Source: Verrucomicrobiota bacterium (GTDB lineage Bacteria; Verrucomicrobiota; Lentisphaeria; UBA2565; JAYEIY01). From it: DNA of 51,830 nt. Made by a program: the position numbers and the translations under genes. The DNA lies in contig JAYEIY010000300.1 in the NCBI GenBank assembly GCA_034660375.1, forward strand, positions 1 to 51,830. Direction: 5' to 3'. The first letter of the stretch is position 1; each line of letters starts with the position of its first letter. The notes beneath the pieces are model-generated. The model did not search any database, was not told the origin of the DNA, and worked only from the letters and a program-made list of their open reading frames with translations. This document shows, piece after piece, positions 1 through 51,830 of this stretch.

Positions 1-294
1 TCCATTAACTCGGATAATATATTGCATCTCATCTTCTTCCGTTCCTTCCGGGAACGAGAAAAACCCTGATAATTCAGCATTTACAGATAATCCTGAAGAT
101 CCTCTTTTAGGCTTAGTTTTTACTCTGAAATCTAATTTGAAGAATCTTTTTTCGTCAACACGCTGAGCAAGATCATAATCCATAGAAAGATTATATGTTG
201 TAGCTTTCTCAGACTCTTCATCCTTTCCCTGGATGTATTCGGCATTCAATTTTGTAGTAAAAAATTCTTCAAGATGCAAACTTGAGCTTTTCAT
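1..294 (-). CDS. SecB-like chaperone, N-terminal part (gene runs off the window start)
   Basis: Not in the ORF track because it is truncated. Manual minus-strand translation from the ATG at 294..292 gives MKSSSLHLEEFFTTKLNAEYIQGKDEESEKATTYNLSMDYDLAQRVDEKRFFKLDFRVKTKPKRGSSGLSVNAELSGFFSFPEGTEEDEMQYIIRVNG, open to position 1. The strand pattern (FKLDFRVK, then LSVNAELSGFFSF followed by an acidic turn) resembles the SecB core (E. coli VVLRVTV...FLCEVQQAGIFSI). It overlaps the antitoxin stop by 26 nt. Confidence 0.4.
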   Translation of the reverse strand, partial: MKSSSLHLEEFFTTKLNAEYIQGKDEESEKATTYNLSMDYDLAQRVDEKRFFKLDFRVKTKPKRGSSGLSVNAELSGFFSFPEGTEEDEMQYIIRVNG

Positions 295-799
295 TTTCTT
301 TTCCTCTTTTCGTTGATTCAATAAATTCTCCCGTACTTTTCTTGTATGTATTATCGCTTGGTATGGAAAAATGGTTTACTTTTTCATGAAAAATCTTATT
401 CAAACTTTTTTTACCTTTCTCTATAGGAAGATAAGCATCGGAAAGAAAAAGATGTTCTTCCTTTCCTATTATTCGAGCTTCAATTTTAAGATTTAGAGCA
501 CAAGCAATTTCTGCAAGAGATTTTATTGTAAAATTTGCTTTTTCATTTAAAACTCTACTTATATATTGTCTTGATTTATCAAGTCTTGCAGCAAGGTCGC
601 TTTTATTTATATTTTCTGTCTCCATCGCAACAAGAATATCTTCCACTATTTGTCCTTTTGCTACATCCGCCATAAATTCCGGATTATTATCTAGGTTAGG
701 TAAGTTTAATTCTTTAATTTCTTTTAAAGCTTCGGCAGTAGTTAAGCTGTTTGCCAACATTTCTTGAACTTCTTCTTCAACTGTTAATAGTTTTTCCAT
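269..799 (-). CDS. XRE-family HTH antitoxin (HigA-like) with a ~60-aa C-terminal tail
   Basis: 176-aa ORF. A Cro/C1-type HTH is present: NKSDLAARLDKSRQYISRVLNEKANFTIKSLAEIACALNLKIE. It lies 2 nt downstream of the toxin-like ORF on the same strand. Confidence 0.8.
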   Translation of the reverse strand: MEKLLTVEEEVQEMLANSLTTAEALKEIKELNLPNLDNNPEFMADVAKGQIVEDILVAMETENINKSDLAARLDKSRQYISRVLNEKANFTIKSLAEIACALNLKIEARIIGKEEHLFLSDAYLPIEKGKKSLNKIFHEKVNHFSIPSDNTYKKSTGEFIESTKRGKENEKLKFAS

Positions 800-801
800 T
801 T

Positions 802-1287
802 TTATTTATTCTTTTTATAGTGTTTTAAGTATTGTTGATACAGATTTGCCGCTTTATCAAATTCCCGATTTTGTTGTTTTTTGTTGGAAGATGTTTTCCA
901 ATATGTGTGAGTGCAAATAATAATTTCATTCTTTTCTGAGAAAAAGGCCAATAGACGTGAATGACCTCTCGTTGCTTTTATCTCAATAATTTTTTTTTGA
1001 TTTGACTTTTTCCCTTTTTGTATTTTCTGGGAGTTGTGAATGATATCTTTACTATTCAGCTGAAGCTTAATTGTTTTTAATAATTTTTTCAAATCACGAA
1101 TGTCTTTTGATGCCAAGTCGGCTAAACCTGTTAGTGCAATATTGACTCCATTTATCTCAAGCAATTTAAGCTTATGCTTAACTTGCCACTTTAAAGGAAT
1201 CATCTCTTCAGGAGGATCAATTAATTTTACTTTTGTTTTCAATATAGCACCTTTTTCTATAAAGCCAACAGCTTTGTCAACTTTCAA
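802..1287 (-). CDS. RelE/ParE-superfamily toxin (Gp49/HigB-like); true start may be the internal Met (MIPLKW)
   Basis: The C-terminal half, IIEIKATRGHSRLLAFFSEKNEIIICTHTYWKTS...QNREFDKAANLYQQY, matches the Gp49/HigB pattern (yElr..g..yRilyff..g.ivllhgf.Kkt.k.p..ei..A). The toxin-first gene order is typical of HigBA. Confidence 0.6.
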   Translation of the reverse strand: MKVDKAVGFIEKGAILKTKVKLIDPPEEMIPLKWQVKHKLKLLEINGVNIALTGLADLASKDIRDLKKLLKTIKLQLNSKDIIHNSQKIQKGKKSNQKKIIEIKATRGHSRLLAFFSEKNEIIICTHTYWKTSSNKKQQNREFDKAANLYQQYLKHYKKNK

Positions 1288-1384
1288 GTTTACTTTTTTG
1301 GTTTTTACAATTATTAACTCAATTAGAACTAAACTTAGAGGAGTAAAAAATACATTTACTGTTTTTTTTCGTATATATTCGTGG

Positions 1385-2045
1385 TTAAACTAAATTTTTA
1401 TACTCATTCAACTCTTGCACCAGCAGATGTACTTGTGTTGTCGGATTTGACTTTGAAGGCGTAGTTCCATTATGTCGTGCAAGTAGTTTTGTTGAATTTT
1501 TTATAGTCTTCTCCTGATTCTTTTCTAGTTTTCTATACATATCAGGATCATTCTTTTTATATTTTTCTCCTAAATACTTTGATAAAACATCTTTATATTC
1601 TGTTCGTGACATTCCGGTATTACGAAACTCAAAGTGTAGTAGATACCACAATTCAAATGCTTCATTGGAGCATGCACATCCAAAATTATTTGCATTGGCA
1701 CTGTGAACGGCATTGTCAAAATCAGATGGAGGAAAACTATCCCGGTCGAATACTACCCAGACTTTATCATACGGATTTGCTAATCTTTGGTTTTTTTTAT
1801 ATTTTTCTTTCGCAATGTTTACAATTCGCAACGTGTTATCCCCTGCACCAATAATATCTACATCAACAACACCTTTTGGGAGTTTTTTTTTTCAACGCTT
1901 CAAAATAGTATGGTTCGGTTTTTTTTCCTTCACAAACTATCAAATAACGAAAACGCTCTTTGCGTGTTCGAATATCACGCTTTAGTGTCCCTGAAGCAAA
2001 GTATTTATTCTGTGCCCTTTTAGAAAATTTTGTTCTACGTCCCAT
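1385..2045 (-). pseudogene. RloB-family (AbiLii-like, predicted Toprim-type) protein gene, frameshifted in an A10 tract
   Basis: Two ORFs are present (1863..2045 and 1385..1831). The N-terminal part RYLIVCEGKKTEPYYFEALKKK and the C-terminal part YDKVWVVFDRD...NEAFELWYLLHFE are RloB hallmarks. The T10 run at 1883..1892 (A10 on the coding strand) separates the frames. Removing one A gives a continuous ...EALKKKLPKGVVDVDIIGAGDNTLRIVNIAKEKY... with no stop. Confidence 0.75.
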
Positions 2046-3332
2046 TTATTTGCTCCATATAGATTGGAAGTCACCAGGAAACGGTATTGCACCATAACGT
2101 CCTTGAAAGTAGTCCTTTTCAAATGATGCATCATTTCTGACTTTACCACGACCTGCCAATTTGTATTCTACCAAAGAGTAGAGATCCGAAGCTTCACTGT
2201 AGTCTTTTTCAGTAAACCATATTTGATCACGACGGAATATTTTAGCGCCCAGAAGATTAGTGTCATGTGTGGCAATAATCAGCTGTGCATTATTCGGATT
2301 GGTCTCTTTTGAATTGAAGAGTCTGACTATTTCTGCTGTCAGAATCGGGTGCAATCTGGCATCAAGTTCATCTATAACGAGAATTTTACCTTTTTTCAAT
2401 GTATCAATAATTGGTCCTGATAAACGAAAATATTTTTTACTACCTTCCGACTCCTGAGATTCAAAGTCAAATAGAGCTTTGCCTGATATCTTTCCTTCAT
2501 GATCATACATATTATGCAATGTGGAAATATTGCTTAACTCTTCTTTCAGGAGTGATTGTTTTATTTCACTCGGCATAGAAGACGGTACAATATCATCCGT
2601 TACCTTTAATTGCTTAATGTTGATATCCTTAATTCCAAGATCCGCTTTTTTTACAAAGTCAGTTATCAATTTCTTTGCATCGTGATTGTTTAAAAACATA
2701 TCTTCAGAGAAACGCTGGAAGTGTTTATCCTGAAGTCCTGAAATAATGTTAAAGTTTGCAAACCATTCCAGAATATCTCCTGCAATTTCTACATTAAACT
2801 GAGCGCATACAGAAAGGAAGAGTGCGTTTTCACGGGTGCGTTTTTCAACCCCTCCTGCGTTCTTGAACTTATTAAAGACCTGTATATCTTCACATTCACG
2901 AAGGAACAGAGGCTTTTCTTTTATTTTTGTGCTGAAGAATAACCATTCTGATTTGACTTCTTTATTGTCAGCTTCAAATCCATAACGGTATTTTTTATTA
3001 TCTACAAGAAAGGTAATCTCAAATTTACTGGGGGATTTCAATGTAGATTCAGAAAGTTGAAATGGTTGAATTTTTAATGGTTCACCCTTTTGAGAATTCT
3101 TTGCTGAATTAATCAGCAGGTTTTTCATTTTTATCATAGCTTTGAGAAGATTTGACTTACCACTTGCATTTGCTCCGTAAATAACAGCACTCTTCAGAAG
3201 TTTATACCTGTCTGCTTTAAATACATTTTCATCCTGAAATTCTTTTACAGGAGTTGCCGCAAGTAGGCTTAGTGTTTTCTCTTCTTTGAAAGAAAGAAAG
3301 TTGCTGCAAGTAAAATTAATAAGCATAATCAA
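2046..3332 (-). CDS. ABC-type AAA ATPase (AAA_21/AAA_15 class; RloA/AbiLi-like)
   Basis: 428 aa. N-terminal INFTCSNFLSFKEE, Walker A GANASGKSNLLKAM, Walker B ILVIDELDARLHP, H-loop IIATHDTNLL, and a family-typical tail RRDQIWFTEKD. Its stop abuts the start codon of the RloB-like gene. Confidence 0.85.
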   Translation of the reverse strand: MIMLINFTCSNFLSFKEEKTLSLLAATPVKEFQDENVFKADRYKLLKSAVIYGANASGKSNLLKAMIKMKNLLINSAKNSQKGEPLKIQPFQLSESTLKSPSKFEITFLVDNKKYRYGFEADNKEVKSEWLFFSTKIKEKPLFLRECEDIQVFNKFKNAGGVEKRTRENALFLSVCAQFNVEIAGDILEWFANFNIISGLQDKHFQRFSEDMFLNNHDAKKLITDFVKKADLGIKDINIKQLKVTDDIVPSSMPSEIKQSLLKEELSNISTLHNMYDHEGKISGKALFDFESQESEGSKKYFRLSGPIIDTLKKGKILVIDELDARLHPILTAEIVRLFNSKETNPNNAQLIIATHDTNLLGAKIFRRDQIWFTEKDYSEASDLYSLVEYKLAGRGKVRNDASFEKDYFQGRYGAIPFPGDFQSIWSK

Positions 3333-3734
3333 AAACCCTTTTTTTATGTGAAAAATAAACTATTTTCATATAGCATGCACGCTTTTTAAGAGAAGTAAAA
3401 TTGTTTTTTTTTGAGAAAAAATCACAAAATTTTGGTTTTTCCGCAATGTTACTTCCTGTTTTAATCTTTTTAATTTTGAATTTATTTCTACTTTTTGATT
3501 AAACTGTTTAGTTTTTCCAGTTTATTTTGCAGCTGTTTTATTTCATGCGTTTGTTTTTTCACAATTTCTAAACGCGCTATAAATGCATCCATATCTTCTT
3601 CATCAACATTTTCCATTCAATGGAAAGAGGAAATTCTTAAATAATTTAAGGAAAAGACTGGCAAAGAATTAAAAAACAAATATATTATTTTTTCCGGTTG
3701 TAGTAAAAACTATAGAAAATTATTTTTTAGATCA

Positions 3735-4559
3735 ATGAATACAAAAAACAAAAAAAGAATAGGTTTGATTGCAGGACGCGGGATATATCCGATATTATTT
3801 GCGGAGTCCGCAAAAAAGGCTGGCATAGAACATCTTGCAGTTATTGCAATGCACGATGAAACCTCTGACGAGCTACTTGAATTGGCGGACAGTGTTGATT
3901 GGATCTATGTGGGGCAAATAGGAAAAGCAATAAAATATCTCAAAAAGCATGGTGTTAACGAGGCAGTTATGGCTGGACAGATAAAACCCTCTCGACTCTT
4001 TGGTGGAATTCGTCCTGATTTAAAGGCTCTGAAACTTCTCTGGAGTCTGGAAGAAAGAAATGCTGAAACAATCTTTTCAGGGATTGCTGATGAATTTGAA
4101 AAAGCGGGAATAGAAATCCTACCTTCGACAACATTTTTGGATGAATATCTGGCAGAGGAAGGAGTAATCGGCAAAAAAAAACCATCAAAAAAACAACAAC
4201 AAGACATTAGATATGGTTTCAAAATTGCCAAGGAAGTCAGTGCTCTGGATATTGGTCAGACTGTTGTTGTAAACAAAGGCACTGTGTTGGCTGTTGAGGG
4301 GTTTGAGGGAACAGATAAAACCATAGAGCGCGGAGGTAGTTTAGGAGATGGTAAATCTGTGGTTGTAAAGGTTGCCAAACCCAACCATGATATGAGGTTT
4401 GATGTTCCATGTATTGGGACAAGAACTGCAAAAAAAATAATTAATTCTGACATTTCTGTTTTGGCAGTAGAGGCAGGCAAAACTCTTTTTTTGGAAAAGG
4501 AAAAAGTAATAAATATGCTTAATGATCATAAAATTGTGGTTTTTGGTGTGGAAAAGTAA
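3735..4559 (+). CDS. lpxI: UDP-2,3-diacylglucosamine diphosphatase LpxI (DUF1009 family)
   Basis: 274 aa. IGLIAGRGIYPILFAE, MAGQIKPSRLF, LDIGQTVVVNKGTVLAVEGFEGTDKTIERGG and KPNHDMRFDVPCIG are LpxI-family signatures. Confidence 0.85.
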   Translation: MNTKNKKRIGLIAGRGIYPILFAESAKKAGIEHLAVIAMHDETSDELLELADSVDWIYVGQIGKAIKYLKKHGVNEAVMAGQIKPSRLFGGIRPDLKALKLLWSLEERNAETIFSGIADEFEKAGIEILPSTTFLDEYLAEEGVIGKKKPSKKQQQDIRYGFKIAKEVSALDIGQTVVVNKGTVLAVEGFEGTDKTIERGGSLGDGKSVVVKVAKPNHDMRFDVPCIGTRTAKKIINSDISVLAVEAGKTLFLEKEKVINMLNDHKIVVFGVEK

Positions 4560-4660
4560 TCAAAAGACGCAGGAGAGCAAAAAAAAACAGCTAAAAAATA
4601 AATTAATAAAAACAAAGGGAAAGAGACTTTCAGCCCCTATTAATAAGGAGCAAGTATATT

Positions 4661-5666
4661 ATGTTCATAAAAAAATTAAAAGCACAGAATTTTAAGTCAT
4701 TGAAAAACTTTGAAATTGACTGTAAAAAAATAAATGTTTTTATAGGGGAGCCGAATACGGGAAAGTCTAATATCGCAGAAATCTTAAGATTTTTATCTGC
4801 TTTATCGCCTACGCAGAATGGAAAGCTTTCTGATTACATTCGAATAGAACAAATATTGAATATTTTTTATGATGAATTAACGGATAATTCCATGAGTTTG
4901 TCGTTTACGACTGAATCTGACAATTTTGAATTAGAAGCTGGATATAATCCTAATAAATCAAGTATCATATTGGAAGCTAAATCAAGTTTTTTAGAAAATA
5001 AGTCTAAAAGAGAAGAATTTCTTGAGATTCGGCAGGATTACAGCATTCAGGGAGGCAAAAACTTAGATTTTTTAGATTTTATTAAGCCCTATATATTTAA
5101 AGAACCACAAATTTTAAATAACCCTGGACCGGAATATCTAAAACCTCCTTTTGGAACAAATATTTAATGTAATATATCAGAAAAAGAAATTTCGCAATTT
5201 AATGAAGTCCTATTTTGAAAGTTATGGGCTACGTTTTGTTATGAAACCACAAGAAAAGAAATTTGAGATCCAAAAAGAAGTGGATGGATTGATTTTTAGC
5301 TATCCCTACAGTCTTACAGCAGATACTTTCAGACGAATGATTTTTTATGATATACCAATAGATTCCAATAAAAATTCAACATTGATATTTGAGGAACCTG
5401 AAAGTAATGCATTTCCATATTATACCAAGCAATTTGGTGAAAAGATTGCCATTGATGAGAGTAATCAATTTTTTATTGTAACTCACAATCCTTATTTATT
5501 AAAAGCTATTATTGAAAAATCCGATAAAAATGAACTTGGAGTTTTTGTTACATATTTCGAAAGTTTTGAAACTTTTGTAAAGATGTTATCTAGTGAACAG
5601 ATCTCTGATTTTTTCGAGAAATGTGACCCGTTTTTAAGTCTTAATAAATTTATTCAGGAGATTTAA
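4661..5666 (+). pseudogene. Second ABC-type AAA ATPase (AAA_21-like), split into two overlapping ORFs by a +1 frame change near 5142..5167
   Basis: ORF 4661..5167 carries LKAQNFKSLKNF and Walker A GEPNTGKSNIAEIL. ORF 5151..5666 (TTG start in the track) carries SLTADTFRRM, Walker B TLIFEEPESNAFP and H-loop FIVTHNPYLL. Neither half is a complete ATPase alone. The second frame is open only from 5142, so the shift must lie in 5142..5167. Confidence 0.7.
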
Positions 5667-5667
5667 A

Positions 5668-6143
5668 ATGGTTCATGTAGAATGTTATGCAGATGAGGAC
5701 TTATTGGTTAATTTAGGTATAGATAAAAAGATAATACAGCATCAGGAAGGAAAAGGAAATGTTTTAAATCATTTGCGGGATTCAAAAGGTAATTCAATGG
5801 GAATGATTGACGAAGATCCAGAGAGCAATCAACCACGAGAGCTTCAAAATTATGAATTACTTCAAAGTTTATCTTCTGTCAGTTTTTTAAACACCGGGAC
5901 TATAAAAACAAATATTTACAGATGATAAAACCAGTCTTAGAAACCTGGTTAATAGAAAGGGCAGAGGCAAATAAGATTTCACTTAAAAAATATAATTTAC
6001 CAGTAAAACGTAAAGAAGTGCATAATGTGAAACGTTATGATTTGAATAACAATTATCAAAAATTTTTATCACAATTGATAGAGCAAGATAATGAGATAAA
6101 AGTAGTACAAGAATGGTTGAAAAAGAAGAATTTTATAAAATAA
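5668..6143 (+). pseudogene. Small partner protein with a Toprim-like E...DxD signature, present as two ORFs (5668..5925 and 5922..6143)
   Basis: The N-terminus MVHVECYADEDLLVNLG plus GMIDEDPE resembles the small Toprim-like partners of ABC ATPases (DUF4276/DUF4435/RloB style). I cannot assign a family. The ORFs overlap as ATGA. One extra T in the T6 run at 5883..5888 would fuse them (...SVSFFKHRDYKNKYLQMIKPVLETWL...). Two coupled genes is an alternative reading. Confidence 0.4.
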
Positions 6144-6166
6144 ACAATAAAAAAATTAAAATTAAC

Positions 6167-7063
6167 ATGCAAATAAAACCATTATTAGAAAAGAGTGAAG
6201 CAAAAAAGAATGCTGTTATTTTTGTGAGTGGGTCTGGCACAAATGCAGAAAAGATTCTTGAAAAATGGACTGCTGAAAAAAATACCGCAGCATTTAATAT
6301 AACTGCAATTATCACAGATCGTCCCAAGCAAAGTAGGGCAGGGCAGATTGCAGAAACATACAATATCCCCCTTGTGGAAAATGATATTAGAGAATTTTAT
6401 AATAAAAATGGATTGAAACGTATAACAATACGTACTGCAGAAGGACAAAAGGTCAGGGAAGCGTGGACTGATGCATTAAGAGAGCAGTTAAAAGACTATA
6501 CTATTGATTTTGGAATACTTGCTGGTTTTGTTCCGTTAACCAATATCACCGGAGACTTTCCATGCCTTAATGTACATCCCGGGGATTTAACATATCTAAA
6601 AGACGGAAAACGATATCTTGTAGGATTGCATACAATTCCAATAGAAAGGGCTATTTTGGAAGGTCTGGACGGACTGTCGTCAAGCGTTATTCTTGCTGAA
6701 CCGTATTCGGATAAGGGGGATGATATGGATTGTGGTATTATTTTAGGTATATCAGACAATGTTCCTGTTGAATTAGGTGTAAATTCGTTTGAAGAATTAC
6801 AGAAAACACATGATAATCGTCCATCAAAAAAACCTCGCGGAGGGTTTTCCGATATTCTTTCAGAAATAGCAGATAAAAATCTTGAAAATCTTAAGGTAAA
6901 TGGAGATTGGATTGTTTTTCCCCAAGTCATTTTTGATTTTGCGGCAGGGAAGTTCGGAGTTGATGATGAACGGAATCTTTACTATTTAATTAATTCTAAT
7001 TATCACCCCATAGAAAATGTTATATATGGAAAAAAAGAAAAGGAAATTCTTTTTAGAGATTAA
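6167..7063 (+). CDS. Formyltransferase-family protein (PurN-like N-terminal domain with extended C-terminus)
   Basis: AVIFVSGSGTNAEKIL, ILAGFVPL and NVHPGDL resemble the PurN motifs (SGsGsNl, LAGfMrIL, NiHPSLLP). The start is set at ATG 6167 (MQIKPLL) to avoid overlap with the upstream ORF. Confidence 0.65.
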   Translation: MQIKPLLEKSEAKKNAVIFVSGSGTNAEKILEKWTAEKNTAAFNITAIITDRPKQSRAGQIAETYNIPLVENDIREFYNKNGLKRITIRTAEGQKVREAWTDALREQLKDYTIDFGILAGFVPLTNITGDFPCLNVHPGDLTYLKDGKRYLVGLHTIPIERAILEGLDGLSSSVILAEPYSDKGDDMDCGIILGISDNVPVELGVNSFEELQKTHDNRPSKKPRGGFSDILSEIADKNLENLKVNGDWIVFPQVIFDFAAGKFGVDDERNLYYLINSNYHPIENVIYGKKEKEILFRD

Positions 7064-9605
7064 TTCCTTTAAATTATTCTGTTCTGGTGTCTTTTTCGTT
7101 TTTATTTTTTCTCTTCAAGCATATCAGATAAAGACAAAATCATTGCATTATAGAACAACTATTGATGTTCGAGTATTGGCAGAGGAATCGAAAACTATTT
7201 CGGTTCCAGTTGCTTGGCTTCCGATAAGTTTTCTTGTCAAAGATGGTCAATATGTAAAAGAATCAGAGAAGATAGCAGAATTTGATTCTGATTCAGCTAT
7301 TTTTCAACTTAATGGTCTTTTGAAAACGAAAGATGTTATTGCTGCTCGTCTTGATGAACAGCTTCAGAAAATTGACTCAAATGCTCTTGAGATGCAGGAT
7401 AATCTAAAAAATCTTTTTTCGCAGAAGTCCGTTCTTAAAGCTAAATTAACCCGTCTTAAATCACTTCCTAATCCCAATGAAGTTAAAATTGCTGCGGGTA
7501 GGCTGAAAGTAGCTAAATTAAATGCACTTACGGGACAGGAAGAATATGATAAGGCTCAGCAGAGATATAAAAACAAGCTGATTTCTATGGCTACTCTTGA
7601 GCATTATAAATATGCTTATCTTGAGAAAAATGCATTAAAAGAATATGCTCAGAATGACCTTGATTATACTGAGTTGACTGTATCAAAATCAAATCTTGAG
7701 ATAACAGAGTTTAAAATTGAAAATGTTGAAATGGAAATTGAAAAGCTCAAGAATGAGTTAAAAGAGCACAAAAATATTGCAAAAATAAAAAGAAAGGGTG
7801 CAAAAGCTAGGCTCAAAATAATAGAGACTAAGATAGAAGAGAAAAAAGATGATATTAAAAATACTCTTGTTCTTGCGCCTGCCGGAGGATACATAAAATA
7901 TGCAAATACCGCATGGCGAGATATAGAATTAGGAGCAAAACTATTCAAAAATATGACATTTCTGAAAATTCCACAGGTAAATACTCTGGAATTTAAGGGA
8001 GTTCTTTCAAACGCAGATAAAAAAAATCTAAGAGATGGGGATACGGTTACATTATTTATTGATGGGAAGAATCAGATTCCAATTAAAGGTTCCATAAAAA
8101 ATATAAGTCCCATGTCACATGATCTTGCCGAGAAAGATTCGTCTTCAAGAGGTACTTCAAACAAAGAATTTGGTGTAAAAGTATTTGATGTTGTGATAAG
8201 TTCAGAAAAAAAAATGGATTGGATAAAACCAGGCATGAGAGGTCGAGCTGAAATAGAATCAAAAGAACCTATTTTTGGGCCGGCGATACCATTAAGATAT
8301 TTAATTTCTGAAAATAATTTAAATTATATCTATACCAACAAAAAATATAAAATAAAAGGGACTTTTTGTGATGGATTTTTAATTGCAGACAATGAAGATT
8401 TTGCTGGTATGATAATCCGACCGTACAGAAAATATTATGGGAAAAAAGATGAAGAGAGAGATGATTCGGAGTTTTTTTCAGAAACGGGTACCATTATTCC
8501 TACAAAATCAATTGGTATATATATAGGTCGAGTTGTTTGGCCGTGGCCTAAAGTCAAATGGCTGGAGGAAGAGCATTCAACTGTAAAAAAAGGAGATATT
8601 GTTGCAAAGTTGGATACTACAGAAATTGACAAAAAAATAAAAGAGATAAAATCTCAACTTGAAGAACAGAAAGCTACGTTGGAAGAAGAGGAAAAAGAAT
8701 TTGAATTGATGAAAAAAGAAACAAAATTCACTTTAAGAAAACAAGAGAATTTAATGAAGATTGCAGAACTCAACATGAAAGTAGTTTTGAATGCACTTGA
8801 CTATAAAAAAATGTTTTCCGCAAGGCTTAGCCTGAAAAAGGCAAAACTTAACAGTGAAAAACTGGAAAAACAGTTGCTTAGATACAAGAAACGAAAAAAG
8901 ATTGCTCAGTCGCCAGATGAATTGAACGAATTGGAACGAAATTGTGCTAAAGCTAAGTTGAATATTCAAAAAAATAAAATAAATCTCTTACGCTCTGAAA
9001 GAGGGGCGGGAAAGATTGAAAGAAGCAAAGCGCATTTAGATTATTTAAAACAGGCAAATAAGGTTAGAATTTTGAAGAAACAGCATGATTATAGATACAT
9101 TCAGAAAAGGAATGAGATAAAAAAAACACAAATAGGGCTGAGCCAGGTAGAACGGCGCTTGAGAAAGAGTCTGCGACGTAAAGAAAATTATGTACTTAAG
9201 TCCCCCGCAGACGGAATTATTATTTATGAAAAAATATGGAATAGTGGTGAAATATCAAAAGTAAATACTGGAAGTCTGGTAGGTTCAAAGTTTAGAATAA
9301 TGTCTATCCCAGATTTGTCCCAGATGAGTGTTTCTATAGATATTCCTGAATACTATTATTCAAGAGTACAAGAAAATATGAAAGTAAAAATTGTTGTTCC
9401 TTCTTTACAAAATAAATCATTAAATGGAACTATTGAAAAAATTGGATTTTTATTTCATAATAAGAAACGTAAAGACAGTCAGTCGGGGCTTTATTCATCA
9501 CATGAGCCATTGGGCGAAGTCATATTCAAAACACACATAAAAATAGACTCCTTAAATTTATCTTTAAAGCCAGGTAGTACGGCAAAAATAATATTTCCTT
9601 TTTAG
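7017..9605 (+). CDS. Tandemly duplicated HlyD/MFP-like periplasmic adaptor (two adaptor modules in one 862-aa chain)
   Basis: N-terminal TM/signal anchor (LFCSGVFFVFIFSLQA). Module 1 (aa ~40-430) and module 2 (aa ~500-862) each have a lipoyl-like half (VKDGQYVKESEKIAEFDS / VKKGDIVAKLDT), long K/E-rich coiled coils, a LxAPxxGxI strand (VLAPAGGYIKY / LKSPADGIIIY) and a barrel ending in PGM/PGS. The start could be ATG 7026. Confidence 0.7.
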   Translation: MLYMEKKKRKFFLEINSFKLFCSGVFFVFIFSLQAYQIKTKSLHYRTTIDVRVLAEESKTISVPVAWLPISFLVKDGQYVKESEKIAEFDSDSAIFQLNGLLKTKDVIAARLDEQLQKIDSNALEMQDNLKNLFSQKSVLKAKLTRLKSLPNPNEVKIAAGRLKVAKLNALTGQEEYDKAQQRYKNKLISMATLEHYKYAYLEKNALKEYAQNDLDYTELTVSKSNLEITEFKIENVEMEIEKLKNELKEHKNIAKIKRKGAKARLKIIETKIEEKKDDIKNTLVLAPAGGYIKYANTAWRDIELGAKLFKNMTFLKIPQVNTLEFKGVLSNADKKNLRDGDTVTLFIDGKNQIPIKGSIKNISPMSHDLAEKDSSSRGTSNKEFGVKVFDVVISSEKKMDWIKPGMRGRAEIESKEPIFGPAIPLRYLISENNLNYIYTNKKYKIKGTFCDGFLIADNEDFAGMIIRPYRKYYGKKDEERDDSEFFSETGTIIPTKSIGIYIGRVVWPWPKVKWLEEEHSTVKKGDIVAKLDTTEIDKKIKEIKSQLEEQKATLEEEEKEFELMKKETKFTLRKQENLMKIAELNMKVVLNALDYKKMFSARLSLKKAKLNSEKLEKQLLRYKKRKKIAQSPDELNELERNCAKAKLNIQKNKINLLRSERGAGKIERSKAHLDYLKQANKVRILKKQHDYRYIQKRNEIKKTQIGLSQVERRLRKSLRRKENYVLKSPADGIIIYEKIWNSGEISKVNTGSLVGSKFRIMSIPDLSQMSVSIDIPEYYYSRVQENMKVKIVVPSLQNKSLNGTIEKIGFLFHNKKRKDSQSGLYSSHEPLGEVIFKTHIKIDSLNLSLKPGSTAKIIFPF

Positions 9606-9607
9606 AT

Positions 9608-10864
9608 ATGAAAAAAAAATATTTTTACATTATAGTGATGATTTTTATTTTTACACTATTTTTTTTCAAAGGGATTTTTGATTCTGAAGAGAAGGATAAT
9701 TCGATTCCTACACAAAAGACCTCTGTTGGTGCTTATATACACTTGCGTGGGGTCTTTAGTAGTTCTGAATTCAATCCGGTAAAAGCAAATATTCATGGGA
9801 GGATTGTTGAACTTGCAGAACACGCAGAAGTTGTAAAAAAGGGAGATTCTGTATTGCGTCTAAATACTGAAAATATTGCAGAGGTAATAGAAAGGAATTC
9901 TCTCGATTATATGAAAGCACAGATTGAAGAAGAAATATTAAAGGCAAAATATGATTTTACTGAATTTAAAGAAAAAAAACAAATTGAAGTTTTTAAGGCA
10001 GAACTAAAGCATGCAGAAACGGAAAGAATAATAGAACTTAGTAAACCAGATTCTGAAGAAATAGAATTATTGGATATTGATATAAAAAATGCTGAATATG
10101 ATTTGTCTGAAGCACAAGATAAGTGTCAGAGAAAGAAAAAGCTTTTTGATATGGATTTTATATCTAAAACGGTTCTTAAATCTTATAAAAACAAAGTCTA
10201 TAATTCTAAAATATATCTAGCTGAACTGAAAATAAAAAAAACAATAAGAATGCAGGGATTAGACGAGGAAAGAAAAATAGAATTGCAAAAGACCGTAGAA
10301 AAAGCACAGAATCTTGTAAATACATCCAAAAATAGAATGAAAAGAAGGCTGGAAATGGTCAAAAAACAGATAGTTACAGCTTCTATGAGAATGAAAGAAA
10401 AAAAGTTTCACCTTGACTATAATAAAAAAGAAATAAAAAATGCTGTTTCTAAAGCCCCTTCTAATGGAATTTTTAAAATTAGAAGCTATAAAAGTTGGAG
10501 GACGGGAGGGAAAACACGATTGCTTCAACTAGGTGAAGAAAAGTGGGCACATGATATCGTTGCTGATATAATCAACCCAAACAAAATGGAAATAGAATTT
10601 GTTGTAAATCAGGCTGATTTACATTATCTTAGAAAGGGGATGAAGGCTGAAATAAAGATTCCGGCATTACCAACAGTCGAAATGAATGGGAAAATAACTC
10701 ACCTAGGTGGTATAGGAAAAGATAGGCAAAAAATAGATCCAACAGCTGGAGCCGGCAAAGACTCCAATGTAATTGTTTATAATGCACAAATAGAACTGCA
10801 GAAAACAAATCCTGCTCTGAAACCGGGGATGTCAGCCGAAATTACAATTCCACTTAACCCTTAA
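9608..10864 (+). CDS. HlyD-family periplasmic adaptor subunit
   Basis: 418 aa. N-terminal TM segment, VKKGDSVLRLNT lipoyl motif, coiled-coil hairpin, APSNGIFKI, and LKPGMSAEITIPL at the C-terminus. Confidence 0.8.
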   Translation: MKKKYFYIIVMIFIFTLFFFKGIFDSEEKDNSIPTQKTSVGAYIHLRGVFSSSEFNPVKANIHGRIVELAEHAEVVKKGDSVLRLNTENIAEVIERNSLDYMKAQIEEEILKAKYDFTEFKEKKQIEVFKAELKHAETERIIELSKPDSEEIELLDIDIKNAEYDLSEAQDKCQRKKKLFDMDFISKTVLKSYKNKVYNSKIYLAELKIKKTIRMQGLDEERKIELQKTVEKAQNLVNTSKNRMKRRLEMVKKQIVTASMRMKEKKFHLDYNKKEIKNAVSKAPSNGIFKIRSYKSWRTGGKTRLLQLGEEKWAHDIVADIINPNKMEIEFVVNQADLHYLRKGMKAEIKIPALPTVEMNGKITHLGGIGKDRQKIDPTAGAGKDSNVIVYNAQIELQKTNPALKPGMSAEITIPLNP

Positions 10865-10887
10865 GCAGAAAAGCTAAAATATATTTA

Positions 10888-12888
10888 ATGGACAACATTT
10901 TAATCAAAATAGAACAGCTCAAAAGACATTATATTATGGGAGATAATATTGTGAGGGCTGTTGACGGGATTGATCTTGAGATTAGTCGGGGAGAGTTCTT
11001 ATCAATTGTCGGCAAATCCGGTTCTGGGAAGTCGACACTTATGCATATTTTAGGGCTTCTTGATATCTCGACAGATGGTGAATTTCTGATAGAAGGAACA
11101 AATACGGGTGAAATCTCTGATGAAAAACTTTCTACACTTCGCAATAAATATATCGGGTTTGTCTTTCAACAGTTTAATCTTTTAAGTGATCTGAATGTCA
11201 TTGAAAATATTGCCCTTCCACTCTCTTATAGTGCAGTTTTAAACGAAGAAAGGCTCGAAATAGCTGCACACTTTGCAAAAAAAGTAGGAATTTCTGACAG
11301 ACTTTATCACATGCCTTCTGAGCTTTCGGGAGGACAGGCTCAGCGTGTTGCAATTGCACGGGCTCTTGTCAATAAACCGGATATTATTCTTGCCGATGAA
11401 CCCACCGGTAATCTTGATTCACACACAAGTTCAAAAATAATGGATCTTATCCGGATGCTTCATGAACAAAACAACACAATTATCATGGTTACTCATGATT
11501 CAGCCGTTGCTGAGCAAGCAGATCGCACAATAACCATTTCTGACGGTAAGATTATTAGTGATAAATCTAAAAATGCTTTGTCTCAAAAAGACATGATCAA
11601 GGAAAGGAACAAATATGAAATTTCTTATGAAGAAAATCATTTGAGTTTGCGCGATCTTTTACGAATAGGAATCAGGGAAGGTTTGGCTGCGCATAAAACT
11701 AGGACACTTCTTACAATGCTCGGAATAATCATTGGAGTTTCTTCCGTTATTGCAATGTCCTCTTTTTCGATAGGTAGTAAAAAGAAACAGGCTAACCAAA
11801 TCCGGGCACTCGGGGCAAATCTGGTAAAAATTCAGGATAAAAAGCTGGAAAGTGAGAAACTTACCAGTGCCAGAATGGAAGGCTCTCCAGGACTTTCTTT
11901 CAGAGATCTGAATTGTCTAAAAAATAATCTTAAAAAAGAAATAAAAAATTTAGCATATATCAGGGATATCAAAATGAATGTTCTTTATGGTGAAAAAAGA
12001 ATTAATTCAAAAATAATGGGAGTAGGGGGGGATTATCTGCAAGTAAACAATCTTAAAATTTTGAAAGGAAGATTTTTTAATACTTCAGATCAAGAGGAAA
12101 GTACTCCTGTTGTTGTGTTGGGAATGCGCACTGCAGAAAAAATAATGGCTCATGCTCCTCAGGAGACTATAGGAAAAAAACTCCTTGCGGGTGGTGCATT
12201 TTATACGATTGTAGGGATACTGGAAGAAAAAAATATTGATTTTAAAGAACTTGAGGCAACTGATCTTAAAGACCCAAATGATACGATATTAATTCCTTTT
12301 AGAACACTGGTAGCAAGAACCGCTTCTATTGATCTTAGAAGTAAAATTGACGAGATTCAATTGCAACTTATATCTGAAGATCTTCTTTATACCGCCGGAA
12401 AAACAATCAAGAGGACGTTAAAGGCAACTCATGCAGAAGTTGACGATTTTAGTATAATAATTCCTATGGATCTATTAAAACAAAAACAACAATCTCAAAA
12501 ATTGCTGGATGTACTCACAATATGCATCTCATCAATTGCTTTAATTGTGGGAGGAATTGGCATTATGAATATTATGCTTGCATCTGTAATCGAAAGGATT
12601 CGGGAAATTGGTATTAGAAGAGCGGTAGGAGCATCCAAGCACGACATTTTATTCCAATTTCTCTCTGAAGCTGTGATAATTTCTGTTTCTGGAGGTGTTT
12701 TGGGTATAATCCTTGCTGCAGTAGGCGTAATAGCGGTATGTCTTGTCTTTGAAATTCCTATTGTATTTTCTCCGTTAATGGTAATTGTAGCCGTATTTGC
12801 AGCAGTCATAACAGGTTTGATTTTTGGGATTTACCCGGCACATCAAGCCGCTAATCAGAATCCTGTGGAGGCTCTAAGATATGAATAA
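10888..12888 (+). CDS. macB: MacB-type fused ABC ATPase/FtsX-permease
   Basis: Walker A GKSGSGKST, signature LSGGQAQRVAIARAL, Walker B IILADEPTGNLD. A TM helix, a large periplasmic domain and a C-terminal FtsX-like region (GGIGIMNIMLASVIERIREIGIRRAVGA) follow. Confidence 0.9.
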   Translation: MDNILIKIEQLKRHYIMGDNIVRAVDGIDLEISRGEFLSIVGKSGSGKSTLMHILGLLDISTDGEFLIEGTNTGEISDEKLSTLRNKYIGFVFQQFNLLSDLNVIENIALPLSYSAVLNEERLEIAAHFAKKVGISDRLYHMPSELSGGQAQRVAIARALVNKPDIILADEPTGNLDSHTSSKIMDLIRMLHEQNNTIIMVTHDSAVAEQADRTITISDGKIISDKSKNALSQKDMIKERNKYEISYEENHLSLRDLLRIGIREGLAAHKTRTLLTMLGIIIGVSSVIAMSSFSIGSKKKQANQIRALGANLVKIQDKKLESEKLTSARMEGSPGLSFRDLNCLKNNLKKEIKNLAYIRDIKMNVLYGEKRINSKIMGVGGDYLQVNNLKILKGRFFNTSDQEESTPVVVLGMRTAEKIMAHAPQETIGKKLLAGGAFYTIVGILEEKNIDFKELEATDLKDPNDTILIPFRTLVARTASIDLRSKIDEIQLQLISEDLLYTAGKTIKRTLKATHAEVDDFSIIIPMDLLKQKQQSQKLLDVLTICISSIALIVGGIGIMNIMLASVIERIREIGIRRAVGASKHDILFQFLSEAVIISVSGGVLGIILAAVGVIAVCLVFEIPIVFSPLMVIVAVFAAVITGLIFGIYPAHQAANQNPVEALRYE

Positions 12889-14200
12889 AATAACAACTTT
12901 TTTTATAGTCCTTTTTATATGTTTTTTGCTTGTTGGACAAGAAAAAACTATGTCTTTACAAAACTGTATAGAATATGCTCTGAAAAATTCTCCGGAATTG
13001 AAAAAAGAAAAAATTGATTTGCTTCGGCAGGAACTGAACACAATAGAAGCACAAGCTGCGTTTGCTTTTTCCCTTAATGCAAACTCAGATTATGCAATGA
13101 AAGAAGATGAAACGTCAAATAGCATTACTCTTTCAAAAGAATTTAGAAATGGACTAAATGTCAGTATGTCTGCCGATGCAAGTCTTGATTACGATGACAA
13201 ATCAGATTCATCAGGAATGTCAATAACTCTATCAAAACAGATTCTTGGAGGTGATTCAAGGCTTGAAAATACAAATATTATAGATGATAGCATAATTGAC
13301 GAAATAATTATTGCAAATAATTTAAGAAAAATAAGGCGTTCATTAATATTCTCAGTAAAAAAATCTTTCTATAAAATAATACGCTTTCAGCAGTCTATGA
13401 CAATACAGCAACGACGACTTGAACAGGCAAAAAGAAATTTAGAATTCGCCAGAGCCAAAGAAAATCCTCTTGATATAGCAACCGCCGAAATAGAGGTTCC
13501 TTCCAATCAACTCTCCTTGATTACAGCGGAAAGAATAATAGAAAGAGAAATAGATTCACTTAAAGAGATCCTTGGTATGCCAATTGAAGAAAATGTTTCT
13601 ATTTCCAAACAATTTGATTTTAAAATAACCAATCGGAGTTCGGCAGATGACATTGATTTTGCCCTAAATAATCATGAAGATTTTCTGAATAATAAACTCT
13701 ATTTACACAAATATAAATTGGATGCAGAGATTGCAAAATACAGTCTCTATCCGGATGTTTCTCTCTCTGCAAAGTTTTCAAAAGATAGTAGGGGAGCGAC
13801 TGTTAACCTTAATGGAGATGATGAGCAAACTTACATGCTCACTGCAAGATGGGAATTGGGTAGAAGAAGTTTTAAGGCTGATTATCAATCCAAACTCTAT
13901 AATATAAGCGAGAAAAAACTTGATTATTATATCTTAAAACAGAATAAAATAAAAACAATAAAAGAACTACTTCTCTACCTTAGGGAACGAGTAAAGGCAA
14001 TAAAAATACAGGGTAAAAAGATAACATTTCAAAAAAAGCAGGTAATGCTTTTCAACGATAGATGGGAAAACGGAGAAATAGATATCCTTGAGCTAATCCG
14101 AAGTCAAAACAGTCTTGAAAACAGTAAAGTTACTCTTATACAACAAAAAACTGGCTACATGGAACTTTACGCAGAATATCTTTACGAAATTGGACGTTAA
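12881..14200 (+). CDS. TolC-family outer-membrane efflux protein
   Basis: Signal peptide, then the SLQNCIEYALKNSPELK start typical of the OEP family, with two repeated coiled/beta halves. It overlaps the macB stop (ATGAATAA). Confidence 0.8.
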   Translation: MNKITTFFIVLFICFLLVGQEKTMSLQNCIEYALKNSPELKKEKIDLLRQELNTIEAQAAFAFSLNANSDYAMKEDETSNSITLSKEFRNGLNVSMSADASLDYDDKSDSSGMSITLSKQILGGDSRLENTNIIDDSIIDEIIIANNLRKIRRSLIFSVKKSFYKIIRFQQSMTIQQRRLEQAKRNLEFARAKENPLDIATAEIEVPSNQLSLITAERIIEREIDSLKEILGMPIEENVSISKQFDFKITNRSSADDIDFALNNHEDFLNNKLYLHKYKLDAEIAKYSLYPDVSLSAKFSKDSRGATVNLNGDDEQTYMLTARWELGRRSFKADYQSKLYNISEKKLDYYILKQNKIKTIKELLLYLRERVKAIKIQGKKITFQKKQVMLFNDRWENGEIDILELIRSQNSLENSKVTLIQQKTGYMELYAEYLYEIGR

Positions 14201-14865
14201 AACAGTTCTTTGAATTCTAGTAACTCTTTTTTCAAATCATTTATCTCAGTTTTTAAAACTTCGACTTCTTCTTCGAGTTTGCTGATTCTTTCATTTTCTG
14301 CATGAATTTCGCGAACGGCTGCACTGGGGTTGGGGTTTATGGAGGATTCTTGTATTTTTATTTCGACTTCTCCGCTAAAAAGGTGTGCATATCTAGGTTC
14401 CTTTTTTCCTGGTTGTACGGGGAGTTCAGTTATGTAGGGTCCATCTTCTTTTTTGGTAAGTTTTTCTAAAGTTTGAGATGTTTCATTTGAATTAGCAAAT
14501 TCGTAATAGCGTGATGAACGACTTCTGAGTTCTCCAACTGTTTGAGGTCCACGTACAAAGAGAAGATACAAGACCGCCAATTCAGGTGCAGAAAAATCAA
14601 ATACTCTGTTTATGCAATGTGCATATTTTGCTGTTCTACTTCCGACAGTTGTTTGTTCAATTGCCAGTTTTTTGTCTCTCAGGGAGAATATAGCTCTGGC
14701 TATATCTTTTTCTTCAAGGGACATAATGGGGCTTCTGCTTGATTTTTGATTGCAGGCTGATTTTAGCGAATTTAGGGAAAGAGGATAATTATCCGGAGTA
14801 ATCTGTTCTTTCTCCAATAGACATCCCAAGACTCTTACTTCTATTTCATTAAGAATTAATTCCAT
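14197..14865 (-). CDS. YceH-like DUF480 family protein
   Basis: LNEIEVRVLGCLLEKEQITPDNYPLSLNSLKSACNQKSSR and a second winged-helix-like repeat (LSAPELAVLYLLFVRGPQTVGELRSRS) match the YceH family. Confidence 0.85.
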   Translation of the reverse strand: MELILNEIEVRVLGCLLEKEQITPDNYPLSLNSLKSACNQKSSRSPIMSLEEKDIARAIFSLRDKKLAIEQTTVGSRTAKYAHCINRVFDFSAPELAVLYLLFVRGPQTVGELRSRSSRYYEFANSNETSQTLEKLTKKEDGPYITELPVQPGKKEPRYAHLFSGEVEIKIQESSINPNPSAAVREIHAENERISKLEEEVEVLKTEINDLKKELLEFKELF

Positions 14866-15516
14866 TTAAAGGTCCCGTATTATTTGTATGTTTATTTTTT
14901 CCAAAGAGTCACTATAATAATCCACGTAATTGTCAAATGGTTGTTTGTTAATACCAATTACTTTCATACCTGCATTTAGTGCTGCCTTTACTCCGACTTC
15001 GGCATCTTCTACAACCACACATTCACTGGGAGAAACTCCGAGTTGCTTTGCCCCCTTTAGAAAAATCTGTGGATTCGGTTTGGTTTCTGTTATATCATTG
15101 CCATCAATTATTGCCATAAACATGTCTTGCATATTCAGATGTTTTAAAATGTAACGGGCATTTTTGCTCCCGGAACAAACGGCTGTCAAAATATTATTGT
15201 TTTTTAGATTTTCAATAAGCTGTATTGCTCCCGGTAGAAGATCATCGAGAGTTAATTGTTGCACCATTTCAATATAGTACTTGTTTTTAAGAGCTGCCAG
15301 AGCCTTCTTTTCTTCATAATTATAGGTTTTATTTGCTTTTTCAAGAACTATTGCGAGTGAAGACATCCTGCTTACACCCAATAATCTTCGATTTATAGTC
15401 CTATCAAAGAATATCCCTTCATCTTTTGTGAGCATTTCCCACGATTGATAGTGTAATTCATCCGTAGATATAAGTACGCCATCTAAATCAAAAAGTACAG
15501 CTTTAAGATAATTCAT
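14866..15516 (-). CDS. pgmB: Beta-phosphoglucomutase-like HAD-IA hydrolase
   Basis: AVLFDLDGVLISTDELH, LLGVSR, TKPNPQIF and VVVEDAEVGVKAALNAGM are colinear with beta-PGM motifs. Confidence 0.75.
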   Translation of the reverse strand: MNYLKAVLFDLDGVLISTDELHYQSWEMLTKDEGIFFDRTINRRLLGVSRMSSLAIVLEKANKTYNYEEKKALAALKNKYYIEMVQQLTLDDLLPGAIQLIENLKNNNILTAVCSGSKNARYILKHLNMQDMFMAIIDGNDITETKPNPQIFLKGAKQLGVSPSECVVVEDAEVGVKAALNAGMKVIGINKQPFDNYVDYYSDSLEKINIQIIRDL

Positions 15517-15524
15517 GTGTTAAC

Positions 15525-16439
15525 TTAATTTTTATTTTTTAATACTTCTTTTATTTCATTAAGTGAAAGACTTGTATAAGTGGATATTTGATTTTCATCT
15601 AATCCATTGTCATTCATTGCAGCTATCATATTTCTTTTTTCTTCGTCAGCTTTTCTTCTTTGTTTGTCAGCTTTTTTTCTTTCTTCCTCAGCTTTTTTTC
15701 TTTCTTTGTCTATTATTTTTTGAGCCTTTCTTCTTTCTTTATTGACAGCGGTTTCAATATGGCATTTTGCATCACCTTTTTTCCCACTCCAATAGTCATA
15801 TGCATTTAACTCTTCTTTTGACCAGTTTATTTGACTTGCAACATTAAAGGCTTCTAAAATTTCGGATTCAGTAATGCACGCTGGAATGACATTCAGTTCT
15901 CCCGCATTTTTTATGAAAAAAATCCATTTGTTAATGATAGATGAAAGTTCATCCTCTGATTTATTGAATTTTTTTAATTCAATAAAGTTGAATTCAAATT
16001 CTTTTAAGTCCTGGCGTTTTGTTTCCTGATTTATCATAATATGCCGAGTTAAAAAAGAATCGCCATCAAAGAGGTTAAAGTTTAGAATCCCTATAAAATA
16101 TGCCGGCTTTAGTTTTTGATAGTCTTCGGCTATTTTTATTTGTTCCACATAGGTTTTTGCCAGATAATATGTGGCTCGCTTCCCAAAACTTTCATTGCCT
16201 TCAACTTGCATTTCAACAATGAATTCTCTGCCAAGTTCATCAACGGCTTTGACATCCAGTGATGTGTATTTCAAGTCTTTTATTCGAGGAACTTGATAAG
16301 GAGATACTAAATCTACTTTTACAATCCTCCTTGGAAGTTCTAATACAGAATTTAAAAAACTGATAAGAATCTCTGTCTTCTTAGAGTCTCCGAATATTCT
16401 TTTAAATGCTAAATCATTCTTTGGATTTATAAAATGCAT
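15525..16439 (-). CDS. Rpn-family recombination-promoting nuclease / PD-(D/E)XK 'putative transposase' family protein
   Basis: NPKNDLAFKRIFG, SLDVKAVDELGREFIVEMQV (D...E.Q core) and YYLAKTYVEQ, with a K/E-rich C-terminal tail. These are typical of the family. Confidence 0.8.
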   Translation of the reverse strand: MHFINPKNDLAFKRIFGDSKKTEILISFLNSVLELPRRIVKVDLVSPYQVPRIKDLKYTSLDVKAVDELGREFIVEMQVEGNESFGKRATYYLAKTYVEQIKIAEDYQKLKPAYFIGILNFNLFDGDSFLTRHIMINQETKRQDLKEFEFNFIELKKFNKSEDELSSIINKWIFFIKNAGELNVIPACITESEILEAFNVASQINWSKEELNAYDYWSGKKGDAKCHIETAVNKERRKAQKIIDKERKKAEEERKKADKQRRKADEEKRNMIAAMNDNGLDENQISTYTSLSLNEIKEVLKNKN

Positions 16440-16443
16440 CTTT

Positions 16444-19074
16444 TTATTCCTTTTCTTTATCTAAATCTTCTTCATTTACTTCAGATGTTTCTTCAACTTC
16501 AGGCGTTTCTACATTTTCTTCTACTACTACCTCTTCGATGTTTTCAACTTCAGGATCTACTACTTCTTCACCTGACTCTTCATCTTCTTCGTCCAGTTTC
16601 ATTACTTTGCTTACTCCGCTGATATAGTCATCTTTTTTAAGTCTCATCACACGGACACCCTGGGTTGCTCTTCCTTTCGGCGTTATTTGTTCTGTCGGAA
16701 TTCTTACGAGCTGTCCTTTGACGGTGGTTAGCATTATTTCCACGTCTTCATTCAGTTGCAGTACGCCGACAACGCTGTCATCTTCTTTCAATTTTATGTT
16801 GATTACGCCTTTTCCACCGCGTTTTGTCAATCTGTATCCACCAATGATGTCCTTGTCTTCCTCAGCATTTCCCTTTCCTAGATGAGTTCGTTTTCCCATA
16901 CCCTGAGAAGTTACTACAAAGAGGTCATCGGTTTCTTTGACGACAGACATATCGACCAGTTGATCTTCTTTGGCGAGTCTTATTCCGCGAACGCCACGGG
17001 TATTTCGTCCTGTTGGGCGTACATCTTTTTCCTTAAATCGGCAGGCACGTCCATGGGTACTTGATATTATTATGTCAGATTCGCCATCTGTAAGTTTAGC
17101 TTCAATGAGATCGTCATCATCATCAAGCTTTATTGCATTAAGGGCTGCATTTCTAAGATTTTTAAATGCTCGCAATTCTGTTTTGTTGATTATTCCTTTT
17201 TTTGTTGCCATAATAATATATTTATCTTCTACATCAAGTTCATCGACAGTAATCATTGCACGAACAGATTCACCCTTTTCAAGCTGTAGAAGATTAATAA
17301 TAGCCTTCCCCTTTGAGGTTCGTGATCCCTCTGGAATTTCATAGACCTTGAGCCAGCGCATTTTTCCTTTATTTGTAAAAAACAGAATGTAATCATGTGA
17401 GCATACGGTAAAGAGATGTTCTACATAATCATCCTCTTTTGTCTGCATACCAATAACTCCCCTGCCTCCACGATGCTGGGTCCTGAAAGTTTCGGTCTTC
17501 ATTCGTTTAATATAACCTTCTTTAGAGATTGTAAGTACAAATATTTCTCTGGCAATAAGGTCTTCATAGTTAAAGTCTTCTTCATCAGGAAGGATTATAG
17601 TTCTTCTTTCAGAGGTATATTTATCTCTTACTTCAAGGAGTTCTTCTTTTAGGACTTCTAGGGTTAATTCACGACTGGCAAGAAGTGACTTAAGATATGT
17701 TATTACTTTTTGTAACTCATCATATTCTTCATTTAAAGCCTCTATTGCAAGACCCGTCAACTGGTGCATGCGCATATTAAGAATGGCATCTGTCTGTTCT
17801 TTTGAAAATTCAAACCTTTCAACTAGTGCTTTAAATGCATCATCTTTTGTCCTTGAATGTCTGATTATTTTTATTACTTCATCGAGATTGTCGACGGCAA
17901 TACGGAGTGCTTCAAGAATATGAGCACGGGCTTCCGCTTTTCGGAGATCAAACATATTTCTGCGGCATATTACTTCGTAGCGATGATCAATGTATGCTTG
18001 AAGAAGCTGTTTCAGGTTGAGTTGACGTGGCTGGTTTTTATCAACAACCAAAAACTGACAACCCATACTATGCTCCAAAGGAGTATGTTTGTATATGCGA
18101 TTAAGAACAATATTTGCAAAGGCATTACGTTTCACATCTATAACTATTTTTATGCCTACTCGGCTACTGGAAATGTCATTTAATGCTGAGATCCCTGTAA
18201 TTATATCATTTTTAACAAGATCAGCAATTTTAAGAATCAGGCGTTCTTTGTTTACCATGTATGGCAGTTCAGTAATAATAATCTTTTCGGCACCTGATTT
18301 TTCTTCTATTATCTCTGCTTTTCCACGGATCCGTATAATGCCATGTCCTGTTGTGTAAAGTTCCTGAATTGCACGCTTTCCAACAATGCTTGCTCCCGTA
18401 GGAAAATCTGGACCCGGAATATGTCCCATCAAGTCCATAGCATCACAATCTGGAGTATCTACCAGATGAACGGTGGCATTAATAACTTCATCAAGATTAT
18501 GCGGCGGAATACTTGTTGCCATTCCTACACCAATACCTGTGCCTCCCATTACTAGTAAATTAGGGAATTTTGCAGGCAAAACAGTCGGTTCCAGTGTTGT
18601 TTCATCAAAGGTTGGAACCATATCAACGGTGTCTTTGTTGATGTCAGTCAGAAGCTCTTCTGTCAGTCTTTCCATGCGACATTCTGTGTAACGATATGCC
18701 GCCGCTGCATCTCCATCAATACTACCAAAGTTCCCTTGTCCGTCAATGAGAGGGTAGCGCATATTGAAATCCTGAGCCATTCTGACAAGCGTATCATATA
18801 CAGACTGGTCCCCGTGGGGGTGATAATTACCGATTACTTCTCCGACAACTTTTGCACATTTTGTATAGGCATGTGATTTTGTCAGATTGAGTTGTCTCAT
18901 CGCGTAGAGAATACGCCTGTTTCCAGGTTTTAATCCGTCTCTAACATCTGGAATTGCACGACCGATATTAACGCTCAGAGAATATTGGAGATATGCAGAA
19001 TGCATTAAATCTTCTATATTAGCCGGTATGTCATTAGAAATCTGTTTTTTTATTTCCTGTTCTGTTTCACTCAT
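16444..19074 (-). CDS. gyrA: DNA gyrase subunit A
   Basis: [40 protein letters not shown], the active-site region [12 protein letters not shown]-terminal beta-pinwheel repeats and an acidic tail. Confidence 0.97.
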
Positions 19075-19092
19075 ATTTTTTTCCCTTTTCTT

Positions 19093-20652
19093 TTATATGT
19101 TTTCACAATTTTTAATTATTTTCCAATCGTTCATTTCTCGCATTTCTTTATCGAATGCAACTCCTACGAGAATAATTTTCTTTTTTGATAATTCATATTT
19201 TCTATAGTACTGTTTTTCTTTAATTTGTTTAATTGCGGAGTCCGCAGAATCAAAGAGTTTAAATTCAAATATGTAGATGTGTGAGTCTGTTTCTATAACA
19301 GCATCTATACGACCTTTATTTGTTTTTATTTCGGTTTTAATTCTAACACCTAACAAGGCAAAAACAAGATAGAAAATTGTCTGATAATACTTTTCATTGG
19401 CAATATGCAGATCATAATCAATATTGGCAAAAAATACATTAAGATTTTTCATGAATTTATCAATATCATTAGCCAAAATCGCCCGTTGAAGCTCATTCAA
19501 ATACTGTGGGGCAAGCTCTTTTGTCATTGGAGTATAATAATCTACCAAATACCTTAAAAATGCATTTTTTACTTCTCTGTTTGGATAAGAGAGGGTATAT
19601 TCATCATATTCTTCGTTGTAGTCAACAATTGTTGCATATCCAGTTTGAAAAAGTAGTGGTTCAACTCTTAAACGCTCAACTTCGTAAGCGGAAAATGCCA
19701 TCGCATCTAGTTTTAAACCTTCCAGAGATTTTATGTCATAGTTCTTATCACGCATCAATTCTAGTAAAAATGTGGGAGTTCCAGTTTCAAACCAGTAATT
19801 ATCAAATTCTCCTGTCATCATAAATTTGGTCAAAGAAACAGGGTTGTAGACAGTTATAGCCTTTTTTGATAACCTATATCCATTGTACCATTCTTTTATC
19901 TCTGCAATCAATTCTTTTTGATCTTTGTTGCGTTCTTCTGCAATCTCTGCAATTCTTTCTTTGAAATAAGATTCCACCTCATTTTGTGTAAAACCAAGCA
20001 TGGTAGAATATTTTGTATTCATAGTCAAATCATCAAGATTATTTAATTCTGAAAAAATAGAAACTTTAGAAAATTTGCTTACTCCTGTCATCATCGAAAA
20101 ACGTAAATGTGGTTCGGCAGTTTTAATAACAGAATAAAAGCCCTTCAAGGTCTCTTTTATTTTATGTATATTGTCATTTAAAACATTGCTTAAAATGGGC
20201 TTATCATATTCGTCAATTAAAATAACAACTTTATCAGTTTCAGATAAAATGTTTATTAATTCTTCAAATTTTTCTGCTGCTCCATCACGTTTTAATTCAA
20301 CTTTGTGTAAGGTCGCAATATCATCAATTTTATAGTTTAAGTGACGTTCCAGATCCGGGGCAGTATGGGCACTAATATTGCCAAGGTTAAGATTAATAAT
20401 AGGATACTTTTTCCAATCATAATCCTGTTCGTATATATAGAGTCCTTTAAAAAGCTCCTTGTCCCCTGAAAAAATGGATTTAAAAGTGGAAAGCATTAGG
20501 GATTTTCCAAATCTTCGGGGACGTGAAAGGAAGTACATTCCCTTTGGATTCTGAATTAAATCATAAATCTCTTTTGTTTTGTCGATATATAGAAAATTCC
20601 CATCTAAAATATCTTTAAACGTATATACACTTGTTGTTAGTCTTTTATTCAT
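19093..20652 (-). CDS. AAA-ATPase_like plus PD-(D/E)XK (PDDEXK_9/DUF1703) family protein
   Basis: FKDILDGNFLYIDKTKEIYDL, FLSRPRRFGKSLMLSTF and the C-terminal GRIDAVIETDSHIYIFEFK nuclease-like core. Confidence 0.85.
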   Translation of the reverse strand: MNKRLTTSVYTFKDILDGNFLYIDKTKEIYDLIQNPKGMYFLSRPRRFGKSLMLSTFKSIFSGDKELFKGLYIYEQDYDWKKYPIINLNLGNISAHTAPDLERHLNYKIDDIATLHKVELKRDGAAEKFEELINILSETDKVVILIDEYDKPILSNVLNDNIHKIKETLKGFYSVIKTAEPHLRFSMMTGVSKFSKVSIFSELNNLDDLTMNTKYSTMLGFTQNEVESYFKERIAEIAEERNKDQKELIAEIKEWYNGYRLSKKAITVYNPVSLTKFMMTGEFDNYWFETGTPTFLLELMRDKNYDIKSLEGLKLDAMAFSAYEVERLRVEPLLFQTGYATIVDYNEEYDEYTLSYPNREVKNAFLRYLVDYYTPMTKELAPQYLNELQRAILANDIDKFMKNLNVFFANIDYDLHIANEKYYQTIFYLVFALLGVRIKTEIKTNKGRIDAVIETDSHIYIFEFKLFDSADSAIKQIKEKQYYRKYELSKKKIILVGVAFDKEMREMNDWKIIKNCENI

Positions 20653-20726
20653 TTTTTAAGTCTAAATATTCTGTTTGCAGTTGTTTTTTTGAGCAAATAA
20701 TACTAAAAATCATTATGAACGAGTCA

Positions 20727-20821
20727 GTATTTATCTCAAATAAAGGTCAAAATCTCTGATTTTGAACCTAGAAAACCTTTATGAAAAGGGTTTTACTTTT
20801 TAAAAACCTTTTCGTGCAGAG
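20727..20821. repeat. ~94-bp intergenic repeat, copy 1 (partner at 46427..46520, same orientation)
   Basis: gtatttatctcaaataaaggtcaaaatctctgattttgaacctagaaaacctttatgaaaagggttttactttttaaaaaccttttcgtgcagag. It shares blocks of 12, 17, 8, 10 and 8 identical nt with copy 2. It contains three segments (gaaaaccttt / gaaaagggtttt / aaaaccttttc) in which the middle one can pair with either neighbour. Confidence 0.85.
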
Positions 20822-20951
20822 TTTATTTTAAAATGCAATATAAATCTTTACAAAATAAAATAATACCAAAACAAGAAAAAACAAGGAAATTAAATCTGAT
20901 TTCTATAAAGTGAAATAAGTAAAGTAATTTTATAAAAAAGCAAAAAAGAGA

Positions 20952-20979
20952 TTGACCTTTTCCTTTTATATGCTATAAT
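20952..20979 (+). promoter_or_regulatory. Sigma70-like promoter of the giant gene
   Basis: TTGACC (20952..20957), a 16-nt spacer, then TATAAT (20974..20979). An AGGAG RBS at 21025..21029 lies 8 nt before ATG 21038. Confidence 0.6.
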
Positions 20980-21037
20980 AAAAGGTAGTAAAATTTTATT
21001 TGTTAAATTTTTAACATTAATAATAGGAGAAGAAAAG

Positions 21038-24000
21038 ATGATTCGATTTAAAAAGCGAAGTATAGGTTTAACAATTTTATTATGTATGTTGTTAGTGTGT
21101 TTGTCATCATTGTTTGCAGAAGATCCTGATTGGAGTGATAGTCATGACGGTGGAAATGTGGGAAGTATTACTTTAGACGGAGACGGAGCAGGCAGTGTTT
21201 CAGGAACTATAGATTCTTATGGCGGGGAGAATAATGGAGGTGACGTAGATTTCTTTTCTGTTGCTTTTCTTGCAGAGACCTCTTATATACTTAAAAATAG
21301 TGTGTGGGGGAGTGCTTTTAGAATTTATGATACAGATGGAACGACATCAATAAAATCATCATCGGATGATACTTCCTTCAGTACTGCATCAGGAGGAACT
21401 TATTACATCAAAGTCTATGGCGGCTGGGATTGCGGTAAAGGTGATTATACCATTGATATTTCAAAAAATGTAGAAGATGACCACGGAAATACATTTGCTA
21501 CGGTCAAGACGGCAGATATAATAACAGAAAGTGGGATACGTTCTGGTTCTTTGGAAGTAAATGGAGACGAAGATTATTTTAAATTTTCGGGAAGCAATGG
21601 AAATTACTATAAATATAAGATTAGTTCAAATGTAAGTGCCAGTCTTTATAGCTCGTCAGGATCTTATATAACAGGCGGATATGAAAAAATATTTCAATAT
21701 TCGACAGCACGGGATGGAGAGTATGTTTTTAAAGTGTATGGATGGGGAACACAAGATTACAATATCAAATTTTCAGCCGTGCAGTCTTCATCATTTCCTG
21801 ATGCACAGGTATCCTCAGTTGCAGTAAATGCAATTGAGAAAGGACGCGGAGACGTAACGGTTGATCCTGGAGAACAGTTTAAAACAGTATCAATTTTTAC
21901 AAACAATACTAATGATTGGCCATTTGAAATAGATAGTTCTCTGAATATAAAAACTCAGTTAGTCCCGACAGGAGCAGGTAATACAACAAATCTGGGAACA
22001 TACTATTTTAATGGACGCTATAGCGGATATGCCAGTGATTATACTTATTCTAGCTGGTACAATATCTGGCAGTCATCAATAAAATCAGGTTATTATAAAT
22101 TATTTATATCATTTAAAAGAAATAGTTCCTCAGATGAAGTTGATCATCGTTTTTATTTAGACAATATAAAGGTTCAGAATCAAGCTCAGGATACAGATTT
22201 ATGGACAGAAAATTTTGAACACGGCGGAGGATGGACTGGCAGAGATAATACTTGGTATTATTTAGCAGCAGACACAGGAGCAGACAAGGATGCAGTTATT
22301 CAGTCTGTAAAAGTGAATGAAGGAACCTATGCAGCGGCAGGTCCTGAAACAATAGCCGTAGGTGAAAATGTTATAATGTATAGGTATATCAATATAATAG
22401 AGGATGATGCAGTACTGACAGCAGATTATTGGGTTGATGGAGAAAGTAGTAATAATTTTGATGTTTATCTCATACGTGTCTTTAACGATCAGTATCCAAT
22501 TACAATTACAAATGATATAACCGTGCCGGAAGGAACGCCGGCAGGAACATATAACGTAGAGCTTACAGTGGACAGTAATTCTGAAGTCTTTGAATCAGAA
22601 GAAACTAATAATACTTTTACAACGATTTCCGGCAATCAAGTGACTGTAAATGCAAAGTCATATCCCGACCTAATTGTTTCAAGCATTTCTATTGCAACAG
22701 CAAGATCTTTGGATGTTACCGAAGAAGATGAGATTACGGTAAGTTGGACTGTTACTAATCAAGGAGATGTCGCCACAACCGTAATTTCTTCCGAGGGTAA
22801 CTGGGATGACAAGATCTACATAACAGATGATCCAAATGCAGAATGTAACCTACAATATATTACAACAGTTAATTACTCTAATGCTGATCTAGATCCTACA
22901 ACCAGAGGAACTTCCTACACAGTAAATGAAACGATTACACTCCCCGAAAATGCAGTTGGAACTCAATACATTGTAGTAAAAACAGATACCGGCGGAGATG
23001 TCATTGAGGGCAGCAACGAAGGGAATAATACAGAAATTGCTTCTACTCCGTTGGAAATAACCGCAAAAGACAGACCAAACCTGGTTGTAATAGATATGTC
23101 ACTGGATAAATCTTCTTATGAATTGGGAGGAGAGGCAACTCTTACCTACACAATAAAAAATGAGGGAACCGCAGATTCTTCAAAATTGTTTAATGATAGA
23201 ATATTTCTTTCTCAGGATAATACATTTGGATCAGATGTTTATCTCGGAGAAAATGAATATGATACTTATGCTCATGGAGGAAGTAAGGTATTTACTATTG
23301 AGTCTATAGGAACCTATTCGTGGGCAGGAATAGAAACAACAAAAACAGTACCAGCAGAAGGGGGAACTATATCTTTTTCCTATATTGCAGATACAATAGA
23401 ATATGGTAATAGATTGTATTTTTATATTTATGACTCAGAAGAAAATGAAGTACATAGTGCAAGCTGGACTTATGATACAGATTGGGATCAATACTCTTAC
23501 ACACTTACAAAAGGGACATATACCTTTAAATGGAGATATTATCACTCCAATTATTCTAACTCAGGAGTAGCATATCTTGATGACATATCATTTCCAGACG
23601 GTTCTACCGAAGATTTTGAGGGGGTAAGAAGTACTACATGGACACAGGTTGCTGGCGATAACGCATCTTGGGAGATTCTTGACTTGGGAAATGCACCCGC
23701 TCCATTAGTACCAGGAGACTCTTTTGTTAAAACTTATACAGTCACTATACCTGCTGACATAGCTTATGTAGATACAAACTGGATAGCGTTAGAAATTGAC
23801 AATGATGGAGATATTAATGAGGGAGTTTTTGGTGGGGAAGACGATAACGAAATTGTTGGAACGGGGACCACGGGAAATTTTGGGACATCTCTGGAACTTA
23901 CTATCCCAGATCATCCAGATCTAGTGGTTAGTAATATACAACTGAGAAGTGGAGCCACATCCGTATCTTGGGATGAGCAGGTTACACTTCAATGGACCGT

Positions 24001-27000
24001 AACAAATAATGGAGATGAACCTGCAATACCATCTTTAGGATATTATAATTATAATTCCATTTTCGATTATCTTTATCTCCTAGAAAATGCAGATGGAGAA
24101 AGTGATATGACAACATCAAACAGTGTAGTTACTTATCAAATTGGATATGATGATTATCATTATGGGACTTCAGAATCATTTTATAGTGATACTTTATCTG
24201 ACCTATCGCCGGGACAACATATAATTACATGGATATTCCGACGAAACAGTTCCGGTTCTGCAGGGACCAATTCAGCATGGATAGATAAATTTTCATATTT
24301 GGACGCAGGAGGTTCTACTGTTACAGAAGAATTTACAACAGGTATTCCGGATTCCGGTTGGACTACATTTGGAGATGTTAACTGGATTGCCGATGCTACA
24401 ACCGGATATTCTGATAGTCATTCTCTTACAGCAATTGGTTTGGATCATGATCAGTATGCAGGAATCTCTACAACTATTACTACTGGAAATGATGGCTCTG
24501 GAAGTAGTGATATAACTTACCGTTATAAAACATCCACAGAAAATAGTGATAGATTATATGTCTTTATAGATGGTATCCTTCTCCCTGGAGAATCAGTAAC
24601 AAGACTTGCAAAAATAACTGTTCCCCAACAAACAAGCAGTCCAAAAGATATGAAATTTGCTGTATGGACTGATGCAAATTATGACAGAATAAATGAATAT
24701 GATGACAATGACAATAATAAAACGATTGCAACATCAACAGTCTCTGTCAATCAACCAGATTATCCAGATCTGCAAGTTATGAATGTACAACTGGAAAATG
24801 CAGCTACATCTGTCACCTGGGATGAGCAGGTAGTACTTCAATGGACTGTTACAAATAATGGAGATGAACCTGCAATACCCAAATATACAACACAATACAA
24901 TACTCCACACGATTATCTTTATTTACTCAATTCGGATGCAACGACGACAAACATGACAACGTCAAATGAAGAAGCAAATTATTATTATGGATATGACGAT
25001 TCTCACTCTGGTGAATCAGGGGGATGGGTCTCTAATAGATTATATAATTTGCTTCCGGGTAATCATATAATTACGTGGATATTTAAGAAGGATTTTTCTC
25101 TTTCGGGAGGGGATGATGCAGTCTGGATTGATAATTTTACATATCTGGCAAGTGATAATTCTACAACGGTTGTAGAAAAATTCACAGACGGTATTCCCGC
25201 ATCTGGTTGGACTTTATTTGGGAATGTAGATTGGGCATCTGATGCAACAATTGGATATGATGATATATATTGCCTCAAGGCAGTAGGACTTGCAGATAAT
25301 CAATACGCTGGAATGTCTGTTGAAATAACAACGGGTGATGACGGAACTGGAAGCTGTGATGTTGATTATTATTACAAAACGTCTACAGAATCTAATGATA
25401 GACTTTATGTCTTTGTTGATGGAGTATTACTCCCGGGACAATCTGTTCAGCGTGAAAAAACAGTAACAATAGCACATCAAGACTCTGATACCGCAACAAT
25501 GAAATTTGGAGTATGGACAGACGCAACTAATAATATATTTACTGAAGATAATGATGATAATAATAAGACTTTTGCTTCCACAACAGTAACTGTAAATAAA
25601 CCGGATTATCCAGATCTGATTGTGACAAATATTGAAATAGAAGGAAATCCGACATCGGTAGCATGGGGACAGTCTATTACGGCAAATTGGACAATTAAAA
25701 ATCAGGGACTTGCTCCGGCAATTTTGAAGTGGGATGGGAATTCTTATAATTTAACTTGTGACTATCTCTATTTCCTTGAAGAAGATGATGAGATTGCAGA
25801 TATGAACTCTACTGTTACTTCACAAAATTTTGGGTATTACAATTATTATTCAGGAACAGCAGAAACGTTTTATCAGCAAAATGTAACAGGTATCAAGCAG
25901 GGAGAACATACTTTTACCTGGATTTACAGAAAAAACTCTTCTGGTTATGACGGACAGGATACCGTATGGATTGACAATCTTTCCTATACCGCATCTGATG
26001 ACTCAACCGCAACAGAAGATTTTACGACTGGAGTTCCCTCCTCGCCTGCTGACACTTGGTGGAATTTTGGTGATACTCAATGGATTGCGGACTCCGCAAA
26101 TGGTCAGGGAGAAGAAGATAACAATTCAATAAAAGCTACAGGTCTTGACGATAATAAATATGCAGCAGTTAGTTTTAAAACAACAATAGGTAACGCAGGA
26201 TCTGGAACAGGGAATCTCTCTTTCTACTATATGACCTCAACAGAAAGTTATGACAGATTATACTTCTTTATCGATGGAATTATCTATCCAGGAGAATCTC
26301 TTATTCGTTCAAAAACATTTACTGTACCGCAGCAGGATACAGACAACAAAACAATGAAATTAGGGGTTTATACAGATGGAGATTCCTGGCAGAATATTGT
26401 AGAAGAAGATGAAGATAATAATAAATTCATAGGAAGTACATTTACAGCTATAATACCTGATCATGCAGACCTTGTAGCAACTATTAATTCCGTTACCCGT
26501 AATACAAGAGGAGATTTTTATTGGGGAGATGAAGTTACAGTAAATTATACGATCACCAACAACGGGGATTATCCCACCGGAGTTCACTGGGAAGATGATT
26601 TGTACCTTTCCGAAGATCAAATTGAGGGAAGTGATACTTATTTAACAGAAAAAACCTTTAACTATACTACTAGACATTACTACGAAACACAAGATACGTG
26701 GAGTCAAAAAAGTATTGATGTTACAGCCGGAGAGCATAGATTTACGTGGGCATTTAAAAATACCGGAGTACAAAGTTATAATGATGATGATGTCTGGTTG
26801 GATTTTATTCAGTTTCCTGGGGGTGATAATGAAAGCTTTGAGGACGTCTCAGATGGTTTTGACCTTACAGGTTGGATAACAGCAGGAAATATCGGTTGGG
26901 CTCAGGATGGAACTCAGGCATCTTCCGTTGACGGAGGAAGCAAATCTTTAAAAAGCGGAGCCATAGGCTATAATGAATTCTCTGTTGTAAGTATTACGAA

Positions 27001-30000
27001 AACCGTAGATGCGGGAACTCTTACTTACTATACGCGTTTTTCGTGTGAAAATTATGATTATCTCTATTTTTTCATCGACGGAATGCTTTGTCCAGGACAG
27101 TCTTATACGACAGAACAAACATTTACTATGCCTACTTTGGACACAAATCTCAAAAATATGTACGTCATGTTGAAAACAAATAAAGATGATGATTTCAATG
27201 AATACGATGACACAGCAAATAATCTGGTATTTAGCGATGTCATGACTGTAAACTCAACTCCTGCACCTGATTTAGTTGTTTCTGAAATACAGTTTTCTCA
27301 AAACGGAGCACCCGTAGAAGGAGAATATTTCTGGGGAAAATCTCTCGATGTAACATACAAAATTACTAATCAGGGATCGGAAGATTTGATAGGAGTCTGG
27401 AATGACAAATTTGATCTCTATCAGAATGGAACTCATAAAGATCATCTGGGAGAAAAATCCACGACTTCACGCTATGGATCGTGGTCTTCTAATGCAAGCT
27501 GGGCACAACAAATATACACTATCCCGGCAGGGAAACGTCAGTTGCGTTGGAAATTCTATAGAGGACCGAACAGTACGGGCGATAATCATCTTGCATATAT
27601 TGATGATGTCTCGATTGTCGTGGGATATCAAATCTATAATGATACAGATGATAATGAAATAACCAGTGGCTCGGATTCTTCATGGACTGCACCGGAAAAT
27701 GTAGCAGGAAGTCAGACAGGGCTGTATTATTATGATGCAGATAACAACGATACCTATACCACAGGAGAAGATGTTTGGTATGGACATAGCTATAATCGTG
27801 GAGACAGTAATGAAGTAATTTACGACGGAGGAGATGGGTGGACTACTTTTTCTCAATCAGGTATTCAAACAGGACTTTATTATTATGATGTAGATGCAAG
27901 TGGAACTTATACTGTCGGAGAAGATATTTGGGCAGAAGGTGACGATGATGGACATTATACAGACGGAGTGGATACCAAAGTCTATGATGGTGGAGACGGA
28001 TGGGTTGCAGATGATGTTGACGGAAGAAATGACCTCTATTACAGAGATGCGGATTCAAACAATGCTTATACTGTCGGAGAAGATATCTGGAACGGATATT
28101 ATAGCTTCTCCTCCAAAAAAGTTTATGATGGTGGAGATGGATGGACGGTTAGTGGACAGTCGGGAAAACAAACAGACTTATTCTATTATGATGCAGACGG
28201 AAATTCAACGTACTCTGAAGGCGAGGATATCTGGGTTGATGCTCCGATAATTACAGAAGATTTTGAAAGCGTAACTTCTCCTGCATTACCTGGAGCGATA
28301 GCTGATGCATTCGGTGCCTGGACAAGCAATACTACAAACGGAAATGATGATGTCTGGGTAACGGTCGGTTCAGAGGAAAGTCCAGATGGTCACGACAGTA
28401 ATATTGCTGCTCAAATTGGTGCAAATATAGGCACAGATCAAGCAGCCGAACTTGTTACTGATGTTGATTTTGCAAAGTCAACACGAATAAAATTCTGGAG
28501 AAAAATGGTTATAGACAACTCTGATGATAATCTCTATTTCAATGTCTATGACAAATTAGCACAGGGCGAATTTGTTTGGAGAGAATATACCACAAACACT
28601 ATAGATAACTATTTTGATGGGACTTATCAGTTGCGTGTAACAACAGACTGCGATGATACTATAGAAGAGTACGATAAAGAAGATAACAATGATCTTGAAA
28701 CCAATATTACTCTAAGAGCTCCAAATTTGGCAGATCTTACCGTTACATCACTTGTCAGTTATGATGCAAATGCATATACAGGAGAAGATTTTACATTTAC
28801 GTATACTCTGAATAATCTTGGAGGCATAGCCGCTACATCTACAATATATGACAAGTATTTCTTTGTTAATGTGTCCACCAATACTTCATATCCAGTAAGT
28901 TCAAGTGCAAACAATAATTACAAAAGTATTAGTGATGATATTGCCGGAGAAAGCAGTCTTCAGGTCACAGCCACACTGGAAGTAGGGAATATCCCGGAAG
29001 GAGAGTATTATTTAAGAATTTATACCGATACAGGAAATTATAATAATGATCCGGAAAGCTATCTTTTAGGCGGACAATATTATTCTGGCGGATACATTGT
29101 TGAATCCTGTGATGATAAGTATATTGATCCCAACTACGCCGTACAGACAAATAACAATATATTCAATACCGATGACACTCAAAAAATAAATGTAACCTTC
29201 CATACATCAGATTTGATTACTACAAATATAAGTGTTCCTGAAGATGCCGCATGGGGAACAACTGTTCAAGTCTCCTATACTATGCTTAACGCAGGTCCAA
29301 GCTCAACTCCGGCAGGAATTGCAAATATCCCGGCAAATGTGCCGTTTTACAATAAAGCATGGTTTTCAGAAGACGGTGTAAACTGGGGTAGTTATACCAC
29401 CACAACCGTTTCTGAAGAATCTGCAGGAGAAGGAGATTATACTGCTGCATCTGGTGGTATCTCACACAGTCAGTCTTCTGGGATAGAAATATCCAAAACA
29501 GTACCTGCCGAAGGAGGAACAATCTCATTCAAATATCGAACGTCTTCAGAAAGTGGATATGACTATCTAAGATTTTATGTTATTAATGATTCTCAGGAAA
29601 CAATTCATAGTCAGGCTTGGGCAGGAAATGGTTCATGGACTACATATTCTTACAATGTCGTTGACCCTGGAACATATACTTTTAGATGGAGATATACTAA
29701 AGACGGAAGCGTTAATAGCTATAATGACACAGTTTATCTTGACGATATAAGTTTCCCCGATGGAAGTGCAGAAACCTTTGAAACGGGAACTTTTAGCGGA
29801 AGCTGGACACAGGTAGCAGGGAGTAATGCCGATTGGACCATAGAACAATACATATTCCCATTACCTGTTGATCAGACAGCCATACGTACCATGGGAGTGG
29901 CAATTCCATCCAATGCTACCGAAGGATATATCAAAATTGAACTTGACTATAACAATAATGCAGGCGAATTTAATCAGGCAAGAGATAATAACATTACAAC

Positions 30001-45000: not shown

Positions 45001-46345
45001 AAATGAAGATATAGTCCTTAACGATTGGACATTTGATGATCCAGATGAAAGTGATGAACTAAACGAAGATACCGAAAAAATGATTGTAAAATGGTATAAA
45101 TTGGGAACAAGGGGTGATTTTACGGAAGTTTCTGGAGAAAATACCCTTACTCTCGCAGCATCTAACTTCGTTCCAGGTGACCAGATATACGTAAAACTCT
45201 GGCCCTCAGACGGAGAAACTCCTGATCCAGAAAATACCTCAACGGGTGTTTCAGCAACTATTACGCTCGCAAATTATCTAGACTCTGTAACTGTAGGTCC
45301 AACAGGAGCAAAAACTGGAGACAATCTGAGTTATGGAAAAACCTGGCATAATTCGCAGATCGCTGCAACCGAATATGATATAAATTGGGAAAAAGATGGA
45401 GTATCACAACCTTCTAGCGAAACAATTCTTAACGCAGATACAAATAGAGGTGAAATTTGGACAGCCGAATTAACAGCAAAAATATCTGATACCAGAAGTG
45501 GTTATAGATATGCAAGCCCTGTATCTGCAGATATTACTATTCAGGATACTGCTCCGCCAGCTCCTACAGCAGCTGCATTCGATGAAATAACTCCATCCGT
45601 TGCACAGAATATTAATCTCCAAAATGTAGTTGTAGGAACTGATGTAGACGGAGATGTAATAACAAAAGAATACCAGTGGACAAACAGTGTAGACCAAGAT
45701 GGTAATCCCAATTGGATAGCTAGAAGTCTCGTTTCTGGAATACAACTCCCTCAGGGACAAATTGGGTCGCAAGATGATTGGTATGCACGTGTAAGAAGTA
45801 CTACTCCAAATGCTCCCGTAGGACTTGGAAATGATGCCGTATCAGACTGGTATAATCTGGCCTATCCAGTTCGCTTTGGAGAACGGCTGAATGTAGAAAA
45901 AGGATGGAATCTTGTAAATGTTCCATATAACGAAGTAACCAAAACAGAGACATTCTTTACAGATGATTTTGATTCCGAGATTCTAACAGGAAAGCAATGG
46001 TACTGGAATGCATCTATACAGGAATACGAGGTATATAACTCCGATGACCTAGTAACACCTCAAAAAGGAATATGGCTCTACTCCAAAAACACAGATGCGA
46101 AAAAACTCAGACCTCTACGCGGGAATAACTCTGGAGACGGAGCAGTGATTCTGTATCCGGGATGGAATCTAATTGGTTCTCTTGTAGACTGTAATCCTCC
46201 AGTAGAAGCCTTCGGCAATATATGGTATTGGGAACCAACCGAATTTATCTATAAAGCTGTACAAAACGGTGAGCAACTACAAAAAATGAAAGGATATTGG
46301 ATGTTCTATAATGGAGAGGATGAACCAACTATTAACCTCAAGTAA
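21038..46345 (+). CDS. Giant (8,435 aa) secreted/surface multi-domain protein: PPC x2, ~24 CARDB-like modules with nested jelly-roll inserts, then a mosaic C-terminal third
   Basis: Uninterrupted ORF with a Sec-type signal MIRFKKRSIGLTILLCMLLVCLSSLFA|ED. PPC-like domains (GDVDFFSV...YYIKVYG; GDEDYFKF...YVFKVYG). CARDB-like modules run from 22661 to ~36890 (YPDLIVSSISI...TVTNQG...EGNNT and others). The C-terminal third contains a PPC-like domain, a TIG-like domain, a CarboxypepD_reg-like domain, propeller-like W-rich repeats, Cys-rich repeats, a poly-Asp run, DUF11-like and FN3 domains, TSP3-like DxDxDG motifs, a TIM-barrel glycosidase-like domain, VCBS/cadherin-like modules (VNDPP) and a GWNL-motif C-terminal domain. 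Confidence 0.9.
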   Translation: MIRFKKRSIGLTILLCMLLVCLSSLFAEDPDWSDSHDGGNVGSITLDGDGAGSVSGTIDSYGGENNGGDVDFFSVAFLAETSYILKNSVWGSAFRIYDTDGTTSIKSSSDDTSFSTASGGTYYIKVYGGWDCGKGDYTIDISKNVEDDHGNTFATVKTADIITESGIRSGSLEVNGDEDYFKFSGSNGNYYKYKISSNVSASLYSSSGSYITGGYEKIFQYSTARDGEYVFKVYGWGTQDYNIKFSAVQSSSFPDAQVSSVAVNAIEKGRGDVTVDPGEQFKTVSIFTNNTNDWPFEIDSSLNIKTQLVPTGAGNTTNLGTYYFNGRYSGYASDYTYSSWYNIWQSSIKSGYYKLFISFKRNSSSDEVDHRFYLDNIKVQNQAQDTDLWTENFEHGGGWTGRDNTWYYLAADTGADKDAVIQSVKVNEGTYAAAGPETIAVGENVIMYRYINIIEDDAVLTADYWVDGESSNNFDVYLIRVFNDQYPITITNDITVPEGTPAGTYNVELTVDSNSEVFESEETNNTFTTISGNQVTVNAKSYPDLIVSSISIATARSLDVTEEDEITVSWTVTNQGDVATTVISSEGNWDDKIYITDDPNAECNLQYITTVNYSNADLDPTTRGTSYTVNETITLPENAVGTQYIVVKTDTGGDVIEGSNEGNNTEIASTPLEITAKDRPNLVVIDMSLDKSSYELGGEATLTYTIKNEGTADSSKLFNDRIFLSQDNTFGSDVYLGENEYDTYAHGGSKVFTIESIGTYSWAGIETTKTVPAEGGTISFSYIADTIEYGNRLYFYIYDSEENEVHSASWTYDTDWDQYSYTLTKGTYTFKWRYYHSNYSNSGVAYLDDISFPDGSTEDFEGVRSTTWTQVAGDNASWEILDLGNAPAPLVPGDSFVKTYTVTIPADIAYVDTNWIALEIDNDGDINEGVFGGEDDNEIVGTGTTGNFGTSLELTIPDHPDLVVSNIQLRSGATSVSWDEQVTLQWTVTNNGDEPAIPSLGYYNYNSIFDYLYLLENADGESDMTTSNSVVTYQIGYDDYHYGTSESFYSDTLSDLSPGQHIITWIFRRNSSGSAGTNSAWIDKFSYLDAGGSTVTEEFTTGIPDSGWTTFGDVNWIADATTGYSDSHSLTAIGLDHDQYAGISTTITTGNDGSGSSDITYRYKTSTENSDRLYVFIDGILLPGESVTRLAKITVPQQTSSPKDMKFAVWTDANYDRINEYDDNDNNKTIATSTVSVNQPDYPDLQVMNVQLENAATSVTWDEQVVLQWTVTNNGDEPAIPKYTTQYNTPHDYLYLLNSDATTTNMTTSNEEANYYYGYDDSHSGESGGWVSNRLYNLLPGNHIITWIFKKDFSLSGGDDAVWIDNFTYLASDNSTTVVEKFTDGIPASGWTLFGNVDWASDATIGYDDIYCLKAVGLADNQYAGMSVEITTGDDGTGSCDVDYYYKTSTESNDRLYVFVDGVLLPGQSVQREKTVTIAHQDSDTATMKFGVWTDATNNIFTEDNDDNNKTFASTTVTVNKPDYPDLIVTNIEIEGNPTSVAWGQSITANWTIKNQGLAPAILKWDGNSYNLTCDYLYFLEEDDEIADMNSTVTSQNFGYYNYYSGTAETFYQQNVTGIKQGEHTFTWIYRKNSSGYDGQDTVWIDNLSYTASDDSTATEDFTTGVPSSPADTWWNFGDTQWIADSANGQGEEDNNSIKATGLDDNKYAAVSFKTTIGNAGSGTGNLSFYYMTSTESYDRLYFFIDGIIYPGESLIRSKTFTVPQQDTDNKTMKLGVYTDGDSWQNIVEEDEDNNKFIGSTFTAIIPDHADLVATINSVTRNTRGDFYWGDEVTVNYTITNNGDYPTGVHWEDDLYLSEDQIEGSDTYLTEKTFNYTTRHYYETQDTWSQKSIDVTAGEHRFTWAFKNTGVQSYNDDDVWLDFIQFPGGDNESFEDVSDGFDLTGWITAGNIGWAQDGTQASSVDGGSKSLKSGAIGYNEFSVVSITKTVDAGTLTYYTRFSCENYDYLYFFIDGMLCPGQSYTTEQTFTMPTLDTNLKNMYVMLKTNKDDDFNEYDDTANNLVFSDVMTVNSTPAPDLVVSEIQFSQNGAPVEGEYFWGKSLDVTYKITNQGSEDLIGVWNDKFDLYQNGTHKDHLGEKSTTSRYGSWSSNASWAQQIYTIPAGKRQLRWKFYRGPNSTGDNHLAYIDDVSIVVGYQIYNDTDDNEITSGSDSSWTAPENVAGSQTGLYYYDADNNDTYTTGEDVWYGHSYNRGDSNEVIYDGGDGWTTFSQSGIQTGLYYYDVDASGTYTVGEDIWAEGDDDGHYTDGVDTKVYDGGDGWVADDVDGRNDLYYRDADSNNAYTVGEDIWNGYYSFSSKKVYDGGDGWTVSGQSGKQTDLFYYDADGNSTYSEGEDIWVDAPIITEDFESVTSPALPGAIADAFGAWTSNTTNGNDDVWVTVGSEESPDGHDSNIAAQIGANIGTDQAAELVTDVDFAKSTRIKFWRKMVIDNSDDNLYFNVYDKLAQGEFVWREYTTNTIDNYFDGTYQLRVTTDCDDTIEEYDKEDNNDLETNITLRAPNLADLTVTSLVSYDANAYTGEDFTFTYTLNNLGGIAATSTIYDKYFFVNVSTNTSYPVSSSANNNYKSISDDIAGESSLQVTATLEVGNIPEGEYYLRIYTDTGNYNNDPESYLLGGQYYSGGYIVESCDDKYIDPNYAVQTNNNIFNTDDTQKINVTFHTSDLITTNISVPEDAAWGTTVQVSYTMLNAGPSSTPAGIANIPANVPFYNKAWFSEDGVNWGSYTTTTVSEESAGEGDYTAASGGISHSQSSGIEISKTVPAEGGTISFKYRTSSESGYDYLRFYVINDSQETIHSQAWAGNGSWTTYSYNVVDPGTYTFRWRYTKDGSVNSYNDTVYLDDISFPDGSAETFETGTFSGSWTQVAGSNADWTIEQYIFPLPVDQTAIRTMGVAIPSNATEGYIKIELDYNNNAGEFNQARDNNITTSELLTFTIPDAPDMVTEVNEEHPISLPTIITPYTNFNYSWFTLNQKPGNASTSTENTSTWYDYFYLSSDNTFNSTTDLNVFSDGHSIDLAVDAYNEASGTASLSSNIPAPGTYYMFIRSDATSVKMEKNDEDYGTDNNTYQAETTVEVKCIDLEPYNLVVPSQVANEAVSLSWSVQNNGNGDLPSGKSVYQKVYLYSSENLQEGLAEVWGGAYYSSGCATGQTFTQTVDLSLPDIDQGLYYVFVKADADSVVTEYDSSTALSAEDNNVYRRLGQIEITVPDLIVKSISLPETMTIGAETSITVTVQNQNSGSADPNWYDTIYLQKIDLTSGAMLSVTTYTHTEAIAPGAEKTYTATFTVPSSFTRGQYRVKVKVDGSENVNEVIEDNNELIYPTAINDSNQITMNACDLLPTSITVADAVMEGNYLNVQWSVENNGEGITPKSWYNLIYISDVNIAGGASWSTMTSDPQTKTYGYTSSLETGLANGENSTFNQDCYIYNQDYTDNKIYVYVYVDSNNQIYEYYAGRTSGEENNTLQKTTAVELGYFDLTLVPVGDATATVTIPSTGSYKTDQQDVEISWIVKNEGNVTTSATWYDKIYLSINKNESTSGDTYLGQFTRPNNLESNGTYTQIVNVDMPTWDSAWEGQTFYLKVFTDSTNYIAENNTTPDDEQDNFAVYTLNLTKELAADLQVSAVSAPVNPNGGEQITVDYTLLNDGELDVTGTWYDTIQLIDSGNSVVTTLGTFQHYTVNKTEGATTGWESISVPVSAGRHTIAFVYYRTESYSGGDNKAGLDNITLPLSGGNQSYDFGGGVIAPFISSQTDGLNDDWTVVSDAATTPSLNVGDSVILTYTGDFVDGNILFDANIDAHYLAFYEDYKLPAGESRDFSKTVSLPATLSGTDYEIRVKADYHSSYSYNNRVSEPGYEDNNELDSTVFDIAPAPYPDLKFIGDITRTSPTDDADVMTGELVAVSWTVENDNTTYTGTDITADWYDKVYLSTDNTLDTGSDQLVATVRRYDTLADDANYTASATFRLANGSGSTKYIFVVTDSNGEVFEGSTDPTTNTNGPLTLIINGSPYPDLVPVAGGITSPDTIDNNSEMTLYWKVENAGNGNLTGEWYDYIYLSTDQIIDSGDTYLGRKKHTISNFPYTSSAESYTDSNSNGQYDEGESFTDSNGNGVWDDDVPTSFYTKFLEIEIPREVSGQFYFILQTDKDADIFESNGGGTAETNNILAKGIEITVAPSPNLIVSSATIEDIGTRDDITKYHLDVEWTIKNNGNGSTGTAQWYDDIYLCTTDNQYGTKTKMTRVGNQAYLVPGETYTQTTEIVIPWEFSEGDYYVLIYTDAKDQVYEYQGEADNWGSGTTAGGDPVHIEMRIQPLPYLSILSSYNGEGHETNPDARVPAPTSEGPNEHDIILEKEIFAPGEKIRAKWTSRNTGNANTYKGRWDDAAALSKDPYYNRSEDIWLGSHKYHSSGALPPYRVGRQTNDDGQHRFTEFETLEAPIPTNIEHGEYYLLFISDTHGFATTGGSGDFLNRATRGNVGVYRNKITIEETVPADLAVEASTIVPAKVAYKTGDTMSFSYRVENVGYASTRSRSWRDYFYLSTDNNDTDSTGDRRIGSGSYRGSLSIIPNPETANDDWFYTKTISYTFPIDMVSQETTYYLKVNVGNGENEGYGGSDHKDNNRKASIVSFTVTPADASDLTPIALSVTTAADIEEVDCTVAPPTEFEGKIYKLDNIVGSIHSDWDGIEKGSITRFDGTSWQTNSGMTEMQPVKVTWIVENKSNAAATTNKGVWTDVIYYYENDNSLNLHSFEQIRYTGGALLSGENYSCSYTGNLPENIAESVHFVIKTDTNAKVYESDKMNNSYVGTEVITNAIMRTDLKLDSHSVQTGSPFASGASLTYTYIVANPTNYDTWPSEKNWTDRIYISQDSTMNSGKRKVAEYDRNTGLAAGESYTVTKTIDLGIDMSGTYYLAVEVDDNSNVTELNEISNNDNYDSPDSFNVTLTGTSDLTVTSIDLTTTDPLIPFEARGDRTGVLSGTRISGLKYTVQNSGGEATGTKSWTDYIYISRDTFLDNSDKRVTYANQTRNLASSESYTQTDVSFTIPRGYGGDLFIIVKTDASGKVYERGSENNNDLCVGSNDYFTSIVPLQGNPETPATNYDLQVYDVVVTDPNRTALPIQPGQNIEVSWKVKNTGTGNIQSNSWTDGIYLSSDNVWDIDDQYVGSKIHNVSNLNSFDSETGTPYSTKSVTLPIPAVDEGEYFVIVRADIRQNLIEANEDNNATASAIDNKIDTAVPFLDDDPDDGENTVLETEGEVTDDIVAEGEYYYRVDVEGGKDLLVELTCTDSASFTELFVSYDSMPDPVHSDFYFSNHFRPNQKIVIPGTQSGSYFILVRGDYVPNPPADFTLKVKYLVFETDTIEPSFGGNNGRVTITLNGAKYTNETQVYLTHDNDTPGDTGDDIQVQAEEVFFKSPTKIFATFNLKGQTKTSPSDGEGGFVKDWNIMTTDPQEAEYRGRAVGDTLEDCFSLKTGLGGNLSHHLIAPSMVRPTGEYFAWIEYGNNGDQDIEAPLFYFRAAVKAGVKVRLTQNTPWKEDFIEILGINQNGPADRLPPGSAFAIPISFQIPESGTRQLQITVLNKDTQQIDYEKLAENLSNRNVTEADFTDMMDYLKSHYGTTFADFATALNNDVLRLWKQDDESFDVRDLLSFAINRGYENAISTVSGFVRNKDTRSVLAGVKMIIMDDDDNIYSDTTSAIGEFRIESVPPGTYNLYPEGYMLDPAISVVIDYDTDATGIVALAVATLEDEAIEDITTSQKSSDSKPSISQSPSGDTHILWTRAGELWHSVWDGVNNNWTDLDDDGTDLEGYKITYKNTQGESIEVEGSNPQLIPFPNADKNAAEEDKDGIAVMYKYKKSELGNIVGKTQNKYKYKYILGQPIYEGENKTGQYEWSEPGDLTNSNYGDSFATVQKDPDEDKILTLTLRRDWNIDDDDDVYFLSTAVTPTYNTRSLRGTDWELRLDIYDATHDLMRGCRGCPETNDNTVEVGQKAYEKEGHFTIPSWVPVIKGKWGFEVEGGYALELQQCFVTAKGSIDAAILASERLKFTGKAKLGAYWAVENDKKKTEEPCEWQFKKAQLTLGIGGEGKLPGYVIELLGGAAKLDLGIKVSSEISIGFTWKAANFPAMPTAGDLTLTIGLGPYGEAGLLWDLIEASIEGTGSIETSYNLSKGLKLEKFAIEVSASGSCCWKSASISKSWEWPSDRRGAGRTKTVTNNKITITETRSNGGVFESETMIYKKRVLIGRDSVYDGDGVVLIDGASTSNRVADIDPDSAANSDNSEILAVWSEHSGNLMTDCGHSLKLISYNNTEGLWDAQSDLAGPSHYNYSSKIVFDSNDDPWVFWARATTEGININRPLQEIINAENNTDIYYAKRTSRGNWSEPTLLTSMEGMDIKPNVAAGPSGTLTVTWENHPDEDSTEKDKIYAMIYDGSDWNTPEAISVFSRADEKPLATNASVAYNGTTPIVAWAHNYSEETNEGGVDGTASFYRIASVFHDGTNWTSPEFFHQTPPPTRYYIPTEEGESQRLSPEMAEGYEMYLTEQRSFERGFLSSIPVPDACCQKDCPKGQYKDDECVCKCPEGTTWDSEKKECLADDCPEGQHKNEAGECVANECPQGQHKNADGECVDNDNDDDDDDDDYGGDGGEDPPEPPGWEPSGGAKVTAGESADPNEKHGTPGVGDQNLISSDKLLSYTIMFENMPDAETNASIVIVTDELPAGLDMRRFRLGDFAFADTVIEGPENSPFFNQTMELDNGMNLRVSGTISPSTRIAKWEFRTIDPASGEIPVNPDNGFLPPNTYQTDDDGNFIYKTDDNDDFVYETDDEGNTVVDENGDPVKIKLKTGIGEGRVTFTIIPDTDNVVDGDLIENEAIIIFDSNEAIVTNKTRHTISSAATYLSEVTIENVVEPSGNDPRIDADMITVTWTLEDGSDALDLNPEGAGYDIYYSINGENFEPWILKTKETSEILDVTRGYTYSFYSVARDATGVEEARPNAADAIVRILHQTIDILGTVSYIGKNPGYTGNVVVQIFNEDKPSRGFAEGTQVGSDLTITTAGAYSATSLTGEERYYHVRAWVDNDGDGVVDADESYADTTNVDPVGQMSPITVNLTINDIDADSDSLPDWWEILYFSDLDETTYGDPDLDGVPNIVEYNNDTDPNDDTDKPEKIATTGTTSVKAGFLYDGDTEYNIRGVVYQPVATSADPGNASEYTNEVLDRDIEKLADLGVNTILTVDELPDTTLLELCENENIKVIVGYPIDNSADISLDATKTAILQDFTDYVTLLKDSSAVLMWSIGDGSRDSDDWYNLLSMMAWVVYDTEGAEYRPVTAIREFNTIAQDDTKAPGIDLWGIKYLGNENFTTARPSTTLFADYANLNADKPMWISSYGVDSFDSAADTGNGKDNEISQAETAVSLYRTILSNSAVAGTYNSSLDIKIAGTPDADSTGISANVSFKDSNDNGIYDIGEAAWADEVNSAANVYEDTYDVMLVSGSGIDSSYNTKTGTSLGIAYYDADIDNEYDNGEILWADRHIDEEFWRHTDGLVELTDPNDSDNYTVEIAESNVYNEGVDTLVIGASLPDKTVGRSADIAFYDADESAEWESGEPIWQDKVIGTNNVYDDGIDTLIVSDSLADADVGISTGIYLADDDEDEKYTDAEALWSKGVPKTLGSTYAEYLDQWWKKDTGTNDVQDIDDTEVDSEFFGLFKFDADEVTLLPKVVFYALRNEWSNSSAPVDLQTVVNINEGETAKFFLRTFGDNLTYTLVRDGRDGTSGGLYGDVTGWDSSGQQMLTYTTANTNPDFVGTDVIDYTVTDNRRSTTTYGAVIINVSGVNDPPEITNIFLTPGSEITEDNDILASYTFYDVDGDPDSSTVKWYKEDNRTWTEIVSGLNTLPSNETTRSQNWKVVVTPDDGELIGTAEENVFSIINRLPTASGLALVHNAYFANEDIVLNDWTFDDPDESDELNEDTEKMIVKWYKLGTRGDFTEVSGENTLTLAASNFVPGDQIYVKLWPSDGETPDPENTSTGVSATITLANYLDSVTVGPTGAKTGDNLSYGKTWHNSQIAATEYDINWEKDGVSQPSSETILNADTNRGEIWTAELTAKISDTRSGYRYASPVSADITIQDTAPPAPTAAAFDEITPSVAQNINLQNVVVGTDVDGDVITKEYQWTNSVDQDGNPNWIARSLVSGIQLPQGQIGSQDDWYARVRSTTPNAPVGLGNDAVSDWYNLAYPVRFGERLNVEKGWNLVNVPYNEVTKTETFFTDDFDSEILTGKQWYWNASIQEYEVYNSDDLVTPQKGIWLYSKNTDAKKLRPLRGNNSGDGAVILYPGWNLIGSLVDCNPPVEAFGNIWYWEPTEFIYKAVQNGEQLQKMKGYWMFYNGEDEPTINLK
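23906..28720 (+). repeat. Five tandem ~270-285-aa super-modules inside the giant ORF (unit starts 23906, 24755, 25601, 26456, 27260)
   Basis: Each unit opens P-D-[YH]-[PA]-D-L-x-V and WTVTNNGDEPA-like. It is interrupted by two jelly-roll-like domains (HIITWIFRRNSSGSAG..AWIDKFSY; GWTTFGDVNWIAD...SDRLYVFIDG). It then resumes LLPGESV...MKFAVWTDA...DDNDNNKT. Units 1 and 2 share 57/62 nt at 23969..24030 versus 24818..24879 (hand alignment). Confidence 0.8.
27712..28240 (+). repeat. Four ~50-aa repeats (LYYYDADxNxTYTxGEDIW...VYDGGDGW) nested inside super-module 5
   Basis: QTGLYYYDADNNDTYTTGEDVW..IYDGGDGW; QTGLYYYDVDASGTYTVGEDIW..VYDGGDGW; NDLYYRDADSNNAYTVGEDIW..VYDGGDGW; QTDLFYYDADGNSTYSEGEDIW. 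Confidence 0.8.
43507..44157 (+). repeat. Second, more divergent set of YYDAD/GExxW repeats near the C-terminus
   Basis: VSFKDSNDNGIYDIGEAAWADE; IAYYDADIDNEYDNGEILWADR; IAFYDADESAEWESGEPIWQDK; IYLADDDEDEKYTDAEALWSKG. Confidence 0.65.
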
Positions 46346-46379
46346 ATTATACTTTTATTATTGTGAATAAATAAAATTT

Positions 46380-46410
46380 ATGATTGGCAGGCGAGACACC
46401 TGCCAATCAT
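46380..46410. terminator. 12-bp stem hairpin 35 nt after the giant-gene stop (possible terminator; no downstream U-tract on the + strand)
   Basis: atgattggcagg-cgagaca-cctgccaatcat is a perfect inverted repeat. The flank is T-rich only when read on the minus strand (aaattttattt). Confidence 0.45.
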
Positions 46411-46426
46411 TATGTAGAGGAGAAAA

Positions 46427-46520
46427 GTATTCTTCTCAAATAAAGTTTAAAATCTCTGATTTTGACCTAGAAAGTCTGCATGAAAAGGTTTTTGCTTTTT
46501 AAAAAACTTTTCGTGGAGGA
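46427..46520. repeat. ~94-bp intergenic repeat, copy 2 (partner at 20727..20821)
   Basis: gtattcttctcaaataaagtttaaaatctctgattttgacctagaaagtctgcatgaaaaggtttttgctttttaaaaaacttttcgtggagga. Roughly four-fifths identical to copy 1 by hand alignment. Confidence 0.85.
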
Positions 46521-46568
46521 TTTAAGTACGAACTATTGGCATTTATTCTATTTGCTATGATCTTTTCT

Positions 46569-47049
46569 GACAATTAAAAGCTAGGCAAAGCCTTATTCCC
46601 TATCGGGAGCCTCAGCCCTTGCTTTGCAAGGTCGCTCTCTCCAGAACTCATCGGTTTGAAGTTGACGAACACGCAACTCAGATTCCCTTTTTTATCTTTA
46701 ATTTGCTAGAAAAACCTGAAAGTCGGATAAAGCGTACACTACACTATTTTTGCGAAAAAGTGTTCGCTTTATCCGACTTTCAGTCGACTACAAACTGTTT
46801 TATCTTTTTTCAGAGTATCTCTGTTTTGCAAGAGTCTCGTTTGTAGTCGCCCCGTTTTGCGGGGCGTTAGCATGATTAAAGTGTTCGCTTTATCCGACTT
46901 TCAGAAGAAAAAGGGAAAGTAGTTGCTCGACAATTCAAATGCCTTGCTCAAAACAAAATATACTCGCAACTTAGCTTCCCTATCGTGGATAAAAAAAGGG
47001 AATCTGAGTTACTCGATAACTTGGAGTTCTGGTGCTCTGCACAGCTTTT
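46569..47049. repeat. ~480-bp nested inverted/direct-repeat element (candidate structured RNA, foldback/MITE-like relic or invertible segment)
   Basis: Outer arms: aaaagct (46577) / agctttt (47043); ccagaactc (46641) / gagttctgg (47024); aactcagattcccttttttatc (46675..46696) / gataaaaaaagggaatctgagtt (46988..47010). Inner: ctgaaagtcggataaagcgtacac (46716..46739) pairs with gtgttcgctttatccgactttcag (46760..46783). A perfect second copy of that 24-mer lies at 46881..46904. Also cgactacaaac/gtttgtagtcg (46785/46839) and the GC hairpin cgccccgttttgcggggcg (46849..46866). Confidence 0.7.
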
Positions 47050-47294
47050 AATTTAACAAAAAATCTTGCAAAAAATCAAGACTCTTTAACTCAATGAGTT
47101 AATGGCTATTTTATCCCTTTAACCTCAAAAAAAAGTGTTTTTGAAGTTCAACTGCGTTATTTAGGATTAATCATTCGTACATTTGCCATTCCCGTTGCTC
47201 ATGTGAAATCAGCCTCATTGTAAGCAAAGTGTGGCTAAAAAAGCTCTTAGTGGACTTTCTAAACAACAAAGGTCTTCGCTTTCATCAAAATCGA

Positions 47295-48785
47295 CTATCT
47301 TAAAAAACCACTATTGATACGCATAACATTATTCATTAGCGAGGAGTTTAGCCAGGATCTGAAATTGGTTATAATAACAAGAAGAGGGTCTGCTGAAGTC
47401 TTGATAGAGTGATTATAGAATGAAAGATAACCACAGTCTTCCTCCTCCGGATTTAGATTAAGCAATCTTGATTTTAACTTTATAAGAAGAATAGAAAAAA
47501 ATAAAGTCTGTGCTTCTTTCATTATTTCTTTTCCGATTAACTTGTTTGGATAGCCTGTCCCATCGGAATACTCTTCCTGTTGTAAAAGCATATCTAAATC
47601 TGACCCCTTCGTCTTAGTTTTTTCTAAAAGTTCTTCCATAAAATCAATATTATTGGCGATAGCTTCTTTCCCCATAAAACAATTAGAAAAAGGAGTACCA
47701 TTTTTTTCGTATCCTAGATTATAGAGCATTCCTGCTAATCCTGGTATAATCCAATCTTCCCAACTTCTTTTACTTTTTTCAAGATTTTCAGAGAGAAGTA
47801 ATGATGAAATTCCTGTCATCATGGCATTTGAGGCATAATCATTATATTTTAATGTAAGAAATTCTACTGTTGTATATAGATCTACAAGATTTGTTATATG
47901 TCCTCTTAATTCCTCAACAATTTCTGTTAAGACGGTTAGATCAACATTTTCAGGATTTGAGATAAGTTCTTTTCTCAACGGAATATACTTTTCCCGACAT
48001 GCCAAAACACCATTTATCAAAGACTTATCTGCATTTGTTCCGATTTGCTCTGTTTTTTTTATCAAAGGTTTTGTGGAATCGGAGGGTTTATTGACAATTA
48101 AAACCTTTGATTTTTCTTCTGGAGTTTCTTTTGTTATATTTTCTTTTTCCATGTAATCATTTTCTAAAGGAAGATCAGTTTTGTCCTCTTTTTGATGTTC
48201 TGTACCTTTTTCTTTTGAATCAACTCTCTCGGAGTCTTTGGTTTTCTTTCCGTGTTCCCGCTTTTTCATCATTTTTTTCCTGTACTTGTTCAAGGCAAGC
48301 TCCTGGAAGTTTTCCAATTTGAAATCCATATTCTTATGGATTTCACGAATCTCTAATTTTGTCAGTTTATCAAGTTGTTTCAAGAGAATATCCAGAGAAA
48401 GTACGTGTTTGCTTACTTCTGCAAGAACTAGATCTTTAGGCCAAGTTGATGGAATACTGTCTGTTTCTTTGCTTTTTAATAGTAAAATAGGGATATGCGT
48501 GAGCTTATGAGGATTGTCTTTGAAAAGAATTTCTGTATAATCAGGGTCTGTAGCATTATCAATATCAACTATTATTATGTCTACAGAACTATGAAGATGT
48601 GGTTGTTTAAGGAGTTTTGGACTAAATAAGGTCATTTTGAAATATTTGGAGGATGAAATCTCCTGCATGGAGTGAAACAGAAAAAATAAAAAAGGAGATT
48701 TTGAAAAAAGCAATATATGGAATGTTTGTTTGCTATGTTTCTGAGAATACTCTTTAATAAAGTTTTCAATATAATCACTATGCAT
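47295..48785 (-). CDS. Receiver-like plus degenerate HD-GYP-like domain protein
   Basis: The C-terminus has EEYSDGTGYPNKLIGKEI (the GYP motif is kept), but the usual HHE is QQE and the HD position reads LAGMLYNLGY. The N-terminal VDIIIVDIDNATD...IPILLLKSKE resembles a receiver without the acidic pair. The start is set at ATG 48785 (MHSDYIENF, AGGA upstream). The 48911 start in the track would overlap galK divergently. Confidence 0.6.
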   Translation of the reverse strand: MHSDYIENFIKEYSQKHSKQTFHILLFSKSPFLFFLFHSMQEISSSKYFKMTLFSPKLLKQPHLHSSVDIIIVDIDNATDPDYTEILFKDNPHKLTHIPILLLKSKETDSIPSTWPKDLVLAEVSKHVLSLDILLKQLDKLTKLEIREIHKNMDFKLENFQELALNKYRKKMMKKREHGKKTKDSERVDSKEKGTEHQKEDKTDLPLENDYMEKENITKETPEEKSKVLIVNKPSDSTKPLIKKTEQIGTNADKSLINGVLACREKYIPLRKELISNPENVDLTVLTEIVEELRGHITNLVDLYTTVEFLTLKYNDYASNAMMTGISSLLLSENLEKSKRSWEDWIIPGLAGMLYNLGYEKNGTPFSNCFMGKEAIANNIDFMEELLEKTKTKGSDLDMLLQQEEYSDGTGYPNKLIGKEIMKEAQTLFFSILLIKLKSRLLNLNPEEEDCGYLSFYNHSIKTSADPLLVIITNFRSWLNSSLMNNVMRINSGFLR

Positions 48786-48889
48786 AAAAAAAATCCTATA
48801 GACCTTTAAAAGTAGAATTAAGCAACTAAAATAATAATACATTGTTAATGGTAACCTAGTTGATAATAATAATAAAATCAATAATAATA

Positions 48890-50044
48890 ATGAATAAAAT
48901 AATAGAATCATTCAAAAAAAGATATAATTCATCTCCTTCGATTGTTACATCTGCTCCTGGACGTCTTGAAATATTGGGGAATCATACAGACTATAATGAA
49001 GGATTTGTCCTCAGTATGGCTGTAGATAAATCTGCAGATTTTGCTGTGGCACCAACAGATTCTAAAAATGATATCTGTACGGTTTATGATGCAAAGTTTG
49101 ATGAAATAGCACAGTTCTCTCTGAAAAAACTTTTGGAACACTCTCGGGGAGATTGGATTAACTATATAAAAGGAGTTTTGGTTGAAATGCAGAAGAGGGG
49201 AGTTGTAATACCTCCATTTCAGGCAGTCCTAAGCAGTAATGTCCCCCTTTCCGCAGGAATGAGCAGTTCTGCTGCATTTGAAATGGTGGTAGCCTATGCG
49301 ATTGGAAAACTAACCAAAACCGATTTTGACTATAGAGAATGGGCAAAAATAGGTCGTGATTGTGAAAATAACTACGTTGGAGCAAATACGGGGCTTTTAG
49401 ATCAGATTTCATCAATAAAAGGCTTGAAAGACCATCTTATCTTTACTGATTTTAGGAGTGTTGATGTGAAAAATGTTCCCATTGATAAAAAATTGTCTTT
49501 TGTCGTTGCAAATTCTATGGTAAAGCATGATTTGACAACAGAATATAACGAACGAAGAGAAAACTGTGAGAACGTCGCTAAAATTTTTGCATCCAAATAT
49601 GAGAATGTTACAACGCTTCGTGATGTAACAGAAGAAATGCTTGAAGAAGATTCTAAACAACTTGATTTTATAGATTACAAACGTGCAAAACATGTCATCG
49701 GAGAAAATAGAAGAGTTTTGCAGGGAATAAAATACCTTGAAAAAAAAGATGTAACTGCATTTGGTAACCTTATGTCGGAATCTCATGAAAGCTCACGAAT
49801 AAATTTTGAAAATAGTTGTGATGAACTCGATGTCCTTGTTGAATTGGGAAAAACACTTCCCGGACATTTAGGAGCACGCCTAAGCGGTGGAGGATTCGGA
49901 GGTATTTCTGTTCACCTTGTGGAAAATCAACATACTGATACGTACTGTGAACGCCTTGCAACTGCTTTTAAAACAAGAACCAGCATAGAAATTGAACCGA
50001 TAATATGCATTCCAGGAGACGGTGTAAAAGTCTCCGTTCTTTAA
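48890..50044 (+). CDS. galK: Galactokinase
   Basis: APGRLEILGNHTDYNEGFVL, the GHMP motif PLSAGMSSSAAFEM, and GARLSGGGFGG. The first ATG is at 48890 (MNKIIESF). Confidence 0.9.
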   Translation: MNKIIESFKKRYNSSPSIVTSAPGRLEILGNHTDYNEGFVLSMAVDKSADFAVAPTDSKNDICTVYDAKFDEIAQFSLKKLLEHSRGDWINYIKGVLVEMQKRGVVIPPFQAVLSSNVPLSAGMSSSAAFEMVVAYAIGKLTKTDFDYREWAKIGRDCENNYVGANTGLLDQISSIKGLKDHLIFTDFRSVDVKNVPIDKKLSFVVANSMVKHDLTTEYNERRENCENVAKIFASKYENVTTLRDVTEEMLEEDSKQLDFIDYKRAKHVIGENRRVLQGIKYLEKKDVTAFGNLMSESHESSRINFENSCDELDVLVELGKTLPGHLGARLSGGGFGGISVHLVENQHTDTYCERLATAFKTRTSIEIEPIICIPGDGVKVSVL

Positions 50045-50100
50045 TCCTACTATACAACAAAAAACAAGAAGAAACTTGCTGTTTTTAAAAAACTTATTTT

Positions 50101-51189
50101 ATGAAAACAATAAACTTTTATTTTGCTAAAAATCTTTTTTATACATTTGCCGTAACTTTGATAGTACTTTCCTTTGTCCTGCTTTCAGCAAATCTTACAA
50201 AAATATTTGAATTGATTTCAAAGGGTATCCCCGCAGGAAAACTATTTCTTTATGTCTTCTATTTAATGCCCAGAGTCCTTGGTTTGACAATTCCTCTGGC
50301 TCTTCTTGCTGCAACAATATTGCTTTTCAGCAGGATGTCTGCAGATAACGAAATTACTGCAATGCGTGCCAGTGGTATCAGTATCTGGCAAATTATATCG
50401 CCAGGTTTGATTCTGAGCATAATTTTAAGTGCCTTCTGTTTTTATCTTCAAATGCATATAATTCCTCATTGTCGATATAAAGCCAGAGTTCTTATATGCA
50501 CAAAAGGTATTAAGCATATGGAAGCATTCCTTGAAGCAGGACGTTTTATTGAAGTTTTTGAGGGATATATTATCTATATCGGGGAAAGAGATGGCAAAAA
50601 TTTAAAAGATATTCACATATACGGATTAGATGAAGAAAAAAAAATGAAAAAAGATATAGTGGCACAAACAGGACAGATTGTCACTGATGAAAAGTCTAAT
50701 CTTCTTAAACTTATACTCCATAAAGCTACCATTGTATCTCTTGAACCACAAGAAAAAATTCGTCGAATTTCAGGAAGTGATTTTACTTTTCTTCTGAACT
50801 ACAAAAAGAAGTTTGGCAGAGAGCCGTTAACTAGAAAGGTGAAAAATATGACTATTGCAAGTCTTTTTGCAATGATACAGCTTTATAGAGAAAGGCATAT
50901 AGATACCACACCTCTATATGTAAATATTCACAAAAGACTTGTTCTAGCCCTTTCTCCATTCGCATTTCTGCTAATGGGAATTCCCTTTGGAATAAAAACG
51001 CAGCGAACAGAGACTTCAGCAGGTCTAGTCATAAGCCTTGTTCTTGGAATGTTTTTTTATATTTTTGTTATGCTCGCTGAAAATATGAAACATCAAGGAG
51101 CTTGGCATCCCGAAATTATTATTTGGACCCCAAGTATACTTTATCAACTCGGAGGAATCTTTGGATTGAACCTAATTTCAAAACGATAA
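50101..51189 (+). CDS. LptF/LptG-family (YjgP/YjgQ) LPS export permease
   Basis: 362 aa. The N-terminal TM bundle with LMPRVLGLTIPLALLAATILLFSRMSADNEITAMRASGIS is typical. A periplasmic beta-jellyroll region and C-terminal TMs follow. Confidence 0.85.
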   Translation: MKTINFYFAKNLFYTFAVTLIVLSFVLLSANLTKIFELISKGIPAGKLFLYVFYLMPRVLGLTIPLALLAATILLFSRMSADNEITAMRASGISIWQIISPGLILSIILSAFCFYLQMHIIPHCRYKARVLICTKGIKHMEAFLEAGRFIEVFEGYIIYIGERDGKNLKDIHIYGLDEEKKMKKDIVAQTGQIVTDEKSNLLKLILHKATIVSLEPQEKIRRISGSDFTFLLNYKKKFGREPLTRKVKNMTIASLFAMIQLYRERHIDTTPLYVNIHKRLVLALSPFAFLLMGIPFGIKTQRTETSAGLVISLVLGMFFYIFVMLAENMKHQGAWHPEIIIWTPSILYQLGGIFGLNLISKR

Positions 51190-51210
51190 AATTGTTTTAA
51201 TCTACCAGGC

Positions 51211-51238
51211 TTGCAAGAATCCCGCGATGCTTTATATT
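51211..51238 (+). promoter_or_regulatory. Sigma70-like promoter for rnpB
   Basis: TTGCAA (51211..51216), a 16-nt spacer, then TATATT (51233..51238), ending ~6 nt before the predicted 5' end of the P1 helix. Confidence 0.5.
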
Positions 51239-51243
51239 AACCT

Positions 51244-51647
51244 TGCCACTAGGAAATGGATAATCGCTCACTTAATAGAGAGGAAAGTCCGGACACCACA
51301 GGACAGGAAGCCCGGTTGAAAAGCCGGATATCATAAACTATATTTTATGGTCAGGAAAGTGCCACAGAAAATATACCACCCCGCACCTACTTTGGTTTGA
51401 CAGGAAAAAAGACTCTAAGTCAAACTAAAGTAGGTGCGGGGTAAGGGTGAAAAGGTAAGGTAAGAGCTTACCGCTCTGAGAGAAATCAAAGAGGCAGGGT
51501 AAACCCCTTCCGGTGCAAGATCAAATAGGGAATAAGGCGCTGTCCGTGCCGTTATTAGTTCCGGGTTGGATCGCTTAGTCAAATGATTATCATTCTCGAA
51601 TCTTTGATTCGTGAATACAAAATCCGGCTTATAGTTTCCTAGGGGCA
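51244..51647 (+). ncRNA. rnpB: RNase P RNA, bacterial type A
   Basis: P1 pairing tgccactaggaaa / tttcctaggggca. P4 strands GAGGAAAGTCCGGAC (51280s) and ACAAAATCCGGCTTATAG (51617..). Conserved AGTGCCACAGAAAATATACC and GGGTAAGGGTGAAA. A long P12-like 23-bp hairpin lies at 51379..51441. Confidence 0.9.
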
Positions 51648-51685
51648 CTTTTTGTAATTGAAAATTGAAAACTTAGAACTAAAAA

Positions 51686-51830
51686 TATGCAAAAGAATTT
51701 TTTAATAATTATAGTAGCAGTTCTTTTTCATCTAATTTTTCTGTCTATTTTTAATGCGGATGGTGTAATTTTAGATGAGAAGAAGGAAAATCTCTCTGCA
51801 TCAAAATGTATAATGATATTTCCGGATTAT
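51686..51830 (+). CDS. Truncated ORF with a signal-peptide-like N-terminus (runs off the window end)
   Basis: ATG at 51686: MQKNFLIIIVAVLFHLIFLSIFNADGVILDEKKENLSASKCIMIFPDY..., open to the window end. No family is recognisable. Confidence 0.3.

Follow-up and report, generated by a model that had tools for sequence, protein, structure and literature searches.

A stretch of 51,830 nucleotides from a Verrucomicrobiota bacterium (GCA_034660375.1 JAYEIY010000300.1:1-51830; hereafter the window) contains one giant reading frame, and the locus raises the question of whether this frame is a real gene and, if so, what its product does and how it could be exported and held outside the cell. The preliminary description had reported an uninterrupted ORF of 8,435 codons encoding ~0.93 MDa, a near-consensus promoter and an AGGAG ribosome-binding site, all of which we recovered. 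Specifically, the window sequence contains no N and the ORF, recomputed at 8,435 codons, no internal stop; given the base composition of the ORF itself, 6.9% of codons should be stops, and the probability of none in 8,435 is ~1e-263. The predicted product has a molecular weight of 930.5 kDa and a pI of 4.1. The promoter-like site matches 11 of 12 positions, has an extended -10 element and is the top-scoring site in a scan of positions 20600-21100; it and the ribosome-binding site are located in Table 1.

The GC content at third codon positions (GC3) of the giant ORF is 0.27 and that of the neighbouring genes 0.25-0.30, while overall GC is 0.38-0.42 in the ORF versus 0.32-0.35 in the flanks. 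The higher overall GC stems from codon position 2 and reflects amino-acid composition; because the excess is at this position and GC3 does not differ from that of the neighbours, we do not take composition as evidence of horizontal acquisition. We also considered that the long ORF might be an assembly artefact or a decaying pseudogene, given that the sequence is modular and repetitive and that its nearest homologues are known only as contig-spanning fragments. However, the frame is open far past chance, GC3 agrees with the neighbours, the start signals are strong and the homologues are collinear with the giant protein across 5,800 aa; moreover, the internal DNA repeats (at most 125 nt, with 82% identity as the maximum) are too diverged, which makes assembly collapse unlikely. 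An artefact or pseudogene is therefore very improbable, and we conclude that the giant ORF is a genuine, intact gene.

Table 1. Features of the giant gene and its flanks, in window coordinates
Feature	Residues (aa)	Position	Strand	Basis or remark
Direct repeat of ~100 nt, upstream copy		20726..20826	+	brackets giant gene
Sigma-70-type promoter-like site, TTGACC-16 nt-TATAAT with TG extension		20952..20979	+	consensus match only
AGGAG ribosome-binding site		21025..21029	+	8 nt 5' of ATG; from sequence
Giant ORF		21038..46345	+	ATG start, 8,435 codons, one stop, terminal
Sec-type signal peptide (KKR / 19-residue h-region / LFA-ED)	1-27	21038..21118	+	cleavage site inferred by eye
N-terminal region	28-413	21119..22276	+	two PPC-like D-x-D-[FY]-F motifs by eye
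CARDB array, ~25 modules	414-5279	22277..36874	+	Pfam CARDB and self-built HMM
Four ~51-aa repeats, L-Y-Y-Y-D-A-D-x-N-x-x-Y-x-x-G-E-D-I-W	2223-2420	27704..28297	+	DNA repeat family D1 and HMM from copies
Cassette module A	5290-5782	36905..38383	+	common to P0001-P0017
Middle region, propeller-like blades around Gly-rich all-beta insert	5783-6600	38384..40837	+	
Cys-rich CPxGQxK...GEC repeats (~4 copies), then poly-Asp run	6601-6690	40838..41107	+	translation
Cassette module C, DUF7619 and following beta-rich stretch	6696-7100	41123..42337	+	Pfam DUF7619, 54.6 bits
Acidic TSP3-like stretch (DNDGDG, DSLPDWWE, DPDLDG)	7105-7212	42350..42673	+	motifs by regex
TIM-barrel-like region, weakly GH2-like	7215-7790	42680..44407	+	weak evidence
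Tandem ~100-aa Ig-like modules with K-W-Y-K motif	7776-8265	44363..45832	+	
C-terminal GWNL/GYW domain	~8285-8435	45890..46342	+	duplicated ~65-aa unit, 7 invariant Trp
Perfect 12-bp GC-rich hairpin		46380..46410	.	35 nt 3' of stop; dG -19 kcal/mol, z -5.3
Direct repeat of ~100 nt, downstream copy		46426..46525	+	brackets giant gene

The N-terminus of the protein, MIRFKKRS-IGLTILLCMLLVCLSSLFA-EDP, reads as an n-region, an h-region and Ala at -1. Transmembrane content was judged by hydropathy scan, not by DeepTMHMM: only one 19-mer scores above 1.4, and the segment concerned (aa 9-27) reaches a Kyte-Doolittle value of 2.56 versus at most 1.32 elsewhere in the whole protein. The classical signal peptide that had been proposed is thus also the protein's sole hydrophobic segment. 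On the other side of the gene, the hairpin that follows the stop codon has no T-run on the plus strand, so that it is at most a putative terminator. The two direct repeats that bracket the gene have a core that is ~87% identical, and both fold into the same two hairpins.

The region that follows the signal peptide (aa 28-413) has no Pfam match even at E<=1 and is collinear, at 27% identity, with P0002, a protein from a Lentisphaeria MAG. Next comes the CARDB array, which Pfam CARDB (PF07705) matches in three pieces (E 5e-22, 2e-40 and 2e-18; 78, 138 and 67 bits), all above the gathering cut-off of 22.7 bits. A self-built HMM marks 33 CARDB segments between aa 414 and 5279; 33 was rejected as the number of modules because, on inspection, this HMM counts insert-split CARDBs twice, and merging the CARDBs split by ~150-aa inserts leaves ~25, in line with the two dozen or so CARDB-like modules first noticed. 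About nine modules are split in this way by jelly-roll-like inserts of ~150 aa, for which Pfam has no match. The array also holds about six tandem 283-aa units (aa 678-2214), DNA repeats that are spaced at 846-849 nt and are 72-82% identical, and four YYDAD-type repeats (aa 2223-2420) without a family match.

The only collinear homologues of the giant protein are encoded by fragmentary giant genes in Lentisphaerae/Lentisphaeria MAGs, one with 43% identity over 2,000 aa, the other with 34% identity over 2,600 aa; both homologues, on independent contigs, run off both contig ends. The architecture of the giant protein is conserved in these fragments. The PVC flavour noted at the outset is borne out by these homologues and by the C-terminal domain, whose best named relative comes from a Kiritimatiellaeota MAG.

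Turning to the C-terminal third, module A consists of a PPC domain, three stretches (one TIG-like, one conserved but unknown, one helical) and a CarboxypepD_reg/SpaA domain (aa 5711-5782). The PPC assignment is weak in the giant protein itself (E 7e-4); it is strengthened by PPC matches in 9 of 11 homologous segments and by matches to PPC and collagen-binding domains in the PDB. The TIG-like reading has support in one of 11 homologues, while the CarboxypepD_reg-like module that had been described reaches 32.4 bits against a Pfam gathering threshold of 32.3, and SpaA matches too. Module C, originally read as DUF11-like, is instead DUF7619, the DUF11 repeat model staying under its cut-off, and aligns with 16 other large proteins. 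Between the two lies a middle region (aa 5783-6600) that is common to P0001 and P0003 only and has no PDB or Pfam sequence match. An AF2 model of this region from a three-sequence alignment has a pLDDT of 40.7, with aa ~6320-6490 at 60-82, and all Foldseek matches to this low-confidence model are beta-propellers, with low TM-scores. The propeller-like annotation, resting on a model of this quality, is only suggestive. The Cys repeats once called EGF-like are visible in the sequence as about four CPxGQ...GEC copies.

The TSP3-like motifs are found by regex, and P0290 aligns to the acidic stretch, but no Pfam TSP3 match accompanies them; FN3 was not detected by Pfam. What had been called VCBS/cadherin-like corresponds to matches of the Ig-like modules to Big_9 (E 3e-4) and tandem-95 (E 3e-6), both below cut-offs, and repeats in P0018 and P0289 align to these modules. 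PDB sequence and profile searches with aa 5280-6700, with aa 6690-8435 and with alignment A2 gave no matches, a metagenome scan with aa 7236-8435 yielded no close relatives, and Ig-repeat candidates dominate the homology search with aa 7100-8260, which therefore says little on the TIM-like part. The family matches of the giant protein are limited to CARDB, PPC, CarboxypepD_reg/SpaA, DUF7619 and Big_9, and ~60% of the C-terminal third is without a confident fold assignment.

The TIM-barrel-like region bears on whether the protein could be a giant CAZyme, i.e. an active polysaccharide-degrading exoenzyme with a catalytic barrel and carbohydrate-binding modules as the remainder. The two best PDB matches of aa 7215-7480 (5t98, E 0.06; 6ncy, E 0.1) and its only Pfam hint (Glyco_hydro_2_C, E 0.083) are GH2 enzymes, the low-confidence model of the middle region resembles sialidase and GH43 propellers, and Omnitrophota giants have been proposed to degrade cell walls (10.1101/2023.11.21.568195). 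All these similarities are below significance, however, and no CAZyme family model passes its threshold; nor is any enzyme or toxin domain found in the giant protein with Pfam and NCBIfam family models. In addition, the 5t98 and 6ncy alignments span both GH2 catalytic motifs, and in both of these weak alignments the acid/base Glu is replaced by Gly (WSIGDG at aa 7338 for WSxGNE) and the nucleophile Glu by Ser (SSYGVD at aa 7429 for TEFGAD). The glycosidase-like barrel of the preliminary description therefore survives as a weakly GH2-like region in which both catalytic Glu are replaced in the only alignments obtained; because the GH2 alignment is statistically insignificant, the label 'inactive glycosidase' rests on E values of 0.06-0.1. 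Four more YYDAD-type repeats are inserted in this region (aa 7498-7707). We regard a catalytic role as quite improbable.

The C-terminus of the giant protein defines a family of its own. We define membership in the GWNL/GYW family as a full-length match to the duplicated GWNL...WxW...GYW profile (alignment A1), which the giant protein matches with E 5e-51. An exhaustive phmmer search (E<=1e-3) gave at least 329 sequence clusters that match the domain. Of the best 150 of these 329 clusters, whose proteins span 112-4,754 aa, 129 (86%) have a match that stops no more than 15 aa from the C-terminus, and 89% of 119 profile matches likewise place the domain at the very C-terminal end. The partner domains (MBG_2, Big_9, cadherin-like, Peptidase_C25, Peptidase_M10, PKD and cohesin) are all extracellular, and a hydrophobic N-terminus is present in 56 of the 86 apparently full-length proteins. 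A less biased sample was obtained with a hand-made degenerate DNA motif, which confirmed at least 115 GWNL/GYW loci among the 120 matches listed; at least 18 of these at least 115 loci carry 2-3 paralogues, and 35% of the copies among the matches listed are N-terminal or internal. Proteins composed of a signal peptide and the GWNL/GYW domain alone also exist, and the domain occurs in MAGs labelled Kiritimatiellaeota, Proteobacteria and four archaeal lineages. All-against-all clustering of the ORFs at the 120 loci listed yielded nothing but antisense shadow ORFs and further large secreted proteins, with no recurring neighbour resembling a sorting enzyme or transporter.

The AF2 model of the domain is all-beta and confident (pLDDT 89.6, pTM 0.84), with strands of 3-7 residues in the modelled C-terminal 166 aa, and it matches nothing in the PDB or BFVD. 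The domain is absent from Pfam and NCBIfam, and a literature search on 'GWNL' returned nothing relevant. Because the domain also occurs N-terminally and stand-alone, it appears to be a binding or anchoring module and not an obligate sorting tag; given the 35% of N-terminal or internal copies, its terminal position in the giant protein is not by itself evidence of anchoring. The initial reading, which recognised no anchoring signal, is right in that no known one is present, but it needs revision: the GWNL/GYW family supplies a concrete candidate, and from its distribution the domain is the best candidate for an attachment or binding module of the giant protein. Going further, we put forward tentatively, with the odds against it, that the domain is an unrecognised attachment or secretion-targeting module with a fold unrepresented in the PDB that displays diverse bacterial and archaeal extracellular proteins. 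If so, this would be a new display system with cargoes from 200-aa stand-alone forms upwards, and the giant gene would encode the largest of them known. In any case, the last 150 residues define a large unannotated family that is usually terminal and always on extracellular proteins; should it prove to anchor proteins to the envelope or to glycans, it would account for the surface retention of many such proteins and would give annotators a new surface-protein marker.

How the protein might cross the outer membrane is a separate matter. The first reading listed no RTX repeats, LPXTG, autotransporter barrel, PEP-CTERM or T9SS signal and left the route unexplained, and motif, hydropathy and model scans uphold each of these negatives. 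A regex search of all 8,435 aa finds 0 GGxGxD, 0 LPxTG and 0 LPxT[GAN] motifs; Pfam gives no HemolysinCabind match; the hydropathy scan shows no hydrophobic segment at the C-terminus; no sorting-signal model of NCBIfam or Pfam, PEP-CTERM included, matches the protein; and neither TIGR04183 nor PF18962 of the T9SS matches it (NCBIfam E<=0.05, Pfam E<=0.1). Likewise, no Autotransporter family matches, and the modelled C-terminal 166 aa resemble no outer-membrane barrel in the PDB. The 19 flanking ORFs, covering 21 kb upstream and 5.5 kb downstream, include no T2SS, pilus, T5SS or T9SS gene, so the window encodes no fitting secretion system and the route stays unexplained, as first stated.

The window does contain a complete HlyD-HlyD-MacB-TolC operon (7017-14200; a pair of HlyD-like proteins, an ABC transporter of the MacB type and an OEP/TolC protein) on the same strand, 7 kb upstream, and the giant protein could be its substrate in a type-I-like manner as for RTX giant adhesins. 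Yet its ABC protein is of the MacB type (MacB_PCD plus FtsX) and not a T1SS-type exporter, the giant protein carries a Sec signal peptide and neither RTX repeats nor a T1SS-type C-terminus, and five opposite-strand genes, gyrA among them, lie between the operon and the giant gene. A folded periplasmic protein of 0.93 MDa, moreover, cannot pass TolC. The chance that this operon exports the protein is accordingly very slight.

The GWNL/GYW domain could itself be a true sorting or secretion tag, analogous to the T9SS C-terminal domain, with dedicated machinery that would take the giant protein through the outer membrane or place it there. Its location at the extreme C-terminus of unrelated secreted proteins in most matches (86% and 89% in the two samples above), its standing in for the T9SS tail on Peptidase_C25-type proteins and the several paralogues per locus fit this proposal. 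The N-terminal or internal copies in the motif sample, the proteins of signal peptide and domain only, the presence of the domain in MAGs placed among archaea with a single membrane (Methanoregulaceae, Thermoplasmata) and the lack of a recurrent sorting-enzyme- or transporter-like neighbour at the 120 loci listed speak against it, and we consider it unlikely.

Because the window lacks outer-membrane translocation machinery, surface exposure is a prediction, and the protein may instead lie in the periplasm. The giant protein could then remain a scaffold of the periplasm or envelope in an enlarged periplasm and need no outer-membrane step, in keeping with a Sec signal as its only targeting feature, no known outer-membrane targeting feature, and no T2SS, T5SS or T9SS genes in the window. 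However, CARDB, PPC, DUF7619, Big_9 and all GWNL/GYW partners are typical of extracellular proteins, and an extended 0.93-MDa protein would probably be hard to fit into the periplasm. We give the scaffold a low probability.

Our working hypothesis, to which we assign a probability of roughly 55%, is that the gene encodes a real ~0.93-MDa Sec-exported protein that forms a long, very acidic surface fibre and binds rather than catalyses. The protein would be exported by Sec via its single N-terminal signal peptide. The ~25 CARDB beta-sandwich modules would serve as the extender, many with inserts that may be lectin-like, and binding would fall to modules in the C-terminal third: PPC, which is related to collagen-binding domains, the propeller-like region, DUF7619, the barrel that appears to lack catalytic glutamates and the Ig-like repeats. 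The GWNL/GYW domain may attach the protein, by non-covalent contacts, to a layer of glycan or protein that would belong either to the cell's own envelope or to a target surface. To cross the outer membrane, the protein would rely on a general, possibly type II-like pathway whose genes lie elsewhere in the genome. The adhesin or fibre role is inferred from domain types only.

The GWNL/GYW domain resembles the T9SS C-terminal domain in being small and all-beta, in ending unrelated secreted proteins including C25 peptidases and in having several paralogues. It differs from that domain (TIGR04183/PF18962) in matching neither model, which holds for ten family members per library (Pfam, NCBIfam), in being twice as long and internally duplicated, in occurring also N-terminally, internally, alone and in archaea, and in having no linked machinery. 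As for the whole protein, RTX-type T1SS giant adhesins (LapA, SiiE, MpIBP, BapA) have a beta-sandwich extender and ligand-binding modules near one end and are very acidic. The giant protein shares the tandem beta-sandwich extender, the binding modules near one end and the acidity, but unlike them it carries a Sec signal peptide, no GGxGxD motif and no T1SS-type ABC/MFP/OMP partners.

A second comparison is with the RHS/YD exoproteins (P0004, P0005, P0009, P0011 and P0014-P0016), which have the PPC...DUF7619 cassette in common with the giant protein. Module A (aa ~5170-5700) and module C (aa ~6700-7060) align to them at 22-34% identity and lie ~1,000 aa apart in both, and several of the RHS/YD exoproteins have upstream CARDB arrays. 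Between the modules, however, the RHS exoproteins have YD/RHS repeats whereas the giant protein, P0001 and P0003 have the unrelated propeller-like region; a YD regex gives 0 hits in the giant protein versus 11-15 in the related RHS proteins, and Pfam finds no RHS_repeat in it. The giant protein also ends in Ig-like repeats and GWNL/GYW and not in a C-terminal toxin domain. The cassette thus carries either an RHS shell or a propeller-like region, which hints at a modular scaffold of giant exoproteins.

Omnitrophota giants have many TM helices, SecA-DEAD domains and adjoining T2SS genes (10.1101/2023.11.21.568195). The likeness to them suggested in the preliminary description did not hold for these hallmark features: the protein has one hydrophobic segment as opposed to many TM helices, no SecA preprotein-binding domain in any piece (Pfam), no SecA_DEAD, C39 or S8 domains (Pfam; very divergent copies could escape) and, over the 21 kb upstream and the 5.5 kb downstream, neither T2SS nor pilus genes, and it is 4-17 times smaller than the Archaeovorin and Dockerin types. 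It does share with them a giant, mostly unannotated ORF with attachment and carbohydrate-type domains, and it fits the signal-peptide-only minority class that makes up 8.6% of the Omnitrophota long-protein catalogue (10.1101/2023.11.21.568195, 10.64898/2026.06.07.730766).

The closest class is that of the >5,000-aa secreted surface proteins surveyed in the PVC and neighbouring phyla, Elusimicrobiota included; such huge proteins are reported to be enriched in Lentisphaerae, Planctomycetota and Omnitrophica and have been attributed to surface attachment (PMC11573180). The giant protein agrees with this class in size, in having a signal peptide without TM helices, in its beta-sandwich, cadherin-like and DUF11-type content and in its proposed surface-attachment role, and its nearest homologues come from Lentisphaerae MAGs. 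Its architecture, by contrast, is undescribed in that class, combining a CARDB array, a YD-free cassette, a barrel resembling an inactivated glycosidase and a GWNL/GYW end. We conclude that the giant gene is one more example of the known PVC-type huge secreted proteins, and that its one new feature is the GWNL/GYW domain, a widespread, undescribed extracellular module.

The 25.3-kb ORF reported in the preliminary description proved to be uninterrupted: it starts with ATG and comprises 8,435 sense codons followed by one terminal stop, the window contains no N, and, because stops should make up 6.9% of codons at the base composition of the ORF, the probability that so long a stretch stays open by chance is ~1e-263. 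Its product (referred to as the giant; residue numbers refer to this protein) has a mass of 930.5 kDa, in agreement with the ~0.93 MDa estimated originally, and a pI of 4.1. The near-consensus promoter, the ribosome-binding site and the classical signal peptide proposed for it were also recovered (see table). Specifically, the N-terminus (MIRFKKRS/IGLTILLCMLLVCLSSLFA/EDP) is built like a Sec signal peptide and is the only hydrophobic segment in a hydropathy scan of the whole protein, in which the best other 19-mer scored 1.32 vs. 2.56 for the signal peptide. Because the longest direct DNA repeats within the ORF are short and diverged (125 nt at 82% identity; 96 nt at 72%), they should not have driven assembly collapse or expansion. 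The GC3 of the ORF (0.27) matches that of gyrA, macB, galK, and lptF/G (0.25–0.30), and its higher overall GC stems from second codon positions, reflecting the amino-acid composition. We conclude that the giant gene is real and that an assembly artefact is unlikely.

Features of the giant gene, its product (aa) and the surrounding window (nt)
Feature	Position	Strand	Evidence or remark
HTH protein and Gp49-like protein	269–1287		Toxin-antitoxin-like; beside the AbiL pair
AbiL-type defence pair	1385–3332	-	AbiLi (428 aa, E 1e-101), AbiLii/RloB (148 aa, E 2e-15)
Two overlapping ORFs (168, 171 aa)	4661–5666	+	Match N- and C-terminal parts of AAA_15/AAA_21 (AriA/GajA-like) ATPases
Efflux operon	7017–14200	+	HlyD-like (862 aa, unusually long), HlyD-like (418 aa), fused MacB-type ABC (666 aa), OEP/TolC (439 aa)
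PDDEXK_2 'transposase'-family gene	15525–16439	-
AAA-ATPase_like + PDDEXK_9 gene	19093–20652	-
~100-nt direct repeat, two copies	20726–20826; 46426–46525		Same orientation; core ~87% identical
Promoter-like site, TTGACC-16 nt-TATAAT with TG extension	20952–20979	+	11/12 positions; top site of upstream region
AGGAG	21025–21029	+	8 nt 5' of ATG
Giant gene	21038–46345	+
CARDB array	aa 414–5279	+	Pfam, E down to 2e-40
Tandem 283-aa units, about six	aa 678–2214 (23069–27679)
51-aa acidic repeat (YYDAD-N-Y-GE-IW), four copies at each position	aa 2223–2420; aa 7498–7707
Module A	aa 5290–5782		PPC, TIG-like stretch, conserved unknown stretch, CarboxypepD_reg/SpaA
Cys-rich CPxGQ...GEC repeats and poly-Asp run	aa 6601–6690
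Module C (DUF7619)	aa 6696–7100		Pfam, 54.6 bits
Acidic stretch	aa 7105–7212		Two DxDxDG motifs and DSLPDWWE
Tandem Ig-like modules, ~100 aa each	aa 7776–8265		Big_9 and tandem-95, both below cut-offs
GWNL/GYW domain	aa ~8285–8435
Perfect 12-bp GC-rich hairpin	46380–46410		35 nt past the stop; dG -19 kcal/mol, z -5.3
538-aa protein, hydrophobic N-terminus	47295–48911	-	Convergent with the giant gene
RNase P RNA, bacterial class A	51248–51647	+	214 bits, full length

Residues 28–413 matched no family, even with E≤1. In the CARDB array, a self-trained HMM recognized 33 segments; because about nine CARDBs are, by inspection, split by an unassigned ~150-aa insert, the true count is ~25 modules rather than 33, which bears out the 'about two dozen' counted originally. 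Each of the tandem 283-aa units in the array consists of a CARDB and a 150-aa insert, and their DNA is 72–82% identical over stretches of 96–125 nt. Two collinear homologues from Lentisphaerae/Lentisphaeria MAGs, P0001 (43% identity to aa 4494–6485) and P0002 (34% identity to aa 3226–5845 and 27–36% to N-terminal parts), make the PVC affinity suggested for the giant plausible. Each takes up its entire contig (1,944 aa on 5,834 bp and 3,704 aa on 11,114 bp, respectively) and is therefore only a piece of a gene of comparable size. The 283-aa unit is less numerous in P0002, apparently with only one or two copies, suggesting that the number of repeats differs between lineages; together with the retained DNA identity, this points to a recent expansion of the units inside the giant gene.

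The mixed composition reported for the C-terminal third was retained in part. The PPC domain of module A is weak in the giant itself and was detected in 9/11 homologous segments (PDB PPC domain, E 7.5e-7; collagenase collagen-binding domains, E 1e-4), the CarboxypepD_reg/SpaA domain scores at the Pfam threshold, the TIG-like stretch was supported in 1/11 members, and the Cys repeats were confirmed. Modules A and C also align with 16 other large proteins (2,000–4,950 aa) from cyanobacteria, Acidobacteria and unnamed metagenomic sources or with Planctomycete-like N-termini, and in all 16 the two modules are spaced by ~1,000 aa. YD/RHS repeats occupy this interval in seven of them (11–15 motif hits each). 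The interval in the giant, P0001, and P0003, the last of which has no adjoining secretion genes, lacks such repeats and holds a propeller-like region instead; therefore, the giant is not an RHS protein, although the flanking scaffold is the same. This assignment was rejected based on the lack of YD motifs and of an RHS Pfam match.

The region replacing the YD/RHS repeats (aa 5783–6600) is common only to these three proteins and has propeller-blade-like, Trp-containing repeats that surround a Gly-rich beta insert. AlphaFold2 modeled it with an overall pLDDT of 40.7, reaching 60–82 only in aa ~6320–6490, and all Foldseek matches to this low-confidence model were beta-propellers (CylK, sialidases, Kelch, GH43) with low TM-scores. 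Because confidence and TM-scores are low, the earlier label 'propeller-like' is plausible rather than established. For aa 7215–7790, where a TIM barrel had been proposed, the sole hints were to GH2 (Pfam Glyco_hydro_2_C, E 0.083; PDB 5t98, E 0.06; 6ncy, E 0.1). The alignments span both catalytic motifs (WSIGDG in the giant vs. WSxGNE; SSYGVD vs. TEFGAD) and, if this weak GH2 homology is real, both catalytic glutamates would be lost. The Ig-like repeats that follow are also present in two other proteins, P0018 and P0289.

The preliminary description found no anchoring or secretion signal in the giant. For known signals (RTX, LPXTG, autotransporter, PEP-CTERM, T9SS) this holds: a motif scan found no GGxGxD, LPxTG or YD-type motif, no NCBIfam sorting-signal model matched any part of the protein at E≤0.05, and Pfam gave no autotransporter or T9SS match. 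Yet, the giant ends in an undescribed but widespread extracellular domain, the Trp-rich GWNL/GYW domain. An exhaustive HMMER search with aa 8250–8435 against 1.84 billion representative proteins matched 329 clusters at E≤1e-3, including 37 at E≤1e-10. The alignment contains an internally duplicated ~65-aa unit (GWNLxSxP ... WxW ... Y ... GxGYWxY) with seven invariant Trp. No Pfam-A or NCBIfam model covers the domain in the giant or in ten family members per library, and precomputed Pfam lists for 123 further hits contained known partner-domain families only. Using a 23-sequence alignment, AlphaFold2 confidently predicted an all-beta domain (pLDDT 89.6, pTM 0.84), for which Foldseek detected no counterpart in the PDB (best E 0.15, TM<0.25) or BFVD.

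Among the best 150 hits, the host proteins are 112–4,754 aa long, and in 129 the match ends ≤15 residues from the C-terminus. To obtain an independent and less biased sample, metagenomic loci were collected by means of a degenerate DNA motif representing the domain, which gave at least 120; among the 120 listed, with a GC of 0.20 to 0.70, the HMM confirmed the domain in 115. Of the 132 ORFs here that are complete at the 3' end, 86 have the domain ≤20 residues from the stop, and the others have it at the N-terminus or internally. The domain's partners are extracellular throughout (MBG_2, Big_9, cadherin-like, Flg_new_2, Peptidase_M10, PKD, cohesin, Calx-beta, and also Peptidase_C25 with its propeptide), the hosts are acidic (median pI 4.4), and 56 of 86 seemingly full-length hosts have a hydrophobic N-terminus. 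Proteins composed of a signal peptide and this domain alone also exist, e.g. P0247 (198 aa). Among named sources, the domain occurs in bacterial MAGs (Kiritimatiellaeota, Proteobacteria) and in MAGs assigned to Thermoplasmata, Altiarchaeales, Euryarchaeota, and Methanoregulaceae. No recurring non-paralogous neighbour hinting at a sorting enzyme or transporter was found among the loci listed. Taken together, position, partners, taxa, stand-alone forms and the lack of a recurring neighbour support that GWNL/GYW is a mobile extracellular module preferring the C-terminus; it behaves more as a surface-layer or carbohydrate-binding anchor, with a putative ligand, than as an obligate sorting tag. That it anchors the giant to the cell's own envelope rather than binding a target is a tentative reading, to which we give rather less than even odds.

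Of the loci listed, 18 carry two or three GWNL/GYW genes. In six loci (L083, L110, L112, L119, L142, L144) GWNL/GYW genes are clustered, as two to three paralogues within 15 kb or beside genes of >1,800–3,000 aa; in L083, a Kiritimatiellaeota contig, the gene lies among genes of >3,000, 1,803, and >3,300 aa. In locus L084, the last 4 nt of a DUF5060/Apiosidase gene also belong to the domain ORF, and the pair may represent a split glycosidase-plus-domain fusion.

Genes for LpxI, LptF/G, and an OEP/TolC protein lie in the flanks of the giant gene; therefore, the host has an outer membrane with LPS. The efflux operon, preceded by a 316-aa ORF that weakly matches Formyl_trans_N, is the sole transport system in the window and an unlikely exporter of the giant: the pump is of the MacB type and not a T1SS, five opposite-strand genes including gyrA lie between it and the giant gene, and the giant itself carries a Sec signal and lacks an RTX region. 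The window contains no T2SS, T5SS or T9SS gene. We infer that the giant would leave the cytoplasm by Sec and then follow a general pathway encoded elsewhere in the genome; the most obvious candidate for the outer-membrane step is a type II-like pathway, given that the Omnitrophota giants are flanked by T2SS genes (10.1101/2023.11.21.568195; 10.64898/2026.06.07.730766). Our working hypothesis, at a probability of about 55%, is that the giant is a Sec-exported, non-enzymatic surface fibre.

Several other features of the window were recorded. One copy of the ~100-nt direct repeat lies on either side of the giant gene and its promoter. The repeat contains the 17-mer AAAATCTCTGATTTTGA, which is present nowhere else in the window (0.07 expected); the two copies share a fold of two hairpins (z -4.1 and -1.8) and could be insertion borders or an intergenic repeat element. 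The hairpin past the stop, after which there is no + strand T-run, may terminate transcription or stabilise the mRNA. The ~950 nt that follow the giant gene (46346–47294) contain no ORF >75 aa and no Rfam match; here, AGTGTTCGCTTTATCCGACTTTCAG occurs twice (~46759, ~46881) and as reverse complement at ~46719, and these copies could form a long hairpin. The convergently encoded 538-aa protein weakly resembles HD_5 (HD-GYP type), at E 0.008 and below the cut-off, contains the motif 'GTGYP' and, judged from sequence, may be a degenerate c-di-GMP phosphodiesterase; regulators of this type control surface adhesins in other bacteria. The two PDDEXK genes, which no PADLOC model matches, flank gyrA directly upstream of the giant gene, the ORF pair with AAA_15/AAA_21 matches is probably one gene broken by a frameshift, and the window contains no tRNA.

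Huge proteins are reported to be enriched in Lentisphaerae, Planctomycetota, Omnitrophica, and Elusimicrobiota, and their main non-NRPS bacterial class is surface attachment (PMC11573180). The analogy to Omnitrophota drawn earlier is weak because the hallmarks of those giants, i.e. many TM helices, SecA-DEAD domains, and sizes >30,000 aa, differ from those of the giant, which would be grouped with the minority (8.6%) carrying just a signal peptide (10.64898/2026.06.07.730766). The giant resembles RTX adhesins in its logic of extender and binding modules but lacks every feature of membership in that family, and it has a scaffold in common with RHS proteins but neither the RHS shell nor a toxin. 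The giant gene itself is a further member of an already known class of huge proteins; the previously undescribed GWNL/GYW family is the main new result and the part worth following up.

Follow-up and report, generated by a model that had tools for sequence, protein, structure and literature searches.

Circularly permuted jelly rolls as probable inserts in the CARDB stalk of a giant bacterial surface protein

The 51,830-nt window (the whole stretch of DNA that was analysed) encodes an 8,435-aa protein in which domain insertion and circular permutation occur together in nature; it is not a new type of system. In the reading that we prefer, with a probability of roughly 0.8, the protein forms a stalk of CARDB domains, nine of which each host one complete, circularly permuted concanavalin A (ConA)-like jelly roll in the same loop. 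The source is a Lentisphaerota-like bacterium, and the protein is probably Sec-exported to the cell surface, judging from the hydrophobic, signal-like segment at its N-terminus.

Architecture of the giant protein

The ORF runs for 25.3 kb without interruption and contains approximately 34 CARDB-type domains across aa ~255-5271; the C-terminal region after them is heterogeneous. About 25 of these domains are ordinary CARDBs, and nine, which are homologues of the ordinary ones, are split by an insert. The region nt 23906-28720 (aa 957-2561), for which the first-pass annotation had described five tandem super-modules with characteristic motifs, indeed holds all five (u1-u5, within aa 955-2562), together with every motif quoted, in this one ORF, and the isolated split versions that it had placed at three further sites are real (u0, u6 and u7). 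A fourth isolated unit, um1, was absent from that annotation. In the following list, [1], [2] and [3] denote consecutive thirds of the canonical jelly roll, and all features lie on the forward strand.

21038-46345, +, giant ORF of 8,435 aa in a single reading frame
21800-22642, +, um1 (aa 255-535), the most N-terminal split unit, [3][1][2] by motif order
23063-23872, +, u0 (aa 676-945), CARDB split by a [2][3][1] jelly roll: CARDB N half 23063-23269, [2][3] 23270-23605, [1] 23606-23680, CARDB C half 23681-23872
23900-24145, +, N half of the CARDB of u1, strands 1-4 (aa 955-1036; the four-part u1 super-module is aa 955-1239)
24146-24307, +, piece [3] of u1, the canonical C-terminal third, placed first (aa 1037-1090)
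24308-24574, +, pieces [1][2] of u1, the canonical N-terminal two thirds, placed second (aa 1091-1179)
24575-24754, +, C half of the CARDB of u1, strands 5-7 (aa 1180-1239)
24755-25600, +, u2 super-module (aa 1240-1521): N half 24755-24985, [3] 24986-25153, [1][2] 25154-25423, C half 25424-25600
25601-26455, +, u3 super-module (aa 1522-1806): N half 25601-25828, [3] 25829-25996, [1][2] 25997-26278, C half 26279-26455
26456-27253, +, u4 super-module (aa 1807-2072): N half 26456-26656, [3] 26657-26821, [1][2] 26822-27082, C half 27083-27253
27254-28723, +, u5 super-module (aa 2073-2562): N half 27254-27460, [3] 27461-27622, YYDAD block, [1][2] 28241-28552, C half 28553-28723
27623-28240, +, YYDAD block between [3] and [1] of u5 (aa 2196-2401)
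aa 2222-2248, 2272-2300, 2325-2352 and 2373-2401, +, cores of the four YYDAD repeats
29195-30031, +, u6 (aa 2720-2998), CARDB split by a [2][3][1] jelly roll: N half 29195-29431, [2][3] 29432-29764, [1] 29765-29845, C half 29846-30031
30035-36850, +, run of mostly uninterrupted CARDBs (aa 3000-5271), which includes u7
32051-32812, +, u7 (aa 3672-3925), CARDB split by a [3][1][2] jelly roll

Flanks of the inserts

The idea that CARDB is a host split after its first half had been put forward in the first-pass annotation, which named complete flanking domains as the observation that would speak against it. Using HMM profiles, we found the flanks to be partial and non-overlapping. The reference profile (118 positions, hereafter the intact-only HMM) was built without any split domain from 16 uninterrupted CARDBs, all from the giant ORF, 14 of them in aa 3000-5271 and the others at aa 544-664 and 2566-2668. 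The N flanks align to positions ~2-60 of this profile and the C flanks to ~72-115. When joined, they match as one domain (positions 2-115 in u0-u6 and 3-104 in u7) with scores of 28-57 bits, close to the sum of the halves, and a full-length single match was obtained in eight of the nine units. For u1, the N half covers positions 3-58 (22.8 bits), the C half 72-115 (13.4 bits) and the joined halves 3-115 (37.6 bits); the joined flanks of u6 cover 2-115 (28.1 bits). In um1, the C half scored 20.2 bits and the very divergent N half 0.5 bits. An iterated in-house CARDB HMM of 109 positions matched the joined flanks of um1 at 3-109 (43.3 bits) and those of u6 at 1-104 (53.8 bits).

The Pfam CARDB profile (PF07705, gathering cut-off 22.7 bits) was passed by the joined flanks, which are artificial constructs, of both u0 (profile positions 2-98 of 101, 34.7 bits) and u1 (26.5 bits). 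Native u1 scored 22.4 bits, its best stretch being the N half only, at profile positions 2-35. In the orthologues P0014 and P0064, uninterrupted CARDBs occupy the positions of u4 and u0, and the alignment gap coincides exactly with the site of insertion. AF2 modelling, which relied on very shallow alignments of 5-6 paralogues, gave a pLDDT of 71.5 and a pTM of 0.73 for the whole of u1 (alignment of 5 sequences), with seven strands predicted in the flanks (pLDDT 73-85); Foldseek searches with this whole-unit model reached a TMq of at most 0.34.

Judged by profile matching, the flanks of each unit are complementary halves of a single CARDB and not independent complete domains. The host loop is the same in all nine, between strands 4 and 5 and before the motif [LI]-x-P-G-[EQ]-S. 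On the combined basis of profiles, orthologues, pTM and secondary structure, it is probable that the two halves share one beta-sandwich and that the ends of the insert lie close together.

The insert as one permuted jelly roll

Each insert had initially been described as two jelly-roll-like domains, but profile matching, rotation, AF2 and Foldseek all point to a single permuted one. Against a canonical jelly-roll profile of 121 positions, derived solely from proteins that carry ordinary tandem arrays, the inserts of u1-u5 give two matches in turn, the first to positions ~80-120 and the second to ~4-73 (in u1, 83-120 for piece [3] and 4-73 for pieces [1][2]). The inserts of u0 and u6 match as a single piece, at positions 42-121 and 14-121 (the latter with 76.9 bits), and the jelly-roll pieces of um1 stayed below significance against the same profile (iE 1.0 and 0.84). 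Once rotated, the inserts align colinearly in all nine units. The native order is fixed as [1][2][3] because in the protein P0051 piece [1] comes directly after an N-terminal hydrophobic segment that reads as signal-like. Seven units thus carry the register [3][1][2] and two (u0 and u6) the register [2][3][1], the inserts of the latter forming a clade of their own.

Modelled alone, the 143-aa insert of u1 (aa 1037-1179) reached a pLDDT of 85.6 and a pTM of 0.82. Its best Foldseek matches, permuted members of the same fold, were ConA-type lectins and the circularly permuted glucanase 1ajo, an engineered protein. They had a probability of 1.0, a moderate TMq of 0.45-0.55 across some 138 of the 143 columns and weak E-values (about 1e-3), and the sequence identity to the ConA-type structures was 10-15%. 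A profile of the rotated inserts weakly matched two solved structures, 6bqm of VesC (E 0.0084) and 3km5 of Kgp K2 (E 0.017); the N terminus of gingipain K2 aligns colinearly with piece [1] and its C terminus with piece [3]. As modelled, the insert has a single compact fold, that of one circularly permuted ConA-like jelly roll. Because the jelly roll is permuted, the chain enters and leaves it through elements that are adjacent in the ordinary domain. The junction with the host is essentially linker-free, as in u1, where the CARDB C half (ILLPGES...) directly adjoins ...LYVFIDG, and the original termini of the jelly roll are closed by about 10 residues.

The family assignments proposed earlier did not hold. 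For a MAM-like domain (Pfam PF00629), rotated u0 scored 17.4 bits (E 0.0042), below the cut-off of 26.4 bits, and only two of the nine rotated inserts matched at E<=1, the second having the best E-value (0.001). For a 'choice-of-anchor J'-like domain, no NCBIfam family was found even at E<=10 with native, joined or rotated sequences, and single canonical domains of the jelly-roll family gave no NCBIfam match at E<=1. The case also points to a very widespread tandem-array jelly-roll family for which no Pfam or NCBIfam model was found.

The YYDAD block of unit 5

In u5, the four YYDAD repeats that had been taken as a third level of nesting are present (aa 2222-2401) and do add a third level in the sequence, but they lie at the junction that joins the original C and N termini of the jelly roll and not within a jelly-roll loop. 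The repeats have no significant Pfam family. Each contains a D-x-D-x-[NS]-...-E loop (e.g. DADGNSTYSEGE), and our own reading of the pattern sought (12 residues, D-x-[DN]-x-[DNS]-x-x-x-x-x-x-E) suggests EF-hand-like loops in all four.

Orthologues and duplication

An exhaustive profile search retrieved 7,194 proteins at E<=0.001, and architecture was determined for the best 150 representatives. Among these, a CARDB interrupted by a jelly roll was found in four orthologue fragments only, and many other giant proteins carry 8-16 plain CARDBs. The split architecture occurs, with conserved insertion points, in the independently assembled MAGs L001/L006, L002 and L003, across which u7, the unit kept in all orthologues found, is 34-48% identical. 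The orthologues derive from Lentisphaerota MAGs and vary in super-module number; L002, a Victivallales MAG, has u0, six [3][1][2] units, u6 and u7. YYDAD copy number is 4, 2 or 0: L002 has two, and the equivalents of u5 in P0014 and P0064 have none. The inserts behave as variable cassettes among orthologues, a possibility that the first-pass annotation had raised, both by unit number and by the existence of uninterrupted equivalents.

A 57/62-nt identity between u1 and u2 (23969-24030 versus 24818-24879) had been read as a sign of recent duplication or gene conversion. The identity itself was confirmed, but it does not exceed expectation, the best u1/u2 window being reached in 40% of shuffles. 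Overall DNA identity between the two units is 66.7%, and 57% of the positions with identical amino acids use the same codon.

Proposed origin and alternative explanations

In our proposed model, a long array of CARDB domains (Ig-like beta-sandwiches) forms the stalk, and two-point, linker-free attachment would hold lectin-like binding modules rigidly beside it, so that the side-mounted modules could make the protein a multivalent adhesin. The permuted inserts may derive from pieces of tandem jelly-roll arrays that were one repeat long but out of register or, alternatively, from duplication and trimming in place. Whole super-modules would later have been amplified in tandem. In u5, the closure of the original termini has been expanded by the four YYDAD repeats with their EF-hand-like loops. 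Out-of-register fragments would have ends that come from neighbouring strands, so that linker-free grafting into a beta-sandwich loop could become possible. We tentatively propose that permutation is no accident here but is what allows a tandem-array jelly roll to be inserted, and that nature may have arrived at least twice, in two registers at one host loop, at the principle later engineered in megabodies. If this is true, the protein family preserves the intermediates: no insert, [3][1][2], [2][3][1] and the YYDAD-expanded closure.

It is rather unlikely, though worth weighing, that the architecture is as described and the inserts bind nothing, serving instead as structural spacers, in shielding or antigenic variation, or to stiffen the stalk in a calcium-dependent way. 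Neither ligand-binding residues nor a function for the family could be assigned from Pfam and NCBIfam, orthologues vary freely in copy number, and the YYDAD repeats, together with other D-x-D-x-N loops, would suggest calcium-dependent rigidity. Against this, ConA-like, MAM and cleaved-adhesin folds are typical binding modules, and the weak profile matches are to the adhesin domain of gingipain K2 and the C-terminal domain of VesC.

The repeating order [1][2], CARDB C half, CARDB N half, [3] can also be read as a native-order jelly roll interrupted by a CARDB. Neighbouring units would then be interlocked, each jelly roll consisting of [1][2] of one unit and [3] of the next or, in equivalent wording, a permuted CARDB would be inserted into a jelly-roll host. 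Both formulations are very unlikely. Since u0 is complete and an intact CARDB follows u5, they leave [3] of u1 and [1][2] of u5 without partners. Moreover, um1, u7 and, in P0014 and P0064, the equivalents of u5 are single [3][1][2] units flanked by intact CARDBs, insert-free orthologous CARDBs are colinear with the N and C halves of a single unit, and [3] and [1][2] from one unit fold together confidently.

Highly improbable, too, is the reading with two separate MAM- or choice-of-anchor-J-like jelly rolls side by side, in which the YYDAD block would be true triple nesting. It would account for the two conserved motif blocks of each insert and for their separation by about 200 aa of repeats in u5, but the blocks match complementary parts of the profile (80-120 and 4-73), block [3] is, at about 55 aa, below jelly-roll size, the 143-aa insert folds as a single body, and neither family is matched above its cut-off. 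Although assembly errors are common in long repeats, and the contig of the window had no counterpart in the public collections searched, mis-assembled or collapsed repeats or decaying, non-functional sequence are extremely unlikely, given the uninterrupted ORF, a protein identity between units of only 30-57%, which is too divergent for assembly collapse, and the recurrence of the architecture, with its insertion points, in independent assemblies.

Comparison with known systems

Arrays of ordinary CARDBs (PF07705) are found in large bacterial and archaeal surface proteins, and among the best 150 of 7,194 proteins they lack the jelly-roll interruption outside the four orthologues. For annotation, the present case shows that 'partial CARDB' matches in giant proteins can represent halves of one domain. 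RrgA-type pilus adhesins of Gram-positive bacteria nest a binding domain, several levels deep, within Ig-like domains of the stalk; these involve other domain families, in single nested sets and not tandem super-modules, and we know of no report of circular permutation in them. Several permutation registers are also known for another domain family, whose members frequently sit inside other domains; it differs in fold, host and biology, and the available part of its description contains no CARDB/jelly-roll case.

The legume lectins belong to the same fold class as the insert: concanavalin A is related to favin and other legume lectins by a circular permutation that occurs naturally in the ConA-like jelly roll (Cunningham et al. 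1979, in PMC13552848), with the strand order rotated and the fold kept, as in the insert. ConA is, by that same account, permuted post-translationally by transpeptidation (PMC13552848), whereas the permutation described here is gene-encoded, exists in two registers and is coupled to insertion into another domain. A comparable engineered design is that of megabodies, in which a circularly permuted scaffold interrupts a nanobody between beta-strands A and B, the new ends of the partner come from a beta-hairpin, and the chimera is rigid (bioRxiv 10.1101/812230). Both cases join an Ig-type beta-sandwich to a permuted partner through two peptide bonds. The present one is natural, uses the loop between strands 4 and 5, accepts a jelly roll and occurs nine times per polypeptide, and its units would be rigid.

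The family provides a natural series for studying how permuted domains originate, whether by duplication and trimming or by capture from tandem arrays; where Ig-like stalk domains have loops that tolerate rigid grafts; and how giant adhesins acquire side-mounted binding modules. Neither domain insertion nor circular permutation is new by itself, but natural cases are uncommon in which both are gene-encoded and repeated, use two registers at a single host site and differ between orthologues.

A giant protein with nine interrupted CARDB domains

The super-modules all lie within a single ORF (window 21038..46345, + strand) encoding 8,435 aa, the N terminus of which, by our reading, resembles a Sec signal. 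CARDB (PF07705) was repeatedly detected in it by Pfam, with 162 bits over the first 4,000 aa and 89 bits over the rest, while other Pfam matches were few: DUF7619, a CarboxypepD_reg/SpaA-like stretch and weak Ig-like families. Around the giant ORF lie gyrA, a MacB/HlyD/OEP pump, LptF/G and galactokinase, all unremarkable chromosomal genes for a diderm bacterium; GC content is 32-42%.

Genes for a MacB-type ABC transporter, two adaptors of the HlyD family and an outer-membrane efflux protein lie together ~7 kb upstream of the giant gene (7017-14200, + strand); they appear to form an operon and might conceivably serve in export of the giant protein. Just upstream of the giant gene, gyrA is flanked by two PD-(D/E)XK-family genes (15525-16439 and 19093-20652, both - strand), one PDDEXK_2 transposase-like and the other AAA-ATPase_like plus PDDEXK_9. 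The C-terminal region of the protein includes cysteine-rich EGF-like repeats (CPEGQHKN..GECV; window ~40850-41140, aa ~6605-6700) followed by an aspartate run, DNDNDDDDDDDDYGGDGGED.

The five tandem super-modules of the first-pass annotation were recovered by repeat-unit alignment with all of their quoted motifs. Its three isolated split versions are also confirmed, and to these we add a fourth.

Split CARDB units of the giant ORF (+ strand)
um1, aa 255-535: fourth isolated split unit, missing from the first-pass annotation
u0, aa 676-945: isolated split unit
u1, aa 955-1239: tandem super-module (repeat-unit alignment)
u2, aa 1240-1521: tandem super-module (repeat-unit alignment)
u3, aa 1522-1806: tandem super-module (repeat-unit alignment)
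u4, aa 1807-2072: tandem super-module (repeat-unit alignment)
u5, aa 2073-2562: tandem super-module (repeat-unit alignment)
u6, aa 2720-2998: isolated split unit
u7, aa 3672-3925: isolated split unit

With an HMM of the protein's own CARDBs, every unit matched the profile's first two thirds with its N flank and the last half with its C flank. To avoid circularity, a second HMM (118 positions) was built from 16 uninterrupted CARDBs only; it placed N flanks at positions ~2-60 and C flanks at ~72-115. When artificially joined, the flanks gave one match (2-115 in u0-u6, 3-104 in u7), with a score of 28-57 bits that approximates the sum of the halves. This holds for eight of the nine units; in um1, the C half alone is clearly recognisable as CARDB. 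The Pfam CARDB model likewise covered the joined u0 flanks from position 2 to 98 of 101 (34.7 bits, cut-off 22.7). Because the halves match complementary parts of the HMMs and the joined flanks form one match, the flanks are halves of one CARDB, as first proposed, and not independent complete domains.

An otherwise ordinary CARDB (window 33233-33721, aa 4066-4228) has ~30 extra residues, SYTDSNSNGQYDEGESFTDSNGNGVWDDD, holding two D-x-N-x-N-G calcium-loop-like motifs, which are missing from the orthologous protein P0145. They occupy the strand-4/strand-5 loop that also hosts the jelly rolls, and insertions may favour this loop in general.

Each insert is one circularly permuted jelly roll

The inserts of u0 and u6 share three sequence blocks with those of u1-u4, in a different order.

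Sequence blocks of the jelly roll
Block [1]: E-D-F-E...W...W
Block [2]: ...S..S...G.lsF.Y..S.E..D.L.F.iDG
Block [3]: ...W...y.l..G.H.i.W.y.k..S..G.D...iD.i.f

Searched exhaustively with a profile, 1.84 billion representative proteins gave 7,194 matching proteins at E<=0.001, many of which carry the jelly roll in long arrays, head to tail and ordered [1][2][3]. In the tandem-array protein P0051, block [1] stands right behind an N-terminal hydrophobic segment that reads as signal-like, and block [3] closes the last repeat; since the array starts with [1] and ends with [3], the native order is [1][2][3]. The unpermuted domain is very widespread, in long tandem arrays (e.g. P0001, P0047, P0051 and P0137, among the best 150 of the 7,194), with 29 matched stretches in P0001.

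Against a canonical profile of 121 positions, built from tandem-array proteins only, the inserts of u1-u5 match as two pieces in reversed order (first ~80-120, then ~4-73), while those of u0 (42-121) and u6 (14-121) match in one piece with block [1] displaced behind it. Once rotated, all nine align colinearly. Predicted alone by AF2 from an alignment of six paralogues, the u1 insert (143 aa) forms one compact body of eleven strands (pLDDT 85.6, pTM 0.82). Where two jelly rolls per CARDB had been proposed, the sequence comparison identifies pieces of one profile in a changed order, one circularly permuted domain, and this model supports the same conclusion.

The probability-1.0 Foldseek matches of the insert model are nearly all concanavalin-A-type lectins, the textbook case of natural permutation within the ConA fold, together with 1ajo, an engineered circularly permuted beta-glucanase. 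TMq is 0.45-0.55 across ~138 of 143 columns; given the weak E-values (~1e-3) and the identity of 10-15%, the assignment is at fold level only. The earlier family names, MAM-like and choice-of-anchor-J-like, were abandoned, as Pfam MAM scored 17.4 bits (cut-off 26.4) and nothing in NCBIfam matched at E<=10. The rotated-insert profile matched the C-terminal domain of VesC (E 0.0084) and the gingipain K2 adhesin domain (E 0.017) only marginally. No model in Pfam-A or NCBIfam matched single canonical jelly-roll domains.

Geometry of the graft

In register [3][1][2], the chain passes from the fourth strand of CARDB into block [3] of the jelly roll, and goes back to CARDB where the end of block [2] (...LYVFIDG) runs into the CARDB motif ILLPGES without a linker. 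Because blocks [2] and [3] are consecutive in the ordinary jelly roll, the new ends of the insert are neighbours by construction, and the same is true of the [1]|[2] cut in u0 and u6. The original termini are joined by ~10 residues (...SYLDAGGSTVTEEF...).

The AF2 model of whole u1 (pLDDT 71.5, pTM 0.73; both AF2 models rest on 5-6 paralogues) includes seven predicted flank strands at pLDDT 73-85, scores compatible with a defined two-domain body, in which the CARDB halves would be packed together and the graft rigid. Foldseek alignments of this two-domain model were uninformative (rmsd 12-29 Å, TMq <=0.34).

The YYDAD repeats

The four repeats noted in unit 5 (core G.YYYDaD.n.tYt.GEDiW, aa 2222-2401) do lie between the two parts of the insert, blocks [3] and [1]; they are not in a jelly-roll loop, but in the junction that closes the original termini. 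Each holds a D-x-D-x-[NS]-x-x-x-x-x-x-E pattern, which to our reading resembles an EF-hand loop. No Pfam family covers the repeat. A second block of four is found in the C-terminal region of the giant protein (window 43499-44155, aa 7488-7706), and five occur in the C-terminal part of the orthologue P0064.

Orthologues and history of the inserts

The giant protein has orthologues in the Lentisphaerota MAGs Lentisphaerae bacterium SI037_bin151, uncultured Victivallales bacterium and Lentisphaeria SW_4_46, which makes Lentisphaerota the most probable source phylum of the window. Related loci were found with the u7 alignment, and a metagenome scan added only L006, an apparent duplicate of L001; a word-index homologue search returned nothing for u1 and one 436-aa fragment for alignment A1. 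Among the best 150 of the 7,194 representatives, only four (P0009, P0014, P0064 and P0145) match a whole unit, all of them fragments or full copies of the giant protein, and the remainder are pure CARDB or pure jelly-roll arrays. Distant relatives in Planctomycetota MAGs (L004 and L005; Tepidisphaeraceae and Phycisphaerae) have only long uninterrupted CARDB runs in the stretch examined; among the loci compared, the split architecture is confined to Lentisphaerota.

P0014 and P0064 carry the inserts of um1 (its equivalent recognised by reading the sequences), u5 and u7, lack u1-u3 and u6, and have uninterrupted CARDBs at the positions of u0 and u4, with the alignment gap exactly at the insertion point. 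Their u5 equivalents have no YYDAD repeats. The Victivallales locus, L002, has u0 in [2][3][1], six [3][1][2] units, u6 in [2][3][1], and u7, with two YYDAD-like repeats at the corresponding junction of the sixth [3][1][2] unit. The inserts are therefore variable cassettes, a possibility raised in the first-pass annotation, with units present or absent and YYDAD counts differing between orthologues.

When the rotated inserts were placed in a rough neighbour-joining tree, those in register [2][3][1] from the window and from L002 formed one clade, in which u6 of the window pairs with u6 of L002 (54% identity). These registers and groupings imply either at least two permutation/insertion events into one host loop or a single re-permutation in place. 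A reading of u0 as three states at one orthologous site was toned down: the first unit of P0009 groups with units A-D of L002, not with u0 of the window, so positional equivalence alone is claimed.

The 57/62-nt identity between u1 and u2, from which recent duplication or gene conversion had been suggested, is real, and falls where the peptide is most conserved. Where residues are identical, u1/u2 share 57% of codons and other pairs 45-49%; in a permutation test of codon identity, 40% of shuffles equalled the best u1/u2 window (p = 0.40), so there is no sign of either process, and gene conversion was rejected.

Alternative readings and putative function

The same blocks could in principle form native-order jelly rolls between neighbouring units, a daisy chain that we regard as highly improbable. 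It would leave orphan pieces in the end units, and single units stand between intact CARDBs both in the window and in orthologues; moreover, uninterrupted orthologous CARDBs align colinearly with the two flanks of one single unit, and blocks [3] and [1][2] of one unit are confidently predicted to fold together. That the split architecture is an assembly artefact is scarcely credible, given the intact 25-kb ORF, units that have diverged to 30-57% identity, and the matching architecture in independent MAGs. We put the probability of split CARDBs with permuted inserts, as described here, at about 0.8.

Arrays of CARDB characterise cell-surface proteins, and modules with a ConA-like, MAM or cleaved-adhesin fold usually serve in binding. 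The giant protein would most likely act as an adhesin whose stalk bears multivalent binding modules fixed rigidly at its side, with the YYDAD repeats perhaps as calcium-dependent extensions; a binding role of the inserts is proposed tentatively, at somewhat less than even odds.

Comparison with known systems

Adhesins with nested stalk and binding domains exist, e.g. RrgA. Our literature search yielded no report linking CARDB with domain insertion, and nothing relevant on CARDB in Lentisphaerae or on giant CARDB proteins. The permutation of the inserts parallels that between ConA and favin, which, according to a published account, arises after translation (PMC13552848). [quoted passage not shown] The window units are also like the engineered megabodies, in which an Ig-type sandwich is joined to a permuted partner via two peptide bonds (bioRxiv 10.1101/812230).
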